A stretch of DNA of 64,000 bases. Source: Thermodesulfobacteriota bacterium (GTDB taxonomy: Bacteria; Desulfobacterota; Desulfobacteria; Desulfobacterales; SURF-7). The stretch covers positions 274,622 to 338,621 of the forward strand of contig JBMORA010000001.1 in the NCBI GenBank assembly GCA_049320885.1, in the 5' to 3' direction. How positions within the stretch are numbered: the first letter of the stretch is position 1; each line of letters starts with the position of its first letter. The position numbers and the translations under genes are program-made. Shown here in pieces: positions 1 to 64,000 of this stretch. A model generated the notes under the pieces. It was not told the origin of the DNA. It searched no databases and saw only the letters and a list, made by a program, of their open reading frames with translations.

Positions 1-2
1 AG

Positions 3-584
3 GAGAAACCGATCCCATCCTTTCTCTCCGTGGACGACATGTTCCGGCTGCTGGATGCCATGGAGACGGAAACCATGGCCGGCAAACGGAATCGCGCCAT
101 TTTTGAAACCCTGTATTCCAGTGGATTGCGGGTATCGGAACTCACCGGCCTGAATATGGGCGACATCGATTTGTATCGGCTTTCCCTGCGGGTCGTGGGG
201 AAAGGAAACAAGCAGCGGATCATTCCCATGGGCCGGAAGGCGGCGGATGCCATTCAGGACTATCTCCGCCGGCTTCAGGCGGAAACCGGATACATTCCGG
301 GCTCCGAGGACCCGGTTTTTGTCAATCTCCGGAAAGGCCGACTCTCCACGCGATCGGTTCAGCGGATCCTGGAGAAAATGGTGGCCGCTTGCGGGCTGGC
401 CGTCCCCATTTCACCGCATGGCCTGCGGCATACCTTCGCCACCCATATGCTGGACGCCGGAGCGGACCTGCGGGTGGTGCAGGAACTGCTGGGCCATCAA
501 TGTCTTTCCACCACCCAGAAATACACCCATGTCTCCATCGCGAAATTGATGGAAACCTATGACCGGGCCCATCCACGGAAATGA
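3..584 (+). CDS. xerC: Tyrosine recombinase XerC (5' end outside window)
   Basis: Frame is open to the window edge; YSSGLRVSEL, GKGNKQR, HGLRHTFATH and LLGH..TTQKYTH catalytic motifs; lies directly upstream of hslVU. Confidence 0.9.
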   Translation, partial: EKPIPSFLSVDDMFRLLDAMETETMAGKRNRAIFETLYSSGLRVSELTGLNMGDIDLYRLSLRVVGKGNKQRIIPMGRKAADAIQDYLRRLQAETGYIPGSEDPVFVNLRKGRLSTRSVQRILEKMVAACGLAVPISPHGLRHTFATHMLDAGADLRVVQELLGHQCLSTTQKYTHVSIAKLMETYDRAHPRK

Positions 585-605
585 CATGGAACAGCGGAGA
601 CGGAT

Positions 606-1139
606 ATGACGGATTATCATGGTACAACGGTCCTGGCCGTCCGCCGGCAGGGAAAAACGGTGGTCGCCGGGGACGGCCAGGTAACCCTGGACAAAACCAT
701 CATCAAGCAGAAAGCCAAAAAAGTCAGGCGGATATTCAATGACAAGATCATCGTCGGTTTCGCCGGCGCAACCGCCGATGCCCTGAATCTGTTCGAACGC
801 CTGGAAAAAAAGCTGGAGCGTTTCAACGGGAACCTGACCCGTTCCGCCGTGGAACTGGCCGGCGATTGGCGCACAGACAAATATCTCCGCCGCCTGGAGG
901 CGATCCTGATCGCCGCCGACGCTTCCCAGATGTTTCTGATTTCCGGCAACGGGGATGTCATTGAACCGGACGAGGGCTATATCGCCATCGGCTCCGGCAG
1001 TGTCGCGGCCCAGGCGGCCGCCGCGGCCCTTTTGCAACACACGGAACTGTCCGCCCGGGAGATTGTGGAGACCGCCATGAAAATAGCGGCCTCCTTGTGC
1101 ATTTACACCAATGACGTCATCACCATCGAAACGATCTGA
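606..1139 (+). CDS. hslV: ATP-dependent protease peptidase subunit HslV
   Basis: HGTTVLAV N-terminal Thr nucleophile; [15 protein letters not shown] and AIGSG motifs. Confidence 0.97.
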
Positions 1140-1189
1140 CAAGCGGGTCAGGATCGGCGGATGATCCGGCAAGCCGCGAGGAATTCAAG

Positions 1190-2566
1190 ATGAGCGACCT
1201 AAAACCTGCTGAAATTGTAAAAGAACTCGATAAATATATCATCGGCCAAAACCGGGGAAAGCGTTCCGTGGCCATCGCCCTGCGGAATCGGTGGCGAAGA
1301 CGGCAGGTCGGCGAGGAGCTGAGGGACGAAATCGCCCCGAAAAACATCATTCTCATCGGCCCCACCGGAGTGGGCAAGACCGAGATCGCCCGCCGGCTGG
1401 CGAAATTGACGGATTCCCCCTTCTACAAGGTGGAGGCCTCCAAATTCACGGAAGTGGGCTATGTCGGCCGGGACGTGGAATCCATGGTTCGCGACCTGGT
1501 GGAACTGACGGTCAATCAGTTGAGGGTCCAGGCCCAGGAGGCGGTCAAGGACAAGGCCCGCCAGATCGCCGAGGAGCGCATGCTGGATCTCCTGCTGCCC
1601 AAAACCCAGGATCCGAAATCCACCAAGCTGGAAGACGGCAGGGAGGCGCCCCTGGGGCTGGTGACCGACAGCGGCGGCGAAACCCGTTCGACCCGTGAGA
1701 AACTGCGCCAGATGCTGCGGGCCGGGAAGCTCGACAGCCGCTTCGTGGATCTGGATGTGGCCGACCGGAGCATGCCGGTGGTGGAAATTTTCTCCAATGC
1801 CGGCATGGAGGAGTTGGGCGTCAACCTGAAGGACATGTTCGGCAGCATCCTGCCCCGCAACACCAAACGCAGGAAATACAAGGTTCCGGAGGCCATGGAA
1901 AACCTGATCCAGGAGGAAGCCAAGGGCCTCGTCGACATGGAACAGGTGGTCCGGACAGCCATCGAAAAAGTGGAACAGTCCGGAATCATCTTTCTGGATG
2001 AGATCGATAAAATCGTGGCCAAGAACGGCGGCGGTCATGGGCCGGACGTTTCCCGGGAGGGAGTCCAGCGCGACCTGCTGCCGATTGTCGAAGGCAGCGT
2101 GGTGACCACCAAATACGGTCCGGTGAAGACCGATCACATTCTGTTTATCGCCTCCGGCGCGTTTCACGCCTGCCGGCCCTCGGATCTGATTCCGGAACTC
2201 CAGGGACGGTTCCCCATCCGGGTGGAGCTGGAGCCCCTGGGCGCGGCCGAATTCGTGCGGATCCTGACGGAGCCGCGCAACGCCCTGCTGCTGCAGTACC
2301 TGGCACTGCTGCGCACCGAAGGAGTGGAAGTGGTGTTCGAGGATGAAGCCGTCGCCGCCATTGCCCGCGTCGCCGAGGAAGTCAACAGCCGCACGGAAAA
2401 CATCGGGGCCAGGCGCCTGCACACCCTCATGGAAAGGCTTCTGGAGGACGTCCTGTTCGAGGCGCCGGATCTGGCCGAAAAACGGATCGTCATCGACGCG
2501 GCCTACGTGGACAATAAATTGCGCGACCTCAAATCCAACGACGATCTGAGCCGGTTTATTTTATAG
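1190..2566 (+). CDS. hslU: ATP-dependent protease ATPase subunit HslU
   Basis: [15 protein letters not shown]alker [30 protein letters not shown]. Confidence 0.97.
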
Positions 2567-2590
2567 CAACCCGAAAGAAGGGGAAAGCGG

Positions 2591-3484
2591 ATGACGCGGG
2601 AAAACAGCAAAGCGCCTGCCAGCGTGGCGGATATATTGGTGGAGTCGTTGCCGTATATACAACGGTTTTACGGCAAGACCATCGTGGTGAAATACGGTGG
2701 ACACGCCATGGTGGACGAACAGCTCAAACAGGATTTCACCCGGGACGTGACCCTGCTCAAATATATCGGTGTCAACCCCGTGGTGGTGCATGGCGGCGGT
2801 CCACAGATCAACAAGGTTCTCGACCAGATGGGGATCTGTTCCAAATTCGTCCGGGGCATGCGTCTCACCGATGAACCGACCATGGATGTGGTGGAGATGG
2901 TGCTGGGCGGCAAGGTGAACAAGGCCATTGTGGCCCAGATCAATCAGGCGGGCGGCAAAGCCGTGGGACTGAGCGGCAAGGACGGTTGCCTGATCCAGGC
3001 AAGGAAAATGCAGATCGTATATCAGGACGGCGACAAACCGCCGGAAATCATCGACCCGGGACTGGTGGGGGAAGTGACCCGGATCAACCCGGAAATCATT
3101 CATACCCTCACCGCCAGGGGGTTCATCCCCATCATCGCCCCGGTGGGAACCGGGGAAGACGGCGAGACATACAACATCAACGCCGATCTGGTGGCCACCC
3201 ATATCGCCGCAGCGATTTCGGCCGCCAGACTGATCTTTCTCACCGACGTCGACGGCGTCATGGATGCCGACAAAAACCTGATCACTTCCATCGCGGCGGA
3301 TCGGATACGGCGTCTGGTGGCCGACGGGACCATTTCCGGCGGCATGATCCCGAAGATCGAAACCGCCCTTGCGGCCATTGAGCAGGGTATTGAAAAAGTT
3401 CACATCATCAACGGCACGAGAAGGCATTCGCTGTTGCTGGAATTGTTCACGGACAAGGGTATCGGTACGGAGGTGACCGCATGA
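2591..3484 (+). CDS. argB: Acetylglutamate kinase
   Basis: [22 protein letters not shown] and GGMIPK motifs. Confidence 0.96.
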
Positions 3485-4656
3485 GCAGCGACATCATCAA
3501 AAAAGCGGACAAGGTCCTGGCAGGCACCTATGGACGGTTTCCGCTGGTGCTGAAAAAAGGCCAGGGTTGCCGGGTGGAAGATGTCGGCGGCAATAGCTAC
3601 CTCGATTTCGTGGCCGGTATCGCGGTCTGCAATCTGGGGCATTCCCATCCGGCCGTAATCCGCGCCCTGGGTGACCAGGCCCGGGAATTGTTTCACGTCT
3701 CCAATCTCTATTACACGCTGCCCCAGGTGGAACTGGCCGCGTTCCTTACGGCCAACAGTTTCGCCGACCGCGTTTTTTTCTGCAACAGCGGGGCCGAAGC
3801 CAACGAGGCGGCCATCAAACTGGCACGCAAATTTTTCAGCAGCAAAGGCGAAGAGCCTTTCCGGATCATCGCCATGGATAAATCCTTTCACGGGCGCACC
3901 ATGGCGACGTTGTCCGCCACCGGCCAGAAAAAAATCCAGGCCGGCTATGAACCCGTGCTGCCGGGATTCGATTTTGTGCCCTTCAACGATATCGAGGCCC
4001 TGCGCCAGGCCGTCACCCCCCTCACCTGTGCGGTGATGCTGGAGCCGGTGCAGGGCGAAGGGGGGGTTCGCTGTCCCTCCCCCGGCTATCTGAAAAAAGT
4101 GCGGGACCTCTGCGACGAAAAAGGGCTGCTGCTGATTTTCGACGAGATCCAGACCGGCATCGGCCGCACCGGGAAGCTCTTCGCCTACCAGCACGAGGGC
4201 GTCGAACCGGATATCATGACCCTGGCCAAGGCCCTCGGCAACGGCCTGCCCATCGGCGCCATGCTGGCCAGGGAAGCGGTGGCCGCCGCCTTTACACCGG
4301 GTTCCCATGCCTCCACCTTCGGCGGCACGCCCATCATCACGGCAGCGGCCCTCGCGACCCTCACCACCATCGTGGAGGAAGATCTCGCCGGACGCGCCGG
4401 GCAGATCGGCCGGTATTTTCAGGATCGGCTCGAATGGCTGAAAAGCCGGCACGATGTCGTGGAGGACGTGCGCGGCATCGGTCTGCTGCTGGGCATCAAA
4501 CTGAAGCACCCCGGCGCGGAGATCGTGAAAGCCTGCATGCAAAAAGGGTTTCTGATCAACTGCGTGCAGGATAGCATCCTGCGGTTCATCCCGCCCCTGA
4601 TCATATCCAGGGAGGATATAGATGCGCTGATTGCCTGTCTGGATGAAGTGCTCTGA
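3481..4656 (+). CDS. argD: Acetylornithine aminotransferase
   Basis: Class III PLP motifs [29 protein letters not shown]; inside the arg operon. Confidence 0.93.
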
Positions 4657-4712
4657 TCGTGCTTTGATCCGGCATTTTTTGATTGTGCATTGACGCGGAA
4701 AGCGAGGCTGTT

Positions 4713-5648
4713 TTGAAAAAAGACATTCTAACCCTGTTTGACCTTGATAAATCGGATTTTGAGCTGCTGTTCCAGGAAGCCGCCGAACTGAAAGCCAGAC
4801 GGAAGCTCGGCATCGTCGAACATGCCCTGGCCGGGAAATCCCTGGGACTGATCTTTGAAAAACCATCCACGCGCACGCGGATTTCCTTCGAAGCGGCCAT
4901 GATTCAACTGGGGGGAACCCCGATTTTCATCAGCGCCAAGGACACCCAGATCGTCCGCAACGAACCGGTGCGGGACACGGCCCGGGTGTTGTCCCGGTTC
5001 ATCGACGCCATCGCCATCCGGACGTTTTCCCAGGACCTGCTGGAGGGCTTCGCCGAGTTTTCCACCATCCCGGTGATCAACGCCCTGACGGATATGTACC
5101 ATCCCTGCCAGATCCTGAGCGATCTCATGACCGTCATCGAATGCAAGGGCGGTTATCAAGGTCTCAAAATCGTCTGGGTGGGGGACGGCAACAATGTCGC
5201 CCATTCCTGGATCAACGCCGCGGCGGTTCTGGATCTCCATCTGGTCCTCGCCTGTCCGAAAGGATATGAGCCGGACAGGGCCGTCCTGGAAAATGCAAGG
5301 AGCGCCGGCACCGGGCGGATCACGGTGACCGACGATCCCATGGAAGCCGCAAAGGACGCGGATGTGATCTATACCGATGTCTGGGCCAGCATGGGGCAGG
5401 AGCGCGAACAGAACATCCGGAAAAATCTGTTCCGTCCGTATCAGGTGAACGCCGGGCTGGTGAGCCGGGCCAGAAAGGACGCCATCGTCATGCACTGCCT
5501 GCCGGCCCACCGCGGAGAGGAAATCAGCGAAGCCGTGCTGGAAGGACCCCAGTCGGTTGTCTGGGACCAGGCGGAAAACAAGCTGCATATGCACAAGGCG
5601 ATCCTGAAGGTCCTGTTGTCGCGAAACGCGGGCGGGTCGGGCAACTAG
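4713..5648 (+). CDS. argF: Ornithine carbamoyltransferase
   Basis: KPSTRTR, HPCQ and HCLPAHRG motifs; probable TTG start at 4713 after GAGG. Confidence 0.95.
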   Translation: MKKDILTLFDLDKSDFELLFQEAAELKARRKLGIVEHALAGKSLGLIFEKPSTRTRISFEAAMIQLGGTPIFISAKDTQIVRNEPVRDTARVLSRFIDAIAIRTFSQDLLEGFAEFSTIPVINALTDMYHPCQILSDLMTVIECKGGYQGLKIVWVGDGNNVAHSWINAAAVLDLHLVLACPKGYEPDRAVLENARSAGTGRITVTDDPMEAAKDADVIYTDVWASMGQEREQNIRKNLFRPYQVNAGLVSRARKDAIVMHCLPAHRGEEISEAVLEGPQSVVWDQAENKLHMHKAILKVLLSRNAGGSGN

Positions 5649-5711
5649 CCTGAAACCGGCCTGAAAACCCATAGACAACAATGAATACCCAATAGATAAG
5701 GAGAAACAACC

Positions 5712-6911
5712 GTGTCTGACGTAAAAAAAGTGGTATTGGCCTATTCCGGCGGTCTGGATACATCGGTGATCCTGAAATGGCTGGTGGAAACCTATCAATG
5801 CGAGGTCATATCCTTCTCGGCCGATATCGGTCAGGAAGAAGAACTGGAAACCATCGAGAAAAAAGCCCTGGCGACGGGAGCCGCCAAGGTCTACGTGGAC
5901 GACCTCCGGGAAGTCTTTGTGCGCGATTATGTGTTTCCGGCCTTCCGGGCCAACGCCGTTTATGAAAGTCAATACCTCCTCGGCACGTCCATAGCCAGAC
6001 CCCTGATCGCCAAACGCCAGATGGAAATCGCCGCGGCGGAAGGGGCGGACGCCGTCAGCCACGGCGCCACGGGCAAAGGCAACGATCAGGTCCGTTTCGA
6101 ATTGACCTACCTGGCCCATGATCCCCATATCCGCATCATCGCCCCCTGGCGGGAGTGGAATCTGAAATCCCGGACGGATTTGATGGCTTTCGCCGCCAGG
6201 CACGGCATCCCGGTGCCCACGACCCCCCAGAAGCCCTACAGCAGCGACCGCAACCTGCTGCACATCAGTTATGAAGGCGGTATTCTGGAGGAACCCTGGA
6301 ATGCGCCGCCCGACGATATGTATACCCTGTCCGTGTCCCCCCAGGCCGCGCCGGACAAGGCCGAAATCATCGAACTGACCTTCGACCGGGGCAATCCCAC
6401 GGCGGTGAACGGCAAAACCATGTCCCCGGCCGTGTTGTTGAAGGAGCTCAACGTGATCGGCGGCCGCAACGGCGTCGGGCGGGCCGACATCGTTGAAAAC
6501 CGTTTCGTCGGCATGAAATCCCGCGGTGTTTATGAAACCCCGGGCGGCACCATTCTGCGCACGGCCCATATCGCCATGGAATCCATCACCATGGATCGCG
6601 AGGTGATGCATCTGCGGGATTCGCTGATCCCCAAATACGCGGAACTCGTCTATTATGGTTTCTGGTTCTCGCCGGAAATGAGATTGCTCCAGGGGCTGAT
6701 GGACCAGGCCCAGGAAAACGTCTGCGGAACGGTTCGCCTGGAACTGTACAAAGGCAACGTGCGGGTGCTGGGACGCAAGTCGGATCGCTCCCTGTACAGC
6801 GCGGATCATGCGACTTTCGAAAAAGACAGCGTTTACCGGCAGAAGGACGCCGAAGGATTCATCCGGCTCAATGCCCTGCGGCTGAGAATCCAGAAACTGA
6901 TGAGCAAATGA
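5712..6911 (+). CDS. argG: Argininosuccinate synthase
   Basis: [23 protein letters not shown] and [10 protein letters not shown] motifs. Confidence 0.97.
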
Positions 6912-6918
6912 GGAAGTC

Positions 6919-8331
6919 ATGACAGACAAACCATGGGACGGAAGATTCGCCGAAAAAACGGATACCAGCGTTGAGACCTTCACGTCGTCGATCCAGGTGG
7001 ATAAACGCCTGTACGCTCATGACATAGCGGGCAGCATCGCCCATTCACGCATGCTGGCCAAGGCGGGGATCATTACCGACGACGAAGCCGCCGCGCTGAT
7101 CCAGGGCCTCGGCGAAATCAAACGCGAAATCGAACGCGGCAAATTCATCTTCGACGACAAACTGGAAGACATCCACATGCATGTGGAAAACGCCCTGACC
7201 CTGAAGGTCGCCAAGATCGCCCCCAAACTCCATACGGCCAGAAGCCGCAATGACCAGGTGGCCCTGGACACCCGGCTGTATCTGCGGGACCAGGTCCAGC
7301 TGCTCATCGGCCACCTGAACGCCTTCCGGCGCGTGATCGTCGACCTTGCCAAGGCCCATCTGGATATCATCATGCCGGGATATACCCATTTGCAGCGGGC
7401 CCAGCCCGTGCTGCTGGCCCACCACCTCATGGCGTACGTCGACATGTTCGGCCGTGACACGGAACGGCTGGAGGATTGCCTGAAGCGCCTGGATGTCAAT
7501 CCCCTCGGCAGCGCCGCGCTGGCCGGCACCACCTACCCCATCGACCGGGAATACACCACCCGGGAACTGCAATTTTCCCGGATGTCCGGAAACAGCATCG
7601 ATGCGGTCTCCGACCGGGATTATATCATCGAATTTCTCGCGGCGGCCAGCATCTGCATGGTCCATCTGTCCCGCCTGTCGGAGGAAATGGTGTTATGGTC
7701 CTCATCCGAATTCCATTTCATCGAGCTGCCGGATGCGTTTGCCACCGGCAGCAGCATCATGCCCCAGAAAAAGAACCCGGACGTCCCGGAACTGGTGCGG
7801 GGCAAGACCGGACGGGTGTTCGGCAATCTCATGGCGCTGCTGACCATCATGAAAGCCCTGCCCCTGGCCTACAACCGGGACATGCAGGAAGACAAGGAAC
7901 CGCTGTTCGACACCGTCGACACCCTGAAGGCCTGCCTGGAAATGTATATCAGGATGCTGCCGAAAATCATCTTCCGCAAGGAACGCATGGCCGCAGCGGC
8001 CCGCAGCGGTTTTTTGAACGCCACCGATATGGCGGATTATCTGGTCACCAAGGGAATGCCCTTCCGGGAAGCCCACGGTTGCGCCGGCAAGGCGGTGGCC
8101 TACGCCCTGGGATGCGGCAAGGAACTCCATGAACTCACCCTGGAGGAAATGCGCGGTTTTTCCAACCTGATCACGGAAGAGCTGTTTTCCTTCCTGACCA
8201 TTGAAAAGATGGTCGACCGGCGGAGATCCCACGGCGGGACGGCCAGGGAAAACGTGGCCGCCGCCATCCGGGCGGCCGAGGATCAACTCCAGTCCGGACA
8301 GATTTCCGGCCGAAGCTCCGGTGACGCGTGA
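6919..8331 (+). CDS. argH: Argininosuccinate lyase
   Basis: HTARSRNDQ, PGYTHLQRAQP and GSSIMPQKKNPD motifs. Confidence 0.97.
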   Translation: MTDKPWDGRFAEKTDTSVETFTSSIQVDKRLYAHDIAGSIAHSRMLAKAGIITDDEAAALIQGLGEIKREIERGKFIFDDKLEDIHMHVENALTLKVAKIAPKLHTARSRNDQVALDTRLYLRDQVQLLIGHLNAFRRVIVDLAKAHLDIIMPGYTHLQRAQPVLLAHHLMAYVDMFGRDTERLEDCLKRLDVNPLGSAALAGTTYPIDREYTTRELQFSRMSGNSIDAVSDRDYIIEFLAAASICMVHLSRLSEEMVLWSSSEFHFIELPDAFATGSSIMPQKKNPDVPELVRGKTGRVFGNLMALLTIMKALPLAYNRDMQEDKEPLFDTVDTLKACLEMYIRMLPKIIFRKERMAAAARSGFLNATDMADYLVTKGMPFREAHGCAGKAVAYALGCGKELHELTLEEMRGFSNLITEELFSFLTIEKMVDRRRSHGGTARENVAAAIRAAEDQLQSGQISGRSSGDA

Positions 8332-8801
8332 AAACGCGGTTGACATGGGCGGCGCTGCTGGTCGTCATCTGTCTGGTCTGGCTTGGCTGCGGGAAGAAAA
8401 CGCCACCGGTGTCGCCGACGGGCTTGAAGCTCCGGGCGGTGGAAGATCTGGCGGCGAAGGCGGAGGGCTGCAACGCAACCCTGAGCTGGACCATCCCCAG
8501 CGGCGGCGATGATGAACTGTTGACGGGATTCGACATTTACGGCGGCACGCAACAATTGTCCGGGCCCCTGTGTCCGGATTGTCCGGTGACGTTCTGGCGG
8601 ACCGACCGCCTGCGGTTGGATCAGCTGACCGCTGTTGAAAAAAGGGACGGCCGGATCGTTTACCGGAAAGCCTGCGAATGCGGGAACCGGTATTTTTTCA
8701 AGGTGGTCGGTTTTACCGACGGCAACGTCCTCAGCCCGGAGTCCAATGTCGTCCGCATTGAACTGCAACCACCGGCTGAAAAAGCCGGAACACCAAAATA
8801 A
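8328..8801 (+). CDS. Putative lipoprotein with CPDCP motif
   Basis: Signal peptide with lipobox WLGC followed by GKKTPP; GTGA overlap with the argH stop. Confidence 0.7.
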   Translation: MKTRLTWAALLVVICLVWLGCGKKTPPVSPTGLKLRAVEDLAAKAEGCNATLSWTIPSGGDDELLTGFDIYGGTQQLSGPLCPDCPVTFWRTDRLRLDQLTAVEKRDGRIVYRKACECGNRYFFKVVGFTDGNVLSPESNVVRIELQPPAEKAGTPK

Positions 8802-8828
8802 TGGAGAGGTTTCATCCAGACGGGTCCA

Positions 8829-9344
8829 ATGCCGGATAACCATACCGCTTACGTTTCCTTCGGCTCCAACATGGGCGACCGGGAAACCAACTGCCGCCGC
8901 GGCGTCGAGGCCCTGTCCCGGACCAGGGGCGTGGCCGTCATGAAGCGTTCACCGCTCTATCAGACATCCCCGGTGGATTTTTTGGACCAGGGCTGGTTTG
9001 TCAACGGCGCCCTGAAGCTGAAAACGGCGTTGACGCCGTTTGAACTCCTCCGCGCCCTGAAAGAGATCGAGCGGTTTGTCGGAAGGGAAAAGCCGCTGGT
9101 CCGGTTCGGCCCCCGGGTCCTGGACATGGATATCGTTTTGTACGGCGCCGAGGTTGTCCATTCGCCCGAACTGGTGATCCCCCATCCGCGCATGCACAAA
9201 AGAAGTTTTGTATTGCAGCCGCTTTGTGATATAGATGCGGATATCATTCATCCGGTGTTCGGTAAGAGCATCCGGTATTTGCTGGATCACTTGCATGATG
9301 ACAGTCAGAAGGTTTGGTCCTTCCCATGTTCCGATTCATCCTGA
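8829..9344 (+). CDS. folK: 2-amino-4-hydroxy-6-hydroxymethyldihydropteridine diphosphokinase
   Basis: FGSNMGDR, RFGPRVLDMDI and PHPRMHKRSFVL motifs. Confidence 0.95.
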   Translation: MPDNHTAYVSFGSNMGDRETNCRRGVEALSRTRGVAVMKRSPLYQTSPVDFLDQGWFVNGALKLKTALTPFELLRALKEIERFVGREKPLVRFGPRVLDMDIVLYGAEVVHSPELVIPHPRMHKRSFVLQPLCDIDADIIHPVFGKSIRYLLDHLHDDSQKVWSFPCSDSS

Positions 9345-9586
9345 TCATCGCCATCGTTTACCTGGGGCTGAAAGTGTACAAAGCCTGGAAGGTATATCTA
9401 ACCGGTGCAAACCGGTCGATGAACGGGCAGGCGGCGCACCGGATCGATGATATCATGGTGAAGGATCCGTATTGCCAGGTATATTTCCCCAGGCGCAACG
9501 GCATCCGCGTGATGGAAGGCGGGCGGGAACTCCATTTCTGCAGCCGGGAATGCCGGGACAAGTACATGGAAATGAGAAAAAAATAA
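9326..9586 (+). CDS. Small membrane-anchored TRASH/YHS-like metal-binding protein
   Basis: N-terminal hydrophobic helix; MVKDPYCQVY...HFCSREC. Confidence 0.75.
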   Translation: MFRFILIIAIVYLGLKVYKAWKVYLTGANRSMNGQAAHRIDDIMVKDPYCQVYFPRRNGIRVMEGGRELHFCSRECRDKYMEMRKK

Positions 9587-9616
9587 TCATTAGAAAGATT
9601 CAGGAGGTTGTATTCA

Positions 9617-10261
9617 ATGAAATTTTTTATCGACACGGCCAATATCGACGAAATCAAGGAAGCCCACCGCATGGGGATGGTGGACGGCGTGACCACCAAC
9701 CCCTCCCTGATCGCCAAGGAAGGCGGCAATTTTGAGACCATCATCCGGGACATCTGCGCCATCGTCGACGGGCCCATCAGCGCGGAAGTGCTCAGCCTGG
9801 AAACGGACGGCATGGTCACGGAGGCCCGCAAGCTGGCTGCCATTCACGAGAACATCGTGGTCAAGATCCCCATGACCGTGGACGGCATCAAAGCCACCCG
9901 CCTCCTGAGCGAGGAAAAGATCAAGACCAACGTCACATTGGTGTTTTCGCCGCTCCAGGCCCTGATGGCGGCCAAGGCCGGCGCCACCTATGTCAGCCCC
10001 TTCGTGGGCCGTCTGGACGACCTGTCCCAGGACGGATTGGTGCTGGTGGAACAGATCATTCAGATTTACGACAACTACGCCTTCGACACCGAGGTGATCG
10101 TGGCCAGCGTCCGGAATCCGCTGCACATCCTCGAATCGGCCATGATGGGGGCGGATATCGCCACCATTCCGTTCAATGTTCTGAGCCGCCTGGCCGCCCA
10201 TCCCATGACCGAGAAAGGCCTGGAGACCTTCTTGGCCGATTGGAAAAAAGCGAAAAAATAA
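9617..10261 (+). CDS. fsa: Fructose-6-phosphate aldolase / transaldolase family protein
   Basis: [20 protein letters not shown] and YVSPFVGR motifs; AGGAGG RBS. Confidence 0.92.
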
Positions 10262-10293
10262 GCAGGCTCGGAAAGCCTGACAGGACCGTGAAC

Positions 10294-10860
10294 ATGCTTC
10301 ATTGGGAACGCATTAAAAAAATCATCCAGAATCCGAATTTTCTGACTCTTTTCCGCATGGCCAGCAGCTTGTTCATCCTGTTGCTGCTGTTGCGCCCCAA
10401 CCGGCTGACGGCCTTTCTGGCGGCCCTGCTGTTCAGCCTGGCGGCGATCACCGATTTTTTTGATGGGTTTTTTGCCAGACGCTATGGCACGGTTTCCAAT
10501 TTCGGCAAGGCCATGGACCCGTTGGCGGATAAACTGCTGGTTTCCACCTCCCTGATCATGATGTCTTCCCACGGCTGGATTCCGGCCTGGATCGCCTGCA
10601 TCATCATCGGCCGGGAAATCGCCGTAACCGGACTGCGCAACGTCATCGCCGGCCGCGGGGAAGATATCGCCGCCTCCCTGCTGGGGAAATACAAAACCGG
10701 GTTTCAGATTGCAGCCATCATACCGTTATTGCTGCATTATCCATATTTCGGACTGCGCTTTCACCTCATCGGGATATGGCTGCTGTGGGGCGCCCTGATT
10801 TTCACCCTCTGGTCCGGGGCGGACTATTTTTACCGCTTCAGAAGACTTTTGGAAAAATAG
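10294..10860 (+). CDS. pgsA: CDP-diacylglycerol--glycerol-3-phosphate 3-phosphatidyltransferase
   Basis: PNFLTLFR and TDFFDGFFAR...GKAMDPLADK CDP-alcohol phosphotransferase motif; followed by Gly and Cys tRNAs. Confidence 0.93.
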   Translation: MLHWERIKKIIQNPNFLTLFRMASSLFILLLLLRPNRLTAFLAALLFSLAAITDFFDGFFARRYGTVSNFGKAMDPLADKLLVSTSLIMMSSHGWIPAWIACIIIGREIAVTGLRNVIAGRGEDIAASLLGKYKTGFQIAAIIPLLLHYPYFGLRFHLIGIWLLWGALIFTLWSGADYFYRFRRLLEK

Positions 10861-10871
10861 TCGATTTGGTA

Positions 10872-10900
10872 TTGACAAGCATTTCATGACAGGTTAGAAA
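10872..10900 (+). promoter_or_regulatory. Sigma70-type promoter for the tRNA-Gly/tRNA-Cys pair
   Basis: TTGACA-N17-TAGAAA ending 13 nt before tRNA-Gly. Confidence 0.65.
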
Positions 10901-10913
10901 GGTTGCCTGTTGA

Positions 10914-10988
<75 letters not shown>

Positions 10989-11002
10989 TTTTTTTTGGTG
11001 CG

Positions 11003-11077
11003 GGCGGCATAGCCAAGTGGTAAGGCATCGGTCTGCAAAACCGACACTCTCCGGTTCAAATCCGGATGCCGCCTCCA
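11003..11077 (+). tRNA. tRNA-Cys (GCA), canonical 7/5 fold
   Basis: GGCGGCA/TGCCGCC acceptor stem, U73, anticodon arm TCGGT-CTGCAAA-ACCGA, encoded CCA. Confidence 0.98.
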
Positions 11078-11086
11078 AGGGTGATC

Positions 11087-11130
11087 AAGGCTTGCAAGGG
11101 AATCAAACCTTGCAAGCCTTTTTTGTTTTT
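11087..11130 (+). terminator. Intrinsic terminator after the tRNAs
   Basis: AAGGCTTGCAAGG / CCTTGCAAGCCTT hairpin followed by a T tract. Confidence 0.9.
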
Positions 11131-11177
11131 CGGGACATCCAGTCCCAGACGGGGCAGGAAGGTCTCCTATCCTCCCT

Positions 11178-13970
11178 TCAGGACCCATTATCGGTTTCCA
11201 GGACTTCCCGAACTTTATTGGTCAGTGTTTGAATGGAAAATGGTTTCTGTAAAAAATGAACGCCTTCTTCGAGAACCCCATGGTGGGCGATGACATTGGC
11301 CGTGTATCCCGACATATACAGCGTTTTCAACCCCGGCCGGTCCAGCGACAGGGAGACCGTCAATTCCCGCCCGTTCATCTGCGGCATCACCACATCGGTA
11401 ATCAATAGATGAATGGGGCCGTTATGTTGCGATGCCATGTGTTGAGCCCCCATGGGCGTTCGAGCAGCCAGAACCGTATACCCGTATCGTTCCAGAATTG
11501 CCTTGCCGAGATTCAGGATTGACGGCTCATCCTCAACCAGCATGATCGTCTCGGTGCCGCCGGCGGGTTTCGGCAGCGGTTTGCCGCCTTCATCCCCCTC
11601 TTTTATCGCTGTCCGCGGCAAATAAATCTTGAATGCGGTCCCTTGGCCCGGTTCGCTGTATACGTTGATGAACCCGTTGTTTTGTTTCACGGCGCCATAA
11701 ATGGTTGCAAGCCCGAGCCCCGTTCCTTTTCCCAATTCTTTGGTGGTATAGAAGGGTTCAAAAAGATGTGCCATTGATTCCTTGTCAATGCCGCAGCCCG
11801 TATCGCTTACCGCCAGCAGTACATATTCACCGGGGATCACGCCGATTTGCGTCATGCAATAGGTTTCATCCAGAAGGGCATTTTCCGTTTCTATGGTCAA
11901 CGTCCCAGTTCCGTTGATGGCATCACGAGCATTGACAGCAAGATTGACCAGAATTTGATCGAGTTGGGAGGGATCCATCTTTATCGGCCAGATATTCGCC
12001 GCCGGCTTCCAGACCAGGTGGATATCCTCGCCGATGAGGCGTTGAATCATCTTGATCATGCCGCCTATGGTCTCATTCATATCCAGCTGTTTCGGGGCGA
12101 TGGTTTGTTTGCGCGCAAAGGCGAGGAGTTGCCGCGTCAAATCCGCCGAACGCTGTGCGCTCGTTAATACTTCATGCAAATGAAAATACACTGGCGAGTC
12201 CGGATCCATCTCCTCCATGGCCATTTCGGTGTTCCCGATGATGGCCATCAGCATGTTGTTGAAATCGTGGGCTACGCCGCCGGCAAGTCGGCCGACCGAC
12301 TCCATTTTTTGCGCCTGAAAAAGTTGCGCCTGGAGCTTGCTATGCTCCATCTCCGCCAGTTTCTGCTCCGTGATGTCCGAAGTCGTACCGAAGCCGACGA
12401 TGTTGCCGTCGGATGTCACGAATGCCGAGCCATGGGAGCGGACCCAGATGACCGAGCCATCCGGACGGCATAAGCGGTATTCCAGGGACTCGTTTTGTTT
12501 AACGGCGGTCAATCCCGTGGACAGCGTCTCCAAGACATCAGACAAATCATCTGGGTGGACATGGGAAAAATATTTTTCAAAACTGTTGCCGATGCTCCCT
12601 TGGGGCAAATTGAGCAGGCGGTCCGCCACGGGAGAAATATAACTGCCCACAAATTTCCCTTGGGTATCCACTTCATAACGCCAAACGACATCGCTGATAT
12701 TCGCAACGAGCTTATCGTATTGCTCCTTGCTGTTCCGCAGGGCTTCCTCTGCGCGTTTCTGTTCGGTAAGATCGATGCCCATACAGGTTACATCCAGGAT
12801 GGAACCGTTTTCATCCTTGGTCAGAACGTTCGACCACGCCACGTTGAGGCGGGCACCGGTTCGCGTCATAATTTCATTTTCGTAGTTGGAAAAACCCAAG
12901 GTATTTCGCGAATGCATGACGGAATTGAATACATGGCGAACTTCCGCCCGGCTGTTTGAGGGAATGAAACTGTCAAACCAGTCCGACCCGATGATCTCCT
13001 CCTCCCGCCAGCCGGTCAATTTCAAAAAATGATCGTTTGCGAAAATGATCCGTGCATCCGGGTCCAGGCTGATTCCGATCTGAGGAATCGTGACGAGGAT
13101 GTTCTTCCATTTGCGCTCGGATTCCCGCAAGGCTTCTTCGGCGCGTTTACGTTCGGAAATATCCTGAATAACGCCGGTGATTTTCACGGGACGCCCGAGG
13201 GCATCTTTTTCAAGCTCCGCGACGGAAATGATCGTTCTGCGCTGCTTTGTACCATGGGTGACTATGTCAAATTCCAGGTTATATTCTTGATCCTTTTCAA
13301 TCAGATCCACGAGCGCCTGGTGCACCCTTTCCCGCTCCGGGATACAGGTTTCAACCTCGTCGGTGCTGAAATCGTCCGCAGCCACGTCAAAACCATAAAT
13401 CCGTTTGGCCTCGTCCGATCCCCAGAAGCGGGTTGTTTCAAGGTCGTATTCCCAACTGCCCACATGCCCGATTGCCTGGGCTTTCCGATAGCGTCCTTCA
13501 CTTTCGACCAGTTCCTTTTCAATCCGTTTCTTTTCCGTGATATCGTTGTAGGTTATGACGACACCATGTCCTTCGATGGGAAGAGGCGCAGCCGTTACGT
13601 TGATCCAGGTGGTCGTGTTATTTGATCCAACGACTCCCATTTCGCAATCGGTTACGCATCGGTTTTCCTTTAGGGCGATGACGCTGGCCCATTCTTCGGG
13701 CGGCATTTCAGAGCCATCGGTGCGAACTATTTTCCATTCCGGCCCGCCGATGGTTCTGTCTTCATGTTCTTCCCTGCATACCCCCAAAAGCGTTTCCGCC
13801 ATGGCATTGGTTTCAAGAATTTTTCCCTCGGCATCGGAGACAGTGATGCCATGTGGAAATGAATGAAAGAGGGTCTGATACTTCTTGGCGGCGGTCTGAT
13901 ATAGAAGGACTTGCCGTTCCAGTTCGGCAACCCGTTGCGTAAGCTCTTCGTAGGTAGGCTCTCTTGACAC
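11178..13970 (-). CDS. Multi-PAS hybrid histidine kinase with C-terminal receiver domain
   Basis: About four PAS/PAC repeats, H-box AGGVAHDFNN, G-box GKGTGLGL, receiver LLITDVVMP; GTG start after GGAGGT. Confidence 0.92.
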   Translation of the reverse strand: MSREPTYEELTQRVAELERQVLLYQTAAKKYQTLFHSFPHGITVSDAEGKILETNAMAETLLGVCREEHEDRTIGGPEWKIVRTDGSEMPPEEWASVIALKENRCVTDCEMGVVGSNNTTTWINVTAAPLPIEGHGVVITYNDITEKKRIEKELVESEGRYRKAQAIGHVGSWEYDLETTRFWGSDEAKRIYGFDVAADDFSTDEVETCIPERERVHQALVDLIEKDQEYNLEFDIVTHGTKQRRTIISVAELEKDALGRPVKITGVIQDISERKRAEEALRESERKWKNILVTIPQIGISLDPDARIIFANDHFLKLTGWREEEIIGSDWFDSFIPSNSRAEVRHVFNSVMHSRNTLGFSNYENEIMTRTGARLNVAWSNVLTKDENGSILDVTCMGIDLTEQKRAEEALRNSKEQYDKLVANISDVVWRYEVDTQGKFVGSYISPVADRLLNLPQGSIGNSFEKYFSHVHPDDLSDVLETLSTGLTAVKQNESLEYRLCRPDGSVIWVRSHGSAFVTSDGNIVGFGTTSDITEQKLAEMEHSKLQAQLFQAQKMESVGRLAGGVAHDFNNMLMAIIGNTEMAMEEMDPDSPVYFHLHEVLTSAQRSADLTRQLLAFARKQTIAPKQLDMNETIGGMIKMIQRLIGEDIHLVWKPAANIWPIKMDPSQLDQILVNLAVNARDAINGTGTLTIETENALLDETYCMTQIGVIPGEYVLLAVSDTGCGIDKESMAHLFEPFYTTKELGKGTGLGLATIYGAVKQNNGFINVYSEPGQGTAFKIYLPRTAIKEGDEGGKPLPKPAGGTETIMLVEDEPSILNLGKAILERYGYTVLAARTPMGAQHMASQHNGPIHLLITDVVMPQMNGRELTVSLSLDRPGLKTLYMSGYTANVIAHHGVLEEGVHFLQKPFSIQTLTNKVREVLETDNGS

Positions 13971-14344
13971 CGGAAAGACCTCCAGATTGTAATGATGGCG
14001 GTTCTGAAAAAATCCGGAACAATTGATCTCAGGCTGGACAATTAACAATAAGGATCGGGTGAAACGGATGCAGGAAACTGTAAAATAGCCTGACAGGATA
14101 GCAAGTTAGCATTGCCTGCTCGTCCAAGCAAGAATAATGTTGGAACTGTTTGTCTGGATGAGATGAATCGCTGAAAATGAGATGGCCGTCACGAAACGGA
14201 AAAGTGGCGGAATCTCCAGCTTTGTGATAGCATGCGCCCCATCGCCCGTCGGCTTCCCGTCAGGGGCAGGCTGTCATCGTCTTCCGAACAACCGCAACCA
14301 TGCAAACGGGGATATCAGACCATATCCCCCCAAGGGGATTCGCA

Positions 14345-17300
14345 ATGAAAAAGACCGTCTTGGCGCTATGGCTCTTGGTTTTCACTTCCATCCTGTTCCC
14401 CGCCGGCTGTGAAAAAAAGGAGGAAGTCCAACCCATCGGCCCGCCCGATCCGAAAATCGTCTCGTATCATTCCGACGATCGCATCTCGCGGCAGGGACCG
14501 ATCAAGGTGGTTTTCACCAGCGATCTGGCAGCCCCCCACCTGATCGACCAGGTTCTGGAGCCGTCCCCGTTCACCTTCACTCCGGCCATCACTGGCAAGG
14601 CTCTTTTCCAGAACCCGCGGACCCTGGTCTTCATCCCCTCCCCCCGACTGCCCGGCGGAAATAATTTCGACGTCAGCGTCGATATGACGGCCTTTCTGCC
14701 CAAGGAAGCCGAGAACGCGGTTTTCGGTTTCAAGTTCCGGACCATCGAACCGGATTTCGACATCACCCATGACAATCTGGAACCGGTGGCCCCCGACAAA
14801 TTGCAGTTCCAGCGGCTCACGGGCAAGATCACCACGGCCGACACGGCCGAGGCCGGGGAAGTCGAAAAAGTCCTGAAGGCCGTCCAGGAAGGGAAAGCCC
14901 TTGCCGTCACCTGGACCCATGCCGGCGACAAACGCAGTCATCTCTTCACCGTGGACGGCATCCAGCGCGGCGAAAATCCCTCCCAGGTGGAGCTGACCTG
15001 GGACGGCGCTTCCATGGAGGTCAAGAAAACCGGGAAAGAAACCATCGAGGTACCGGCCCTGCAGGCGTTTTCCATGTCCGGTTTTCAGGTCCTGGAAAAA
15101 GAGGAGCGCCATCTCGCCGTCCAATTTTCCGACCCCCTGGAAAAAAATCAGGACCTGCGGGGTCTCATCCGCGTCGGTAATCTGACGGAACTGCGCTTTG
15201 AAATCATCGACAACAGTGTCCATATTTACAGCCTGACGGGTCTGTCCGGCAGCAACACCGTGTCGCTGGAACCGGGCATCCGCAACTCCATGGGCAAAAA
15301 ACTGCCGGAACCGGTTTCCTTCGAGGTGAATTTCGAGCCCATGAAACCCCAGGTCCGTTTTGCCGGCAAGGGGGTCATTCTGCCCACCTCCCGGGAACTC
15401 GTCCTGCCCATCGAAGCGGTCAACCTCCGGGCCGTGACCGTTTCGGCGCTCCACATCTACGAGACCAGCATCCCCCAGTTTCTTCAGGTCAACACCCTGG
15501 ACGGCGAGAAGGAACTGAAACGCGTGGGCCGGACGGTCTGGAAAAAGAAGATCCCCCTGGAAACGCCGCCGGACAAAAACAACCAATGGGTCCGCTACGG
15601 GCTGGATCTCGCGAGTCTCGTGGAAAAGAACACCCACGGCATTTTCCGTCTGCAACTCACCTTCGGCAGGGAGGACATCATCTACCCCTGCAAGGGCGAG
15701 CCGGCGCCCCTGAAAAACGCCGCCCCATCCGCCCTTCCCGATGCGACGGAAACGGACAGCGAGGACGACGAGCTGGAAGACAGCCTCTGGGATTCCGTTG
15801 AAAACTACTACGGGGATTCGGAATACGAGGATTCCTATGACCAGCGGACCAACCCCTGCAGCCGCAGCTATTACCGCAGGTATTACGACCATAACATCAC
15901 CGTGGCCCGCAACGTGCTGATCTCGGATATCGGCCTCATCGCCAAACGCGGGACGGATAAGATCCTTTTCGCGGCGGCCACCGGCATCCGCAGCGCCGCC
16001 CCCCTCGCGGGGGCCGAGCTGACGCTGCTGGACTACCAGCAACAGGTGATCAGCCAAGGCAAGACCGATGAGCAGGGCCTGGCGCGGCTGTCTTTCGAAC
16101 GCAAGCCCTACCTCCTGGTAGCGAACCAAAACGGCCAGACTGCGTATCTGCGGGTGGACGACGGACAGGCCCTGTCCCTGAGCCATTTCGACATCGCCGG
16201 CCAGGAAGTCACGGAGGGAATGAAAGGCTTCATCTACGGCGAGCGCGGGGTATGGCGGCCGGGCGACACCATTTTCCTGACCCTGATTCTCCTGGATGAA
16301 ACCCGTACCCTCCCGGCCACCCACCCGGTGGTCTTCGAACTGCGCAACCCCAAAGGCCAGATCGTCAAGACCCATCAGACCCGGGAGGCGTTGAACGGGT
16401 TTTACTGTTTTCAGACCGCCACCGCCGAAGACGCCCCCACCGGCACCTGGACCGTGCGCGCCAAGGCGGGCGGTGCCGTTTTCGAGAAAAGCCTGAGAAT
16501 TGAAACCGTGATGCCCAACCGCTTGAAAGTGAAGCTGGACCTGGGTCCCGAAGGCACGCAGCTCGAAGGCGGCACCATCCAGGGAGAACTTTCGGCCGCC
16601 TGGCTCCACGGCGCCATCGCCAAAAACCTGAAAAGCGATGTGGAATTGAATTTCAGCGCCGTCAAAACCACCTTTAAAAACCATGAGGAATATGTCTTTG
16701 ACGACCCCGCCCGGGAGTACCAACCGGAACGACAGACTGTTTTCGAAGGCAGCCTGGACGAAAACGGCCGGGTGGCGATCAAGGCCGAGATCAGCGCCAA
16801 AAATCTCTCCCCGGGGATGCTCAGCGCGGATTTCCGAACCAGGGTGTTTGAATACGGCGGCGCGTTCAGCGTCGATCGGGTCAGCTACCCCTATCATCCG
16901 TATCAGCGCTATGTGGGCCTGCGTCTTCCACCCGGAGACAGCGCCCGGAACATGCTGCTGACCGACACCAGGCACCCGGCCCGTATCGTCCTCCTGGATC
17001 CCCGGGGGAAACCGGTTCCCAAAGGCCGGGTCAAGGTCGAGCTGGCCAAAATCAAATGGCGCTGGTGGTGGGACAAGGGCGCCGATGAACTGGCCGGTTT
17101 TGCCTCGGGGGACGAGTATCGGCCCATGGCTGCCACGGAGCTGGAGGTCGTGAACGGCCAGGCCGAATGGCCTTTTGAAATCAAGTATCCGGAATGGGGA
17201 CGTTTCTTCGTCCGGGTCACGGATCTGGAAGGCGGTCATTCCACCGGCCGGACCTTTTACGCGGATTGGCCCGGCTGGGCCGGCAGAGGCCGGCAGGACA

Positions 17301-19921
17301 TGCCGGGCAGCGCTTCGATCCTGAGTTTTTCAACGGATAAGACGGATTACCAGGTGGGTGAGGAAGCCATCCTGACCATCCCCACCGGCAAGGAAGGCCG
17401 GGTGCTGGTAAGCGTCGAATCCAATTCGAGAGTCCTGCATACCGCCTGGGTGCGGCCGGAAGGCGAAACCACGCGCTACCGGCTGAAAACGACGCCGGAA
17501 ATGGCCCCGAATGTCTACCTGCACGCGACCTATCTCCAGCCCCACGGCCAGGGGACCAATGATCTGCCCATCCGCCTCTATGGCGTCACGCGCATGAACG
17601 TGCATGATCCGGCCACCAGGCTGGCGCCGGTGATCCGGAGCCCGGAGGTGTTGGTTCCCGGCCAGAAGGCCGGAATCACGGTCAGCGAGGATTCCCACCG
17701 GCCCATGACCTATACCCTGGCACTGGTGGACGAAGGGCTGTTGGATCTGACCCGTTTCAACACACCGGATCCCTGGGCGTATTTCTACCAGACCGTGGCC
17801 CTGGGCGTGAAAACCTGGGATCTCTTCGACCTGGTGTCAGGAGCCTATGGCGGCAAACTGGAGAAACTGCTGGCCATCGGCGGCGACGAGGCCCTGATGG
17901 ACAACGCCAAGAAAAAAGCCCGGCGGTTTCCACCCCTGGTGCGTTTTATAGGACCTTTTCACCTGGAAGCCGACGGCGCCCGAACCCATGAAATCGATAT
18001 CCCGCCAACCATCGGCTCCGTGCGGATCATGCTGGTGGCGGCTCACGAAAAATCCTTCGGCTTTGCCGAAAAAGCCGTCCATGTCCGCAAACCGCTCATG
18101 GTGGCGAGCACCCTGCCCAGGGTCTTGGGTCCGGAAGAAACCGTCGCCTTCCCCATCACGGTTTTTGCCATGGATCCCGGGATCAGGGACGTCACCGTCC
18201 GGATCAGAACCGAAGGCCCCCTCGCTGCCGAAGGTGAAACCGAAAAACGCATTGCCTTCACCACCCAGGGCGAGGAGGTCGTGGAGATGAAACTCGCCGC
18301 CGGAGCCCAACCGGGAATCGCCCGGGTTTTCGTAACAGCCGAGGACGGTGGTGAAAGCGCCGCGGAAACCACCGAAATCGATGTCCGCGCGAATTCCGAG
18401 CCGGTGACGGAAGTGGTTCATGGAACCATCGAAACGGGCGGTGTTTTCGAGCGGGAAATCAACCTGCCGGGCAGACCCGGCACCAACAGCGCCTCCCTGG
18501 AAATATCCGCCTTCATGCCCATGGACATCGGCAAACGCCTGGACTACCTGATCCATTATCCCCACGGCTGCCTGGAGCAAACCGTTTCCGCCGCCTTCCC
18601 CCAATTGTATCTCGGCGAGCTGCTCCGGCTTTCCCCGCGGAAGCAGGACCAGGTGCAGCGACACATCGAGACGGCGCTTCAAAAGCTGCGCTCTTTCCAG
18701 TCCCTCAACGGCGGATTTCAATATTGGCCCGGAGATCAGCGCACCGAAGACTGGGTGTCCAATTATGCCGGGCATTTTCTGGTCGAAGCGGAAAAAACCG
18801 GCTATCTCGTGCCCCGGCAGATGATCTCCCAATGGTTGGCGTATCAACGGGCCAAGTCGCGCTCCTGGGTGACGGGCACCGTCGCTTCCGAGCTGATCCA
18901 GGCCTATCGCCTGTTCACCCTCGCCCTGGCCGGTGATCCGGATCTGGGCGCCATGAACCGGCTGCGGGAGTCCAAAGACCTGCCCGTGACCGCCAAGTGG
19001 AACCTGGCCGCCGCCTATTTCATGGCCGGCCAACCGGAAGCCGCCGCGCAACTGGCCAAGGCCGGGGATACCACGGTTGCACCCTACCGGGAACTGGCCA
19101 ATACCTATGGCTCCGATTTGCGCGACAAGGCCATGATTCTCCAGGCCATGTGCCTGATGAACCGGGCCGGGGAAGGCGAAGCCATCGCCCGGGAAATTTC
19201 CGCAAGCCTGACGGGCGACAAATGGCTCAGCACCCAGTCCGGCGCCTATGAATTGATGGCCATGGCGCGTTACTCCGGCGCCCTGACAGGCGCCCGGATG
19301 GATTTTGAATATGCCTGGAACGGCTCTCCGGTTGCGCCGGTTTCGGATTCCACTCCGGCAATTCAGATACCGCTGGAGCCGGGCGGCGGGACCTCCGGCA
19401 AGCTGACCATCCGCAACACCGGTTCAACGACCCTGTACCCCCGGCTCCTCCTGCGGGGGATCCCGGCCATGGGCGCTGAAACCGCATCCGAAAACGGCCT
19501 GGGCATGTCCATGGTCTTTCTGGATTCTTCCGGACGCGACCTCGATCCGGTAACCATCGAACAGGGAACGGATTTCACCGCCCGGGTGACCATCCGGAAC
19601 ACCGGCCAGGCGGGGGCCTACGAGGCCGTGGCCCTCAGCGAGGTATTTCCATCCGGCTGGGAAATCCGCAACCTGCGCCTGGACCCCGCCGTGGAATCCG
19701 ACAATCATTTATTTGAGTACCAGGATGTCCGGGATGACCGGGTGTACACCTATTTCCATATCGGCCAGGGCGAGTCCAGAACCTACTCCGTCCTGCTGAA
19801 CGCCGCCTATCGCGGGAAATTCTATCTTCCACTGATCAAGACGGAAGCCATGTACGACGGCACCATCCACGCCCGGATTCCGGGGAAATGGGTGGAAGTC
19901 GTCAAGGCCGGCATACAATAG
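14345..19921 (+). CDS. yfhM: Bacterial alpha-2-macroglobulin lipoprotein
   Basis: Lipobox PAGC, thioester motif YPHGCLEQ, ERGVWRPGD, C-terminal DVRDDR; directly upstream of pbpC. Confidence 0.93.
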   Translation: MKKTVLALWLLVFTSILFPAGCEKKEEVQPIGPPDPKIVSYHSDDRISRQGPIKVVFTSDLAAPHLIDQVLEPSPFTFTPAITGKALFQNPRTLVFIPSPRLPGGNNFDVSVDMTAFLPKEAENAVFGFKFRTIEPDFDITHDNLEPVAPDKLQFQRLTGKITTADTAEAGEVEKVLKAVQEGKALAVTWTHAGDKRSHLFTVDGIQRGENPSQVELTWDGASMEVKKTGKETIEVPALQAFSMSGFQVLEKEERHLAVQFSDPLEKNQDLRGLIRVGNLTELRFEIIDNSVHIYSLTGLSGSNTVSLEPGIRNSMGKKLPEPVSFEVNFEPMKPQVRFAGKGVILPTSRELVLPIEAVNLRAVTVSALHIYETSIPQFLQVNTLDGEKELKRVGRTVWKKKIPLETPPDKNNQWVRYGLDLASLVEKNTHGIFRLQLTFGREDIIYPCKGEPAPLKNAAPSALPDATETDSEDDELEDSLWDSVENYYGDSEYEDSYDQRTNPCSRSYYRRYYDHNITVARNVLISDIGLIAKRGTDKILFAAATGIRSAAPLAGAELTLLDYQQQVISQGKTDEQGLARLSFERKPYLLVANQNGQTAYLRVDDGQALSLSHFDIAGQEVTEGMKGFIYGERGVWRPGDTIFLTLILLDETRTLPATHPVVFELRNPKGQIVKTHQTREALNGFYCFQTATAEDAPTGTWTVRAKAGGAVFEKSLRIETVMPNRLKVKLDLGPEGTQLEGGTIQGELSAAWLHGAIAKNLKSDVELNFSAVKTTFKNHEEYVFDDPAREYQPERQTVFEGSLDENGRVAIKAEISAKNLSPGMLSADFRTRVFEYGGAFSVDRVSYPYHPYQRYVGLRLPPGDSARNMLLTDTRHPARIVLLDPRGKPVPKGRVKVELAKIKWRWWWDKGADELAGFASGDEYRPMAATELEVVNGQAEWPFEIKYPEWGRFFVRVTDLEGGHSTGRTFYADWPGWAGRGRQDMPGSASILSFSTDKTDYQVGEEAILTIPTGKEGRVLVSVESNSRVLHTAWVRPEGETTRYRLKTTPEMAPNVYLHATYLQPHGQGTNDLPIRLYGVTRMNVHDPATRLAPVIRSPEVLVPGQKAGITVSEDSHRPMTYTLALVDEGLLDLTRFNTPDPWAYFYQTVALGVKTWDLFDLVSGAYGGKLEKLLAIGGDEALMDNAKKKARRFPPLVRFIGPFHLEADGARTHEIDIPPTIGSVRIMLVAAHEKSFGFAEKAVHVRKPLMVASTLPRVLGPEETVAFPITVFAMDPGIRDVTVRIRTEGPLAAEGETEKRIAFTTQGEEVVEMKLAAGAQPGIARVFVTAEDGGESAAETTEIDVRANSEPVTEVVHGTIETGGVFEREINLPGRPGTNSASLEISAFMPMDIGKRLDYLIHYPHGCLEQTVSAAFPQLYLGELLRLSPRKQDQVQRHIETALQKLRSFQSLNGGFQYWPGDQRTEDWVSNYAGHFLVEAEKTGYLVPRQMISQWLAYQRAKSRSWVTGTVASELIQAYRLFTLALAGDPDLGAMNRLRESKDLPVTAKWNLAAAYFMAGQPEAAAQLAKAGDTTVAPYRELANTYGSDLRDKAMILQAMCLMNRAGEGEAIAREISASLTGDKWLSTQSGAYELMAMARYSGALTGARMDFEYAWNGSPVAPVSDSTPAIQIPLEPGGGTSGKLTIRNTGSTTLYPRLLLRGIPAMGAETASENGLGMSMVFLDSSGRDLDPVTIEQGTDFTARVTIRNTGQAGAYEAVALSEVFPSGWEIRNLRLDPAVESDNHLFEYQDVRDDRVYTYFHIGQGESRTYSVLLNAAYRGKFYLPLIKTEAMYDGTIHARIPGKWVEVVKAGIQ

Positions 19922-19925
19922 AAAC

Positions 19926-22406
19926 TTGCGGCGGAGATGGTTTCACATGATCCTTTTGTTTCGAAATGCCGGACGGCGCCTTTTCCGCTTTATCCGGAAA
20001 ACCGGCGGCCTGATACCCCTGGGTTGGCTGTTCATCCCGTTGGCCTTCCCGGTTCTGTTGTTCTTTGTATTTTCCGGAAAAAACGAACCCGTTTTCCAGG
20101 CCCCCTATTCCCAACTGCTGCTGGATCAAAACGGTGAACTGCTGGGAGCCGCCATTGCCGACGACGACCAGTGGCGTTTCCCGCCGGCCGGACAAGTGCC
20201 GGAACGCTTCGTCGATGCTCTGCTGCTCTTTGAGGACCGCCGTTTTCACCGGCATCCGGGAGTGGATCCCCTGGCCCTGGCCAGGGCCGTCAAACAAAAC
20301 ATTCTGGCCGGGAAAAAAATCAGCGGGGCTTCCACCATCACCATGCAAGTGATCCGGCTGTCCCGGCCCGGCCGGCCGCGTTCCTTTGTTGAAAAAATCA
20401 TCGAAATGCTGCTGGCCCTGAGGCTGGAAACCCGCAAAAGCAAGGCGGAAATCCTTTCCCTGTATGCGGCCCACGCCCCGTTCGGCGGGAATGTGGTCGG
20501 CATCGAGGCCGCCGCCTGGCGCTTTTTCGGTCATGCCCCAGGGGAGCTGACCTGGGCGGAAGCCGCCGTCCTGGCGGTGCTGCCCAACAGCCCGGGCCTG
20601 ATCCACCCCGGAAAAAACCCGCACCTGCTGATGAAAAAACGCAACCGGCTGCTGATGCGCCTTCAGGAAAAAGGCCGGATCGATGAACTGACCTGCCGGC
20701 TGGCAATGCAGGAACCCCTGCCCGATTGGGGCAACCCCATACCCAATGTGGCGCCGCACCTGCTGGAACGGGTCAAGACCAGGCGGAAACTCGCCGGTGG
20801 AAGCAACCAGGACGCGGCGGCCGCACGGCTGCAAACGAGCCTCGTAAAAGAACTCCAGGTTGCCGCAACCGAAATCCTGGTGAAGCATCACCTGCGGCTA
20901 AGACAGAACCGCATCGAAAACGCCGCGGCTCTGATCCTGGATGTCAAGACCGGTAATGTCCTGGCATATATCGGCAACGTTCCCGGAAGCAGGAACCATG
21001 AGCATGCCAACTGCGTGGATATCATCATGGCCAGACGCAGCACGGGCAGCATTCTCAAACCCCTGTTGTACGCGGGCATGCTGGATTCCGGCGAGATGCT
21101 GCCCGCCACCCTTTTTCCGGATGTCCCCACCCGGCTGGGAGGCTTCGCCCCGCAAAATTTCGGTAAAACCTACCAGGGGGCCGTGACCGCCGCAACCGCC
21201 CTGATCCGCTCCCTCAACGTTCCGGCGGTGCGTATGCTCCAGTCATACGGAGTCGGACGGTTCTGTTCCCTGTTGAAATCCGTGGGCATGACGACCCTGC
21301 ACCGCGGAGCCGACGAATACGGTCTCGCCGTGATTCTGGGCGGCGCGGAAGGCCGCCTGTGGGAGATCACCGGGATATACGCAGGCCTGGCCCGACTGGC
21401 CCTTTCCCAGTCAGCGGACCCGCGAAAACGGGCCTTCTTTCCCCCGGCCTTCATCCCGGCGCCCGTAACCGCCCTCCACCATGACCCGGCCCGGACGGAT
21501 GGCGAACTGAATTCTCCGCTTTCACCGGCCGCTGCCTGGCTGACCCTCAACACGCTTTCCGAACTGGTCCGGCCGGAGGAGGAAGGCGACTGGCGCAGTT
21601 TCAAGTCCGCCGCCCGGATCGCCTGGAAGACCGGAACCAGCTATGGGTTCCGGGATGGCTGGGCCGTGGGGACCACCGCCCGGCATGCCGTGGGGGTATG
21701 GGTCGGAAACGCCGACGGCGAAGGCCGGCCCGACTTGACGGGAATCCACGCCGCCGCCCCCATTCTTTTCGATCTGTTCCGCATCCTGGGAGATCAGCCT
21801 TGGTTCTACATGAAGCCCAAGGGGCTTGTCACCATACAGGTCTGCGCCCACAGCGGACATCGCGCCGGAATGGACTGCGCGGAAACCAGAACCGTGCCGG
21901 CACCGAAGGCCGGGCTTGGCAGCGCTGTCTGCCCTTATTGCCGGACCATCCATTGCGATGGGGAAAAGCGCTATCGCCTGCATTCCAAATGCGCCCGGAT
22001 CGCCGACCTGCAGCCGGCGAAATGGTTTGTACTGCCGCCCGCCATGGAGTGGTATTACCGCAAATGCCATTCCGACTACAAGCCGCTGCCACCCTTCCGG
22101 AACGACTGCCGCGAGGTTCTTCCACCGGCAACCACCACCTCCATGTGCCTGCTGTATCCCGGCCGGAACGATCGAATCTATGTTCCGCTGGAACTCGGCG
22201 GTGACAGGGGGCGCACCGTTTTCCAGGCGGCCCACCGCGATCTGCGGGCCGCCGTTTACTGGCACCTTGACGAAAATTTCATCGGCAGCACCCGGGAGAT
22301 TCATCACATGGCCCTCATGCCGTCTCCCGGCCCTCACATATTGACGCTGGTGGATGAAAACGGCGAACGGCTGGTTAAAAAATTTGTGGTGCTGGATAAG
22401 CAGTAA
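19926..22406 (+). CDS. pbpC: Penicillin-binding protein 1C
   Basis: EDRRF..HPGVD and GASTITMQ transglycosylase motifs; GSILKP, SLN and KTGTS transpeptidase motifs; start may be 19947. Confidence 0.93.
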   Translation: MRRRWFHMILLFRNAGRRLFRFIRKTGGLIPLGWLFIPLAFPVLLFFVFSGKNEPVFQAPYSQLLLDQNGELLGAAIADDDQWRFPPAGQVPERFVDALLLFEDRRFHRHPGVDPLALARAVKQNILAGKKISGASTITMQVIRLSRPGRPRSFVEKIIEMLLALRLETRKSKAEILSLYAAHAPFGGNVVGIEAAAWRFFGHAPGELTWAEAAVLAVLPNSPGLIHPGKNPHLLMKKRNRLLMRLQEKGRIDELTCRLAMQEPLPDWGNPIPNVAPHLLERVKTRRKLAGGSNQDAAAARLQTSLVKELQVAATEILVKHHLRLRQNRIENAAALILDVKTGNVLAYIGNVPGSRNHEHANCVDIIMARRSTGSILKPLLYAGMLDSGEMLPATLFPDVPTRLGGFAPQNFGKTYQGAVTAATALIRSLNVPAVRMLQSYGVGRFCSLLKSVGMTTLHRGADEYGLAVILGGAEGRLWEITGIYAGLARLALSQSADPRKRAFFPPAFIPAPVTALHHDPARTDGELNSPLSPAAAWLTLNTLSELVRPEEEGDWRSFKSAARIAWKTGTSYGFRDGWAVGTTARHAVGVWVGNADGEGRPDLTGIHAAAPILFDLFRILGDQPWFYMKPKGLVTIQVCAHSGHRAGMDCAETRTVPAPKAGLGSAVCPYCRTIHCDGEKRYRLHSKCARIADLQPAKWFVLPPAMEWYYRKCHSDYKPLPPFRNDCREVLPPATTTSMCLLYPGRNDRIYVPLELGGDRGRTVFQAAHRDLRAAVYWHLDENFIGSTREIHHMALMPSPGPHILTLVDENGERLVKKFVVLDKQ

Positions 22407-22413
22407 AAAAAAT

Positions 22414-22457
22414 AAAAGCCGGAGCCCGGACTTTCAATCAGTTCCGGCCTCCGGCTT
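22414..22457. terminator. Hairpin between convergent pbpC and PEP-CTERM genes
   Basis: AAGCCGGAG...CTCCGGCTT inverted repeat with inner CCGGA/TCCGG pairing; A tract on the left gives a U tract on the minus strand. Confidence 0.65.
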
Positions 22458-22512
22458 GTGGCAGCATGATGGCTCATTGCTTTTTATGGCTTGATCAAAA
22501 CCAGCCGTCTGT

Positions 22513-23064
22513 TTATTTTTTCAATTTCTTTCTTGAGAGACCCGCGATACCGACCAAGCCGGTTCCCAGGAGGAACATGGTTGCAGGCTCCGGAACAGGA
22601 GCTGCGCCATTGAACTCGTCAACATGGCTGATTTTTCCGACGTTCTTAATACTGACGATTCCAGGAATATCCAGGTCAACCACTCCCCAAGCCAAATTAG
22701 ATACATTCCTGTAAAGGAAGGTGTTATAATCGCCGACATTTCCGGTTTTAATGAGAAAGTACAAGGGGGCGTCCGTGATAAAATCAATTGCAAACACTCT
22801 GTTATCTGTGTCTGTTGCTATCCACCAGTCGGTTCCAGGGCCGTCTTCATCATACTTTTCCTCCAGGATGATATCGGAAACGCCCAGCACCGTTTGAACC
22901 CAATTCAGTTCGGTTTCATCGCCGCTGTTTGCAAGATTGGTGGCCTGTAAAAATTCATCCACGCCACCCACGTCGATCGTCCCCGCATTGATCGTGAAAG
23001 ACCACGCCGCGCTGGAAAATACGAACAAACAAATGAAGCTGTAAAACATTACCATTCTTTTCAT
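22513..23064 (-). CDS. PEP-CTERM sorting domain protein
   Basis: Signal peptide; C-terminal VPEPATMFLLGTGLVGIAGLSRKKLKK. Confidence 0.93.
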   Translation of the reverse strand: MKRMVMFYSFICLFVFSSAAWSFTINAGTIDVGGVDEFLQATNLANSGDETELNWVQTVLGVSDIILEEKYDEDGPGTDWWIATDTDNRVFAIDFITDAPLYFLIKTGNVGDYNTFLYRNVSNLAWGVVDLDIPGIVSIKNVGKISHVDEFNGAAPVPEPATMFLLGTGLVGIAGLSRKKLKK

Positions 23065-23131
23065 GACCGTCTCTCCTTTGCCACACTGATTATTTTTTAC
23101 AACGCTATTTTCATCGTAGTGCCTTGATGGA

Positions 23132-23147
23132 AGCAACAAATAAGCCA
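23132..23147 (-). promoter_or_regulatory. Sigma54 -24/-12 promoter of PEP-CTERM gene 1
   Basis: Minus strand TGGCTTATTTGTTGCT, about 70 nt upstream of the ATG, with an AT-rich tract upstream. Confidence 0.7.
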
Positions 23148-23342
23148 AAAATAAATTCAAACAAGTAATTTAAAATTTAATTTTAATTTCAATTTATTAT
23201 ATTTTTTTCTACCGCTTCTCCAATCGCACATGAGGTATTTATGCAATATAGAATTATGAATTGTTTGCCACACTATTACTTTCATTTCTCATGGTACGAT
23301 GGTTCCCTGATCTGTACGGCTTTATGATAAGGAGCCGCCTGT

Positions 23343-23978
23343 TTATTTTTTCAATTTCCTTCTTGAGAGGCCCGCTATACCGACCAGGCCGGTTCCCAGC
23401 AGAATCATGGTCGCGGGCTCGGGCACCGCAGCCGGTGGATCATCAGGCATCTCGCTGATATAGCTGTCACTTAAGTCACCGATATTGATGACATGCATTC
23501 CAATGCGCAAATTGCCTCCAAGCATGGCGCTCAGTACATCGTTGAAAACCCCGTCAAACAGGAAGGACACCTGCTCCCCCGCATTGACGCCCCAGTCCGG
23601 GGCGGGCTTGTCCGCATCCTCGCCGAAATCGGCATCGAAGGAAATGTTATTTCCCTGGGGCAGGGTAAGGTTTACTGCGGGATGGAAGCCCACCCCACCT
23701 GTGGAATTGGCTGCGTGGAAAGACCCGTTTGCCAACAGATCGTCGGGAGTGTATTCAAACAGAATTTTGGCGATGGTGGAAATGTCCGGGCCATTATTAT
23801 AAATGGTGAACAGAACTTGATCTGCATTGAAAGAGGAGATGTCTCCGGAAAAATTATGGGAAAGATCAAGTCCCGGATTGTCATCCGAAGGGACATCGAC
23901 AAATCCGAATGGGATCGCCATGACCGGTGCGGCTATTAGTAGAAGCGCCACAAGTAACAATAGGATCCGTTTTTTCAT
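23343..23978 (-). CDS. PEP-CTERM sorting domain protein
   Basis: Signal peptide MKKRILLLL..VMA; C-terminal VPEPATMILLGTGLVGIAGLSRRKLKK. Confidence 0.93.
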   Translation of the reverse strand: MKKRILLLLVALLLIAAPVMAIPFGFVDVPSDDNPGLDLSHNFSGDISSFNADQVLFTIYNNGPDISTIAKILFEYTPDDLLANGSFHAANSTGGVGFHPAVNLTLPQGNNISFDADFGEDADKPAPDWGVNAGEQVSFLFDGVFNDVLSAMLGGNLRIGMHVINIGDLSDSYISEMPDDPPAAVPEPATMILLGTGLVGIAGLSRRKLKK

Positions 23979-24056
23979 AGGCCCTGTTCCTTTCAATATA
24001 TCAAAGTTCCTTACTTGTTTACTTGTGTTGCAATTCATCGTGCTATCCACCTGAAA

Positions 24057-24072
24057 AGCAAATCCCGCGCCA
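24057..24072 (-). promoter_or_regulatory. Sigma54 -24/-12 promoter of PEP-CTERM gene 2
   Basis: Minus strand TGGCGCGGGATTTGCT, about 80 nt upstream of the ATG. Confidence 0.75.
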
Positions 24073-24363
24073 TTTTTCACCGCATGCCGGAATAATTTTT
24101 TTTGCTATTTTTCCTGTGGGTTAGTATTCTCTTGACAGACGCTTTGCACAATCAAATCCGGTGAATTGAGCCAGCTGGCCGCAAAATTTCTATAACATTT
24201 TTTACATATCCATAACACCAGTGGTGTCATGATGTATGAATGACCGCAAATTCAATCAAAGATCCGGCATGCCAACATATGGAATTCCGGCGATAGTCAT
24301 TTGACCTAGCCACCAGACCGGACCGGATGGAATTCAAACACGCCGCACTTTTCCGGAGGGTCG

Positions 24364-26343
24364 CTACCCGTCGGCTTGTTTGCTTTTATCCAGGACTCGC
24401 CTGACAGCCCGGGCCAGCTCGCGCTTTAATATGGGTTTGTTGACCAGGGCGTGCACGCCTTGCGGCAGCTGGTCTCCGGATTCCAGCTGGGTGCTGAATC
24501 CGGTGCAAACAATGACGGGAAATTCCGGCCGGAACGCATGAATCCGGGCTGCCAGGTCAATACCGGTGAGATGGGGCATGGTCTGATCGCTGATGACCAG
24601 GTCGTATCGATCCGGACCGGCGAGAAAAGCCTGGAGCGCTTCAATGCTGCTGGCCCGCGACTCCACCTTGTATCCGAGTTCGGACAGCATCTCGACAATC
24701 AGTTCCCGGACGATCTCCTCATCATCCACCGCGAGAATCGCCTCATTGCCGCCGGGCAAGAATTCCTGGTTCGAAGCTTCTTCCCGGACGGTTGCATCGA
24801 TGCCGGGCAGATAAATCTGGATGGTGGTTCCTTTACCGGGTTCGCTGTATACCTTGACGGCCCCGTTCAAGTTCTTAACGATCCCATGCACCACGGAGAG
24901 CCCCAACCCGGAACCTTCGCCTTTTACCTTGGTGGTGAAATAGGGATTGAACATTTTTTCCATGGTTGTGCGGTCCATACCGTGACCGGTATCAGCCACG
25001 GTCAGCCGGATGAAGCGTCCCGGCCGCAAGTCCAGAAAATCACCGCTGGTGGATTCATCGATCTCAAAACGCGTCAAACGAACGCGCATGGTCCCGCCCT
25101 TTTCCCTCATGGCGTGAAAGGCGTTTGTGCAGAGATTCATGACAATCTGGTGAAGCTGGGTCGGGTCGGCATATACCTCGCCGACATCCGGATCAATCTC
25201 GGTTTCAAACAGGATGGTGGAGGGAATCGAAGCGCGCAGCAGGGCCAGGGCCTCCGTGACCACAGGACCGACGGCCGTCGGTTTCAGTACGGGCTCGGAT
25301 TGCCGGCTGAACGCCAAAATCTGACCGACCAAGTTCCGGGCGCGCTCTCCGGCCTGGAACACCCGGGACAGACGCCGGTGAAGCGAACCGCCCGGCATGG
25401 CCTCCGCCAGGGACATTTCCGTGTATCCCATGATGGCGGACAAAATATTGTTGAAATCGTGGGCGATGCCGCCGGCCAGGGTGCCGATGGCTTCCATTTT
25501 CTGGGCCTGGATCAGCTGCTGCTCCAGCTTTTTCACCTGGGTGATGTCACGAACAAAATTCAGGATGGCGGACCGTTCCTGCCAGCGCGTTCGAACGGCG
25601 TTGATCTGCAGCCAGAGGACATCCCCCGATTTATTCATCGCCCGGAACGTGAAATACCCGAGATTCGAGTTTCTTTTCAATTTGTCCATGTAATGCTGCA
25701 ACAAAACGCCGCGATCCTGGGGATGAACCATCTGTTTGAAAGGAATCCCGGCCAGTTCCTCCATGGTGTATCCAAGCATGCTCAAGGTGCGGGGATTGGC
25801 GAAAATGATATGATCCTCGCGGGTGATAAAAATGGCGTCATGGGCGTTTTCCACCAGCAACCGGTACATTTCCTCGGATTCGCGCAGGACCCTGGTGCGC
25901 TCATCCACCAGGTTTTCCAGATGCCCGGTATATTGTCGGAGTTTTTCCTCAAGAGCTTTCTTCTCCTGGGTATTGCGGGCGACGCCATAAACCTGAAGAA
26001 GATTTCCCGCTTCATCGTATACGGCCCGGGTTCGTATCTGAATCCATATTCGTTGCCCATCGCGATCCAATATCTGCAGATCCCACGGCTGTTCCACCGG
26101 TTCGCCGCGCCGCTGCTTCTCGGTTCGCCATTGCGCCTCGGCAATATATTCGGGGGGAAGTAAGGTTTGAAAATCGAGGTTGCGGATCTCTTCCGGGGAG
26201 TAGTGCACCACCTGTTGCCATGAGGGACTGAGATAGGTGATCCGGCCATCTGCGTCGTGGCTGAACACCACGTCCTCCAGATGCGCCAACATTTCCTTGT
26301 AGATGGCGAGATCTTCGGAAACGTTCGGCAGCGGGGTTTCCAT
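24364..26343 (-). CDS. PAS hybrid histidine kinase with receiver domain
   Basis: Two PAS domains, [18 protein letters not shown], receiver [10 protein letters not shown]. Confidence 0.92.
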
Positions 26344-26568
26344 GGGACGGACCTCTTACAGCCGGCTCAATTTGGTTTATTATGGGGGCGTTGTATCAGT
26401 TCTGCTTGCTGTTATCAAATATTACCCGAGGCCAATAGGAGTGTCAAGGCTAACAAGGTCGGGCAAATGCCTGCATCGGTCCCCCAAATGGAACCTGAGA
26501 GACATGCTGCACCTCCCGGCGAGGTCGGATGAAATGGATGGGCGCCATCCGGAGTTACCATCAAAACA

Positions 26569-26961
26569 TCAGGCCATTTTCAGCAACCCGTGAATGGATT
26601 TCAGCAGCAACTCCTTATCCACCGGTTTATCAATGAAAATATCGGGCGAAAAATACTCCTGATCGGTTTCCTTATCGAAGGTCACCCCCACCTCATCCGC
26701 CATGGCGGAAATCCCGATAATAGGCAGATGCTTGAATTCTTCGCTGTTGCGAATTTGCCGGCACAGTTCGAATCCGGAAAACAGATTTTCCATCATCACA
26801 TCCAGCAAGATCAGATCAGGAGGTTGCGCTTGTATCCGCTCCCAGCCGGTCTTTCCATCTTCGGCGGCGATGACATCAAATCCGTTGCGTTCCAGGAATA
26901 AACCCATTGTGAATCGAAAATCAGGGTTATCATCCACCAGGATTATTTTCTTTTTTTCCAT
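26569..26961 (-). CDS. Single-domain response regulator
   Basis: IILVDDN, DLILLDVMM, ISA and KP motifs; GGAGG RBS. Confidence 0.9.
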   Translation of the reverse strand: MEKKKIILVDDNPDFRFTMGLFLERNGFDVIAAEDGKTGWERIQAQPPDLILLDVMMENLFSGFELCRQIRNSEEFKHLPIIGISAMADEVGVTFDKETDQEYFSPDIFIDKPVDKELLLKSIHGLLKMA

Positions 26962-27007
26962 GGTTTCCTCCATCCGATTGACTTGTAAATTCAAACGCAT
27001 CCATGCG

Positions 27008-28099
27008 CTACTGAAAATTGAGCACCACACGGAACAAACTTCCGACACCGGTCTTCGACAACACATCGACCCTGCCTTTATGCTGTCGCACGATCCGGTC
27101 CACCACAACCAGACCAAGTCCTGTTCCGGAGTTCCCCTTTGTCGTAAAAAAATCCCGGAACAAATTCCGTTTGGTACTTTCATCCATCCCTTCACCGGTA
27201 TCTTCCACTTCGAACATGTATTGTCGCTTATTGAAATAGTCCGCCCGGATGTACACCATGCCGTTCTTCATGGCACCCGTTCGCCGGCAGGCCTCGATGG
27301 CGTTCCAGACAAGATTACCGAGCATCCTGACGACGCCGCCCTGATCCACCTTGACGGCCGGCAGGTTTGGATTGATTTCATACACCAGCTGAATCCCCAT
27401 GGAACCGGCTTTTTCCTGAAAGAGTCCGACGACATCCCTGACCAGCAGGGCAGGATTCACCAGTTTCATTTCCGGCTCCCGTTTTTTGGAAGAGTATAAA
27501 ATATTCTGGGCAACCCTGGATATTTCGAAAATATTCTTTTTCACGATGCGCCAGCCCTTCCCCGCCAGCGTCATATCATTATCCTTGATACCTTCTTCCA
27601 CCACATAGGCGCCTCCCTGCAGCCCCTCCAGGATATTCTTGATGTCATGGGAAAGGAAGGCCATGGACTGCCCCAGCAGGATCAGCTCGTTGTGCGCCTC
27701 CTTGACTTTAGTGATATTGATGGCGATCTTAATCACCGCCATAACGTTTCCCGGAATGCCGAGGAGCGGCGCCGTGCAAATAATGATCTGATGGAGATCC
27801 CCGCCCGACACTTTCAAGCTCCCTTCACTGATATGGATCTGTTTGTCCCGGAAGGTATCCGCCACCGGGCATTTCGTGCAGGGACTTGAAAATCCTTTCA
27901 GCAGATCGTGGCAGGTGCGCCCGGCCGGTTCGCCGAAATCGTTTTTTATGGTCTGATTCAAAAAGAGGAAACGATATTCCGGATCCAGGATGGATACATA
28001 GCAGGGCAGGGAATCCAGCACGCTTTTGAAACCGAGTTCCGGGATAACCTGCAGGTGTTGCGGCAGCGGTTGGGTCGCATGAAACAGGTGAGTGTTCAT
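27008..28099 (-). CDS. PAS-domain sensor histidine kinase
   Basis: PAS domain, H-box SHDIKN, NLVWNA, DTGEGM, FFTTK..GTGLGL. Confidence 0.9.
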   Translation of the reverse strand: MNTHLFHATQPLPQHLQVIPELGFKSVLDSLPCYVSILDPEYRFLFLNQTIKNDFGEPAGRTCHDLLKGFSSPCTKCPVADTFRDKQIHISEGSLKVSGGDLHQIIICTAPLLGIPGNVMAVIKIAINITKVKEAHNELILLGQSMAFLSHDIKNILEGLQGGAYVVEEGIKDNDMTLAGKGWRIVKKNIFEISRVAQNILYSSKKREPEMKLVNPALLVRDVVGLFQEKAGSMGIQLVYEINPNLPAVKVDQGGVVRMLGNLVWNAIEACRRTGAMKNGMVYIRADYFNKRQYMFEVEDTGEGMDESTKRNLFRDFFTTKGNSGTGLGLVVVDRIVRQHKGRVDVLSKTGVGSLFRVVLNFQ

Positions 28100-28602
28100 G
28101 AAGGTTTCACCCCACTCTCACGGGGACAGTCTTCGGATTGCGGCTTGGAGCGTCCGATGGTGACCACCTGACATTCCGAATACTTGGAAACATTGGCGGC
28201 GGTATGCAGCAAGCGACCGCGATGGGTTCCGGCCCGGCCGACAACCCCCATGACGATCATATCAATGGCATTTTCCCGGGCATATTGAATAATCTCAACA
28301 TCCGGCGAACCGAAACGAATCGCGAATTGATAAGCAGCGATTCCCTTCAGGCCATGCTCATATCGACTGCGCAAGGCTCGCAGGGCCTGCTCTTCTATTC
28401 CGGGTCGTTGCACCTTTTCATCCGGCTGTTCCGGTCCCTGGTCCGATGCCAGAACCGCGTCGGCGTCCGGGGAAAGCATGACATGCAGGATATGGAGCCG
28501 GGCGCCGTGAGACCGGCCCTGGTATACGGCGTGGGAAAAAGCAAAATGGGCGTCATCGGAAAAATCGCTGCAAAAGAGGATATTCCTCAGATGTTGCGTC
28601 AT
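28096..28602 (-). CDS. Universal stress protein
   Basis: ILFCSDFSDDA, LHILHV and IDMIVMG UspA pattern; ATGA overlap with the kinase. Confidence 0.88.
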   Translation of the reverse strand: MTQHLRNILFCSDFSDDAHFAFSHAVYQGRSHGARLHILHVMLSPDADAVLASDQGPEQPDEKVQRPGIEEQALRALRSRYEHGLKGIAAYQFAIRFGSPDVEIIQYARENAIDMIVMGVVGRAGTHRGRLLHTAANVSKYSECQVVTIGRSKPQSEDCPRESGVKPS

Positions 28603-28843
28603 CAGTGCCCTCTGATTTCGGTATAATCATGGAATGTTGAAAATCGAACCCGATGGCGTATATCATACCAAAAAAGTATGAAAAGGCAAGACATGAATTT
28701 TCCGGAAGCCCGGCCGATGGATCACCGCCGTGCCGGAATCGTCTTCGCAGGCCGCTGTTGACATCCGCAAGACCATGCCGGTATCGTCAGCCTCTGAAAA
28801 CCCGAACCTGACTGCCAACTTCAAAAAGACGGAAACAAACAAT

Positions 28844-29182
28844 ATGGAACAGATATCCTGGAATGATTTCTTGAAGATCGAGCTGCGTGTCGGCCGGATC
28901 ATCGAGGCCCGCGATTTTCCGGAGGCCAGAAAACCGGCCTATCTGTTGAAGGTGGATTTCGGCGACGACATCGGCGTAAAAAAATCCAGCGCCCAGATCA
29001 CCCGGCTGTATTCCGCCGCCGAACTAGTGGGCAAACTGGTGGTCGGCGTGGTCAATTTTCCGCCGAAACAGATCGGCCCAATCCGCTCCGAATGCCTGGT
29101 GACAGGCTTTCACAATCCGGATGGGGATGTGGTGCTCTGCGTACCGGAAAAAGAAGTGCCCCCGGGCACCCGGTTGCTCTGA
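28844..29182 (+). CDS. csaA: CsaA/Trbp111-like tRNA-binding export chaperone
   Basis: ELRVGRI, ARKPAY, KKSSAQIT and VNFPPKQIG motifs. Confidence 0.9.
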   Translation: MEQISWNDFLKIELRVGRIIEARDFPEARKPAYLLKVDFGDDIGVKKSSAQITRLYSAAELVGKLVVGVVNFPPKQIGPIRSECLVTGFHNPDGDVVLCVPEKEVPPGTRLL

Positions 29183-29363
29183 GAAAAAACCGGAGTTGGC
29201 GCCCGCGCTTAAGGCTGGATATGCCGGTCGATGCGGCTGCCGGGAACGGCGCTCACCCGTTCTATAATTCACGCATCATGATCCATGGCGATGGTCTCCG
29301 CCCCATGAAATCCGGCGGGTTTTATCACCTCCATGACGTTGCCAGACACCCGTCCCCATGTCA

Positions 29364-29873
29364 TCATGAGGCCACGTTATTGTCGCAGCCCGCCAGGCCG
29401 CAAAAAATCATGCGAAGCTCCCGGTCGCTCAAATTTTCGATGCGTTGGGTCAGGTCATCCTCCGCATCGCATTCGTCCCCGATTTCCACTTCACCGACAG
29501 GCGGGTCGGCGGGTCTTTCCACCCCGATGACTTCACAACGAGGCCGAACCAGCTCCAGGCGGAGCTCACGGTTGTTTTCCACCCAACGGTGGCATTCGTC
29601 GTGGGTGCCGACATACAGGACAAAGATCTCGCGGTTATGTTTGACCGTAATCAGCCGGTAGCCGTTGCCCAGATCGTATTTGACGCAATTCTTCAGACGC
29701 TGCTCGCCGTATTTGGTCACTGTGCCGACCTCGTCGAACATGACGCCCTGATGGCACAAACGCTCGATGATCTCATCCACTTTCTGGGCCGCGATTTGGG
29801 CCTTCTTGCCGTTTTTACGGATCACTTCAAGGCGTTTTCGGAATTTAGGATCCATACAGATACACTGCATCAT
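29364..29873 (-). CDS. Hypothetical protein with a possible RelE/ParE-like N-terminal fold
   Basis: KYDLGNGYRLITV...VLYVGTHDEC resembles the RelE beta-sheet; acidic C-terminus; ATGA-coupled to the upstream gene. Confidence 0.6.
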   Translation of the reverse strand: MMQCICMDPKFRKRLEVIRKNGKKAQIAAQKVDEIIERLCHQGVMFDEVGTVTKYGEQRLKNCVKYDLGNGYRLITVKHNREIFVLYVGTHDECHRWVENNRELRLELVRPRCEVIGVERPADPPVGEVEIGDECDAEDDLTQRIENLSDRELRMIFCGLAGCDNNVAS

Positions 29874-30583
29874 GATTGCGCCTCTGAAATGATCCCCGTC
29901 ACCCGGATCAACAGTTCGCTTTTTTCCTTGCTGTCGGTTTTCAGATGGATCACCCCCCAGTACCGCCCCACGGTCTTCAGCCTGTTGGCGATCGTCAGCA
30001 CATACCGGTCCTCCTCGCTACGTAGCGTAAAGGCAATCTTCTCTTTGAGCCCTTCATCCGCATGGGATTCAATGATGCGGAAAGGATAATCCGGCTCAGG
30101 GGTAATCCGTACGGTGGTTTCAGCGGGCTTGCCGGCTTCCGCCCGCATCAAGGCCTGCCGGGGTTCGATACCGACGAAACGCCGCACCCTGCCGTTGATA
30201 TAGAGTTTGACTTCAGGTTCCTGCCGGTCGTTACTGATGACCGTGATGGTTTTTGAAAACCCGGAACCGCCGTATCCCTCTGTATTCCCCTTGATAACGA
30301 TTCGGCCCGTCCCCCCCGGCGGAATGACCCGGGTATAGTCCGCCGTGGTGCAGCCACAGCTTGTATGAACATTCTGAATCATCAAATCCGCCTTGCCGCT
30401 ATTTTCAATCCGGTATTCATGTTCGATAACGGCACCCTCCAGGACCGGCTTGAAATCGAAGCGCGGCTCCCGGACAGATATCCGCGGCCCTTCCAAGGCT
30501 TCCTCAAGCGCTCCGGACCAGTCCGGCAACGACAGAATCATCACCGCCCCAAAACATGCCGCCACCCAAATCCATCGTTTCAT
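29870..30583 (-). CDS. DUF1573-domain exported protein (SCGC motif)
   Basis: Signal peptide; NSGKADLMI..VHTSCGCT...IPPGGTG..SND Ig-like DUF1573 pattern. Confidence 0.85.
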   Translation of the reverse strand: MKRWIWVAACFGAVMILSLPDWSGALEEALEGPRISVREPRFDFKPVLEGAVIEHEYRIENSGKADLMIQNVHTSCGCTTADYTRVIPPGGTGRIVIKGNTEGYGGSGFSKTITVISNDRQEPEVKLYINGRVRRFVGIEPRQALMRAEAGKPAETTVRITPEPDYPFRIIESHADEGLKEKIAFTLRSEEDRYVLTIANRLKTVGRYWGVIHLKTDSKEKSELLIRVTGIISEAQS

Positions 30584-30607
30584 CTCCGTTCCTTTCTTCC
30601 TTTTCCT

Positions 30608-31048
30608 TTATATGGCCGCGGCAGAGCGGCCATGATACAATCCGATGGGACTGGGTCCCAGTTTCCGGATCCTGTCGGTCATTTCGATGGCGATTTCCGC
30701 GAACCGCGGTCCCATGGCCGACGACAGGTTGAACATGGCCACCCGTTCCGGCTCCATCCCGATTTGGCCGAGGATCTGTTTGACATACTCCACCCGCTTT
30801 CTGACTTTCAGATTGCCGGAAATGAAATGACATTCCCCTTCCAGACAACCGGCCACAACCACACCGTCGGCCCCGTCCTCCAGCGCTTTCATGAGATGCA
30901 AAACATCCACCCGGCCCGTACAGGGAACCTGAACGATCTTGATGTTTCCGGGATAGCATATGCGCATGGACCCGGCCAAATCCGCCGCCGCGTAGGCGCA
31001 ATATTTACAGCAATAGGCCAAAATCCTGGGTTCGAATGCTTCGGTCAT
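30608..31048 (-). CDS. mvhD: MvhD-type [2Fe-2S] subunit (copy 2)
   Basis: YCCKYCAYAAAD, VPCTGRV and GCLEGECH motifs. Confidence 0.93.
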   Translation of the reverse strand: MTEAFEPRILAYCCKYCAYAAADLAGSMRICYPGNIKIVQVPCTGRVDVLHLMKALEDGADGVVVAGCLEGECHFISGNLKVRKRVEYVKQILGQIGMEPERVAMFNLSSAMGPRFAEIAIEMTDRIRKLGPSPIGLYHGRSAAAI

Positions 31049-31059
31049 CAACCCTCCGT

Positions 31060-34000
31060 TCATCCTAAAGCGGTCATGGCTGTCATGTCGTCAAAAAAGG
31101 CATGGGATTTGGCCAGCAGTTGTTCATCCGTAAAATGCTGCAAGGTGATCACCTTGGCCGGGCATTCCGCTGCGCAGATGCCGCATCCATGGCATTCCGC
31201 CGCCTCAATGACGGCCCGCCCTTCTTTCACCCTGGGAACGCCGTAGGGGCAACTGCGCACACAGACGAGGCAGCAGGCGCAATGATCCGGATCCCGCACA
31301 TGGGCAACGACGCCGCCCACGCGGATCCCGTCCCGGGCCAGCAGGGTCATGGCCCGGGCCACGGCGGCCCGGGCCTGGGCGATGGTCTCGTCCAGGGACT
31401 TGGGGTAATGGGCCAGGCCGGCCATAAAGATGCCTTCCGAGGCGAAATCCACGGGCCGCAGCTTGGCATGGGCTTCCACCAGAAATCCGTCGCTGTTCAC
31501 CGGCACCTTGAAAAGTTCAAACAACTCCCGGTTCTCGTTGGGCAGGATCGCCGAGGCCAGCACCAGCAGATTCGGCTGAAGCGTCACGGTCCGGTTCAGG
31601 ATGTGGTCTTTCCCGCTGAGGGTCATCCGCTTGTCTTCAGACAGCGTGACCTCGGGAGGCTCCTGCTCGTCATGGCGGATGAAAATGACTCCGGCCCGGC
31701 GCGCCTCGGTGTAAAGCGTTTCTCGGAAGCCGTAACTGCGGATGTCCCGGTAGAATACGAAAACGGCGGTTTCCGGCTTCATCGCCTTGATGGAAAGGGC
31801 GGATGTCAAGGTATGGGTGCAGCATACCCGGCTGCAATAGGGCCGCTCCGCCGTGCGCGAGCCGACGCACTGAATGAAGGCGACGGTGCCAGCCTTGCGG
31901 ACCCGTTCCGGCTCGCGCTCCATGACCGCATCCAGCTCCAGATGGGTCAGGATGTCCGGATGATCGCCGTAATGAAACTCCTCCGGACGGCGCTCCCGTC
32001 CGCCGGTGGCCAGGATGACAGCGCCGTGCTTGACGGCCATGGAGGTCAGCCGCCCTTTCCCGGTGATCAGTTCAGTCTTGAAATTCCCCAGGATGCCGCT
32101 GAAATCCACGGTTTCAGTGTGTAGGAAGAGACGCACCCGGGGATTCTTGTGGATCCGCCGGATCAGGTTCTCCACATAAAACCGGACTTCTTCCCCCTGC
32201 CAGGTCCTGGACAACCCCAGCGCCACACCGCCCAATTCCCCCGATCGTTCCACCAGATAGGTCTGGTACCCCTGGTCGGCCACTCCCAGGGCCGCTTCCA
32301 TACCGGCTACGCCGCCGCCGATCACCAGCACCGAAGGCTCCACGCCCAGGGTGACCTGGTGCAGGGGTTCGATATGGGCCGCCTTGGCCACCGCCATGCG
32401 CACCAGATCCTTGGCCTTGGCCGTGGCCGTTTCCGGCTGGTGCATGTGCACCCAGGTGTTCTGGTCGCGGATATTGGCCATTTCGAACAAATACGGGTTC
32501 AAGCCCGCTTCCCGAATGGTTTCCTGAAACAACGACTCATGGGTTCTGGGCGAACAGGAGGCCACCACCACCCGGTTGATGCCCTTTTCCACCAGCACCT
32601 GTTTCATGCGGTCCTGGTTGTCCTGGGAACAGGTGAAGAGGTTGTCTTCCACATGCTCCACATGGGGCAGGTGGCGGGCATACTCCCGCACGGCGGGAAC
32701 ATCGGCCACGCCGCCGATGTTGATGCCGCAATTGCAGACAAAAACGCCGATGCGCGGGGGCTCGTTGGAAAAATCTTTTTCCGGCGGCAGTTCCCGTACC
32801 CGGGTCAGGGAATTCCGGACCGGCGCCAGCAACCGGGCCGCGTCGGCCGCCGCCGCCGAGGCTTCCATGACGGACTGGGGAATGTCCTTGGGTCCCTGGA
32901 AAGCGCCGCAGACGAAGACTCCCTGCCGTGAGGCGCTCACCGGCGCCAGATCTCCCGTGCGAGCGAAACCGTGTTCATTGAGTTCGATGCCGAGGACCCC
33001 GGCCAGACGCACGGAGCCCGCAACGGGCGTAAGGCCGACGGATAACACCACCATATCGAAAATCTCTTCCACGATTTCTCCGGCCTCCGTCACATAACGC
33101 AAGCGCAGATTGCCGTCGGGCATGGGCTCCACCGTATGCACCCGGGAACGGATGAAGCGGATCCCGTGCTCTGCTTCCGCCCGCCGGCAGTAGCGGTCGA
33201 ATTCCTTGCCGAAGGTCCGCAGATCCATATAAAACACCGCTGCATCCAGCGGTTTGACGCTGTGTTCCTTGGCGATGACAGTCTGCTTGGCGGCGTACAT
33301 GCAACAGACCGAGGAGCAGTATTCGTGATCGCATTGGTTGATATCCCGGGAGCCCACGCACTGCAGCCAGGCGATTTTGTCCGGCTCCCGATGATCCGAC
33401 GGCCGGACCAGATGCCCCTGGAAGGGACCGGAAGCGGACAGCAACCGCTCGAATTCCAGGCTGGTGACCACATTGGGATGGGTCGCATAGCCGTACGGCG
33501 CATGGGGACCGGGATCGAAAGACACAAATCCCGGCGCCAGGATGATGGCGCCAACGGCAATGGTGGTCCGCAGGGGCCGCATGTCGTGATTCACGGCCTT
33601 GGCCAGGCAGGCGTCCACGCATTGGAGACATTCCGAGCAATATCCGCAATTCAGGCAACGCTCTGCTTCCATCCGCCCCTGATCCGGGGTGTAGCCGAGT
33701 TCCACCTCCCTGAAATTGCCGCGGCGCTCCGGGAGAGGCAGCTCCGGCATGGCTGCGCGGACCTTGACCGGCTCACCTTCCGGAACGGATCGGTGGACCG
33801 GATTGTCCGGAACCATTTTTTCCCTTCCCGCGGCCAGGTCCCGGCCGTCCAGATACCGGATAATGGATTCGGCGGCCTCCCGGCCGGCGGCAATGGCGCC
33901 GATGGCGATCCATGGTCCGGTCTGCAGATCGCCGCCAGCAAAAACGCCTTTTCTTGCGGTTGCGAAGGTCACGGGATCCGTCGCCACCGTGCCCCAACGG

Positions 34001-35538
34001 GACAAAGAGACTCCCGCAGCGTCCTCCAGGGCTGATATATCGGGGCGCTGGCCGATGGCCGGAATGAGCTGGTCGATCTCCATATCGTATTCGCTGCCTG
34101 GCACGGGCACCGGCCGGCGACGCCCGGATGAATCCGCATCGGTCAATTCCATGCGGATGCAGCGCAATCCGACGACCTCGCCGTCCTGAACCAACACCTC
34201 CTGGGGCGCCGTCAGGTATTCGATTCTTACGCCCTCGGACTCCGCGGCCCGGATTTCCTCCTCCCAGGCCGGCATTTCCGCCCGCGTCCTGCGATAAAGG
34301 ATGGTCACTGCCCCGGCTCCCAGGCGCACGGCGGAGCGGGATACATCGACGGCCACATTGCCGCCGCCGATGACGGCGAGCCGTCGGCCCGCCTTGATGG
34401 TGCCGGCGAGATTCAGCTCTCGCAAAAAATCCACACCCTGGATAACTCCGTGGGCCTTTTCGCCGGGAATTCCCAGTTGAATACCCTGGTGGGCGCCCAT
34501 GGCCAGATAAACCGCCTGATAGCCACTGGCGAACAGGTCGTCGATGGTCCGATCCGGTCCCAGGGGGGAATTACAATGAATTTCCACCCCTAAATTGGTG
34601 ATGACCTCGATTTCCCTGTCCAGAACCTCGGGGGGCAGGCGATGATCCGGAATCCCCACCCGCAGCATGCCGCCCGGTTTTGGAAGTGCTTCGTAAATCA
34701 CCGAACGGATCCCTTTTCGGGCCAGATGGTAGGCGGCGGACAGGCCAGCCGGACCGGAGCCGATAATGGCGACTTTTTCCGGTCGATCCTTCAACCGGGG
34801 AATGTCGATTTTGCGTGGATCGTATTGATCGGCCGCCAGACGCTTCAAGTCGCGGATGGCCAGGGGCTTGTCCACTTGGCAGCGGCGGCAAGCCTCTTCG
34901 CAACCATGCGGGCAGATCCGCCCGAGAACTCCCGGCAGGGGCAGTTCCTCCATGATGATGCGCAGGGCCTCGGCGTATTTACCCTGTTTCACCATCTGAA
35001 CGTAGCCCTGGACATTCAAACCGGCCGGGCAGGCCAGACGGCAGGGGGCCTTGTCCGCTTTCTCGATGGCATAGCCGCCCGGCATGCCCTGGGGATAGAG
35101 TTTATAGGCGGCCTTGCGGGTTTGCAATCCCTGGTCGAATTCGCTGGGCAGGGTCACCGGACAGACCTTGGCGCATTCGCCGCAGGCCGTGCATTTATCA
35201 AGCTCCACAAACCGCGGTTGAACTATCAGGGTAACCTGAAAATTTCCGGCCTCGCCGCTGACGGTTTCGACTTCCGCGAGGGTGTGGAGATCGATATTCA
35301 GGTGCCGGCCAGCCTCCACCAGTTTCGGTGAGACGATGCACATGGAGCAGTCGTTAGTGGGGAAGGTTTTGTCCAATTGGGCCATGACGCCGCCGATGGC
35401 CGACCGGCTCTCCACCAGATGCACCAGAAATCCGGCTTCCGCCAGATCCAGGGAGGCCTGGATCCCGGCGATGCCGCCGCCCACCACCATCACCGCTCCA
35501 ACCGCTTTCTGTTTGTCCAAATCGGGTACCTGCGTCAT
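31060..35538 (-). CDS. hdrL: HdrL-type large heterodisulfide reductase A (HdrA with an inserted GltD-like NAD(P)H/FAD module)
   Basis: GGGIAG..LDKTFPTNDCSMC HdrA N-terminus; inserted APCRLACP..GRICPHGCE..IGSGPAGL..GGGNVAVD module; duplicated QCVGSR HdrA cores; C-terminal ferredoxin; AGGAGG RBS. Confidence 0.9.
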   Translation of the reverse strand: MTQVPDLDKQKAVGAVMVVGGGIAGIQASLDLAEAGFLVHLVESRSAIGGVMAQLDKTFPTNDCSMCIVSPKLVEAGRHLNIDLHTLAEVETVSGEAGNFQVTLIVQPRFVELDKCTACGECAKVCPVTLPSEFDQGLQTRKAAYKLYPQGMPGGYAIEKADKAPCRLACPAGLNVQGYVQMVKQGKYAEALRIIMEELPLPGVLGRICPHGCEEACRRCQVDKPLAIRDLKRLAADQYDPRKIDIPRLKDRPEKVAIIGSGPAGLSAAYHLARKGIRSVIYEALPKPGGMLRVGIPDHRLPPEVLDREIEVITNLGVEIHCNSPLGPDRTIDDLFASGYQAVYLAMGAHQGIQLGIPGEKAHGVIQGVDFLRELNLAGTIKAGRRLAVIGGGNVAVDVSRSAVRLGAGAVTILYRRTRAEMPAWEEEIRAAESEGVRIEYLTAPQEVLVQDGEVVGLRCIRMELTDADSSGRRRPVPVPGSEYDMEIDQLIPAIGQRPDISALEDAAGVSLSRWGTVATDPVTFATARKGVFAGGDLQTGPWIAIGAIAAGREAAESIIRYLDGRDLAAGREKMVPDNPVHRSVPEGEPVKVRAAMPELPLPERRGNFREVELGYTPDQGRMEAERCLNCGYCSECLQCVDACLAKAVNHDMRPLRTTIAVGAIILAPGFVSFDPGPHAPYGYATHPNVVTSLEFERLLSASGPFQGHLVRPSDHREPDKIAWLQCVGSRDINQCDHEYCSSVCCMYAAKQTVIAKEHSVKPLDAAVFYMDLRTFGKEFDRYCRRAEAEHGIRFIRSRVHTVEPMPDGNLRLRYVTEAGEIVEEIFDMVVLSVGLTPVAGSVRLAGVLGIELNEHGFARTGDLAPVSASRQGVFVCGAFQGPKDIPQSVMEASAAAADAARLLAPVRNSLTRVRELPPEKDFSNEPPRIGVFVCNCGINIGGVADVPAVREYARHLPHVEHVEDNLFTCSQDNQDRMKQVLVEKGINRVVVASCSPRTHESLFQETIREAGLNPYLFEMANIRDQNTWVHMHQPETATAKAKDLVRMAVAKAAHIEPLHQVTLGVEPSVLVIGGGVAGMEAALGVADQGYQTYLVERSGELGGVALGLSRTWQGEEVRFYVENLIRRIHKNPRVRLFLHTETVDFSGILGNFKTELITGKGRLTSMAVKHGAVILATGGRERRPEEFHYGDHPDILTHLELDAVMEREPERVRKAGTVAFIQCVGSRTAERPYCSRVCCTHTLTSALSIKAMKPETAVFVFYRDIRSYGFRETLYTEARRAGVIFIRHDEQEPPEVTLSEDKRMTLSGKDHILNRTVTLQPNLLVLASAILPNENRELFELFKVPVNSDGFLVEAHAKLRPVDFASEGIFMAGLAHYPKSLDETIAQARAAVARAMTLLARDGIRVGGVVAHVRDPDHCACCLVCVRSCPYGVPRVKEGRAVIEAAECHGCGICAAECPAKVITLQHFTDEQLLAKSHAFFDDMTAMTALG

Positions 35539-35584
35539 CGTCCCTCCTGCCAAGGCCAGATCGTGTCGTGCGTTTCTGGAATGT

Positions 35585-36022
35585 CTAACAGGCGGCCGCC
35601 GCTTCCTCCACCTTTCTCCTCTGGGTTGCCGGACCAAGAGTCTTCACCGCCGCGATCACCTGGTTGGCGACTTCGGCGAATTTGACCCCTTCGGCGGAAG
35701 AAATCCAGGAGAAATGCAGGCGTCCGGGCTCCACGCCGGTATGTTCCAACAAATTTTTCAGCAGGGCGAATTTACGGCGGGCATAGTAATTGCCAGTGAG
35801 ATAATGACAATCACCGGGGTGACACCCGGAAACCCAGACCCCGTCGGCGCCCTTGCGCAGGGCCGCAAGGATCAGTTTCGGACTGATCCGTCCGGAACAG
35901 GGCACCCGGATCACCCGCATGTTGGGCGGGTACTGAAACCGGCTCACCCCGGCCAGATCAGCGGCGCCGTAACTGCACCAGTTGCATAAAAACGTAATGA
36001 TCTTCGGTTCGAAATCGTTCAT
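35585..36022 (-). CDS. mvhD: MvhD-type [2Fe-2S] subunit (copy 1)
   Basis: FLCNWCSYGAAD, VPCSGRI and GCHPGDCHY motifs. Confidence 0.93.
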   Translation of the reverse strand: MNDFEPKIITFLCNWCSYGAADLAGVSRFQYPPNMRVIRVPCSGRISPKLILAALRKGADGVWVSGCHPGDCHYLTGNYYARRKFALLKNLLEHTGVEPGRLHFSWISSAEGVKFAEVANQVIAAVKTLGPATQRRKVEEAAAAC

Positions 36023-36050
36023 TTAAGCACCTTCTTTTCCTTCAGGCATG

Positions 36051-39000
36051 TCACGCGCATTCGATCATCGCCATAATCTGAGATTCCTCGAAACCTTTTA
36101 ACCGCAATGCTCCGGAGCGGCAGGAAGCCACGCAGGCCCCGCAACCCTTGCAGAGCACCGGATTGATTTCCGCCCTGCCCGCAAAGGGGCCGTCCGTCCT
36201 CAGAGAGGGCGCGTTGTAGGGACAGACGGCCACACAAACCCCGCAGCCGCTGCAATCCATTGGCGCCGAATACGCCACGGTTCCGCTGGTGCGGATGGTT
36301 TTCTGGGCCAGCAACCGGGTGGCGCCGGAGGCGGCGGCCTGGGCCTGGGCGATGGATTCGTCAATGGGCTTGGGATAATGGGCCAGTCCGCACAGGAACA
36401 CGCCGTCGGTGGCGAAATTGGAGGGGGCCAGTTTGACGTGGGCTTCGGCGAAAAAACCGTCGGCGTTCATGGGTACCTTGAAGAAGCGGGCCAGTTGTTC
36501 GTCCCTGTACGGCAAAACCGCCGCGGCCAGGGTCAGCAGATCGGCCTCGATCCGCAGCGGTTTTTTCAGGATATGATCCAGGACTTCGATTTCCAGACCG
36601 TTTTCCGCAACCCGCACCCCGGGTTTGTTCTCAAGGCTGAAACGGATGAAAACAACGCCTATTTCCCGGGCCGTCTGATACAATTTCTCGCGCTCGCCGT
36701 AGGTGCGGATATCCCGGTACAACACGAAAACGTTCATCTCCGGATTCATTTCCTTCAGATGGATCGCCGCGGCCACGCTGTGGGTGCAACAGATCCGCGA
36801 GCAGTATGGTCTTTGCGGCTCCCGGGAACCCACGCATTGAATAAAGACCGCCGTCTTCACCTCCCGGAGGGCTGGATCGCGTCGGCGCAGCCTTTCATCC
36901 AATTCCAGGGCGGTGAGCACCCGCGGGTCGTCGCCATAGCCGTATTCCGCGGGAAGGCTTTCCGTGGCGCCGGTGGCGATGACGGCCACTCCGTGGCGAA
37001 TGGTTTCCGTCCTGCCCGCCTGGTCCACGGTGGTGTCGAAATTGCCCACGAATCCGTCCACCCGGGTCAATCGGGCTTTCAGCAGGACGCGGATGCCGGG
37101 ATGGTTGGTGACGGCGATGCGGATCGCATCCAGACCGTCCTGAACCGATTCCCCCCAGGCGGTCTGGTACAACCGGTTGGCCTGCCCCCCCAGTTGACCT
37201 TCCCGTTCGATCAAGTGAACCGGATACCCCTGATCCGCCAAGGCCAACGCGGCGCTCATGCCGGAGAGTCCACCGCCGATCACCAGCGCATTTGGGTCGA
37301 TTTCCAGCTGGGCCTCCTCCAACGCCTGGTATTGGGCGACCTTGGCCGCAGCCATGCGCACCAGGTCCTTGGCTTTTTCCGTGGCGGCCAGAGGATATTC
37401 CTTGTGCACCCAGGAGCCATGGTTGCGGATGTTGACCATTTCAAACAAGTATTTGTTCAGTCCGGCGTTCAGCAGGGTTTCCTGGAATAAGGGATCGTGT
37501 GTTCTGGGCGTACAGGCGGCCACCACGATACGGTTCAGGTTCTTTTCCTCGATCAGACGGCTGATGGCGTCCTGGGTGTCCTGGGAACAGGAATACATGT
37601 TGTCGCTGACGTATTCCACAAAGGGCAATCCGGCTGCGTAATCGCGCACCGCGGGCACGTCGATGACGCCGCCGATGTTGATGCCGCAATGACAGACAAA
37701 CACCCCGATGCGGGGCCGTTCACCGTAAATGGTACGCTCGGGCCGCGGGGTGCTGGCGCGGGTCAGGGCATAGCGGCTGCCGGAAAGCGAAATACCAGCC
37801 CGCATGGCGGCCGCTCCGGCCTCCACGACGGTCTGGGGGATGTCCTTTGGGCCCTGGAAAGCGCCGCACACATAAATCCCCGGCCGGGAAGTCGACACCG
37901 GATCGAAAGAAGTAGTCCGGCAAAATCCGGAATCCGTGAGGGATACCCCCAGCTTGCCCGCCAGGCCGCGGACATCTTCCTGAATTTCCATACCAACGGA
38001 CAGGACCACGATATCGAAAACCTCCCGGGTCCACTTGCCGGTTTGCTCATCCATGTAGTCCAACACCTGACCTTTTCCCTCGCCGGTTTCGGGAAAGACC
38101 GAATGGACCTTGCAGCGCACAAAGCGGATGCCGTATTTCTCCCGGGCCTCGTTGTAGCAACTTTCAAAACCCTTCCCGTGGGTACGCATGTCCATATAGA
38201 AAATGGCGCATTCCAGATCCGGTTCATGCTCCTTGGCGATGATGGCCTGTTTAATGGCGTACATGCAGCAGACCGAGGAGCAATGGCTGTTGTCGCAGGT
38301 ATTCAAATCGCGGGAACCCACGCATTGCAGCCAGGCGATACGTTTGGGCTCCGCATGGTCGGACAGGCGCACCACGTGGCCCTGGTTGGGCCCCGAAGCC
38401 GACAGCAGGCGTTCGAATTCGATGGAGGTGACCACATCCGGATTGTTGTCATAGGAATAGATCAGTTTCCCCGCGGGATCATAGGCCTTGAATCCGGGAG
38501 CCAGAATGATGGCCCCTACATTCAGGATGATATTCCGATCCTTGTCGTCATAGTTGATGGCTCCCGCCGGGCAGGCCTTTTCACAGTTGCCGCATTTCCC
38601 CTTAGTCATGCGGATGCAATACCGCTCATCGATCGCATATTTTAATGGAACAGCCTGGGGATACTGGACATAAACGGCCTTGCGTTTGATCAGGCCCCGG
38701 TTGTACTCGTCGACGACTTTTTTGGGGCATTTTTCGGCGCAGGCGCCGCAGGCGATGCATTTTTCCATGTCCACGTAGCGGGCCTTGCGGAAGACATCCA
38801 CCTGAAAATTTCCCTGCTCGCCGCTGACATCCTTGATTTCCGCCAGGGTGATCAGTTCGATGTTCATATGCCGGCCCACCTCCACCAGCTTGGGGGACAT
38901 GATGCACATGGAACAGTCATTGGTGGGGAAGGTTTTGTCCAACTGGGACATGACGCCGCCGATGGAAGCGTTCTTCTCGATCATGTAGACATAATAACCG

Positions 39001-39083
39001 GAATTGGCCAGATCCAGGGCTGCCTGGATACCGCCGATGCCGCCGCCGGCGATCAGGACTGCTCCCGTGGTTTGCTTTGACAT
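36051..39083 (-). CDS. hdrA: Heterodisulfide reductase subunit A family protein (about 1010 aa)
   Basis: LDKTFPTNDCSMC, QCVGSR twice, CSSVCCMY, VFVCHCG, ferredoxin motifs. Confidence 0.93.
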   Translation of the reverse strand: MSKQTTGAVLIAGGGIGGIQAALDLANSGYYVYMIEKNASIGGVMSQLDKTFPTNDCSMCIMSPKLVEVGRHMNIELITLAEIKDVSGEQGNFQVDVFRKARYVDMEKCIACGACAEKCPKKVVDEYNRGLIKRKAVYVQYPQAVPLKYAIDERYCIRMTKGKCGNCEKACPAGAINYDDKDRNIILNVGAIILAPGFKAYDPAGKLIYSYDNNPDVVTSIEFERLLSASGPNQGHVVRLSDHAEPKRIAWLQCVGSRDLNTCDNSHCSSVCCMYAIKQAIIAKEHEPDLECAIFYMDMRTHGKGFESCYNEAREKYGIRFVRCKVHSVFPETGEGKGQVLDYMDEQTGKWTREVFDIVVLSVGMEIQEDVRGLAGKLGVSLTDSGFCRTTSFDPVSTSRPGIYVCGAFQGPKDIPQTVVEAGAAAMRAGISLSGSRYALTRASTPRPERTIYGERPRIGVFVCHCGINIGGVIDVPAVRDYAAGLPFVEYVSDNMYSCSQDTQDAISRLIEEKNLNRIVVAACTPRTHDPLFQETLLNAGLNKYLFEMVNIRNHGSWVHKEYPLAATEKAKDLVRMAAAKVAQYQALEEAQLEIDPNALVIGGGLSGMSAALALADQGYPVHLIEREGQLGGQANRLYQTAWGESVQDGLDAIRIAVTNHPGIRVLLKARLTRVDGFVGNFDTTVDQAGRTETIRHGVAVIATGATESLPAEYGYGDDPRVLTALELDERLRRRDPALREVKTAVFIQCVGSREPQRPYCSRICCTHSVAAAIHLKEMNPEMNVFVLYRDIRTYGEREKLYQTAREIGVVFIRFSLENKPGVRVAENGLEIEVLDHILKKPLRIEADLLTLAAAVLPYRDEQLARFFKVPMNADGFFAEAHVKLAPSNFATDGVFLCGLAHYPKPIDESIAQAQAAASGATRLLAQKTIRTSGTVAYSAPMDCSGCGVCVAVCPYNAPSLRTDGPFAGRAEINPVLCKGCGACVASCRSGALRLKGFEESQIMAMIECA

Positions 39084-39159
39084 CGTTATCTTCTCCTTGC
39101 CTTCCTTGCTTGATTTTTCGAAAAACAGTTTCCGCGATCATTTGATGGACCGCCAAAGA

Positions 39160-40467
39160 CTAGTATCCCGGCAGATTCACTTCCGCCAAATCCGGCCCAA
39201 GATAGGCGCGTTCGTTTTCACCCAGGATGCCCAGGGAAAGCGCGATGATCGTCCACAAATGCACCGTCCGATACGCTCCCTTGCCGAAATGATGCCCCAA
39301 CTCATCAATCTGGGCATGACAGTTATGGCACGGCGTAATGACATAGGGTACGCCGGTGCGGCTGATCTGCTCATGTTTCAGTCTCCCGTAATGCAGCCGG
39401 GCATCCTTGAAACCGGACTGAAGATAGCCGCCGCCACCGCCGCAACAGTAATTGTTGGATTTGTTCGGCCACATCTCGATGACATTCTCCGCCCCCACGC
39501 AGGCTGCCGTGACAAAGCGCAGTTCATCGGCCAGGGTGTCGCCGAAGCCCTTGCGCACCTGGTTGCAGGGATCCTGAACGGTGAATTTCACCTGCAGTTC
39601 CTTGTTCCAGGAAGCATCGACCTTGAGCTTTCCCTCCCGGATCCATTTGGCGTAGTAGGAAACCATGGGGGCGATCTCCAGGTCGGTTTCGATCTTGTGC
39701 CGCTTCTGCCCCATCCAGACCGAAAACGTGGAATGACCGCATTCGGTGTTCAGGTATACCTTGCACCCTAAATTCATGGCCTGTTTCAGGGTCTTTTCCG
39801 TGATGGTCTTCCAGCCCTCGTCATCGGCCAGGAACATGCAATAGTTCTCGCCGCCCCAGCCGGTGCAGCTGTAAGTCCAATCCGCGCCGGAAAGGTGCAG
39901 GATCTTCCAAAGGGGCGCCATTTCCTCGGGTTCGGTGACCGGTTCCCGAGAATTCTGACTCAAAAAGAAATGCGCTCCCTGCTTGTCGATGGGTGCTTCC
40001 AGGTTTTCCCAGCCCGGCTGGTTGGTCCGGACTTCCTCCAGCATATCCTCCACCACAAACCGGAAATCCTCCTCCGGGGTCCCCATGGCGCTGCAGCTGT
40101 CGTTCTTCAGGGCCATGTCGCAGGACCCCAGAATCCCCTTGGGCCGTTCTTCCCGGGGCCACAATTTGCGGCCCTCGAACACCATGGCGGCGATATCGAT
40201 GTTCATCGGACAGACATAACTGCAACGCTTGCACATGCTGCACAGCCAGACCCAGGGATGTTTGGTCAGTTCCCGGTCCATTCCCAACGCCACCATGCGG
40301 ACGAATTTGCGCGGGTCCATGTCTTCCAGACCGGAGGCTGGGCAGCCCGATGCGCAAGCGCCGCAGGTCAAACATAAATTCAGATTGGCGCCCTTGGGCA
40401 ATATGCTCAACAGCTTGTTTTTGAATTGCGGTTTCCAGTCTTTTTGAATCACGATCGGATCATTCAT
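39160..40467 (-). CDS. HdrD-like (HdrC-type 4Fe-4S plus CCG domain) Fe-S protein
   Basis: CLTCGACASGCP, CSMCKRCSYVCP, NTECGH, QDPCN, YCCGGGGG, PCHNC. Confidence 0.88.
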   Translation of the reverse strand: MNDPIVIQKDWKPQFKNKLLSILPKGANLNLCLTCGACASGCPASGLEDMDPRKFVRMVALGMDRELTKHPWVWLCSMCKRCSYVCPMNIDIAAMVFEGRKLWPREERPKGILGSCDMALKNDSCSAMGTPEEDFRFVVEDMLEEVRTNQPGWENLEAPIDKQGAHFFLSQNSREPVTEPEEMAPLWKILHLSGADWTYSCTGWGGENYCMFLADDEGWKTITEKTLKQAMNLGCKVYLNTECGHSTFSVWMGQKRHKIETDLEIAPMVSYYAKWIREGKLKVDASWNKELQVKFTVQDPCNQVRKGFGDTLADELRFVTAACVGAENVIEMWPNKSNNYCCGGGGGYLQSGFKDARLHYGRLKHEQISRTGVPYVITPCHNCHAQIDELGHHFGKGAYRTVHLWTIIALSLGILGENERAYLGPDLAEVNLPGY

Positions 40468-40664
40468 CCTGCTTTCCTTTCCCATATCGAAATAAATCCT
40501 CACCGGTATCCTGGAGCATCCATGAAGGACATGTTCCGGAGACCGATCTCTTGGCGTAAACGACGGGCGCGGCAGCGCTGAAAAAATGCCGAATGGTAAC
40601 AGCCAGTCTGAATCACCGAATGAAAAAAAGGAAACGCAGGAAAACGGAATCGATCTTCAGGCCG

Positions 40665-40736
40665 CTACTTCACCACCTGCCGAACCCGGGCAGGCACGCT
40701 GCAACACGCTCAAGTAAAGCCTGTAAACCGATGCAT
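40665..40736 (-). promoter_or_regulatory. Putative Sec-containing leader peptide MHRFTGFT(U)ACCSVPARVRQVVK with SECIS-like hairpin, upstream of the hdr operon
   Basis: GGGAG RBS (40746-40742), ATG at 40736, in-frame TGA at 40712-40710, hairpin CCTGCC-CGGGTTC-GGCAGG (40694-40676) 15 nt after the TGA, TAG at 40667-40665; homologous to the leader at 40969. Confidence 0.75.
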
Positions 40737-40830
40737 GGAAACTCCCGAAAGGACTTGCCGTACCCACTCCATGCGGCAATGCGCCGCACAGGCAATGGAA
40801 CGGATGGATTCACGCAATAAATTCCGGGTC

Positions 40831-40860
40831 GTCATAGCATGAAATCCGGCGGCGTATCAA
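40831..40860 (-). promoter_or_regulatory. Possible sigma70 promoter for the hdr leader/operon
   Basis: Minus strand TTGATA-N18-TATGAC with an extended TG; the -10 is imperfect. Confidence 0.35.
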
Positions 40861-40968
40861 ATCGATAGTTTCAATGCATATGTTTTTCCGGATTGGAATT
40901 ATCAATTTGACCATTTCCGGATATCCATAATAAGAAGCATGACCATCGAATCGAAGCAGGAGCTGTCC

Positions 40969-41044
40969 ATGCAGACATTTTTCGGCTTTACCTGAGGGTT
41001 GTTGGAAACTGCGCCGAGTTGCGGCGCTGGGGTACGGCTGAAAA
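40969..41044 (+). promoter_or_regulatory. Putative Sec-containing leader peptide MQTFFGFT(U)GLLET... with SECIS-like hairpin, upstream of selC*-selB*
   Basis: AGGAG RBS (40958-40962), ATG at 40969, in-frame TGA at 40993-40995, hairpin GCGCCG-AGTTG-CGGCGC (41011-41027) 15 nt after the TGA; the read-through frame stays open to 41286. Confidence 0.75.
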
Positions 41045-41108
41045 TCACCATCGAATCGATTGTTCCCGGTTTTTTCCGGCGCCGGCGCCCCATGCAAGAA
41101 CAGATGAC

Positions 41109-41200
41109 AGGGGCAATGGTGCTGGGCACCCCGCGGTCTTCAAAACCGTCGGCCTCGCCTGAAAATCGAGGAGGAGGTTCGATTCCCCTTGCCCCTTCCA
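41109..41200 (+). tRNA. selC*: selC*-type tRNA with UCA anticodon (tRNA-Sec-like 8/4 fold, probably Cys-accepting)
   Basis: 8-bp acceptor AGGGGCAA/TTGCCCCT, discriminator T41197 then CCA, D arm GGTGC/GCACC, anticodon arm GCGGT-CTTCAAA-ACCGT, long variable arm CCTCG/CGAGG, 4-bp T stem GG(A)GG/CCCC with a bulged A. Confidence 0.9.
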
Positions 41201-41225
41201 AACCAGGAAAACCGTTTCGAACGCT

Positions 41226-43151
41226 ATGGACAGATATTATACCATCGGTGTGGCCGGCCATGTGGACCACGGCAAGACTTCCCTGATTCGCTGCCTGACG
41301 GGTATCGATACGGACCGCCGGACGGATGAAAAACTCCGCGGCATCTCCATCGATGCGGGGATCGCGCCGCTGGATATGCCCGACGGACACCGTATCGCCC
41401 TGGTGGATGTGCCCGGGCATACGGATTACCTGAAAAACACCGTGCGCGGACTCCATGCCGTCGACAGCGCGGTTCTGGTGGTGGCCGCCGATGACGGCAT
41501 CATGCCCCAGACAGTGGAGCATCTGGAAATTTTACGCTTTTTCAAGGTCAGCAAGGGGTTCGTAGTATTGAGCAAGACCGATCTCGTGGATCCGGAAACC
41601 AGGGAAATAGCCATGCTGGAAATCGAGGATGCCGTGAAGGGGACTTTTCTAGAGGGCTGCCCCATCGTCCCCTTCTCTGCTGTCCAAGGCGCAGGCAGGG
41701 AGGAAGTCCTGCAGCAGATCATCCAAACCACCGATGACGAAAAACGAACCGTGACGAAAGATTTTTTCCGGATGTGGATCGATCAAGTGCGGATCCGCAA
41801 GGGATTCGGAACCGTAGTCAGCGGGACAATCCTGTCCGGCAGCCTTCGCAAGGACGACGCGGTTCAACTGTTGCCGGCCGGAACCGTCGTCCGGGCGCGG
41901 ACCATCGAATCCCACGGCCGCAGCATCGAACAGGCCTGTCCGGGACAGCGCGTGGGCGTTAATCTGCACAAAATACCGGCAACCGATGTCGTCAGGGGAA
42001 TGGCCCTGTCGCAACCGGACGCCATCATTCCAAGCTATCTGCTGAATGCGGATCTCCGACTTCTCGGCAACACCGGGAAAAATCTGAAAAGCCGACAACG
42101 GGTGAAACTGCACATCGGCGCTTCCGTCACCAGCGCCATGATCGTTCTCATGGATGCGAAGGAACTGACGCCGGGCGGACAATGCCTGGCCCAGTTGCGC
42201 CTGCTGAAACCGGCGGCCGCAAGGTCACGCGATCCTTTTGTAGTCACCCCGCTGAACCGCAATACCGTCATCGGCGGCGGAACCGTTCTGGAACCGACAC
42301 AGGAGAAATACCGTAGCGCCAAATCGGCCGGAATCGTTCCGATGCTGTCGGCTCTCCGGAGCGGCAATCTTGCCGGATATTTGGATTTGTTTTTCGGCCA
42401 TCAGCAAACCCACGCTTTCTCCGCCCGGGAACTCACGGAAAAGACCGGATGGCCTCTCCCGCAACTCGAAGCGGAAATCAACGCCCGGGTGCGGAAAGGG
42501 GACCTGATTTATATCAAGGGGCTGGGCGCCCTTGCAAAAACGGAGTTCCGCCGACTCAAGGACGAAGTCCTTTTCTCCGTCGAAAGGCTTTTCCAGAGCA
42601 ACGCCGCCAAAAAAATCATCCATGAAAAGGAGATCGCCCATGATTTGTCCGCTCTTCTGGAAGAAAAACTGCTGCAAGGCATCATCGAGGAATGGTGTCA
42701 TGATGAAAAACTGACAAAAACCGGGGGCGGATTCCTCAACCCGTATTACAATGAGGCTCCGGCCACGGTTCTTTCCCCTCAGATGGAACAAACGATCCGG
42801 CTGCTCCTGGAGCATGCCCGGTCCAGCGGAATGTCGCCTTTCAGCGCCGACAGTTTCTGGAAGGCTCACGAAAAAAAACTGAACAAGCCGAGAGTCCAGC
42901 AGGCCATGGAATACCTGGCCGAGCGGAAACAGTTGATCCGCCTGCGGGACAACCGTTTTCTCGATCCGGAATCCCTGGAAATCATCAAGGAACGGGTCAG
43001 AAGCGCCATCCAGGCCAAAGGCTTCATCACCTTATCAGACAGCAGGGAAATATTAGGATACGGCCGCTGGGGCGGGGCGCCGGTATTGGACCATCTGGAT
43101 AAAATCGGCTTCACCGTCCGGATCGGGGACAAACGCCTGATCCGGCAATGA
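41226..43151 (+). CDS. selB: SelB-family elongation factor, divergent paralog (SelB*)
   Basis: GHVDHGKT, DVPGH, VAADDGIMPQT, KGFGTVVSG motifs and C-terminal winged-helix region; 641 aa; starts 25 nt after the UCA tRNA. Confidence 0.92.
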   Translation: MDRYYTIGVAGHVDHGKTSLIRCLTGIDTDRRTDEKLRGISIDAGIAPLDMPDGHRIALVDVPGHTDYLKNTVRGLHAVDSAVLVVAADDGIMPQTVEHLEILRFFKVSKGFVVLSKTDLVDPETREIAMLEIEDAVKGTFLEGCPIVPFSAVQGAGREEVLQQIIQTTDDEKRTVTKDFFRMWIDQVRIRKGFGTVVSGTILSGSLRKDDAVQLLPAGTVVRARTIESHGRSIEQACPGQRVGVNLHKIPATDVVRGMALSQPDAIIPSYLLNADLRLLGNTGKNLKSRQRVKLHIGASVTSAMIVLMDAKELTPGGQCLAQLRLLKPAAARSRDPFVVTPLNRNTVIGGGTVLEPTQEKYRSAKSAGIVPMLSALRSGNLAGYLDLFFGHQQTHAFSARELTEKTGWPLPQLEAEINARVRKGDLIYIKGLGALAKTEFRRLKDEVLFSVERLFQSNAAKKIIHEKEIAHDLSALLEEKLLQGIIEEWCHDEKLTKTGGGFLNPYYNEAPATVLSPQMEQTIRLLLEHARSSGMSPFSADSFWKAHEKKLNKPRVQQAMEYLAERKQLIRLRDNRFLDPESLEIIKERVRSAIQAKGFITLSDSREILGYGRWGGAPVLDHLDKIGFTVRIGDKRLIRQ

Positions 43152-43202
43152 CGATAAACCGGCTCCGTTTTTCGATGGAGCCAATACGGAAAGGGAGACG
43201 AC

Positions 43203-44480
43203 ATGAGCGAAGAGTATACAAGCATGTGGCAATCGTTGGGACTCGACCTGGCTGCCCATGACGCCTTGCTGAATGTCCTGGGGCAGGCCTACCAGGACAT
43301 TTACCTGGCCCAGAAGAACCGGCCCGATGGAATGAAGTACTTCGACTTCGTGATGAGCGAAGTCCATGGCCTGCGCATCAAGGAACTGCTGGAGGAGAAA
43401 GCGGCTGGCAGAAAAATCGTCGGCAGTTATTGCGTCTTCGTTCCGGAGGAAATCGTGCTGGCGGCCAACGCCACCCTGGTGGGCCTGTGCGCCGGAGCCG
43501 ATTTCGCCCTGGAGGAGGCGGAAAAACTGCTGCCGCGCAATACCTGTTCCCTGATCAAATCCACCTTCGGCTTCAAACTGGGCAAGGTCTGCCCCTATCT
43601 GGAATCCGCCGACATGGTGGTGGGGGAGAACACCTGCGACGGCAAAAAGAAAGCCTACGAAATTTTGGACACCCTCATTTCCAACTTGTATGTCATGGAT
43701 CTGCCCCAGGTGAAATCCGTCGCCGGACGCGAACTCCTGAAAACCGAATACTACCGATTCAAGGCAGCCCTGGAAAAACTGACGGGCGTTACCGTGGATA
43801 AGCAGGCCCTGGAAAAAGGTATCAAAACCGTCAACGAAAAACGCAAGGCTGTTCACCGCCTGAACCGGCTGCGCGCCGCCGACCCGGCCCCCATATCCGG
43901 CCTGGACGCCCTGTTGGTCAATCAGGTGTTTTTCTATGACAACCCGGCCCGCTTCACTTCCTCCGTGAACATGATCTGTGACGAACTGGAGGGCCGCATC
44001 CGGGAGAAGTCCGGCATTTCCTCCGGAAAGCGTCCCAGAATCCTGGTATCCGGCTGTCCCATGGCCGTGCCCAACTGGAAACTTCCCTGGATTGTGGAAA
44101 CCTCCGGCGCGGTCATCGTGGGTGAGGAATCCTGCGTGGGCGAACGCGGCAGCAGAAACCTGGTGAACGGGGACGGCACTACCCTGGATGATCTGATGGA
44201 AGCCGTCATCGACCGGTACTTCGCCATCGACTGCGCCGTGTTCACGCCCAATCAAAGCCGGCTCGATCATATCGTTGAAATGGCCGCCGCCTACAAGGCG
44301 GACGGCGTCATTCACTATGGCCTGCAATTTTGCCAACCCTATTTGATGGAGTCCCTGCCCGTTGAAAAAGCCTTGAAGGATAAAGGGATTCCGGTCCTGC
44401 GGGTGGAAACCGACTACGGCCCGGAAGACGCCGGTCAGCTCAAGACCCGGGTGGAGGCCTTCCTGGAGATGCTCAAATAA
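43203..44480 (+). CDS. 2-hydroxyacyl-CoA dehydratase D-component family protein, double-cubane cluster protein-like reductase
   Basis: GSYCVFVPEE, GLCAG, LPRNTC, ENTCDGKKK, SGCP, EESCVG, IDCAVF, QFCQPY, ETDY, TRVEAF. Confidence 0.85.
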   Translation: MSEEYTSMWQSLGLDLAAHDALLNVLGQAYQDIYLAQKNRPDGMKYFDFVMSEVHGLRIKELLEEKAAGRKIVGSYCVFVPEEIVLAANATLVGLCAGADFALEEAEKLLPRNTCSLIKSTFGFKLGKVCPYLESADMVVGENTCDGKKKAYEILDTLISNLYVMDLPQVKSVAGRELLKTEYYRFKAALEKLTGVTVDKQALEKGIKTVNEKRKAVHRLNRLRAADPAPISGLDALLVNQVFFYDNPARFTSSVNMICDELEGRIREKSGISSGKRPRILVSGCPMAVPNWKLPWIVETSGAVIVGEESCVGERGSRNLVNGDGTTLDDLMEAVIDRYFAIDCAVFTPNQSRLDHIVEMAAAYKADGVIHYGLQFCQPYLMESLPVEKALKDKGIPVLRVETDYGPEDAGQLKTRVEAFLEMLK

Positions 44481-44492
44481 TTCGGGAACCAA

Positions 44493-44524
44493 AACTCCGG
44501 TTGTCTCGGGCGACAACCGGAGTT
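44493..44524. terminator. Perfect 13-bp hairpin between convergent genes
   Basis: AACTCCGGTTGTC-TCGGGC-GACAACCGGAGTT. Confidence 0.75.
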
Positions 44525-45664
44525 CTACCCACGCAGTTCTTTCACCGCCCGGACGACCACCTCCGCTGCCCGGTCGATCTCGCCTACGGTGGTCATCCTC
44601 CCGGTGGTGAACCGCAGCGTCCCCTTGGCCCACGCCTCGGGGAGCTTCATGGCCGTCAGCACATGGGAGATTTCCACATGGTCCGAATGGCAGGCGGCCC
44701 CGGCGGATGCGGCGACCTCAAGACCGATCCGCTCCAGAATGCGGCTGGCCTCCAGCTGGAAGAAAGAAATGCTGGCGGTGTTGGGCAACCGCAGTTCCGG
44801 ATGGCCGTTGAACCGGATATCCGTGAGTTCCGTTCCTAGAATGCCCTCCAAACGATTCCGCATGGCTTGCATGTGGCCCGCGCCGCTTTCCATAGTGGCG
44901 GCGGCGAGTTCACAGGCCTTGCCGAGGCCCACGATGCCCATCACGTTTTCGGTCCCTGCCCGGCTTCCTCTTTCCTGTCCCGCTCCGTGACAGAAAACCT
45001 TCGGCTCCACCCCGTTACGGATATACAGGCCGCCGACTCCTTTGGGCGCATACAGTTTATGACCCGCGAAGGATAGCAGATCCACCCCCAACGCGTCTGC
45101 TTCCACCCGGATCTTTCCAAGGGATTGAGCCGCATCCGTATGCATCAGAACCCCGGCTTTGCGGGCCAGGGCGGCAATTTCCGCAACCGGCTGGATGGTT
45201 CCCACTTCGTTGTTGGCATGCATGATGGAAATCAGGATGGTGTCCGGAGTAATTGCCGCGGCCACATCGGATGGGGCTACCATTCCGGTTTCATCCACCG
45301 GCAGATAAGTGACCGAGAATCCAAGGCCTTCCATATACCTACAGGTTTCAAGCACCGCCGGATGCTCCACCAGACTGGTTATCAAATGCTTGCCGCGGGC
45401 GAAACGGTTGCCGGCGATGCTCTTGATGGCCTGATTAATGGATTCGGTGCCGCCGCTGGTGAAAATAATTTCTTCCGCGGTGCAATCGATCAAACCGGCC
45501 ACCTGCCGCCGGGCCGCCTCCACAGCCTGTTTGGGACGGATTCCATACCAATGGGAACTGGACGGGTTGCCGAATTCCGTTTCCAGATAAGGCCTCATGG
45601 CGGCGATGACTTCCGGCGCATGCGGCGTGGTCCCGTTGTAATCCAGATAAATGGGTTTGGTCAT
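44525..45664 (-). CDS. Group I cysteine desulfurase / selenocysteine lyase-like PLP enzyme
   Basis: YLDYNGTTP, FTSGGTES, HTDAAQ, AGHKLYAPKG and SAGAACHS motifs. Confidence 0.9.
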   Translation of the reverse strand: MTKPIYLDYNGTTPHAPEVIAAMRPYLETEFGNPSSSHWYGIRPKQAVEAARRQVAGLIDCTAEEIIFTSGGTESINQAIKSIAGNRFARGKHLITSLVEHPAVLETCRYMEGLGFSVTYLPVDETGMVAPSDVAAAITPDTILISIMHANNEVGTIQPVAEIAALARKAGVLMHTDAAQSLGKIRVEADALGVDLLSFAGHKLYAPKGVGGLYIRNGVEPKVFCHGAGQERGSRAGTENVMGIVGLGKACELAAATMESGAGHMQAMRNRLEGILGTELTDIRFNGHPELRLPNTASISFFQLEASRILERIGLEVAASAGAACHSDHVEISHVLTAMKLPEAWAKGTLRFTTGRMTTVGEIDRAAEVVVRAVKELRG

Positions 45665-45956
45665 GGGTTACCCTTTTCCAGCATGAAAACGCGGTCTACA
45701 AACTTGTAAATGTCCTCCACTTCTGCTTGCAGCGCCTCATCCGTCTTTCGTCAGGGAGATATCATAAAACATCGGCATTGTCTAATATCTCCAGAATGGT
45801 GGATGCCTATAGAATTCATGAATGAAGGTGCGATTTATAATTCATATTATCTATTTGTATATCCTTTCATTCCATGGTTTTATCTATTTTTCAGCCAAAT
45901 CGTCAAGCCGGCCGGGAGTTAGGAACGGATATCAACAATCAAGAAAAGGATTCGTC

Positions 45957-47969
45957 ATGAACAATTGCAGGGCAGAAGTTTTCAGGTTGTTTTTTCTAGT
46001 AGTAATCGCTGTATCGCTGATCACGGGATGCGGCAGTTCTTCGGACTCGACGGACGGTGGTAGTCCGGCGCCGGGGAACGACACGGGCAAGCCCACGGCA
46101 GCCCAGACCGGCGACCTGTCATTGTTTCCCAATGCCGATCTGCTGGCCTCGGCCACGGATCTGGTCACCGACGAAGGCGTGATGAAAAACATGGCTGAGT
46201 GGGTCATTGTCGATACTAGGTCCGCCGCCGACTATGCCGCGGGGCATATCCCGGGCGCCATCAACCTTCAATGGGATTCCTTTGCCGTCCGGGACGGCTC
46301 CACGCCCAAAGGCAGCCTGCTGCCCGTGGACAGCCTCGCGGCGGTCCTGGGAGCCGCGGGACTGACAGAGGACACCGCCGTGATTTTTTATGACGACACC
46401 CTGGCTTCCCGGGGTTCGGCCGGACGTTTATTCTGGATGCTGGAGTATCTCGGCAACACCCGTTGCAGAATCCTCAACGGCGGCTGGGACAAATGGGCCG
46501 CCGATGACCTCCCGACGGAAACCACCGTCAACACCCTTCCCGCCGCCGTATTCGTACCGGACGTCGATGCCTCCGTTCGGGCCGATAAAACCGGAATCGC
46601 CGCCAGACTCAATCATGACGATTTTGTCCTGGTGGACACCCGCACCGATGAGGAATTCACGGGCTGGCGCCTGTATGACGAAGCCCGCGAAGGGCATGTG
46701 AAAGGAGCGGTCCACCTGCCCTTCGCCTGGTGCTTCAACGCGGACAAATCGGTCCTGAGCCATGCGGCTCTGAAAACCCTGCTGGAATCGCGGGGTATCA
46801 CGGGCGACAAGGAAATCGCGGCCTATAGCACGGACGGTGTCCGCAGCGGGTTCCTGTATTTCCTGGGACGTCTGATGGGGTATGACGTCATCGCCAATTA
46901 CGACGCTTCCATCCGGGAATGGGCCGAAGGCGATGACACAACATACCCCATGGAAAAAATGGCAGGATATTCCGAGCTGGTCTATCCGGCGTGGGTCAAG
47001 GCCCTGATCGATTATCACGCCCCGGGCAGCGCCACCGAAGCACCGCCGGGATATCTCCATGATCGTGGTCATCGCCATATCATCTTCGAAACCCAGTGGG
47101 GCAGCTTCGAGGACATGGCCAACGGGTGGGCGGACGACGCTTATCTGAAAGGGCATATTCCCGGCGCCGTGCATTCCAATTCGGACACTTACGAAAACGG
47201 ATTCCCCCGCTGGTTTTTGCTGCCGGAAGACCAGTTGAAGCAGGCGCTGGGCAGCATGGGCGTCACCGCCGACGCCACGGTGGTGGTGTACAGCAACAAC
47301 CCCATTTTTGCCGCCCGCCTGTGGTGGATCTTGAAATACGCGGGGGTGCAGGACGTCCGATTGCTCAACGGCGGCTATGACGCCTGGGTTGCAGCCGGCT
47401 ACGAATCCGAAACCACCGTGAACGACTCCGCGGCGGTCACCTATGACGGTTCGGTTGTACCAGGTCTGATCGCCGCAACGGATTATGTTGCGGCCAATTA
47501 TAATACCGGCGGCGCCGTCCTGGCCGATGTGCGCACCTGGGCGGAATACATCGGTGAGACCAGCGGCTACAGCTATGTCGTCAACAAGGGCCGCATTCCG
47601 GGCGCTGTCTGGGCCTATAATGCGGACAATCCGGATCGGGAATACCTGGATGATGACGGCACCCTTCGCAGCTTCACCGAGGTAAGAGGCATGTGGGCAG
47701 GTCTGGGGATTACCGCCGCGGAGGGAAGTTCAACCTTTGACCGGGAGGTCATTTTCTACTGTGGGAGCGGTTACCGCTCCAGCCTGAGCTTTCTCCATGC
47801 CCATCTGATGGGATATCAAAATGTGCGGAACTATTCGGACGGCTGGGAGGGTTGGAGCACCACCTATACCGAATCCCCCGATTATGTCGCCGATCCGGCG
47901 GTTCCCGGCAGCACGGACGGCTGGCTCCAAGACCCCTCCGGAAGACCGGTTGCCAGCGGCGCTCCCTGA
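45957..47969 (+). CDS. Four-domain rhodanese/sulfurtransferase lipoprotein
   Basis: Lipobox LITGC; GHIPGA/GHVKGA/GRIPGA repeats, LNGG motifs, active-site loops YSTDGVRS and YCGSGYRS, YSDGW. Confidence 0.88.
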   Translation: MNNCRAEVFRLFFLVVIAVSLITGCGSSSDSTDGGSPAPGNDTGKPTAAQTGDLSLFPNADLLASATDLVTDEGVMKNMAEWVIVDTRSAADYAAGHIPGAINLQWDSFAVRDGSTPKGSLLPVDSLAAVLGAAGLTEDTAVIFYDDTLASRGSAGRLFWMLEYLGNTRCRILNGGWDKWAADDLPTETTVNTLPAAVFVPDVDASVRADKTGIAARLNHDDFVLVDTRTDEEFTGWRLYDEAREGHVKGAVHLPFAWCFNADKSVLSHAALKTLLESRGITGDKEIAAYSTDGVRSGFLYFLGRLMGYDVIANYDASIREWAEGDDTTYPMEKMAGYSELVYPAWVKALIDYHAPGSATEAPPGYLHDRGHRHIIFETQWGSFEDMANGWADDAYLKGHIPGAVHSNSDTYENGFPRWFLLPEDQLKQALGSMGVTADATVVVYSNNPIFAARLWWILKYAGVQDVRLLNGGYDAWVAAGYESETTVNDSAAVTYDGSVVPGLIAATDYVAANYNTGGAVLADVRTWAEYIGETSGYSYVVNKGRIPGAVWAYNADNPDREYLDDDGTLRSFTEVRGMWAGLGITAAEGSSTFDREVIFYCGSGYRSSLSFLHAHLMGYQNVRNYSDGWEGWSTTYTESPDYVADPAVPGSTDGWLQDPSGRPVASGAP

Positions 47970-48012
47970 ACCGGGTTACTCATCCGGGGATATGGGAAAA
48001 CGATTGTGGGGA

Positions 48013-48048
48013 AAAAGGCCGCCCCGGTGGGAACCGGGGCGGCCTTTT
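48013..48048. terminator. Bidirectional intrinsic terminator
   Basis: AAAAGGCCGCCCCGGT-GGGA-ACCGGGGCGGCCTTTT. Confidence 0.9.
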
Positions 48049-48050
48049 GA

Positions 48051-50693
48051 TCAGAGATGGTTGTACCGTGGCTGATCGGATACTTCGGACACCGGAACAC
48101 CCGTATCCAGCACTTCCGGCAGACGCCCCAGATTTCCGGCCGGCAACCGGGGAAAACCGCTCACCAGTGAAACGGTCACCGAAGCCACATAGGGCACGGC
48201 GAGCATCAACAGAACGATGATCCAGAGGTGCAAATCCAGCGTCATGGAATTGGATCGCAGGCTGACACCCACGGCCCCCGCCAGCAGGAGGATCAATATG
48301 GTCAGCTCCTGTCCCGCTGAAAACAGCGCCTGCATCAGGGCCGGCCGTCCGGTCAGTTTGGGTGTCCTGAAAAACGGCAGTTGGCTGCTGAAGAATCCCA
48401 AAAGAACGGCCTTGGCGATGGTATGGGCCAGCGCCAGACCGGCCAGTCCCCCCGCTATCGTCTGAACAAGAGACGCCTGCATCCGCTTGCGGTACAGATA
48501 GACCATCTTGACGGCCTTGAAGGAAAAGAGCGCAATGGGCAGCAGCGACAGTTCCATCAGGGGCGGATCCACTTTCTTGGGCGCAATGATCATGGCCAGG
48601 GACCAGACCAGCGCCGCCAGGGTAAAAATGAGATTGAAGCCGTCGGCGATCCAGGGCAGCCAGCCGGCGATGAAATGATAGCGCTGACCATTGCTCAAAT
48701 GGCTCGTATCCTTGCCGAAGAACTCCCGGGTGTGCCGTCTCAATATCTGGATGGCGCCATAGGCCCAACGGAAGCGCTGCTTCTTGTAATCCATGTAGGT
48801 GTCCGGCATCAAACCGCGGCCATAGCTTTTGGGAATATAGACCGAATCATAGCCGTGCTCGAAGATGCGCAGACCCAATTCCGCATCCTCGGTGATGCAC
48901 CACTCGCCCCAGCCGCCGGATTCTTCCAGAACCGAGCGCCGGACAAGGGTCATGGTGCCGTGCTGGATGATGGCGTTACGCTCGTTCCGGGTAACCATGC
49001 CGATGGAGAAAAAAGCCCGGTATTCCGCATAACACATGGCTTTGAAGGCATTCTGGTCGGCGTCACGGTAATCCTGGGGCGCCTGCACCAGGCCGATCTC
49101 CGGATTGGAAAACTGGGGAACCAGATCCCGCAACCAATCCGGCCGGACCAGATAGTCGCTGTCGATGACGGCGATGATTTCGGCCCGCTCGTCGGTCCGC
49201 TCCAGAGCGTAATTCAAGGCTCCGGCCTTGAATCCCGAAAGCGGCGCCACATGGAAAAAACGGAACCGCGAACCCAGTCCGGCGCAATGCGCCTCGACCG
49301 GCCGCCACACATCGGGATCCACGGTGTTGTTGTCAATGACAAGGACTTCGAAATTCGGATAATCCAGTCCGGCCAAGGCATTGAGCGTCTCCTTGAGCAT
49401 TTCCGGTGGTTCATTGTAGGCCGGCACATGGATGGAAACCATGGGTAGCCGCTCATCCGGCAGTTTCAAGGCGCTGAACGCCCGCCGGCGCTTCGTCACC
49501 CACAGGGCTTCCGCCCATTCATGGGCTTCGGTGAGCAGCACCATGATCACCCCCACCATCCCGACGAACATAAAGAATCCCACCATCACGGTGGCCAGGG
49601 TCAGATACTGATGGATGTATTCATACACAATCCATACGGCGCCGGTGGCGGCGCCGAAAGCGATCACCGCCAGGAAACTACGGCCGCGGCCGCGCAGGGT
49701 CTCACTGTCGATCAGCAGCAAGGCCAGGGTGACGGCTGCGATAACCACCGAAATGGCCGCCAGGAAATACCAGTGGGGAATGGGGACTATGGGCTTTTTG
49801 AACGGGAATTTGGGTTTTCGGTAAGCATCGTAGACCCCCCAGTAGGCACCCACCGCGCCTTCGGTGTCCTTTTTCCAGGGCTGGTCAAATGCTTCCATGA
49901 TATAATACAGGTAATTTTCCTGCTCCGCGCGGTGCAAAAACCGTCTGAGAAATATCGCCTGGTTGGCTTCGGAGGCCACCGCCGACCGGCGCGTCCGCCC
50001 GTTGCTGGGCCAGCCGACCTCGGTGATCACCAGCGGCTTGTCAGGGTATAGCTTCTTCAGCTTGTTCATATGGTCGACGATGTAATCGACAGCCAGGTCC
50101 ACATGAATTCCTTCCCAGTAGGGCAGCATGTGAATTGCTATAAAATCGACATGTTCTGCCAGTTCAGGGTGTTTTACCCAGACGTGCCATGGTTCGGCGG
50201 TGCTCACCGGCACCTGGACATTCCGGCGCACCCGCTCGATGTATTCGATCAACTGCTCGATGGGAACATCCGCCCGCAGGACCACTTCGTTGCCCACGAT
50301 GATCCGGACGACATTCGGGCAGCCGGGGGCGACCTGCAACAACCGTTCAATTTCCCTTTCGTTGTTGGCGAGCCGGGTGTCGATCCAGGCGCCCATGGTG
50401 ACATTGATGTTATGCTTTTGTGCCAGATACGGTATGTTGGCCAGCACGTCTTCCGTTGTGTAGGTTCGGACGGCATGGGTCTTGCCCTTCAGCAGAGCCA
50501 GATCGGCATCGATCTCGGCCTCGCTGGGGAAATTCTTGGTCAACGGACTTTGGGAGGCCTGGATGGGTGAAAAGGAAAAACCCGGAATGATCGCCGGCCA
50601 GGCGGGTTCCTGCTCCGGCCGGTTCATGTAGCCCCAGATGGAAAAAGTCAAAACGGCCACGGCAATACCGATCAATATGTTGGATCGCATCAT
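48051..50693 (-). CDS. NdvB-like GH17 plus GT2 membrane glucan synthase
   Basis: VGNEV and ITEVGWP GH17 motifs; HVPAYNEP, KAGALN, IDSD, ITED and QRFRW GT2 motifs; transmembrane helices. Confidence 0.88.
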   Translation of the reverse strand: MMRSNILIGIAVAVLTFSIWGYMNRPEQEPAWPAIIPGFSFSPIQASQSPLTKNFPSEAEIDADLALLKGKTHAVRTYTTEDVLANIPYLAQKHNINVTMGAWIDTRLANNEREIERLLQVAPGCPNVVRIIVGNEVVLRADVPIEQLIEYIERVRRNVQVPVSTAEPWHVWVKHPELAEHVDFIAIHMLPYWEGIHVDLAVDYIVDHMNKLKKLYPDKPLVITEVGWPSNGRTRRSAVASEANQAIFLRRFLHRAEQENYLYYIMEAFDQPWKKDTEGAVGAYWGVYDAYRKPKFPFKKPIVPIPHWYFLAAISVVIAAVTLALLLIDSETLRGRGRSFLAVIAFGAATGAVWIVYEYIHQYLTLATVMVGFFMFVGMVGVIMVLLTEAHEWAEALWVTKRRRAFSALKLPDERLPMVSIHVPAYNEPPEMLKETLNALAGLDYPNFEVLVIDNNTVDPDVWRPVEAHCAGLGSRFRFFHVAPLSGFKAGALNYALERTDERAEIIAVIDSDYLVRPDWLRDLVPQFSNPEIGLVQAPQDYRDADQNAFKAMCYAEYRAFFSIGMVTRNERNAIIQHGTMTLVRRSVLEESGGWGEWCITEDAELGLRIFEHGYDSVYIPKSYGRGLMPDTYMDYKKQRFRWAYGAIQILRRHTREFFGKDTSHLSNGQRYHFIAGWLPWIADGFNLIFTLAALVWSLAMIIAPKKVDPPLMELSLLPIALFSFKAVKMVYLYRKRMQASLVQTIAGGLAGLALAHTIAKAVLLGFFSSQLPFFRTPKLTGRPALMQALFSAGQELTILILLLAGAVGVSLRSNSMTLDLHLWIIVLLMLAVPYVASVTVSLVSGFPRLPAGNLGRLPEVLDTGVPVSEVSDQPRYNHL

Positions 50694-51415
50694 AGCGGTA
50701 ACCTGCATTCTGTTGTTGGGATGGGGACAATTATGTCCGGTTGTTGATTTCTGCATCCGCCGCAACCGATTCCTGGACGCCTGGTTCGGCCGACCGCATC
50801 TGGAAGACATTCACGCCGCTCCGGTTCGCACCGGCGACGTGGCCTTCCCACGAGTGCCTTCCCCAGCGTCCATTCACCCGGTCAGCGGCGAATAAACGAT
50901 TGCACTGCTCTGGGATTTCATTTCAGTTGATTTAGGGATACGGCGAAAGCTGGAATTCGTTCGCCGCCAGGGAAATATGGAAGACGATGGCATACATCGG
51001 GGAGTTCCTATTCTCGGAAATACACGCAAACCGTTTCATGTTCATTTCAAGACATCGCACCCCTGTCTGATACGTACTGCAATATTCTGCATCAATCGCT
51101 GCTCCAAACGATCCGCATCTCTGTCAGGTCCTTCAACGGGCCGGTATTTAATCACCATAAATTGTTTTCTGCAAGAAAAAAATGATTGAAAAAAAAACAA
51201 TATCGGAATAGAAAGGAAAATTGTCATGATGGTCCGGGACTCACTCCCCCGCCGATGTTTCAGGAGTTTCGGACCGATACGGGAAAGGCTCGGCGCCCTG
51301 CATCCCCAGTTGGATTACCAGACCGGATAGCATTGATCGATATGCGGCAATCGAAAGCGATGAACGGTTTTTCCAGAGCATCCCGCTCGATACTTCATTG
51401 GACCTCTTGACTCCT

Positions 51416-54400
51416 ATGCGCGTACTCAAAATCTTTCTGTTAGTCCTGCTGGTGGTGCTATCGGTGGGTCTCGCCTACGTGGAGATGCGGACCTCCTTCT
51501 TTCAGGCAGCCTTTTTTTCGCGGATTTGCCGGGGCATATCCTTTTGGGTGGAACCGGGCCCGAGTCATTCCATCCGCTTTCCCCAGACCGGTCCGTATGA
51601 CTTGCGGCTGGGATACAGCCGGATCCCATTTTGGGCCGATCTACTTGACCAGAACGGCTACCGGATCGAACAGCAGGCGCGGGTTTCCGAAACTTTTTTA
51701 ACACTTGTGGATTGGGGCCTGTTCCCGATCTATCATGAAAAAACCCAGGCCGGACTCAGAATACTGGACAGTGGAGACCAGGAAATCTTCACAACCCAAT
51801 ATCCTCAGCGCCTCTATCCCTCCTTCGAAGACGTCCCGCCACTGATCGTTAACACCCTTTTATTTATTGAAAACAGGCATCTGCTGGATGACAAACAAAC
51901 CAAGCTCAACCCGGCCATCGAATGGGAGCGCCTGGCAAAAGCCTTTGTGGATCTCACCATCGGAACTTTCAAAACCGATCATTCGGTGGGCGGGGGGAGC
52001 ACCCTGGCCACTCAACTGGAAAAATACCAGCATTCTCCGGAAGGTTTCACGGCGTCCGTGAGCGAGAAACTCCGCCAGGTGGTGTCCGCCTCCCTGCGGT
52101 CGTATCTGGACGGGGAAAACACCTATGCAACCCGTAAAAAAATCTTTTTGAAATACATCAATTCCATCCCGCTTGCCGCGATTCCGAAATTCGGCGAGGT
52201 GAACGGTCTGGGCGACGGTCTCTGGGCCTGGTTTGATACCGATGTCAACCAGGTGAACCGGCTGCTCTTTTCCTACGGCAGCTCTGGTGACAGAAATGGA
52301 CTCCCGGAAGCGGCGGCGGCGTTCCGGAAAGTGCTGACCCTGTTTCTAGCCCATCGCCAGCCGTCCGCGCTGTTGCTCAAGGACCGCGCACGGCTTCACC
52401 AGTTGACGGAAAGCTATTTAAAGGCCCTTGCGGCAGCCGGCATCATCCCGACGGAATTCCGGGATGCAGCCATGCGGGCGAAACCGGAATTCCGCAAGGA
52501 GATGAATTTCAACTATTCCTTCTCCTTCGAAAAATGGAAGACCACCAATCTGTTGCGCACGCGCTTGCTGTCGAATCTGAAAACCGACCGTTTCTATGAC
52601 CTGGATCGCTACGATCTGACGGTTTACAGCACCCTGCACACCAATCTCCAGGAGGATTTCCTCAAATTCTTCAATGCCATCAAAGAGCCCTCCTACGCCA
52701 TGGGAGCCGGGTTCAATGCACCGAATTTATTGGCCCGCGGCAACCCTTCCGGGATCACCTACAGCGTCGCGCTCTACGAAACGACCCCCCAGGGTAACTA
52801 TATGCGCGTCCTCACGAACAGTTCCAGCAAACCTTTCAATATCGACGAGAGCGCGAAAGTGGACCTGGGATCCTCGGCCAAACTGCGCACCATCGTTCAT
52901 TATCTTGAGGTCATTGAGCAACTGCACACCCGGTATGGCAACCTTTCCCCGACGGAATTGAACGCCTGCCTGAAAACGAATCTGGATCCCCTGTCGCGCT
53001 GGGCGGTTCTCTACCTGGCAGGAACATATGATCGCAACCTGTCCGTCATGCTGGACGCCTCCCTGGAAAGGGTGTATTCCGCCAGCCCGTATGAACAGTT
53101 CTTCACCGGCGGCGGATTGCACCGGTTCGGCAATTTCAGCGACAAGGATGACGACCGCTTCCACACCCTCAAAACCGCCTTCTATAATTCCGTCAATCTG
53201 GTTTTCATCCGGCTGATGCGGGATATCGTCCGCTATCATATTTTCCAGAAAATCGGCTGCGCGCCTTCCCAGCTGGAGACAATGAATGATCAGGATATCA
53301 AGAAGTATCTGGCCAAGTTCGCCGATCAGGAAGGCTCCCTGTTTTTAGCGCGCTTCCATCGGAAATACCGGGACAAATCAGCCGAAGAAGGGCTGCAGGC
53401 CCTCCTGAAAAGCATCCGCAGAAGACCCGCCGGATTCGCGGCCGTTTTTCGATATCTGAAACCGGAAGCCGGACTCCAGGAGTTTTCCCAATGGATCATG
53501 AGCCAATTCCCCGATTCGTTGCTGACGGAAAAAACCCTGATAAAGTTTTATGAGACTTATGACGCGGAAAAGATGTCTCTGCAGGACCGGGGATATATCG
53601 CCCACATTCATCCACTGGAGCTCTGGCTTGTGGGGTATAAAAAACGATTCCCGGGCGCGACCTACGCCGATATGCTGAAAGCCAGTGAAGCCGAACGCCA
53701 GGCGGTCTATACCTGGCTGTTTCGGACACGGTATAAATCCGCAAAATTGAAGCGCATACGTGTCATTTTGGAGCTCGAGGCCTTTCAGGATATTCATCAG
53801 GCCTGGAAACGCGTGGGCTTCCCATTCGATTTCCTGGTTCCATCCTATGCATCCTCCATTGGCAGCTCCGGCGACAAACCCGCGGCCCTGGCGGAACTGA
53901 TGGGTATCATCGTCAACAACGGCATCCGCAAGCCGATTGTCCGCTTCCGGAAATATCACTTCGGCCAAGGCACCCCATATGACACCACCCTGAATATCGA
54001 ATCCCCGCACACAGAGCAGGTGTTGTCCAAAGAAGTCACCGACATAACAAAGCAATTGCTCATGGGGGTAGTCAACGAAGGCACGGCCCGCAGTATCAGC
54101 AATGATTTCGTCCTCGATGATGGAACCCCCCTCCAGGTGGGCGGCAAAACCGGAACCGGTGATCATCAGTACAAAACATTCGGAGCCGGCGGCCAGATGA
54201 TCGGCTCCAAGACCGTCAGCCGGGCGGCGACATTCGTCTTTTTTATCGGCGAACGCCATTTCGGGGTCGTAACCGCTTTCGTGGCCGGTGAAGAAGCCGC
54301 CAAATACAAGTTCACCAGCGGCTTGCCCGTATTGATTCTGAAAAATATGTGGCCTTCCATTAAACCGTTTATCGCTCAACAGAAGACAGAGCCGCCGCAA

Positions 54401-54439
54401 GCCACCGCCGAAGTGATGGAGCTCCCGGGCTCTCCGTGA
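51416..54439 (+). CDS. Large atypical class A PBP (transglycosylase plus transpeptidase with long insertion)
   Basis: FIENR and GGSTLATQ transglycosylase motifs; GSSAK, SVN and KTGT transpeptidase motifs; N-terminal transmembrane helix. Confidence 0.82.
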   Translation: MRVLKIFLLVLLVVLSVGLAYVEMRTSFFQAAFFSRICRGISFWVEPGPSHSIRFPQTGPYDLRLGYSRIPFWADLLDQNGYRIEQQARVSETFLTLVDWGLFPIYHEKTQAGLRILDSGDQEIFTTQYPQRLYPSFEDVPPLIVNTLLFIENRHLLDDKQTKLNPAIEWERLAKAFVDLTIGTFKTDHSVGGGSTLATQLEKYQHSPEGFTASVSEKLRQVVSASLRSYLDGENTYATRKKIFLKYINSIPLAAIPKFGEVNGLGDGLWAWFDTDVNQVNRLLFSYGSSGDRNGLPEAAAAFRKVLTLFLAHRQPSALLLKDRARLHQLTESYLKALAAAGIIPTEFRDAAMRAKPEFRKEMNFNYSFSFEKWKTTNLLRTRLLSNLKTDRFYDLDRYDLTVYSTLHTNLQEDFLKFFNAIKEPSYAMGAGFNAPNLLARGNPSGITYSVALYETTPQGNYMRVLTNSSSKPFNIDESAKVDLGSSAKLRTIVHYLEVIEQLHTRYGNLSPTELNACLKTNLDPLSRWAVLYLAGTYDRNLSVMLDASLERVYSASPYEQFFTGGGLHRFGNFSDKDDDRFHTLKTAFYNSVNLVFIRLMRDIVRYHIFQKIGCAPSQLETMNDQDIKKYLAKFADQEGSLFLARFHRKYRDKSAEEGLQALLKSIRRRPAGFAAVFRYLKPEAGLQEFSQWIMSQFPDSLLTEKTLIKFYETYDAEKMSLQDRGYIAHIHPLELWLVGYKKRFPGATYADMLKASEAERQAVYTWLFRTRYKSAKLKRIRVILELEAFQDIHQAWKRVGFPFDFLVPSYASSIGSSGDKPAALAELMGIIVNNGIRKPIVRFRKYHFGQGTPYDTTLNIESPHTEQVLSKEVTDITKQLLMGVVNEGTARSISNDFVLDDGTPLQVGGKTGTGDHQYKTFGAGGQMIGSKTVSRAATFVFFIGERHFGVVTAFVAGEEAAKYKFTSGLPVLILKNMWPSIKPFIAQQKTEPPQATAEVMELPGSP

Positions 54440-54500
54440 CCGACTCCAGCGTCTGATGATTCAGGCCGCGACCGGATTTGGCACCCGCCGGACCGCGGTG

Positions 54501-55628
54501 TTAATCCGACAGATTGTTCCAGGTCAGTTTCACGAATTTCGGATAGTACAGATCGGCATTTTCATGGAGGTCCGCTTTTTCAAAGGTGTTGACGGCATAG
54601 GTCATGATCAGATCAGCGCCGGAAAGCTCGGGGTGAGCCTTTGCCGCATAAACGACCAGCCCTTTCCGGCCGCTTTCCGGTGGCTGGAAAAGGGACAAAG
54701 GCCGGGACCATGGTCCGGTCACCTCCCTGCCCCGGCGGACGACGATATCCGGATTCCAGAAGCTCATGGTCTGTACCTGGAGATATTGTTGCTGACGCGG
54801 ATCATAATGGACGCTGAATTCCATCTGGCCTCCATCGAAAACCGGTATCGGCCTCTTCATGAATTCCTTCTGCCCCACCCAAAGGCCGGTGTCACTTCGA
54901 AACCATTGGGGTGCCGACAGATCTCCCTGCCTGGCCGAGTCGGTCCTCCAGCGCACCAGGAACACCGGGTGAAGTTCGGCCGACCTGGCCCCGTATGCAA
55001 TCACATAATCGCCCTCTCGGACAACGGCGGCGGAACCGACGATAACACCGATTCGATTGGGCGAAACCGCCGGCCAGGACAGACGCCAATCAGACGGAGC
55101 TTCATGGGGGTTTTCCACCAGCACGGCTTTCCAGCCCACGGCCTCGAAAAATCCATCGTCCCTCAACCCGATCTTCATCAGAAACAGCAGCAATTTTTCT
55201 CCCAGACTGACACCATGTCCGGGCCAAAACCAATTCCCCTGTTCATCACTCCGGAAAAAATCGTCGGGACCGGCGTCACGGCGACCCCAGAAAAAATGAA
55301 GGCCCGCCCTGGTCGGATCATATCCCCGTTGAATGGCAATGCTGTTACGCACCATGGTGGCTTCATCTCTCCCACGACGCCCCAGGGGTTCGATCAGACT
55401 GTCTCCAAAAAGCCAGAGGATGCGCCCATTTCCAAGATCAATGGAGCCGGCACCGTCCCCTCCCAGCCAATGCGGATCCGTCCGAAACAATCCATCAGCC
55501 GCCGGCCATGATTCCGCAATAAAACGATTCTCCGCTTCCGGGAAAAGATATCGACAGGACGGACGGCAAACCAGAATCGCGGCTATGAGCAGACAAATCC
55601 GGAAACGGGAAACGAAATCCTTGGGCAT
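54501..55628 (-). CDS. Exported DUF4185/DUF5005-like beta-propeller protein
   Basis: WLGGDGAGS..LWLFGDS..VRNS..WFWPG..YAAKAHP..YYPKF pattern. Confidence 0.65.
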   Translation of the reverse strand: MPKDFVSRFRICLLIAAILVCRPSCRYLFPEAENRFIAESWPAADGLFRTDPHWLGGDGAGSIDLGNGRILWLFGDSLIEPLGRRGRDEATMVRNSIAIQRGYDPTRAGLHFFWGRRDAGPDDFFRSDEQGNWFWPGHGVSLGEKLLLFLMKIGLRDDGFFEAVGWKAVLVENPHEAPSDWRLSWPAVSPNRIGVIVGSAAVVREGDYVIAYGARSAELHPVFLVRWRTDSARQGDLSAPQWFRSDTGLWVGQKEFMKRPIPVFDGGQMEFSVHYDPRQQQYLQVQTMSFWNPDIVVRRGREVTGPWSRPLSLFQPPESGRKGLVVYAAKAHPELSGADLIMTYAVNTFEKADLHENADLYYPKFVKLTWNNLSD

Positions 55629-55740
55629 TTCACCTATCCTCCTGACCTCAGCTTGTTTTGCTTGACGGTTGACTGGTTTATGGAAGATAGTATCATGGAT
55701 GTCTGGACTCAACAACCCGTGATATGGAGAGGAAATTCCC

Positions 55741-56997
55741 ATGCGGCACATCGGTCAGGACACGAAGAAAAACATCATCGAACGTTTCCGAAAACATGTT
55801 TCCTCCGGAAAAGCGGATTTTTTTGAAAGCGTCGGCATCGATTTCGTGTTCGGCCGACGGGAAGGCCCGTATGTCTGGGATGCAATTTCCGGCAACCGCC
55901 TGATCAACTGCCATTGTAATGGCGGCGTATTCAACCTCGGCCACCGCAATCCGGTTGTAATTGAAACCCTCCGCCAGAGCCTGGAGGAGCTCGATATCGG
56001 CAACCATCATTTGATCAGCGAAAGCCGGGCCGCCCTCGGCAGTGCGCTGGCCGAACTGATGCCGGGAGATATCGCCTATACGGTTTTCGGCGTCGGCGGC
56101 GGGGAGGCCATCGACCTTGCGATCAAACTGGCCCGTGGCTTCACCCGCCGGCAGACCATCGTCTCGGCCGGAGGTGGCTATCACGGGCATACCGGTCTGG
56201 CGCTATCCACCGGTGACGAGCAATACCGATCACCCTTCGGACCCAACCCGCCGGGTTTCATACAGGTTCCCTTTAACGACCGGGAAGCCCTTGAAGGCCT
56301 CGTCAATTCGGACACCGCCGCCGTCATCTTCGAAACCGTGCCGGCCACTCTCGGGATTCCGATCCCCGGGACGGATTATTTTCCGTTTGTCCGCGATCTC
56401 TGCGATCAAACCGGTGCCCTTTTCATCATTGATGAAGTCCAAACCGGTCTCGGACGCACGGGGCGTCTGTGGGGCATCGAGCACTACAACGTGGTGCCGG
56501 ATATCATGGTGATCGGGAAAGGGCTTTCCGGCGGGATTTATCCCATGTCCGCCACTTGCTTTCGCCCCGAATTCGAATCCTTCTTTCACGATCATCCGTT
56601 TATCCATGTTTCCACCTTCGGCGGAGCGGAAGTCGGCTGTCCGGTTGCCTTGAAGGTCCTCCAGCTTTCTTCACAACCCCATTTCCTGGAACGGGTCAAT
56701 GAACTTTCCGAGGTGTTCCGTGGGAGGTTCGAGGAATTGCGGGAAAAGCACCCGGAGATCCTGGTGGGTCTGCGCCAGCTGGGACTGATGATGGGTATCG
56801 AAATGATCAATGAACATTGCGGCCCCATCTTATCCAAAACCCTCTTTGACAACGGGATTCTCAGTGTCTATGCCAACAACGACACCCGGATCAGCCAGCT
56901 GTTGCCGCCGCTGATCATCGACCGGGTGCTGGCGGAAGAAATCATCGAACGGGTGGACAACGGACTGAGCGCCGCCAAAAAACTGCTGGGGCTATGA
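55741..56997 (+). CDS. Class III PLP aminotransferase (putrescine/ornithine aminotransferase-like)
   Basis: FNLGHRNP, GYHGHT, DEVQTGLGRTG, GKGLSGG and STFGG motifs. Confidence 0.88.
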   Translation: MRHIGQDTKKNIIERFRKHVSSGKADFFESVGIDFVFGRREGPYVWDAISGNRLINCHCNGGVFNLGHRNPVVIETLRQSLEELDIGNHHLISESRAALGSALAELMPGDIAYTVFGVGGGEAIDLAIKLARGFTRRQTIVSAGGGYHGHTGLALSTGDEQYRSPFGPNPPGFIQVPFNDREALEGLVNSDTAAVIFETVPATLGIPIPGTDYFPFVRDLCDQTGALFIIDEVQTGLGRTGRLWGIEHYNVVPDIMVIGKGLSGGIYPMSATCFRPEFESFFHDHPFIHVSTFGGAEVGCPVALKVLQLSSQPHFLERVNELSEVFRGRFEELREKHPEILVGLRQLGLMMGIEMINEHCGPILSKTLFDNGILSVYANNDTRISQLLPPLIIDRVLAEEIIERVDNGLSAAKKLLGL

Positions 56998-57010
56998 ACA
57001 ACAAGGGAGG

Positions 57011-57928
57011 ATGACCGTCATGATCATCGATGAAGAGCGCTTGCAACGGTTCGAGGCCGGACTCGATCCCCAAAACCTGCAACAATCCGCCGTTCCGGGC
57101 CATATCGTCGGATATGGTGAGATATCCGCCATTTTTCAAATTGGAGATGACGATGAGTTGGTTTACAAACGCATGCCCCTGTTTGACAGCCGCGCCGCGG
57201 CCGAAACCTATGAAAACATGTACCGTGAATATTGCGGCCTGCTGGAAAAGGCCGGTGTAAAACTGCCCGCCAGCGAAACCCGGATTGTTGAAATCCCCCG
57301 AAGGCCGGTGGTGCTATATATTGCCCAACAAAAACTCCCCGGAGACCGCTTTTGCCATCAGTTGCTGCAGACATTCGATCCATCCCGATCCACCGCTCTT
57401 ATCGAAAAAGTAGTGACCGAAATCAACAAAATCTGGACCTTCAATCGCACCGCCGCCCCTTCTTTGCAGCTGGCCATCGACGGACAGCTTTCCAACTGGG
57501 TCCATGGGGCTGAACTCCTCTATATCGATACCAGCACCCCCCTGTTCCGTAAAAACGGAAGGGAGCAGCAGGATCCGGAACTGTTGCTGAAAAGTGCTCC
57601 CGGTTTCCTGCGCTGGATCATTCGCTGGTTTTTTCTATCGGATGTCATGAACCGGTATTATCATCCACGCCTTGTCTTTACCGACCTGGCGGCCAATCTT
57701 TACAAGGAGCAGCGGCCCGACCTGCTGCCGCAAACCATCTCCGTCATCAACCGCTTCCTGGATCAGGAAACGCCGCCCCTGACCATTGACGAGGTGCGGA
57801 AATATTACCGCGAAGACAAATGGATTTGGATGGTTTTTCTGGCCTTCAGGCGGGCTGACCGCCTGATCAAAACCAAGATGTTGGGCCGGCGGTATGAATT
57901 CATCCTTCCCGGCGTCATCAAACGATAG
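57011..57928 (+). CDS. Conserved hypothetical protein (DUF6206-like)
   Basis: GGGAGG RBS, 305-aa ORF with GYGEIS, KRMP and DGQLSNW motifs; family label recalled from memory. Confidence 0.6.
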   Translation: MTVMIIDEERLQRFEAGLDPQNLQQSAVPGHIVGYGEISAIFQIGDDDELVYKRMPLFDSRAAAETYENMYREYCGLLEKAGVKLPASETRIVEIPRRPVVLYIAQQKLPGDRFCHQLLQTFDPSRSTALIEKVVTEINKIWTFNRTAAPSLQLAIDGQLSNWVHGAELLYIDTSTPLFRKNGREQQDPELLLKSAPGFLRWIIRWFFLSDVMNRYYHPRLVFTDLAANLYKEQRPDLLPQTISVINRFLDQETPPLTIDEVRKYYREDKWIWMVFLAFRRADRLIKTKMLGRRYEFILPGVIKR

Positions 57929-57949
57929 ACTTTTCCCGCCGCTCCGGGA

Positions 57950-60031
57950 TCACATATCGGATTTGAACAATTGGTCGGTTTCGGTGACGGTATTGGATGC
58001 CTGGCTGTATTCGGTCGGGACCGTCCCTTGCTTGAAACATTCAAAAATGGTGTTGGTGGATTCCGGGATGGGCAATTTGCCGGTATCGGCGTCGATCTGT
58101 GTGAACACCACGTCTTCCGGAACCTGGAACACCTCAATGGGCTGATCCGCGAGGACCCGCTTCATGAAACCGAGCCAGATGGGGCTTGCCGCCCTGGCGC
58201 CGGTTTCTCCGGCGCCAAGGGAACGCTCGCTGTCGAACCCCACCCAGGTCCCGGTGACGAGACCCGGTGTGTACCCGACGAACCAGGCGTCATGTAGTTT
58301 GTTGGTGGTGCCTGTTTTTCCCGCAACCGGGCGATTCAAGGCCAGGACACGCCTGCCGGTCCCGCGTTTTACCACCCCTTCCAGCAGATTGGTCATGATA
58401 TAGGCGGTGCTTTTTTCAATAACCCTTTCCCTTTCGGGAATGATCTCCTCCATCACGTTTCCGTCCCGGTCAACGATCTTGGTGACAAACACCGGCTCCA
58501 CCAGATATCCCTCATTGGCAAATACGGAATAGGCGGTTACCAGTTCCAGCAAGGACACCCCGGAAGAACCAAGGGCCATTGACAGGTCCCGGGTTAGGTT
58601 CGATTCAATCCCCAGCCGCCGGGCATACCGGATCGTGTAGTCGATGCCGATGTCCCTGAGGATCTTGATGGTGACGATATTCTTTGACTTTTCCAACGCG
58701 TCACGGAACAAGGTCGGGCCGAAAAATTTGCCTTCGTAGTTTTTCGGTTTCCAAGTGGTATCATGGGCCCTGTCGCGGAATACGATGGGGGTGTCCAGAA
58801 TCATGGTGGCCGGTGTATACCCCTTGTCCAGCGCGGCGGCATATATGATCGGCTTGAAAGCTGATCCAGGCTGACGGCGGGATTGCACCGCCCGATTGAA
58901 CTGGTTGTTCGTAAAATCATTGCCGCCCACCATGGCCTTCACATGTCCGGTCTCGGTCTCGAGACACAACAGCGCCGCCTGGGGCGCTGGTTGTTGTCCC
59001 GGTTCGGCCTCATATCCATGGCGCTTGGCAAGTTCCGCCAGGCCAAGGGCGATCTCATCCTGGGCTGCCTTTTGCATCTCGATATTGACCGCCGTATGGA
59101 TTGTCAAACCGGCGGTGTAGAGCATGTCCGCGCCGAATTTTTTTTCCACATACTGACGGACATGCTCCGTATAAAACGGCACGTTCTCGATATACAGATT
59201 GCGTCGCGGCTTGATGTCGAGATTCGTATTGATGGCCTCCGTGGCCTCGATGTTGGTAATGAAACCTTCCGCGAGCATGCGGTTGAGCACATAAATCTGC
59301 CTTTTTTTGGCCAGCTCCGGATTTCGCAGCGGTGAATATTTGCTGGGCGCCTGGGGCAAACCGGCCAGCAAGGCGCATTCCGCCAGGCCCAATTCCGCCA
59401 CGGACTTGCCGAAATAATTTTCCGCCGCTGCCTGTACGCCATAAGCGCCGTGTCCCAGGTAGATTTGGTTCAGATACAGATACAGGATTTCATCCTTGGA
59501 AAACAGCTTGTCGATCCGATACGAAAGGATCGCCTCCTTGATTTTCCGGGTATAGCTTCGCTCCGGGGTCAGCAGGAAAGACTTGGTGACCTGCTGGGTG
59601 ATGGTGCTTCCTCCCTGCACGATGGCGCCTGCCTCGATATTCTTGAACATGGCCCTGACGACACTGATCAGGTCAATTCCCTCATGTTGATAAAATCTGG
59701 CGTCCTCGGCCGCGACGAAGGCCTTGATCAATCGTTCCGGAATCTGGGATAACGGCACCACGATTCTGCGTTCCTTGAAAAACTCACCGATTTTTCTTCC
59801 ATCGTCCGAATACACCGTGGTGATCAATGAGGGACGATAGTCCTTCAAACTGGTAATCTGGGGCAGATCTTTCTGAATATGATGAAAAAAAACCGCAAAC
59901 GCGGCACCACCAATAAGAAGAGAAACAAAAAAGAGAAAAAGGGTGATCCGGAAAAGCCTTGTAAAAGAACCAGCCCTGGCTTTCTTTCCGCGCTTTTCCA
60001 GAATTTCCGTTGTTGTTTTTGGTTTATCCAT
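57950..60031 (-). CDS. mrcA: Penicillin-binding protein 1A
   Basis: AEDARF..HEG, GGSTITQQ, RKIKE, YLNQIY; QPGSAFK, SKN and KTGT motifs. Confidence 0.92.
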   Translation of the reverse strand: MDKPKTTTEILEKRGKKARAGSFTRLFRITLFLFFVSLLIGGAAFAVFFHHIQKDLPQITSLKDYRPSLITTVYSDDGRKIGEFFKERRIVVPLSQIPERLIKAFVAAEDARFYQHEGIDLISVVRAMFKNIEAGAIVQGGSTITQQVTKSFLLTPERSYTRKIKEAILSYRIDKLFSKDEILYLYLNQIYLGHGAYGVQAAAENYFGKSVAELGLAECALLAGLPQAPSKYSPLRNPELAKKRQIYVLNRMLAEGFITNIEATEAINTNLDIKPRRNLYIENVPFYTEHVRQYVEKKFGADMLYTAGLTIHTAVNIEMQKAAQDEIALGLAELAKRHGYEAEPGQQPAPQAALLCLETETGHVKAMVGGNDFTNNQFNRAVQSRRQPGSAFKPIIYAAALDKGYTPATMILDTPIVFRDRAHDTTWKPKNYEGKFFGPTLFRDALEKSKNIVTIKILRDIGIDYTIRYARRLGIESNLTRDLSMALGSSGVSLLELVTAYSVFANEGYLVEPVFVTKIVDRDGNVMEEIIPERERVIEKSTAYIMTNLLEGVVKRGTGRRVLALNRPVAGKTGTTNKLHDAWFVGYTPGLVTGTWVGFDSERSLGAGETGARAASPIWLGFMKRVLADQPIEVFQVPEDVVFTQIDADTGKLPIPESTNTIFECFKQGTVPTEYSQASNTVTETDQLFKSDM

Positions 60032-60164
60032 TTGAGAATCCCGCCTGCCGTTACCCGAACGCATAAATTGTTTCCAAAAAAAAAGCGACGTTGCGCATAA
60101 TCGGTTATTTTTATCAGATAACCGTTACCGAAGCAAGCAGCGACTGAACCAGAGCCGCCTTCCC

Positions 60165-60197
60165 GATATCGGTTTCGCACAGATATCGGTTTCGCAC
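60165..60197. repeat. Tandem 16-bp direct repeat GATATCGGTTTCGCAC x2
   Basis: Exact copies at 60165-60180 and 60182-60197 in the mrcA/sppA divergent intergenic region. Confidence 0.9.
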
Positions 60198-60306
60198 TTG
60201 TATTTTTCTTCCGGTTTATCCATAATCAGTCGCAATACATTGCACTGCGACGGATTATCCATCGCCATTCCCAGAATCCCCATTGCTGACACAAGGATCG
60301 GCCGCC

Positions 60307-61341
60307 ATGCAAAAACGCCAGAAAGACCACTTGCCCCAAAAGCCGCTGTTGATGAATCATTACCGACTTGCCGCGATCATTTCCCTGCTGATCCTGATCG
60401 TCGGTTGCGGAACAACCAAGATCAACCTGTTTCCCGACGATACGGAGCCTCTTCAGGAATTCACCCTCCAAGGCGAGGAGGAAGCCAAAATATTGCTGTT
60501 GCCGGTAAAAGGGGAAATCTCCGATGCCGAGCGGGAAGGCTATTTCCGGGCCGGCCCCAGTATGCTGCAGGAATTCATTTCCCAACTCCGGAAGGCGGAA
60601 AAGGATAAAAATATCAAGGCGGTTCTACTGAAAGTCGACTCTCCCGGAGGCTCCGTCACCGCCAGCGATATCATGTATAACGAACTGGTCCGCTACAAAC
60701 AAAAAACCGGTGCCAAAATTGTGGTGTCCATGATGGACCTGGCCGCTTCCGGTGGGTATTATATCTCCCTGCCGGCGGATTACATCATGGCCCATCCCAC
60801 CACGGTCACCGGTTCGGTGGGCGCCCTTTTCTTTCACTTCGAAATATACGGGTTGATGGATAAAATCGGTGTGGGAGCAGGGTTTTACAAATCCGGTAAG
60901 AACAAGGACATGAATTCTCCGCTGCGGGAGGCCACGGAAGAAGAAAAAATCCTGCTCAGCAATATCATCCACAATATGGCCGGACGATTTATCAGTCTGG
61001 TGAAAAAACACCGCAACCTGTCGCCCGCGGCCCTGGAAGAGGTGAAGACCGCGCGGTTATTTGTGGCGGATGATGCTCTGAAGCTGGGGCTGGTGGATGA
61101 GATCGGCTACCTGGACAAGGCCATCGAGCACGCCGGCCGCATCGCCGGCCTGGGGAAAGACCCCCAGCTCATCGTCTATCGCCGTTCAACCTATCCCAAC
61201 GACAACATTTACAACACTGCCATCAATGAGTTACCGGGCGGCCAACCGGCGTTGATCGATCTAGGCGCTCTCGGCGCCGCCGCCAAGACACGAGCCGGTT
61301 TTTATTATATCTGGCCTGGAGCGTTGGACCGCCTGCACTGA
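60307..61341 (+). CDS. sppA: Signal peptide peptidase SppA (36K type, possible lipoprotein)
   Basis: VDSPGGSV, AASGGYY, TGSVG, KSGKNKD and GLVDEIG motifs; LIVGC lipobox; start uncertain (60307 or 60352). Confidence 0.92.
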   Translation: MQKRQKDHLPQKPLLMNHYRLAAIISLLILIVGCGTTKINLFPDDTEPLQEFTLQGEEEAKILLLPVKGEISDAEREGYFRAGPSMLQEFISQLRKAEKDKNIKAVLLKVDSPGGSVTASDIMYNELVRYKQKTGAKIVVSMMDLAASGGYYISLPADYIMAHPTTVTGSVGALFFHFEIYGLMDKIGVGAGFYKSGKNKDMNSPLREATEEEKILLSNIIHNMAGRFISLVKKHRNLSPAALEEVKTARLFVADDALKLGLVDEIGYLDKAIEHAGRIAGLGKDPQLIVYRRSTYPNDNIYNTAINELPGGQPALIDLGALGAAAKTRAGFYYIWPGALDRLH

Positions 61342-61366
61342 CGCGGCATTCGGCGTTCCGCAGCCC

Positions 61367-62095
61367 TTACTTGAAAACGCTGCCGGCATCCTGTTTTTTC
61401 TGATACCCGGACTGCGCCGCTTCCTGCTGTAACAACTGCCGGAGGCGTTCGGCATAAACGATCATGATATGCTGCTCCGGTTTTCCGTAACGGCCGGCAA
61501 AACGGGTAATGACGAATACGTCCTGATGCTGACGCCAGCTCCTGGAAGTTCCCTCCCCTTCCGCCAGCAGGATCTCCTGCGGAGAGCCGAATTTTTCCGT
61601 GACGCTCTGGATCAAATCCGGCACCTCTTTTTTGGCGATCATTTTGATAACCAGGGGATGGCCGGAACGGTTGGCATAAATGAGTTCCACGTAGTCGAAT
61701 ATCGATTGACGCTGCTGGGGATAGCGGAAGGTCAGTTTGGTGGCCGGATACTCTTTCCGAACCACATCATTGATGTTCAATTCCTGCTCCAGTTCAGCCA
61801 GCTCCGGATAATAACGCTTTAAAAAACCTTTGTATTTTATTTCCAGGCTGATGGGAGTGCGCTTATCCACGGCCTCCGCCCCCAGCGCTTGATTCAATCG
61901 GGAAATGACCTCCGCGTCCACCACGGTGTTGACACCGATATCCATGAAAAGAAATGATTCCGGCAGCGCCTTCCCTCCCTCTCCCCGGGGACCGCGGTCG
62001 CACCCGCCCCCAAGGCAGACGACGAAGATGATGAAAATCAGGCCCGGGGTTCCGCGGAAAAATCGCCGGCTGTAAATCCTGTCATGTAAAATCAT
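61367..62095 (-). CDS. Hypothetical lipoprotein
   Basis: Hydrophobic segment ending LGGGC; follows the PatB-like gene after a GGGGTG RBS. Confidence 0.6.
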   Translation of the reverse strand: MILHDRIYSRRFFRGTPGLIFIIFVVCLGGGCDRGPRGEGGKALPESFLFMDIGVNTVVDAEVISRLNQALGAEAVDKRTPISLEIKYKGFLKRYYPELAELEQELNINDVVRKEYPATKLTFRYPQQRQSIFDYVELIYANRSGHPLVIKMIAKKEVPDLIQSVTEKFGSPQEILLAEGEGTSRSWRQHQDVFVITRFAGRYGKPEQHIMIVYAERLRQLLQQEAAQSGYQKKQDAGSVFK

Positions 62096-62112
62096 TTCCA
62101 CCCCTGACCTTT

Positions 62113-63282
62113 TCAAGCCTTTACCGTGGTTCCATGGCGTTGTGCCATGGCCCAATGCATTTTATTCAAACATTCTTCTAATTTGACACGCCGGCAGGCA
62201 AAATTCAAGCGCAGAAATCCGGGGGCGCCGAAATCGCTGCCATCGGACAACCCCACCCCGGCCTGTTCAAAAAATGTCGCCGGATTGTCCAGGCCGGCGT
62301 CTCGGCAGTCGATCCATGCAAGATAGGTTGCTTCCACATGCGCCATGGATAAGCCATCGATGTTCCTGATCTTTTGCTCCACGAGATCCCGGTTGCGCCG
62401 CAGATAAGGCAACAGCTCATCGAGCCAGCCTTTTCCGCCGCTGTAAGCCGCCATGGCCGCGACATACCCCAGTGTGTTCACGGCAGGCACAATTCCTTCC
62501 ATGGTTAGACGAAAGCGTTTCCGCAGTCCTTCGTCGGGAATGACGGCAAAGGAGACTCCCAACCCCGGAATATTGTAGGTCTTGCTGGGAGCCATCAGGG
62601 TGATCACCCGTCTCGCGATGACCGGATCGATGGCGGCCAAAGGGACATGCCGTCTGTCAGGTTCCAGCACCAGATCACAATGAATCTCATCCGAACAAAT
62701 GACGGTCCCGTATTTTTCACAGACCGACGCCAGCGCGATCAATTCCTGTTTGTCAAACATCCGGCCGGTGGGATTATGGGGATTGCATAACAATAGGAGC
62801 TTCACCTGTGGAGTTATTTTCCCGGCCAGTTCATCCAGATCCATGCCCCAGCGGCCGTCCGGATGGCGAATCATGGAAAAATCGATCCGTTTTTTATCCG
62901 CCAGACGCGGCGCACGTAAAAACGGCGGATAAATCGGCACCGAGGTAATGACGCCCGAGCCCTTTGCCCCCACTGCCCGGCAACTCAGGTTCAGACCCGT
63001 CACCAGTCCCGGAAGCCAGAGGATCCATTCCGGAGCCGCTTCCCAGCCGTATTGTCTCGTCAGATGGCGGCAGATCGTCTCCGTCAAGGCTGGAGGCGGA
63101 ACCGTATACCCGAAAATACCGTGCTCGATTCTTTTGCGCAGCGCCTCCACCACCACCGGAGGACTGCGGAAGTCCATGTCGGCCACCCAGAGGGGTTGGA
63201 TGTCGCGGTCTTTGTACTTTTCCCATTTCAGACTGTCGGTTCCGCGGCGATCGACGGGAGCGTCAAAATCGTGTTTGTTCAC
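62113..63282 (-). CDS. MalY/PatB family C-S lyase (cystathionine beta-lyase-like)
   Basis: DRRGTDSLKW, PLWVADMDF, CNPHNPTG, SDEIH, APSKTYN and RLNFAC motifs; GTG start. Confidence 0.92.
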   Translation of the reverse strand: MNKHDFDAPVDRRGTDSLKWEKYKDRDIQPLWVADMDFRSPPVVVEALRKRIEHGIFGYTVPPPALTETICRHLTRQYGWEAAPEWILWLPGLVTGLNLSCRAVGAKGSGVITSVPIYPPFLRAPRLADKKRIDFSMIRHPDGRWGMDLDELAGKITPQVKLLLLCNPHNPTGRMFDKQELIALASVCEKYGTVICSDEIHCDLVLEPDRRHVPLAAIDPVIARRVITLMAPSKTYNIPGLGVSFAVIPDEGLRKRFRLTMEGIVPAVNTLGYVAAMAAYSGGKGWLDELLPYLRRNRDLVEQKIRNIDGLSMAHVEATYLAWIDCRDAGLDNPATFFEQAGVGLSDGSDFGAPGFLRLNFACRRVKLEECLNKMHWAMAQRHGTTVKA

Positions 63283-63322
63283 CGGCGCGTCCTTCAAGAG
63301 GTGGAGGATGGGCACCCGGCTT

Positions 63323-63712
63323 TCACTTGGAAGCCACTTTGGCGGTTGAGACGCCGGTGCTGCCATGAATATTGCAACTTGCTTCCGCCTGGATCTCGAT
63401 GGGCTTCCGGAAGGCATATGGAAATGTCCGGGTAAAATTGTCGGACTCGGGCTTGCTAAAACCGCCGAAGGACCACCGGGCGACTTCTTCGCCGTCGATT
63501 TTAAGATAAACCCACTCGGTGTAATGCATAAAATTATTGCCGTCGTGGGAAACGTGCAGGGTAATGGTGATCTCACTGCCGGGGGCCGCGGATTCCGGCG
63601 CCTCGATGCGAACCGAGGATTTGTCCGCGTAGGCCGTGCTGAATGGGATTGTTATCAATACCAGACAGATTGCCATTGTTGCCGCCATGCCTTTGTTCAT
63701 TCTTGTCAGCAT
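63323..63712 (-). CDS. Exported desulfoferrodoxin/SOR-like domain protein
   Basis: Signal peptide; VSH...HYTEWV...ASCNIHG iron-site pattern. Confidence 0.75.
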   Translation of the reverse strand: MLTRMNKGMAATMAICLVLITIPFSTAYADKSSVRIEAPESAAPGSEITITLHVSHDGNNFMHYTEWVYLKIDGEEVARWSFGGFSKPESDNFTRTFPYAFRKPIEIQAEASCNIHGSTGVSTAKVASK

Positions 63713-63769
63713 CGTCCGCTCCTTTCCATTACTGGTGATTGTTGGATATGCCCATCGCATTGGTTGGTT

Positions 63770-64000
63770 TCAGGAAGATCCGACTCCATCCTTTGTTTCT
63801 TCCGTATGACGTTCCGGATCACCGGGCTTGGCGGCTTCCCCTCTTGCGTCCCCGGTTTCCGGCTTTCCCCGGTACAACTCTATTGCGCCGTCCTGCCCAG
63901 AGAAGAGCCCCGGCCCCTTCTTCAATTCCCGGTCGCTTTCATAAAAAAACGGCTTTGGCGGGGCTCCGCAAGCCATGAACACGGGAATGGCCGCCAGCAA
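63770..64000 (-). CDS. Small hypothetical lipoprotein (5' end outside window)
   Basis: FMAC lipobox followed by ELKKGPGLFSG; truncated by the window edge. Confidence 0.55.
   Translation of the reverse strand: MLAAIPVFMACGAPPKPFFYESDRELKKGPGLFSGQDGAIELYRGKPETGDARGEAAKPGDPERHTEETKDGVGSS

Follow-up and report, generated by a model that had tools for sequence, protein, structure and literature searches.

The locus described here raises the question of why a Cys-type Hdr/Mvh operon and a UCA-anticodon tRNA gene with a SelB paralogue (selC*-selB*), running in opposite directions, are each preceded by a very short upstream open reading frame (uORF) which ends at UGA and is followed by a hairpin. 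The window, i.e. the whole stretch of 64,000 nucleotides that was analysed, holds both uORFs in one divergent intergenic region. The original prediction took them for leaders sensing Sec-tRNASec.

Two divergent leaders and their operons

On both strands a Shine-Dalgarno (SD) sequence, an AUG and a UGA at codon 9 were present as predicted. On the minus strand, GGGAG (40746-40742) and a 5-nt gap were followed by the uORF ATG CAT CGG TTT ACA GGC TTT ACT TGA, in which codons 2-6 supply the 5' arm (segment A) for a long stem. On the plus strand, AGGAG (40958-40962) and a 6-nt gap preceded the uORF ATG CAG ACA TTT TTC GGC TTT ACC TGA. The GC hairpin described at 15 nt after the UGA was also found in both copies (Table 1); it caps a longer stem, formed by pairing between uORF codons and the CGGC(C)UGAA(G/A)AUC segment. 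Both copies indeed run into CGGC(C)TGAA(G/A)ATC and then into a pyrimidine-rich tract, and the plus hairpin variant is common to the selC*-linked leaders of sister genome G002. The single-sequence folding z-scores of the two copies were modest (-1.2 and -1.7). In the minus copy, segment C is directly followed by UUUUU (40585-40581) and is terminator-like. The sigma-70-like match at 40898..40927 was the only one in the divergent region (1 found vs 0.8 expected), and transcription from it would start upstream of the minus uORF.

Table 1. Coordinates of the features at the divergent locus, in positions of the window.
Feature	Position	Strand	Basis
DUF1573 gene, end of same-strand gene row	29879-30487	-	tblastn
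Second MvhD-like gene, Cys-type	30650-31036	-	tblastn
Large HdrL-like fusion protein, Cys-type (Cys100)	31060..35637	-	motif comparison
MvhD-like subunit, Cys-type (Cys67)	35585..36022	-	motif comparison
HdrA-like flavo-Fe-S protein, Cys-type (Cys60)	36051..39083	-	motif comparison
HdrD-like Fe-S/CCG protein, Cys-type (Cys255; TGA in paralogues)	39160..40503	-	motif comparison
Segment C, putative alternative partner of B (B:C duplex -24.4 kcal/mol)	40586..40620	-	role inferred
C-rich, G-poor pyrimidine tract 3' of leader stem	40621..40648	-	base composition
Segment B, 3' arm pairing back onto uORF (A:B stem)	40649..40675	-	folding
SECIS-like apical hairpin CCUGCC-CGGGUUC-GGCAGG, 15 nt past UGA	40676..40694	-	pairing compensated across family
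Leader uORF MHRFTGFT + UGA (codon 9)	40710..40736	-	CM match 101.9 bits, E 2.7e-19
Shine-Dalgarno GGGAG	40742..40746	-	sequence read; purine-rich SD at such distance usual in family alignment
Sigma-70-like promoter match	40898..40927	-	consensus match only; weak
Shine-Dalgarno AGGAG	40958..40962	+	sequence read
Leader uORF MQTFFGFT + UGA (codon 9)	40969..40995	+	CM match 75.6 bits, E 3.9e-13
SECIS-like apical hairpin GCGCCG-AGUUG-CGGCGC, 15 nt past UGA	41011..41027	+	sequence and fold
Segment B (3' arm)	41028..41049	+	folding
Segment C, alternative partner of B (-25.1 kcal/mol), without U-tract after it	41067..41096	+	folding
selC*-type tRNA: UCA anticodon, A1:U72, U73, 8/4 acceptor/T arms, encoded CCA	41109..41200	+	ARAGORN
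selB*, SelB paralogue directly 3' of the tRNA, all SelB domains	41226..43151	+	domain search
HGD-D family (2-hydroxyacyl-CoA-dehydratase-like) gene	43203..44480	+	recurs directly after selB*

The degenerate pattern TTYNNNGGNTTYACNTGA gave 2 matches in the 5.6-Mb genome, both at this locus, and 0 for the reversed control; in 61 relatives it gave 85 matches vs 12 for the reversed control. A generic genome scan for any SD-uORF-UGA-hairpin arrangement returned 49 candidates and no useful ranking. A search for further leaders ahead of the selD-yedF and yedE-DUF3343 genes of this genome showed none. Rfam cmscan (E<=10) of positions 38000-44000 reported tRNA-Sec plus one chance match, CRISPR-DR29 under the plus hairpin (18.6 bits vs a gathering score of 39), and the leader matched no curated family.

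The minus-strand operon was Cys-type as proposed: its Hdr genes are all-Cys, while paralogues elsewhere in the genome carry in-frame TGA. Counted over this genome, the same Hdr/Mvh motifs comprise 10 Cys and 11 TGA, and the leader operon holds 5 Cys and 0 TGA. The HdrD-like gene (39160..40503) likely starts at ATG 40467 or 40485, and the name HdrL for the large fusion was taken from PMC2702500.

The plus-strand flank was likewise found to hold putative UGA-decoding genes, i.e. a selC*-type tRNACys(UCA) with A1:U72 and U73 and then the SelB paralogue. A tRNASec-like 8/4 fold and U73 are described for selC*, with a subgroup having A1:U72 and the UCA anticodon (PMC5389517); the other UCA tRNA of the genome has G1:C72, G73 and an 8/5 fold by ARAGORN. 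SelB* shares 32% identity with the canonical SelB of the genome (contig C27), and its C-terminal winged-helix (SelB-wing_3) mRNA-binding domain is intact. Among relatives, a search with SelB* brought up mainly distant SelB or GTPase matches. The operon is the same system as the selC* tRNACys/SelB* described from Desulfobacterales and Syntrophobacterales (PMC5389517, PMC7609411). A dedicated CysRS* lacking the anticodon-binding domain (cysS*) is reported for A1:U72/UCA genomes (PMC5389517); unlike those genomes, the present one gave no cysS* in a PF01406 search, which found two full CysRS only, the second being a PALP-CysRS fusion that keeps its anticodon-binding domain (DALR_2 + CysS_C).

A conserved leader family and the genes behind it

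The leader elements are members of a real conserved family. The two copies in the window both match its covariance model (CM) at the E-values in Table 1, computed against the whole genome, which bears out their proposed homology. The original prediction had called for a CM scan of relatives, and this was run: 58 sites were found in 40 of the 151 genomes scanned from this order (CM R1), with further sites in 9 genomes from other orders of the phylum. In this search the leader was not found in 111/151 genomes of the order, though nearly all have SelB. The family alignment comprises 60 members from 42 genomes. The scan confirmed the expected pattern, i.e. a conserved UGA, a covarying hairpin 13-17 nt downstream and a location upstream of selC*/selB*, Cys paralogues and Se-uptake genes. 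Full-text literature searches found no published description of the family.

The UGA stands at the aligned codon in 60/60 members, the SD and AUG are kept across the family, and the uORF has eight sense codons in nearly all members. The peptide consensus is M-x-x-F-F-G-F-T, whose third positions change synonymously (entropy by codon position over codons 4-8, 0.25/0.38/0.92), and GC-rich relatives still have the peptide, written as UUC UUC GGC UUC ACC. The idea that this conservation is a mere by-product of RNA pairing was rejected, because codons 7-8, which are not part of helix 1, likewise change at third positions only. After the UGA, conservation is lost in sequence, frame relative to the hairpin, length and type of stop: the next stop in frame is TAG in 28 members, TAA in 18 and TGA in 14, at a variable distance of 9 to 291 nt from the UGA, within the hairpin in 27 and past its 3' arm in 21.

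The hairpin follows the UGA at 13-17 nt in all 60 members, with exactly 15 nt in 37. It is the best conserved helix, with compensatory changes in 5/6 pairs and 90.6% of cells paired, in line with the earlier statement that pairing is kept despite stem changes. In the A:B stem (helix 1; uORF codons 2-6 and the 3' arm), 11/13 pairs have compensatory changes. The structure was set by hand from single-sequence folds and tested through pair counts: 83.3% of cells were paired vs 36-52% with partners slid, and 0/500 shuffles reached 83.3%. The same structure on a MAFFT-only alignment gave 81.4% vs 30-55%, while RNAalifold on the raw MAFFT alignment returned 7 pairs only and missed the long stem.

In bacterial SECIS elements a G (and U) is conserved towards the 5' side of the apical loop. 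The leader loops have the same feature, being CGGGUUC or CGGGUUU in most members and, in this genus, AGUUG or AGGUG in the copies linked to selC*. Read by eye, the Sec codons of this genome's own genes are followed by hairpins after 14-16-nt spacers, and the leader spacer and G-rich loop resemble those after the Sec-UGA of its Hdr/Mvh genes. The apical hairpin is thus SECIS-like in geometry, and SelB binding and Sec insertion are predicted for it.

The regulon census covered 56 assessable leaders. Hdr/Mvh operons start behind 25 of them; 10 stand directly before a UCA tRNA (mostly then selB*), 8 before YedE-like/porin/DUF3343/SelD/TusA/rhodanese genes, 5 before FdhA, 4 before DUF1573, 3 before HGD-D and 1 before an SBP operon. 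The supply genes include a YedE-like transporter, a DUF3343 carrier, YedF/TusA and SelD. At the Sec-position motifs of leader-linked Hdr/Mvh genes we counted 61/61 Cys and 0 Sec. The 5 leader-linked FdhA genes are without internal stop, and their closest paralogues have one TGA. Gene content therefore shows the putative targets of the leader to be a selenium regulon, composed of Cys-type HdrD/HdrA/MvhD and FdhA, selC*-selB*, and transporter, carrier and SelD genes. This regulon is not purely selenium-free, since the SelD behind some leaders is Sec-type. Four selC*-selB* loci were without the leader, and two of these showed no uORF at all by eye.

A candidate sensor of selenocysteine insertion

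The element is probably a translated leader which measures Sec-insertion capacity, an attenuator turning genes on at Sec shortage. A ribosome would start at the strong SD/AUG and, after eight sense codons, meet the UGA, with the SECIS-type hairpin presented 15 nt downstream. When Sec is replete, SelB-GTP-Sec-tRNASec would recode the UGA, and the ribosome would enter the structure and sit between A and B; B, freed in this way, could pair with the downstream segment C, giving the OFF state. This state may be a terminator in some members (in the minus copy, B:C and then UUUUU) and possibly Rho-dependent termination on the C-rich, G-poor tract in others. When Sec-tRNASec is short, RF2 would release the ribosome at the UGA, as it does where Sec insertion fails (PMC4513850), and the long A:B stem would close, leaving C unpaired and transcription going on (ON state). 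The output here would be the all-Cys Hdr/Mvh operon and selC*-selB*, thought to put Cys at UGA; in other genomes it would be Cys-type formate dehydrogenases, YedE-type transporters, Se carriers and SelD.

We infer from these data that canonical SelB reads the leader UGA, that shortage means ON, that B:C has the role given above and that control is transcriptional. Most leaders must be read by canonical SelB, because among the 151 genomes SelB*-like genes occur in ~15, canonical SelB in 146 and the leader in 40. Control must be transcriptional at least where a tRNA gene follows. The strong F-F-G-F-T conservation is left unexplained by the sensor model.

The specific A:B / B:C switch is a tentative proposal, somewhat short of an even chance. 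The duplex of B with downstream sequence was about as stable as A:B and beat shuffles (median z -1.26; 18/60 below -2), and segment C was more conserved than the preceding loop in one subgroup. B is nearly invariant in the sole subgroup where C aligns, so that B:C covariation gives no signal either way. The switch is not general as stated, because U-tracts followed segment C in 14/60 vs 9.3 expected and B:C was without signal (z>0) in 11/60, including most of the MIHDFGFT subtype. A canonical intrinsic terminator as the general output was rejected, being found within 200 nt downstream in 6/60 members, where 3 of the 6 are the SECIS-like hairpin itself. In the first 80 nt downstream, C makes up 25.8% and G 15.0% family-wide, with C>G in 57/60.

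The polarity could be the opposite, with UGA recoding in selenium-replete cells permitting downstream expression, so that the genes are made when Sec is plentiful. Treponema primitia needs selenium for transcription past a Sec codon (PMC3892789), and the Sec-type SelD behind some leaders also fits. A long stall at the UGA instead of release would, moreover, cover A and lead to B:C, terminator-like in the minus copy, under starvation. We consider this unlikely, since the leader-linked Hdr/Mvh and FdhA are always Cys isoforms while the Sec isoforms of the same genomes are without leader, genes for uptake and carriers, as well as a UGA-to-Cys system, would be of use at shortage, and ribosomes failing Sec insertion are terminated by RF2 (PMC4513850). 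Alternatively the uORF might be incidental and the hairpin a translation-free operator binding SelB-Sec-tRNASec; the precedent is the selAB 5'UTR of E. coli, where a SECIS-like element is bound by SelB-GTP-Sec-tRNASec and represses (bioRxiv 10.64898/2026.03.03.709296). This would agree with the hairpin being the best conserved helix. Such an operator needs no SD, AUG, eight-codon length, third-position variation or in-frame UGA, all of which are conserved, and the leader cannot act by occluding a ribosome-binding site because 60-450 nt separate it from the next start codon and it precedes tRNA genes as well; the operator is a quite improbable explanation.

Where UCA tRNA genes follow directly (10 leaders), SelB* with Cys-tRNA(UCA) might itself decode the leader UGA, giving a sensor of Cys-at-UGA that serves as feedback for selC*/selB* only. 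SelB* retains the winged-helix mRNA-binding domain, and the selC*-linked leaders of this genus have their own hairpin variant (3/3 pairs). As the primary function this is very improbable, since ~28/40 leader-bearing genomes in the sample are without a SelB*-like gene and selC*-linked leaders beyond this genus have the ordinary hairpin; in genomes with SelB*, such feedback may be added to Sec sensing. The amino-acid-level conservation of the N-terminal peptide and the SECIS-like hairpin after its UGA would also suit genes for functional small selenopeptides (M-x-x-F-F-G-F-T-Sec plus a tail). With the tail conserved in neither sequence, frame to the hairpin, length nor stop type, and the element always heading an operon of selenium-linked genes, there is scarcely any likelihood of this. 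Sensing of Sec insertion is the preferred reading.

Relation to known regulators and significance

The tnaC-type leader is an example of stop-codon-dependent, Rho-dependent attenuation, sensing free tryptophan through the nascent peptide. Like the present element it is a short leader ending in UGA, where the ribosome's fate decides transcription, and a C-rich, G-poor tract follows; here, in contrast, the SECIS-like hairpin and the selenium genes point to SelB-dependent recoding, and a role of Rho is suggested by base composition only. The trpL-, hisL- and pheL-type transcription attenuators of amino-acid operons (background in PMC3892789) also have a short translated leader in which the speed of decoding at codons of the sensed amino acid chooses among alternative RNA pairings, and they precede supply genes, here those for SelD, YedE-like and carrier proteins. 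They distinguish stall from passage, whereas here the sensing codon is a stop and the choice would be release or read-through. The present leader, unlike them, needs a SECIS-type hairpin, has a canonical terminator in 6/60 members, and would in addition govern the replacement of isoenzymes and a tRNA/elongation-factor pair.

In the E. coli selAB 5'UTR a leader SECIS-type hairpin likewise ties selenium genes to SelB-Sec-tRNASec. That element is described as having no UGA or uORF, lying 3 nt from the SD and blocking initiation (bioRxiv 10.64898/2026.03.03.709296), whereas the present leader has a translated uORF whose UGA is invariant, the next start is far away and tRNA genes are also found downstream. 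In T. primitia fdhFSec, decoding of a Sec UGA with SECIS alters downstream transcription via translation-transcription coupling; that UGA lies inside the selenoprotein gene, and shortage turns this gene off (PMC3892789), while the eight-codon leader here precedes other genes, whose content points to ON at shortage. LysR_Se and HrsM, DNA-binding regulators of Sec/Cys isoenzyme genes thought to sense selenophosphate (PMC5322559), also control Cys isoenzymes and selenium metabolism genes by selenium status; they are proteins, and the present element is a cis-acting RNA leader which would be read by the ribosome. On selC*/SelB*, PMC5389517 has 0 occurrences of 'SECIS', 'leader' or 'Hdr' in its main text, and the text of PMC7609411, as far as it bears on the system, likewise gives no leader, SECIS or Hdr link.

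For bacterial selenium sensing, the LysR_Se/HrsM proteins and the E. coli selAB operator are the named candidates. The leader would add a sensor of the 21st amino acid that acts in cis and is read by the ribosome. Its selenium-starvation regulon, defined by sequence alone, gives a physiological setting to DUF1573, the HGD-D/activase pair and DUF3343. The leader would also explain how selenoprotein-rich organisms could swap Sec and Cys paralogue sets, which the Desulfobacterium autotrophicum genome paper speculates on (PMC2702500), and would be the first regulatory context for selC*/SelB*, whose natural use is left unsettled in the accounts of PMC5389517 and PMC7609411. It is conceivable, at somewhat less than even odds, that bacteria of the phylum sense selenium by the ribosome: SelB recoding in competition with RF2 release at the leader UGA would refold the RNA, and shortage would bring on uptake genes and SelD, all-Cys isoenzymes, and selC*/SelB* re-reading, as cysteine, the Sec codons in the selenoprotein mRNAs that remain. 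If this is true, SelB* decoding of the leader UGA would close a feedback loop, and the selC*/SelB* arm would be a conditional, regulated change of codon meaning.

The leader family and its anatomy

Two divergent elements, each consisting of a Shine-Dalgarno sequence, a short uORF ending in UGA and a hairpin, had been described in the original prediction, and the sequence agreed with this description on both strands (see table). The degenerate pattern F-x-G-F-T-UGA hit the 5.6-Mb genome at 2 sites, both being the window leaders, with 0 hits for the reversed control; in 61 relatives it occurred 85 times versus 12 for the control. After the contexts of these matches were read, the full architecture was recognized at 20 sites in 13 genomes (alignment A2), on which a three-helix structure was set from single folds to give the covariance model R1. 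In the window's genome R1 matched the two window leaders only, while 58 sites were found in 40 of 151 genomes of the same order. In a phylum-wide sample, sites were present in 11 of 151 genomes; nine lay outside the order, in five families, and 8 of these 9 sites had the same uORF with UGA. In Rfam the region around the leaders matched tRNA-Sec and, as a chance hit under the plus hairpin, CRISPR-DR29 (18.6 bits, gathering score 39), and no other family. The following counts refer to an alignment to R1 of 60 sites, drawn from 42 genomes (alignment A3).

Features in and near the window (window positions unless a locus or contig is named)
Feature	Position	Strand	Remark
Tandem ordinary tRNA-Gly(GCC) and tRNA-Cys(GCA) genes	10914-11077	+	
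DUF1573 gene	29879-30487	-	closes Hdr gene row behind minus leader
HdrL-like fusion, 1525 aa	31060-35637	-	same row
MvhD	35585-36022	-	same row
Second MvhD-like gene	30650-31036	-	same row
HdrA-like protein	36051-39083	-	same row
HdrD-like Fe-S/CCG protein	39160-40503	-	first in row headed by minus leader
Hairpin CCTGCC-CGGGTTC-GGCAGG	40694-40676	-	15-nt spacer after TGA
uORF MHRFTGFT-stop	ATG to TGA, 40736-40710	-	GGGAG Shine-Dalgarno ahead; sequence reading
uORF MQTFFGFT-stop	ATG to TGA, 40969-40995	+	AGGAG Shine-Dalgarno ahead; sequence reading
Hairpin GCGCCG-AGTTG-CGGCGC	41011-41027	+	15-nt spacer after TGA
tRNA with UCA anticodon	41109-41200	+	starts 33 nt past model end of plus leader
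SelB paralogue (selB*)	41226-43151	+	next after UCA tRNA
HGD-D family gene	43203-44480	+	after selB*
Class-V aminotransferase (NifS/Sec-lyase-like)	44525-45664	-	adjoins selB* operon
Protein with four rhodanese domains	45822-47969	+	adjoins selB* operon
PALP-CysRS fusion	L132:550-2829 = contig C1:237844-240123		~35 kb before window

A conserved UGA at codon 9 and a co-varying SECIS-like hairpin had been expected of such a family, and both were borne out. In the alignment all 60 members had TGA at this codon, and the hairpin, starting 13-17 nt past the UGA (15 nt in 37/60), carried compensatory changes in 5 of its 6 pairs. The uORF start codon was nearly invariant, and the peptides read M-x-x-F-F-G-F-T or, in a subtype, M-I-H-D-F-G-F-T. 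Entropy over codons 4-8 was 0.25, 0.38 and 0.92 at the three codon positions, respectively; codons 7-8, which lie outside the main stem, varied almost exclusively at third positions, and GC-rich relatives retained the peptide with other codons. Judged from the aligned sequences, this codon-level pattern is a signature of translation. Beyond the UGA, no conservation of the peptide was seen among the sites read, and the next in-frame stop (TAG 28, TAA 18, TGA 14) followed after 9 to 291 nt, within the hairpin in 27 members and past the 3' arm in 21.

In single-sequence folds the GC hairpin capped a more extended stem, formed by uORF codons and downstream CGGC(C)UGAA(G/A)AUC. Of the 13 pairs between codons 2-6 (segment A) and this 3' arm (segment B), 11 had changed on both sides without loss of pairing. 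Across the structure as a whole, paired cells made up 83.3%, versus 36-52% after the partners had been shifted by 1-3 columns, and none of 500 column shuffles attained the observed values; because this alignment had been fitted to the model, the count was redone on a MAFFT-only alignment (81.4% versus 30-55%). The middle helix was weak (66% paired), and the folding z-scores of the two window copies alone were modest (-1.2 and -1.7). By eye, hairpins whose G-rich loops are similar in size were found 14-16 nt after the Sec codons of the genome's own Hdr/Mvh genes.

Genes behind the leaders

The covariance-model scan proposed earlier was predicted to place the leaders before selC*/selB*, Cys paralogues or selenium-uptake genes, and the downstream genes fell into these classes. 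First recognizable genes were classed by Pfam and tRNA calls for 60 leaders, of which 4 lay at contig ends. The remaining 56 preceded HdrD-like/HdrA/MvhD operons (25), a UCA tRNA, mostly with selB* and HGD-D (10), YedE-like Sulf_transp, porin, Se_S_carrier (DUF3343), SelD, TusA/YedF-like or rhodanese genes (8), FdhA-type molybdopterin enzymes (5), DUF1573 genes (4), HGD-D genes (3) and a solute-binding-protein operon (1). In other orders, MvhD-HdrA, HGD-D, HdrD-like and FdhA genes followed. YedE, YedF, DUF3343, SelD, Sec-lyase-like genes and a dehydratase/activase pair are tied to selenium metabolism in a comparative study (PMC5322559).

The Hdr operon of the window had been called Cys-type, and its proteins indeed carry Cys exactly where paralogues elsewhere in the genome have an in-frame TGA: Cys60 and Cys100 in the HdrA-like and HdrL-like proteins (4 paralogues with TGA), Cys255 in the HdrD-like protein (3) and Cys67 and Cys16 in MvhD (4). 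Genome-wide the four motifs comprise 10 Cys and 11 TGA, the leader operon holding 5 of the former and 0 of the latter. Behind 68 leaders the motifs were Cys in 61 of 61 cases and Sec in 0 (HdrD 26, including one gene counted from two leaders, HdrA 24, MvhD 11). The five leader-linked FdhA genes, from four genomes, had 0 internal stops, and their closest paralogues in those same genomes (≤70% identity) had one TGA each. SelD behind the leader was Sec-type in two loci.

Several further arrangements were observed. Sister genome G002 carries the entire divergent unit (Hdr-Cys operon, leader, leader, selC*-selB*) twice (C57/L038 and C83/L039), and in both units the hairpin variant on the Hdr side and the one on the selC* side are identical to those of the window. 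DUF1573, which has an Ig-like fold, is found repeatedly in leader-headed operons, often beside Cys-type FdhA (window, L032, L035, L050, L087, L092, L110, L111). HGD-D genes come after selB* or directly behind the leader, in many cases accompanied by a BcrAD/BadFG-type activase (window, L037, L082, L114, L049, L106, L121); such a pair is among the selenium-gene neighbours in Table 1 of PMC5322559. At L042:3110-3200 (G039) and L037:13850-13940 (G035), the leader is separated from a porin/YedE-like operon or hdrD-like gene by the degenerate remnant of a selC*-like tRNA; ARAGORN called no tRNA at the latter, and by eye the anticodon loop of the former is no longer UCA. It seems that leader and tRNA were duplicated together as one module, with later decay of the tRNA, or that the remnant was retained as a processing site.

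Decoding of the leader UGA

The window tRNA and SelB paralogue are the selC* tRNACys/selB* system known from Desulfobacterales and Syntrophobacterales (PMC5389517), a paper whose main text contains the words SECIS, leader and Hdr 0 times each. In the window's UCA tRNA the first pair is A1:U72, the discriminator is U73 and the acceptor/T arms are arranged 8/4, and the other UCA tRNA of the genome (contig C12) has G1:C72, G73 and 8/5; canonical SelB, on contig C27, is 32% identical to SelB*. The class-V aminotransferase and four-rhodanese protein beside selB* may have a role in sulfur/selenium trafficking. The second CysRS of this genome is a PALP (PLP-dependent cysteine-synthase-like) domain fused to a complete CysRS with anticodon-binding domain, and no cysS* lacking the anticodon domain was found there.

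SelB-type genes were present in 146 of 151 genomes, with clear SelB*-type copies (at least 400 bits and at least 36% identity) in 15. In about 28 of the 40 genomes with a leader, the canonical type was the only one seen, so, going by gene content, the leader UGA must usually be decoded by ordinary Sec machinery. At L083:3001-6639 (G119) an intact UCA tRNA stands behind the leader and ahead of porin, YedE-like and DUF3343 genes; since the SelB matches listed for G119 were all canonical, this tRNA would be selC*-type without selB*. Four selC*-selB* loci gave no R1 match, even with filters off. By eye, two of them had nothing comparable and two had a different uORF, MTRSFRFN (L216:170-400, G117) and MTIFSRRH (L218:180-400, G036), each 8 sense codons long, ending in UGA and separated by 15 nt from a hairpin (CCGUCA-loop-UGACGG) that has GG in its loop. 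The layout is the same although the peptides are unrelated, so the geometry is more widely kept than the peptide.

A candidate switch and its meaning

The A:B stem has to be opened by any ribosome translating the uORF. According to PMC4513850, RF2 terminates ribosomes that fail in Sec insertion, and recoding depends on sufficient selenium. Under Sec shortage the ribosome would be released at the UGA, A:B would close and transcription would continue; with Sec inserted, the ribosome would advance between A and B, and B would pair with a downstream segment C. Against shuffled sequence, duplexes of B with the next 130 nt came out stronger (median z -1.26; below -2 in 18/60, above 0 in 11/60), and their stability nearly equalled that of A:B (-18.0 versus -18.35 kcal/mol). 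For the minus copy, the partner of B (40649-40675) is 40586-40620, with UUUUU directly after it, and in one subgroup C is better conserved than the preceding tract. A U-tract followed C in 14 of 60 members versus 9.3 expected, and a canonical terminator was seen in 6 of 60, being the SECIS-like hairpin itself in three. The sequence just past the leader is rich in C and poor in G (C 25.8%, G 15.0%; C>G in 57/60 versus 40/60 upstream), which would suit Rho-dependent termination. Because a tRNA gene lies directly behind 10 leaders, control must be transcriptional or act via RNA processing, at least there. The conserved F-F-G-F-T, which the model leaves unexplained, may tune RF2 versus SelB at the UGA. 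The specific A:B/B:C exchange is put forward tentatively, with the odds somewhat against it.

The full-text literature searched yielded no description of such a leader. The nearest known systems are leader-peptide attenuators and, as far as the excerpts consulted go, the SECIS-like operator of E. coli selAB, the selenium-dependent coupling inside T. primitia fdhFSec, and the protein regulators LysR_Se/HrsM, none of which joins a backup-gene regulon to a dedicated uORF with a recoded stop codon. The leader is read here as a form of ribosome-mediated attenuation, and, taken as a whole, it is probably a sensor of selenocysteine supply. Behind it stand isoenzymes that would serve as backup, genes for uptake and carriers, SelD and the Cys-at-UGA system, and this make-up of the regulon points to its being switched on when selenocysteine is short.

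Follow-up and report, generated by a model that had tools for sequence, protein, structure and literature searches.

Divergent UGA-terminated leaders as candidate ribosome-mediated sensors of selenocysteine decoding in Desulfobacterota

We found two back-to-back mini-genes, lying on opposite strands of a 64,000-nucleotide stretch of Thermodesulfobacteriota DNA (the window), each of which ends in UGA and is embedded in a conserved RNA element. The patterns of sequence and conservation described below make it probable, though by no means certain, that the leaders act as ribosome-mediated RNA switches, in effect leader-peptide attenuators, and report the capacity of the cell to decode UGA as selenocysteine (Sec). 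Most likely the switch is on when the UGA cannot be read, a sign taken only from gene content and the logic of feedback. The element is a concrete candidate for a selenium sensor whose input would be the decoding of UGA as Sec, and it could act as a reporter of Sec-insertion capacity. If this reading is true, stop-codon recoding would join the signals readable by leader-peptide attenuators.

Both leaders follow a plan common to the family: a Shine-Dalgarno sequence, an 8-codon ORF (M-x-x-F-F-G-F-T) with its UGA, a SECIS-like hairpin and a closing stem formed by arms A and B (Table 1). A covariance-model search found exactly these two copies in the genome; a third pattern match there (L003) is the 3' end of an opposite-strand gene and was rejected as a chance match. 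Downstream of the minus leader, residue Cys243 of the HdrD-like protein corresponds to UGA in three paralogues of the same genome, and the HdrA-like flavoprotein carries Cys where four own-genome paralogues have UGA. For the HGD-D family gene behind selB, no UGA-bearing paralogue was found in the own genome. A crude screen for selenoprotein genes within the window gave false candidates only, one of them a frame on the antisense strand and the other an ordinary TGA stop.

Table 1. Features of the two leaders and of their downstream genes, in window coordinates.
Feature	Position	Strand	Evidence
Shine-Dalgarno-like AGGAG, plus leader	40958..40962	+	sequence reading
Plus leader ORF, 8 codons M-Q-T-F-F-G-F-T, then UGA 40993-40995	40969..40995	+	covariance-model match, 53.5 bits
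Arm A, plus leader (5' arm of closing stem, codons 4-8)	40979..40992	+	A:B duplex -21.5 kcal/mol; family covariation
SECIS-like hairpin, plus leader (6-bp GC stem, 5-nt loop, start 15 nt past UGA)	41011..41027	+	fold; matches own-genome Sec-codon hairpins
Arm B, plus leader (3' arm of closing stem)	41031..41044	+	sequence, duplex energy
B-D spacer, plus leader, within G-poor pyrimidine-rich tract	41045..41070	+	sequence, composition
Segment D, plus leader, alternative partner of arm B	41071..41096	+	B:D duplex -22.6 kcal/mol, gap 25 nt
tRNA-Sec (selC), anticodon UCA	41109..41200	+	ARAGORN; Rfam RF01852, 52.3 bits
selB, selenocysteine-specific elongation factor	41226..43151	+	Pfam GTP_EFTU, SelB-wing_3, Beta-barrel_SelB
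HGD-D family gene after selB	43203..44480	+	Pfam
Shine-Dalgarno-like GGGAG, minus leader	40742..40746	-	sequence reading
Minus leader ORF, 8 codons M-H-R-F-T-G-F-T, then UGA 40712-40710	40710..40736	-	covariance-model match, 65.3 bits
Arm A, minus leader	40712..40723	-	sequence, fold
SECIS-like hairpin, minus leader (6-bp stem, 7-nt loop CGGGUUC)	40676..40694	-	sequence, fold
Arm B, minus leader; includes UAG 40667-40665, which closes the frame past the UGA	40658..40670	-	sequence, duplex energy
B-D spacer, minus leader, G-poor and C/U-rich	40606..40657	-	sequence, composition
Segment D, minus leader; six U (40585-40580) directly after	40586..40605	-	B:D duplex -18.9 kcal/mol, gap 51 nt
HdrD-like Fe-S/CCG protein, Cys version (Cys243)	39160..40467	-	Pfam
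HdrA-like flavoprotein, Cys version	36051..39083	-	Pfam
1525-aa ORF with second HdrA-type motif, also Cys	31060..35637	-	motif comparison

The element has about 115 distinct copies in Desulfobacterota, with one to four per genome. Pattern matching across a single genome per species gave 83 matches in 81 stretches, of which 73, nearly all from Desulfobacterota, were judged real; ten matches (L020, L021, L029, L037, L055, L056, L062, L068, L085 and L080) were dropped as chance or truncated, with no hairpin after them. Seed alignment A2 consisted of A1 minus eight rows, three that aligned poorly (L031, L035 and L038) and five near-duplicates (L033, L049, L082, L088 and L090). With the covariance model, 41 of the 151 genomes drawn from the order proved to carry the element, as did 11 of 151 in a sample of the phylum. 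Carriers among public records include Desulfosudis oleivorans, Desulforhabdus sp. TSK, Desulfobacterium sp. N47 and species of Desulfobacter. All counts on 115 elements exclude three false regex matches (L080 twice, window 50079). An Rfam search of positions 39500-42000 at E values up to 10 returned only the tRNA-Sec above threshold and nothing credible on the leaders, and a full-text literature search found no published description of such a leader. In the accessible text of a 2026 selenoproteome review (PMC13188914), a term search for leader, attenuat-, riboswitch and SECIS-like gave no occurrence.

Start codon, length and peptide of the short ORF are all conserved. An SD-like 4-mer lies at -18 to -4 from the ATG in 95 of 115 copies, and the 8-codon frame is present in 63 of the 69 copies recovered with the covariance model. 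Among these 63, the ATG is kept in 61, Gly6 in 62 (codons GGC, GGT and GGA), Phe7 in 61 (TTT and TTC) and Thr8 in 59 (with all four ACN codons in use), and the stop is UGA without exception (63/63), never UAA or UAG. It had been proposed that the G-F-T codons double as an RNA helix; the amino acids are kept through synonymous changes, and both the peptide and the helix appear to be selected. Two features expected of a leader-peptide attenuator, an ORF with a putative ribosome-binding site and a candidate sensing codon, were found.

A conserved coding frame past the leader UGA was not found: the frame runs for 2 to 96 codons and its sequence is not conserved. It is exactly 10 codons long in 57 of 115 copies, closing where arm B starts at its 5' side, and in the plus leader it stays open for 96 codons, through the tRNA-Sec. 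A similarly long frame was seen on visual inspection of the L084 leader, which is of the plus type, and the frame lengths across the family include one of 53 codons. The SECIS-like hairpin lies 14-16 nt past the UGA across the family; in the minus leader a seventh, outer G-U pair is possible, and counting that pair the hairpin starts 14 nt past the UGA. Bacterial SECIS elements carry G/U in a small apical loop. The spacing and form of the leader hairpins match those of the hairpins that follow eight bona fide Sec codons in this genome (+11 to +16, G-rich loops), and the prerequisites for SECIS function, selB and tRNA-Sec, are both in the genome.

The closing stem of the original prediction was borne out in both leaders. 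Arms A and B of the plus leader pair at 13 of 14 positions, including two G:U pairs, with one U/C mismatch; those of the minus leader pair as 5 bp and 4 bp with a small internal loop between. The stem joins codons 4-9 to sequence past the hairpin, and its segment P2 pairs the UG of the leader UGA. In ViennaRNA folds, A:B appears in the minimum-free-energy structure of the minus leader and of a 230-nt plus-leader fragment, and is absent from that of a 156-nt plus-leader fragment. Whole-fragment folding energies were no better than those of shuffles (z = -0.20 for plus, +0.06 for minus). Since single-sequence folding is not significant, the case for A:B beyond chance depends on relatives.

These relatives support the stem. 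In a structure-blind MAFFT alignment of 65 copies, 92.5% of A:B cells were paired, versus 33-58% when the partner column was slid by 1-3. In the separate set of 69 copies from a covariance-model search of whole genomes, which is biased towards structure through its fit to the model, 89.6% of cells were paired; both sides had changed in 8 of the 9 outer-stem pairs, with 98 doubly changed cells versus 26.6 in shuffles, and none of 500 shuffles reached 98. RNAalifold, run on a MAFFT alignment of 73 copies over the whole element, did not recover the stems and gave two small unrelated helices only; the alignment is out of structural register, and the A:B structure was therefore specified by hand and its pairs counted.

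The same stem had been proposed as the switching helix. This idea is supported, and is extended by a finding beyond the region first described: arm B has a second, mutually exclusive downstream partner, which we term D. The predicted B:D duplexes are as stable as A:B (medians -17.45 vs -17.55 kcal/mol). When arm B was paired with the 70 nt downstream, the mean z was -1.62, with 48% of copies below -1.64, whereas control pairings with upstream DNA (z = 0.02; 3% below -1.64) and far downstream DNA (z = -0.12; 12% below -1.64) were near zero. An arm B pairs better with its own D than with a foreign D, by 3.6 kcal/mol on average. The distance from B to D is steady at about 30-45 nt; D varies between subfamilies in step with B, and in the minus leader and one subfamily it is followed by a U run. 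The support for B:D consists of these energy statistics and visible co-differences rather than an alignment-based count of covariation: structure-blind alignment of the stretch from B to D with MAFFT left most subfamilies out of register, and no more than 14 of the 58 rows agreed with 12 or more of the 17 pairs at a common offset. Together, these results support a trp-like arrangement, in which A:B and B:D would act as the 1:2 and 2:3 helices, with the first strand overlapping the ORF.

B:D spans a G-poor C/U tract, which also forms the loop of the B:D hairpin. Such tracts had been suggested as Rho-loading or pause sites, with no classical terminator following. Rut sites are unstructured, rich in C and poor in G over some 70-80 nt. 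The tract proved to be a family feature (12-19% G and 24-29% C at +75 to +150 from the ATG in 112 copies), although a modest one of about 75 nt, part of which is the B:D loop. On the relevant strands of the window, we found no classical terminator between the leaders and the genes, the nearest approach being the U6 after the minus D. The genome carries a rho gene (PF07497 match, 123.9 bits, in a 415-aa open frame), and loading of Rho at the C/U tract is a reasonable hypothesis.

A Pfam census of the first gene behind 110 leaders gave SelB (16), HdrD-like (16, plus 4 Fer4-only fragments), HdrA-like (10), MvhD/FlpD (8), HGD-D (8), molybdopterin/FdhA-like (6), DUF1573 (6), Porin_O_P (5), YedE-like Sulf_transp (4), rhodanese (2), [FeFe]-hydrogenase (2), three other families (1 each) and no Pfam family (20). 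The tRNA-Sec follows directly after 26 of 115 leaders; with a tRNA gene in that position, control cannot act on translation initiation. Every one of the 60 distinct leader-linked catalytic sites that we checked is Cys: 31 in HdrA (32/32 motif occurrences), 24 in HdrD-like proteins (24/24) and 5 in FdhA (5/5). Conversely, leaderless paralogues in the own genome carry UGA (4 HdrA, 3 HdrD-like and 2 FdhA). The 32 closest HdrA homologues in five further genomes divide into 20 with one UGA, none of which is on a leader-bearing contig, and 12 without UGA, 6 of which have a leader upstream. These patterns suggest a regulon, a further point not raised previously, that comprises tRNA-Sec and selB, transporter candidates and Cys versions of selenoproteins. 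A regulon defined in this way would pair selenoproteins with cysteine backups in sulfate reducers and syntrophs, which are environmentally important, and would nominate the YedE-like, porin, solute-binding protein and rhodanese genes as candidates for selenium uptake, together with several unknown proteins.

We propose that a ribosome translates the 8-codon ORF and reaches the UGA, where the hairpin 14-16 nt downstream would be positioned like a SelB-binding SECIS. When SelB-GTP-Sec-tRNA is plentiful, Sec would be inserted, a few more codons read and arm B masked, and the ribosome would then depart. A:B would form after this departure, the C/U-rich tract and D would be single-stranded, and transcription or transcript survival would stop before the downstream genes, most likely via Rho. 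When Sec decoding fails, the ribosome would linger at the UGA, its mRNA channel occupied by arm A; by geometry only, a ribosome with UGA in its A site is expected to cover the 5' arm. With arm A occupied, B:D would form, the C/U tract would be locked in the hairpin loop and RNA polymerase would continue. The targets thus switched on would be tRNA-Sec and SelB (as homeostatic feedback), Cys isoenzymes (HdrD-like and HdrA-like, and in relatives FdhA and MvhD) and candidate selenium uptake genes. Among these steps, we infer Sec insertion at the leader UGA, ribosome stalling there, with the conserved F-F-G-F-T peptide perhaps slowing RF2, and Rho as the output step. The model needs an unproven delay in termination, because RF2 should release a ribosome waiting at UGA. 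A more specific version, for which we judge the case evenly balanced, is a cis-acting selenium sensor in which an arrest-type F-F-G-F-T peptide would hold the ribosome at the UGA/SECIS until SelB brings Sec-tRNA, the waiting time flipping the switch of a selenium-starvation regulon. If true, this would be the first attenuator to sense by stop-codon recoding, and a direct molecular answer to the question of how bacteria measure selenium.

The opposite sign, which we consider unlikely, would have a UGA read as Sec keep the ribosome on the leader RNA and shield it from Rho, so that the genes are on with selenium and off when termination occurs at the UGA. The plus-leader frame, open for 96 codons past the UGA and into the tRNA, would fit such polarity relief, with expression on when Sec is available, as would the similar frame at L084; since D is followed by a U run both in the minus leader and in one subfamily, B:D could be a terminator, in which case the sign would be reversed. 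Treponema primitia fdhF also offers a precedent, in that completion of its transcript through an in-gene UGA depends on selenium, according to the accessible text of PMC3892789. However, in 57 of 115 copies the frame stops 10 codons past the UGA, before the C/U tract, and most ribosomes could not shield that tract. Furthermore, it would make little sense to express the 60 Cys-type sites only under plentiful Sec, and a positive loop acting on tRNA-Sec and selB, once off, would have no way to restart.

Another alternative, which seems improbable, takes the hairpin for a SelB operator or decoy within a leader that is not translated, as in E. coli selAB, and the short ORF and UGA as incidental. 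A SECIS-like hairpin does precede selB, and SelB autoregulation has precedent, but the leaders show a conserved start codon, SD, ORF length and peptide with synonymous changes, an invariant UGA (63/63) and a 5' switch arm exactly within the ORF; with the tRNA gene coming next, translational repression of the neighbouring cistron cannot be the output. Less probable still is that the closing stem is merely the lower stem of an extended SECIS, aiding the incorporation of Sec into a tiny selenopeptide that is an end in itself, and that no switch exists. E. coli fdhF likewise has its UGA within the lower part of the SECIS stem, and P2 pairs the UG of the leader UGA. A selenopeptide is hard to reconcile with post-UGA sequence and length that are not conserved (2 to 96 codons), and this reading leaves aside the specific second partner of arm B and the position of the element, one to four copies per genome, always ahead of selenium-related operons.

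The proposed attenuator resembles trpL, hisL and pheL in its short translated ORF holding the sensing codon, in a strand 1 inside that ORF with exclusive 1:2 and 2:3 helices, in a leader stop whose position lets the ribosome cover strand 2 as it finishes, and in a regulon that serves the supply of the sensed residue. Unlike those leaders, it would sense a single recoded stop needing SelB and a SECIS rather than a run of sense codons, a release factor would compete with decoding, no hairpin-plus-U terminator was found in the window, and the regulon also includes replacement enzymes and a tRNA gene. The tnaC-tnaA, mgtL-mgtA and corL-corA leaders share the proposal that ribosome position on a leader ORF decides Rho access to a pyrimidine-rich, G-poor tract. 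In tnaC, too, the site of action is a UGA stop and the nascent peptide is conserved. The signals in these Rho-dependent switches are free tryptophan, proline or Mg2+, whereas here the signal would be Sec-tRNA delivery, and the role of Rho is putative.

Elements with a selenium connection also invite comparison. Thanbichler and Bock reportedly described in 2002 a SECIS-like element in the 5' leader of E. coli selAB mRNA that mediates negative feedback via SelB; it is said to lack a leader ORF, UGA or alternative helices and to have a translational output. Like our leaders, it places a SECIS-type hairpin ahead of selenocysteine machinery genes. In the accessible text of PMC3892789, transcription of T. 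primitia fdhF(Sec) is controlled by selenium via translational coupling, and there, too, UGA/SECIS decoding decides whether transcription goes on; the UGA in that case is the catalytic codon of an enzyme gene that selenium turns on, in contrast to a dedicated 8-codon leader ahead of Cys-type genes. Methanococcus maripaludis responds to selenium depletion by inducing Cys isoforms together with YedE and solute-binding transporter genes, and the selenium-sensing step or signal is stated to be unknown (PMC11097638, accessible text). The HrsM system of this organism is archaeal and, as that text describes it, uses a LysR-type protein repressor without leader RNA, but it follows the same physiological logic as that proposed for the leaders (PMC11097638).

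The 500-bp stretch separating two divergent operons holds two small modules in mirror image. In each, an SD-like site, an 8-codon ORF, a UGA and a SECIS-like hairpin are associated with a closing stem, in which an arm within the ORF codons (A) pairs with an arm after the hairpin (B); D denotes a downstream alternative partner of B. The original prediction was that this long-range stem is a switching helix, and its coordinates and pairings proved right for both leaders when we re-read the two strands. Single-sequence folds did not differ significantly from expectation (z = -0.20 and +0.06 for the two leaders), and we therefore used relatives to test whether the stem exceeds chance.

Features of the two leader modules and of the genes that follow them (window positions)
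Feature	Position	Strand	Remark
Plus leader, AGGAG	40958-40962	+	SD-like site
Plus leader, ORF	ATG 40969, TGA 40993-40995	+	8 codons, M-Q-T-F-F-G-F-T
Plus leader, hairpin	41011-41027	+	GC-rich
Plus leader, arm B	41031-41044	+	pairs with codons 4-8 (40979-40992), 13/14 positions
Plus leader, segment D	41071-41096	+	
tRNA-Sec	41109-41200	+	3' of plus module
selB	41226-43151	+	3' of plus module, after tRNA-Sec
Minus leader, GGGAG	40746-40742	-	
Minus leader, ORF	ATG 40736, TGA 40712-40710	-	M-H-R-F-T-G-F-T
Minus leader, hairpin	40694-40676	-	
Minus leader, arm B	40670-40658	-	pairs with 40723-40712
Minus leader, segment D	40605-40586	-	
HdrD-like gene	40467-39160	-	3' of minus module
HdrA-like gene	39083-36051	-	3' of minus module
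1525-aa ORF		-	3' of the minus module's HdrA-like gene

A 13-nt direct repeat flanks the plus leader on the + strand, just 5' of the SD (40942-40954) and just past arm B (41047-41059). The two leader ATGs are separated by a divergent promoter region of 232 nt (40737-40968), which carries repeated TTCCGGAT-like motifs, possible sites for a transcription factor serving both leaders, and one sigma-70-like match (40927-40898, minus strand).

Matches to the intergenic DNA occur in two congeneric genomes and in a few further ones, and these have the same ORF, UGA, hairpin and closing stem. About 185,000 species, each represented by one genome, were scanned with an exact pattern made from the ORF, which gave 83 matches in 81 stretches; ten were discarded because no hairpin was present. 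Nearly all the others belong to Desulfobacterota (Desulfobacterales, Desulfatiglandales, Syntrophobacterales, Syntrophales, Desulfomonile and Desulfarculaceae), and the few bins under other taxon labels, which may reflect mis-binning, carry near-identical sequence. With a covariance model built from 65 copies, we found the element in 41 of 151 order-sampled and 11 of 151 phylum-sampled genomes, at one to four copies per genome and exactly two in the source genome of the window. The total collection comprises 115 distinct copies; no Rfam family matched the element.

We divided the structure into three helices. In P1, the distal 3' arm pairs with codons 4-6; in P2, a CAGG-type tetramer pairs with the Thr codon and the first two bases (UG) of the UGA; P3 is the hairpin. 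A structure-blind MAFFT alignment had 92.5% of cells paired, versus 33-58% with slid partners. Most of the 5' arm in those copies was dictated by the scan pattern, so the 69 whole-genome copies found by the model provide a better test. Here 89.6% of cells pair, and both-sided changes occur in eight of the nine P1 pairs (for example, U-A to G-C, A-U or C-G, and C-G to U-A). Doubly changed cells number 98, versus 26.6 in shuffles, and none of 500 shuffles reached 98, in an alignment that was fitted to the model and so favours structure. RNAalifold failed to recover the structure from the raw MAFFT alignment.

The leader peptide also appears to be under selection. Among the 69 model-found copies, 63 have the standard 8-codon frame and the other six have one or two codons extra or missing. 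In the 63, the start is ATG in 61 and the stop is UGA in all; Phe occupies position 5 in 56 and position 4 in 47, with Asp at position 4 in another 9, and Gly6 (GGC, GGT or GGA), Phe7 (TTT or TTC) and Thr8 (all four ACN codons) are present in 62, 61 and 59, respectively. An SD-like site precedes 95 of the 115 copies. Such fixed amino acids with synonymous variation argue for selection on the peptide in addition to RNA pairing, in keeping with the proposal that the G-F-T codons double as an RNA helix. The hairpin begins 14-15 nt past the UGA in the window copies; for comparison, at eight bona fide Sec codons elsewhere in this genome (four HdrA, two HdrD-like and two FdhA), GC-rich hairpins with small, G-rich loops start 11-16 nt past the UGA. 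The post-UGA frame is short and unconserved: it is exactly 10 codons in 57 of the 115 copies, where it mostly stops at a UAG within the hairpin's 3' strand, and 2-96 codons otherwise.

When the leader codons were blocked in silico, arm B paired with D. Across 114 copies, the predicted B:D duplex is as stable as A:B (median -17.45 versus -17.55 kcal/mol) and better than when the downstream DNA is dinucleotide-shuffled (mean z = -1.32). For a fixed 24-nt B and the next 70 nt, the mean z was -1.62, with 48% of copies below -1.64; in controls, B gave a mean z of 0.02 with upstream DNA (3% below -1.64) and -0.12 with DNA 250 nt further on (12%). On average B pairs more stably, by 3.6 kcal/mol, with the D of its own element than with that of elements whose B is less than 60% identical, and the own D ranks within the best 5% for 25% of copies. 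D lies steadily 30-45 nt from B and varies between subfamilies in step with it, including the part of B that forms an internal loop in A:B. The support for this putative helix, from duplex energies and parallel differences between subfamilies, is less firm than that for A:B. The G-poor, C/U-rich tract noticed originally recurs across the family (G 12-19% from +75 to +150) and makes up the loop of the B:D hairpin. Together, these results confirm the original observation; they also support its interpretation as a switching helix and extend it by a putative second partner for arm B.

The decisive observation is that the leader-linked catalytic sites checked contain only Cys. In the window, the HdrA-like protein carries Cys at a site that is an in-frame UGA with a SECIS in four paralogues of this genome, and the HdrD-like protein has Cys243 where three paralogues have UGA; both FdhA genes of this genome are of the Sec type and lack a leader. 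Over the whole set of leader loci, a Cys codon occupies the catalytic position in every HdrA motif (32 of 32 occurrences, 31 distinct sites), every HdrD-like motif (24 of 24) and every FdhA motif (5 of 5). As background, we examined the 32 closest HdrA homologues in five further genomes that carry leaders: 20 contain one UGA, none of them on a leader-bearing contig, and 12 are free of UGA, six of these being situated behind a leader.

Judged from sequence, the anatomy is that of a trp-type attenuator whose sensing codon would be a UGA with a SECIS. We consider the element probably a cis-regulator dependent on Sec decoding, and we favour, with less assurance, the full statement that it is a Sec-sensing leader switch that is ON under Sec shortage. 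When Sec-tRNA is limiting, a ribosome would wait on the UGA with arm A inside it, B would pair with D, the C/U tract would be tied up and transcription would go on. When Sec-tRNA is available, Sec would be inserted and the ribosome would reach a stop at the edge of B or within it, masking B during the synthesis of D; on its departure A:B would form, and the free C/U tract and D would permit termination. Because the genome has a rho gene and no intrinsic terminator was found on the relevant strands of the window (in line with the original claim that no classical hairpin-plus-U terminator follows), Rho is the likely agent, although as a statement about the output we rate it an even call. Since RF2 competes at the UGA, the model requires slow termination; F-F-G-F-T is, purely speculatively, a candidate arrest peptide.

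Three arguments support this sign: cells need Cys backups only when selenium is lacking; a negative loop on tRNA-Sec and selB would correct itself, whereas a positive one would have no way of starting from OFF; and in Methanococcus, selenium depletion induces Cys isoforms and YedE or binding-protein genes (PMC11097638). Against it we count the post-UGA frame of the plus leader, which is open for 96 codons, a similarly long frame, read by eye, in the plus-type leader of another locus (L084), and the run of U that follows D in the minus leader and also in one subfamily.

The element would work like leader-peptide attenuators but lacks an intrinsic terminator, one of their defining features; it resembles Rho-dependent leader switches such as tnaC. 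Its hairpin shares SECIS geometry, yet no conserved coding frame surrounds it. In E. coli, the SECIS-like operator of selAB reportedly also serves feedback, but is not known to have an ORF, a UGA or a switch. In T. primitia, UGA decoding can gate transcription, but there the UGA is a codon of the enzyme gene itself, and the sign is the reverse of that proposed here (PMC3892789). Full-text literature searches and term searches within a 2026 selenoproteome review yielded no description of such a leader. We regard this as a probable new form of leader-peptide attenuation with a coherent, previously unrecognised selenium regulon, whose sign and output step would be as proposed above.

A tRNA-Sec gene follows 26 of the 115 leaders, about 130-220 nt from the ATG, even where the next protein gene encodes a porin or MvhD, so the output must act on the transcript and not on translation initiation. 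By Pfam, the first protein gene behind 110 leaders encodes SelB (16), HdrD-like (16, plus four Fer4-only fragments), HdrA-like (10), MvhD/FlpD (8), HGD-D (8), molybdopterin/FdhA-like (6), DUF1573 (6), Porin_O_P (5), YedE-like Sulf_transp (4), Rhodanese (2), [FeFe]-hydrogenase (2) or one of three other families (one each). The remaining 20 have no Pfam family (118-470 aa, most 118-210 aa; e.g. L024, L025, L026, L043, L044 and L063) and are candidates for new selenium-related functions. In the window, selB is followed by an HGD-D family protein (2-hydroxyglutaryl-CoA dehydratase D-component-like; 43203-44480, +), for which we found no UGA-bearing paralogue in the same genome.

Full tRNA-Sec genes stand about 130-260 nt past the leader ATG at L033, L049, L088, L094, L128, L131 (two copies) and L022, even ahead of porin, MvhD or Fe-S protein genes. 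Some genomes seem to have several selC copies; in one (G063), locus L131 has two leader-plus-tRNA-Sec units. Degenerate tRNA-Sec-like sequences, not called by ARAGORN, lie about 150-230 nt past the ATG at L082 and L009, after the switch and before a porin gene and an HdrD-like gene, respectively. At L108, ARAGORN calls a 92-nt tRNA of tRNA-Sec size with a GCA (Cys) anticodon, 270-361 nt past the ATG, which may be a tRNA-Sec-shaped tRNA-Cys; such tRNAs have been reported for Deltaproteobacteria. Outside the window, a contig of the same genome (C8, minus-strand scan offset 14330) has an in-frame UGA that is followed by a hairpin and marks a candidate selenoprotein. The residues around it, C-G-V-U-T-x-T-H, are similar to the metal-binding motif at the N terminus of large subunits of [NiFe] hydrogenase.

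Follow-up and report, generated by a model that had tools for sequence, protein, structure and literature searches.

The closest described relatives of the tRNA reported here are the selC* tRNA-Cys species, look-alikes of tRNA-Sec which carry U73 and a GCA or UCA anticodon and which are described to occur in genomes with a full selenocysteine (Sec) apparatus (Mukai et al., 2017, NAR 45:2776, PMC5389517). In Desulfobacterales and Syntrophobacterales these tRNAs show a modified 8/4 fold with a bulged A51a and are followed downstream by selB*, and in a subgroup selB* is in turn followed by cysS*, encoding a cysteinyl-tRNA synthetase (CysRS*) in which the CP1 motif is changed and the anticodon-binding domain is usually missing (PMC5389517). 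According to the same account, A1:U72 and UCA are invariably found where a genome contains cysS*. In E. coli, the selC* tRNA of Desulfococcus biacutus suppressed a UGA in selD if supplied with a CysRS variant designed to resemble CysRS*, its 8-bp acceptor stem was needed for this suppression, and a figure title in that paper states that the tRNA 'requires a dedicated CysRS' (PMC5389517). A review likewise states that ordinary CysRS cannot take A1:U72. For Desulfomonile tiedjei, in vitro charging of the selC* tRNA by the CysRS of the same organism is given in the legend of Figure S16 (PMC5389517). The tRNA-Sec-shaped tRNA-ReC was reported to decode SECIS-marked UGA as Cys through SelB (PMC13582414; PMC11415595), and a 2022 review describes the module as 'posited' for selenium scarcity (PMC9437257).

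Here, we describe a tRNA of this kind encoded in a stretch of 64,000 nucleotides (the window; G000:C1:274622-338621) from a genome rated 98% complete. By its sequence, it is an added member of the selC*/selB* system published in 2017, and it belongs to the A1:U72/UCA form without cysS*. With the selC* tRNAs of D. biacutus and Desulfonema limicola it shares the length of 92 nt, the 8-bp acceptor, the bulged 4-bp T stem, A1:U72, U73, UCA and the CCA end, and with their systems it shares selB* directly downstream and the coexistence with a selA/B/C/D set. In contrast to their operon, no cysS* is found here and a gene for a double-cubane reductase stands in the cysS* place. A selC*-selB* arrangement without cysS* and the 8/4 bulged architecture are shared with D. 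tiedjei, Desulfotignum and Desulfosarcina sp. BuS5; for the D. tiedjei type as well as here, charging is presumed to be done by the ordinary CysRS. However, D. tiedjei-type tRNAs carry G1:C72 and the anticodon GCA or UCA, while the window tRNA carries A1:U72, which is tied to CysRS* in the literature. The tRNA-ReC of Desulfotomaculum nigrificans (2018) is similar in being a tRNA-Sec-shaped tRNA-Cys with U73, reported to insert Cys at SECIS-marked UGA via SelB; it differs in being of the Clostridia type, in its sequence and in its GCA anticodon.

The tRNA gene and the canonical Sec apparatus

The gene lies at 41109..41200 on the + strand (92 nt, AGGGGCAAUGGUGCUGGGCACCCCGCGGUCUUCAAAACCGUCGGCCUCGCCUGAAAAUCGAGGAGGAGGUUCGAUUCCCCUUGCCCCUUCCA) and is present as a single copy in the genome. 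ARAGORN calls it 'tRNA-SeC' over the same 92 nt, with the anticodon tca at position 32, i.e., UCA at 41140-41142, and the Rfam tRNA-Sec model RF01852 matches with 52.3 bits (gathering 47, E 1.1e-7), which is one of the two outcomes (a call of tRNA-Sec or a miss) that an earlier note, made from the sequence of the window alone, had thought likely for automated annotation. The acceptor stem is formed by AGGGGCAA (41109-41116) and UUGCCCCU (41189-41196), which give 8 bp beginning with A1:U72, and is followed by the discriminator U73 (41197) and an encoded CCA (41198-41200). The D arm (41118-41130) consists of a 5-bp stem and a 3-nt loop, the anticodon arm occupies 41132-41151, and the variable arm (41153-41171) contains 5 bp (41153-41157 with 41167-41171) and a 9-nt loop. 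In the T arm (41173-41188) the strand GG(A)GG (41173-41177) pairs with CCCC (41185-41188), leaving the A at 41175 bulged. All stems of this copy pair, and outside the variable arm it carries the family consensus. The features listed in the earlier note, i.e., the UCA anticodon, the 8-bp acceptor, the 4-bp T stem with its bulge, the long variable arm and U73, were thereby all found in place, and so was U73 in the ordinary tRNA-Cys(GCA) of the window (11003..11077, + strand; ARAGORN; Rfam RF00005, 68.6 bits), which has G1:C72.

Compared with the D. biacutus KMRActS row in the supplementary table of Mukai et al., the window tRNA is identical at 88 of 92 positions and the four differences all fall into the variable arm; its sequence is identical to no row of the published selC* table (PMC5389517). 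We infer its function by analogy with this close, experimentally tested relative. A canonical selC gene is present in the same genome at G000:C12:2368-2461. It scores 75.4 bits on the tRNA-Sec model, compared to 52.3 bits for the window tRNA, and the two genes have in common the UCA anticodon, the 8-bp acceptor, the long variable arm and the match to the model itself. They differ in that the canonical gene contains a 5-bp T stem, which results in a 13-bp branch, a D arm with a 6-bp stem and a 4-nt loop, and G73 followed by CCA. The hallmarks of tRNA-Sec (8/5 fold, 13-bp branch, G73) are thus present in canonical selC and absent from the window tRNA with its four T-stem pairs, bulge and U73. 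Six sub-threshold matches to the tRNA-Sec model were inspected and turned out to be tRNA-Ser and tRNA-Leu genes. The near-identity to the D. biacutus tRNA and the separate canonical selC support the central proposal of the earlier note, namely that the gene encodes a selC*-type tRNA-Cys rather than tRNA-Sec.

The other components of the Sec pathway, for which the earlier note had recommended a search, were all detected: the genome encodes one selA (599.9 bits), a canonical selB on contig C27 (371.7 bits), and selD, which is located approximately 29 kb downstream of the selC*-type tRNA on the same contig and contains an in-frame TGA in the motif GAGUASK. The canonical set of selA, selB, selC and selD is therefore complete alongside the selC*-type tRNA, which is a second UCA tRNA of this genome besides canonical selC. 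The case named as refuting in the earlier note, a sole UCA tRNA next to a complete Sec pathway, hence does not apply.

For the analysis of the fold, 26 distinct tRNA copies were aligned and pairs were counted under three folds. In the 8/4 cloverleaf 99.2% of cells pair and compensatory changes are found in 13 of 28 pairs, a number reached by none of 500 shuffles, and slid controls pair in 45-63% of cells. Together with the location directly in front of a SelB paralogue, which recurs in 32 of 36 related loci, this covariation shows that the tRNA gene is far more than a chance resemblance, and it points to selection on the fold. The minimum free energy fold of the single sequence (-36.9 kcal/mol; z-score -1.28 versus shuffles) has a 7-bp acceptor and an A64:U81 pair, i.e., a 7/5 fold in which the bulge is kept, and 99.0% of cells pair under this fold in the 26 copies. 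The folding energy does not decide between this fold and 8/4. Only one of the 26 rows splits the two: in L179 the change to G8:C81 preserves pairing at the end of the 8-bp acceptor but is incompatible with A64:U81. The sequences may thus be said to favor 8/4 weakly over the bulged 7/5 fold, and because only L179 separates them, the main support for 8/4 is the published experiment with the D. biacutus tRNA (PMC5389517). A 7/5 fold without bulge would force an A.C mismatch upon each of the 26 rows.

The selB* gene, its aminoacyl pocket and its neighborhood

The gene that begins 25 nt after the tRNA (41226..43151, + strand) encodes SelB*, a SelB paralogue of 641 amino acids, which corrects the earlier note in its statement that selB is absent from the window. 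SelB* scores 286.6 bits on TIGR00475 (cut-off 242.25) and contains the Pfam domains GTP_EFTU, GTP_EFTU_D2, Beta-barrel_SelB and SelB-wing_3, by which the C-terminal winged helix is kept; the SelB-wing domain PF09107 is matched with 45.9 bits. The frame is open over 641 amino acids and the G motifs of the GTPase are intact in the translation. In the winged helix the core motif is kept and class-specific changes are present. SelB* and the canonical SelB of the same genome are 32% identical, and in a FastTree tree the SelB* sequences stand apart from 17 canonical SelB sequences, the window copy grouping with those of two same-genus genomes.

Using SelB* as query over 101 genomes, SelB*-type proteins were recovered with 34-64% identity, and ordinary SelB, where most of the query is covered by the match, with approximately 25-34%. 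The related-locus search with SelB* returned mostly ordinary SelB genes, with L035 as the only SelB* locus. Of the 401 genomes of the order that were searched, 44 carry a SelB*-type gene, and these represent 30 of 174 genera. We inspected 36 loci (L035, L115-L128 and L165-L185), 32 of which contain a tRNA(UCA) directly upstream of selB*, with a length of 92 nt in 31 and of 94 nt in L127; no upstream tRNA is present at the selB* of L120, L128 and L182, and in L123 the contig ends within selB*. All 33 related tRNAs (L169 has two) carry U73, UCA and an encoded CCA. Their first pair is A1:U72 in 30 and G1:C72 in three (L121, L125 and L126). A cysS* gene directly follows selB* in ten of the 36 loci (L165, L166, L170-L172, L175, L179, L181, L183 and L185), and the encoded CysRS* are catalytically intact as judged by their motifs HxGH and KMSKS, KMAKS or KVSKS. 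In L122 a C replaces the innermost G of the T stem, and selB* is followed by a CysRS fragment of 52 amino acids.

In Aquifex SelB the aminoacyl pocket was described to comprise Phe45, Asp185, the residue at position 186 (Arg181 in E. coli), His229 and Arg241, with the Phe stacking on the Arg that binds the selenolate (PMC4605307). These positions were mapped by alignment to 4ZU9 for 34 SelB* and 17 canonical SelB proteins of the order. While the Phe is conserved in all 17 canonical SelB, it is replaced by Ile or Val in 34 of 34 SelB*, and the position of E. coli Arg181, which is Arg in 17/17 canonical SelB, is occupied in SelB* by Gln (28/34), Arg (three) or Gly, His and Lys (one each). The equivalents of Asp185, His229 and Arg241 are invariant in all 34 SelB* and in canonical SelB. 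Because its bit score lies below the dividing line, the protein of L128 was counted among the canonical SelB in this comparison, although its Val and Lys are SelB* residues. These exchanges suggest that the aminoacyl pocket of SelB* is remodeled, and the lost positive charge would fit a less anionic side chain such as that of Cys. The argument draws on two positions, and six of the 34 SelB* do not have Gln at the Arg181 position.

Upstream, the tRNA is separated by an intergenic region of 605 nt (40504..41108) from a divergent tmcB/hdrD-like gene. An alignment of three loci, i.e., of the window and two same-genus relatives, revealed conserved blocks in this region, ATCAATTTGAC at ~40901-40911 and TTTTTCGGCTTTACCTGAGG at ~40979-40998, and a conserved GC-rich hairpin at ~41013-41029. 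A scan with the sigma-70 consensus found no + strand site upstream of the tRNA; the single site detected is on the - strand, with 1.8 expected. Transcribed away from the tRNA are the TmcB/HdrD-like iron-sulfur gene (39160-40503, - strand) and an HdrA-like gene (36051-39083, - strand), both assigned by NCBIfam. By tblastn against the SelB* loci, TmcB-like sequences were found in L035, L116, L117, L125 and L128 and HdrA-like ones in L120, L125 and L127, showing that these genes are recurrent neighbors of selC*/selB* in relatives. Directly downstream of selB* follows the gene for a double-cubane-cluster reductase of the HGD-D family (43203..44480, + strand; NF040772, 471.7 bits; PF06050), which is located downstream of selB* also in L035, L116, L118, L119 and L123. 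Two candidate selenoprotein genes were rejected: reading two TGA codons as Sec in the TmcB-like ORF lengthens it as far as the tRNA and adds 200 junk-like N-terminal residues, and a read-through of a rhodanese gene runs antisense to another gene.

Candidate synthetases for the A1:U72 form

Two genes of this genome exceed the cut-off of TIGR00435, a standard cysS and a gene for a CysM-CysRS-like fusion. The standard cysS (G000:C29:52489-53910) scores 571.6 bits and encodes the ordinary CP1 motif MEAGARIDVD without visible adaptation. The fusion has 759 amino acids, and its gene shares the contig of the tRNA, approximately 76 kb further upstream (G000:C1:237844-240123); a CysM-type cysteine synthase is joined in it to a CysRS-like part in which the zinc and cysteine ligands are kept, HIGE replaces HIGH and KMSKS is absent. 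It initially appeared to follow the A1:U72 tRNAs (13 SelB* genomes). As the fusion is present in 78 of 100 relatives regardless of SelB*, most of them being without it, and in view of HIGE and the absent KMSKS, it was rejected as the missing CysRS* and is not the published enzyme. The observation in the earlier note that no cysS paralogue lies in the window is correct; in the genome as a whole only the fusion comes into question, and it does not qualify as the published CysRS*.

The TIGR00435 search was extended to 34 SelB* genomes, i.e., this genome and 33 relatives. As a positive control, it detected ten of ten adjacent cysS* genes of the relatives with 383-483 bits, and it found no cysS* at the window locus or anywhere else in this genome. 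Apart from a partial extra match in G345, no third CysRS was found by it in SelB* genomes without an adjacent cysS*. The gene is present in ten of the 34 genomes, and the housekeeping CysRS scores 421-453 bits there (nine seen; none was found in G400). In contrast, 21 SelB* genomes, this one among them, encode a standard CysRS that scores 545-590 bits, and all 21 lack cysS*. The housekeeping CysRS of two further genomes, G063 and G065, also score 421-453 bits, and their sequences contain a 10-residue insertion, HIGN and KMAKS. It therefore appears that cysS* is restricted to genomes whose housekeeping CysRS belongs to a divergent type, nine of these enzymes in cysS* genomes being classed as divergent from bit scores only and the link being drawn from related genomes. 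In an IQ-TREE tree of 24 sequences the CysRS* form one clade (97/98) beside the standard CysRS, and two divergent housekeeping CysRS are placed on a long branch.

An A1:U72 tRNA without cysS* anywhere in the genome occurs in 16 genomes, this one included, which are 93-100% complete and belong to at least eight families. The converse of the published rule by which cysS* implies A1:U72 and UCA (PMC5389517) hence fails in at least 16 genomes. Because this genome encodes no dedicated CysRS*, the ordinary CysRS most likely charges the tRNA, and the standard enzyme at G000:C29:52489-53910 is the most likely candidate. Several observations speak against charging by the standard CysRS, i.e., the figure title cited above, the statement of the review on A1:U72 and the unremarkable CP1 motif of the CysRS of this genome. 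A broader scenario, which we put forward tentatively and with some doubt, is that the A1:U72/UCA tRNA works without CysRS* and is charged by the original CysRS of the order, that CysRS* would be the same ancestral CysRS rather than an enzyme newly made for this tRNA, retained and trimmed only where a foreign, divergent CysRS took over housekeeping, and that the module, with a SelB* pocket lacking the Phe and Arg of the selenolate site, would constitute a selenium-independent UGA-to-Cys channel which could start the synthesis of Sec-containing SelD.

Proposed cysteine insertion and competing explanations

We consider it probable that the window tRNA is a selC*-type tRNA-Cys (tRNA-ReC) that is cotranscribed with selB*, charged by a CysRS and delivered by SelB* to Sec-marked UGA. 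Cysteine charging, the enzyme that performs it, binding by SelB*, SECIS dependence and the physiological role we infer as follows. The tRNA would imitate the shape of tRNA-Sec by its 8-bp acceptor, long variable arm and UCA anticodon, with U73 as a cysteine-type discriminator, and it would most likely be cotranscribed with the selB* gene 25 nt downstream. A CysRS would charge it with cysteine, and SelB*, rather than canonical SelB, would bind the Cys-tRNA and deliver it to selenocysteine-marked UGA, by which Cys would be incorporated in place of selenocysteine. Plausible uses would be conditions of scarce selenium or the making of the first SelD molecules, the latter because SelD of this organism is itself a selenoprotein. 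Several points were counted against this reading: a need for CysRS* has been argued for A1:U72, yet the genome is without CysRS*; the supplement of Mukai et al. ascribes the delivery of the D. biacutus tRNA in E. coli to EF-Tu (PMC5389517); and SerRS might in principle be drawn to the long variable arm.

It is quite improbable that the tRNA acts instead as a general opal suppressor, for which EF-Tu would carry the Cys-tRNA(UCA) to any UGA and cause low-level read-through with neither SECIS nor SelB* being involved. EF-Tu delivery comes into consideration because acceptor and T stem add up to 12 bp (8+4), as in ordinary tRNAs, a branch length that is read directly from the sequence; furthermore, the abstract of Mukai et al. 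says that the tRNA 'may function as opal suppressor', and in their supplement the D. biacutus tRNA is discussed in terms of 'EF-Tu recognition in E. coli' (PMC5389517). However, TGA terminates 54.5% of the ORFs in a crude set from this genome (2,668 ORFs with a length of 350 amino acids or more). UGA is the main stop codon and is not reassigned, efficient general suppression would be costly, and delivery of a Cys-tRNA(UCA) must therefore be restricted. Moreover, a full-length SelB* with its SECIS-binding winged helix accompanies the tRNA, a linkage seen in 32 of 36 loci, and for the related tRNA-ReC avoidance of EF-Tu and delivery by SelB have been reported (PMC11415595).

Very improbable is also a second true tRNA-Sec, which SerRS would charge via the long variable arm and SelA would convert, SelB* serving as a second Sec factor, perhaps for a subset of mRNAs. 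Such a tRNA would agree with the call of tRNA-Sec by both ARAGORN and Rfam and with the Sec pocket, in which all 34 SelB* retain Asp185, His229 and Arg241. Minor bacterial tRNA-Sec with an 8/4 fold and the A51a bulge are described, and for allo-tRNAs a long variable arm with G73 or U73 is described as compatible with SerRS (PMC5389517). This is opposed by U73 in 33 of 33 copies compared to G73 in canonical selC, by the D arm with 5 bp and 3 nt where the genome's own selC has 6 bp and 4 nt, and by SelB* itself, which lacks the Phe of the selenolate site and, as counted for that position, its Arg in 28 of 34 proteins. Moreover, a catalytically intact dedicated CysRS adjoins selB* in ten of 36 loci, and the nearly identical tRNA of D. 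biacutus functioned with a CysRS variant (PMC5389517).

Hardly credible is a decaying, non-functional relic of a selC*/selB*/cysS* module after loss of the synthetase: cysS* is absent from the locus and the whole genome, the damaged T stem and 52-residue CysRS fragment of L122 fit the 'pseudogene' case in the legend of Figure S15 (PMC5389517), and SelB* genes without tRNA exist in L120, L128 and L182, but here all stems pair with the family consensus outside the variable arm, SelB* has an open frame of 641 amino acids with intact GTPase motifs, and at least 16 genomes (93-100% complete, at least eight families) keep an A1:U72 tRNA and selB* without cysS*, a pattern not predicted by parallel decay.

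The selC*/selB* system, which we take to supply cysteine at Sec-marked UGA, has been in print since 2017, and the useful addition made here is a sharper question of who charges its A1:U72 form. A simple requirement of A1:U72 for CysRS* is contradicted by the absence of cysS* from at least 16 fairly complete genomes and by its confinement to those in which the housekeeping CysRS is divergent. As far as the text of the printed account goes, the A1:U72 form without cysS* and the link to the type of CysRS, the SelB* pocket and UGA as main stop codon go beyond it. The authors of the 2017 study may have noticed part of the link to the CysRS type, as the legend of their Figure S14 colors the Desulfonema/Desulfococcus CysRS separately (PMC5389517). 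The class-specific changes in the SelB* pocket name two residues that bear on the discrimination between Cys and Sec. For genome annotation, the call of such genes as tRNA-Sec has the consequence that these genomes appear to hold two selC and two selB genes. A 2026 survey of hydrogenases names such Cys decoding as a limit of sequence-based Sec prediction (PMC13582414). In the annotation of genomes that encode the system, UGA in selenoprotein genes may likewise be taken for Sec while part of the product could carry Cys.

CysRS* at selC*/selB* loci and a CysM-CysRS-like fusion

Among the 36 SelB* loci examined, the dedicated CysRS gene cysS* follows selB* at loci L165, L166, L170-L172, L175, L179, L181, L183 and L185, and a TIGR00435 profile search of 34 SelB* genomes detected cysS* solely in those with a divergent, lower-scoring housekeeping CysRS (421-453 bits). 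None of the 21 SelB* genomes in which this search recovered a standard-type CysRS (545-590 bits) contains cysS*. In the phylogenetic tree, the CysRS* proteins form a single clade beside the standard-type CysRS. The source genome (G000), which has no cysS*, encodes approximately 35 kb upstream of the window start (G000:C1:237844-240123; L030:5845-8124) a protein of 759 aa in which a CysM-type cysteine synthase (PALP domain) is fused to a full-length CysRS-like part. The latter retains the Cys/His/Glu zinc ligands as well as the DALR and C-terminal domains; it carries HIGE where HIGH is expected and lacks KMSKS. A search of 100 relatives gave matches to the fusion, at 45-86% identity, in 78 of them, and it was not found in the review on cysteine encoding that was searched.

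Degraded and duplicated copies in relatives

At locus L122 (G065:C1:1712996-1717894) the innermost T-stem G of the selC* tRNA is replaced by C, and selB* is followed by a CysRS fragment of only 52 aa. This tRNA is letter-identical to one row of the published table (Mukai et al., 2017; PMC5389517), and the Figure S15 legend of that paper refers to a selC* pseudogene together with selB*/cysS* pseudogenes. Additional copies were also observed: a genome of the same genus (G002) carries two SelB* genes on separate contigs (G002:C57:5879-7789 and G002:C83:72999-74906), and L169 (G376:C40), in another genome, has a tandem pair of identical selC* tRNAs, both with a SelB* gene behind them, the match of the second SelB* spanning only residues 181-640.

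Genomic surroundings of selC* and selB*

In the intergenic sequence that precedes the tRNA (window 40900-41080), several blocks are conserved in the two same-genus loci, as is a hairpin rich in GC (GCGCCG..CGGCGC); these elements are candidates for a promoter, a leader or a regulator site. Repeatedly, and in several families, selC*/selB* adjoins HdrA-like and TmcB/HdrD-like genes (36051-40503 in the window) and double-cubane-cluster genes (43203-44480); the region may have been inherited as such from a common ancestor, or the genes may be linked in function.

Genes connected to selenium and sulfur

Approximately 6 kb past the window end, selD (G000:C1:345002-345928; locus L034:6868-8031) has an in-frame TGA at the U of its active-site motif GAGUASK. 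Production of the selenium donor thus depends on an enzyme that itself needs Sec, or Cys inserted at this codon. Just beyond the selC*/selB* locus lie the genes for a NifS/IscS-type cysteine desulfurase (window 44525-45664, minus strand), which shows weak likeness to the selenocysteine lyase SclA, and for a multi-rhodanese protein of 715 aa (45822-47969, plus strand), which weakly matches the selenite-reduction protein ExtH. A role of these two proteins in sulfur or selenium trafficking is possible.
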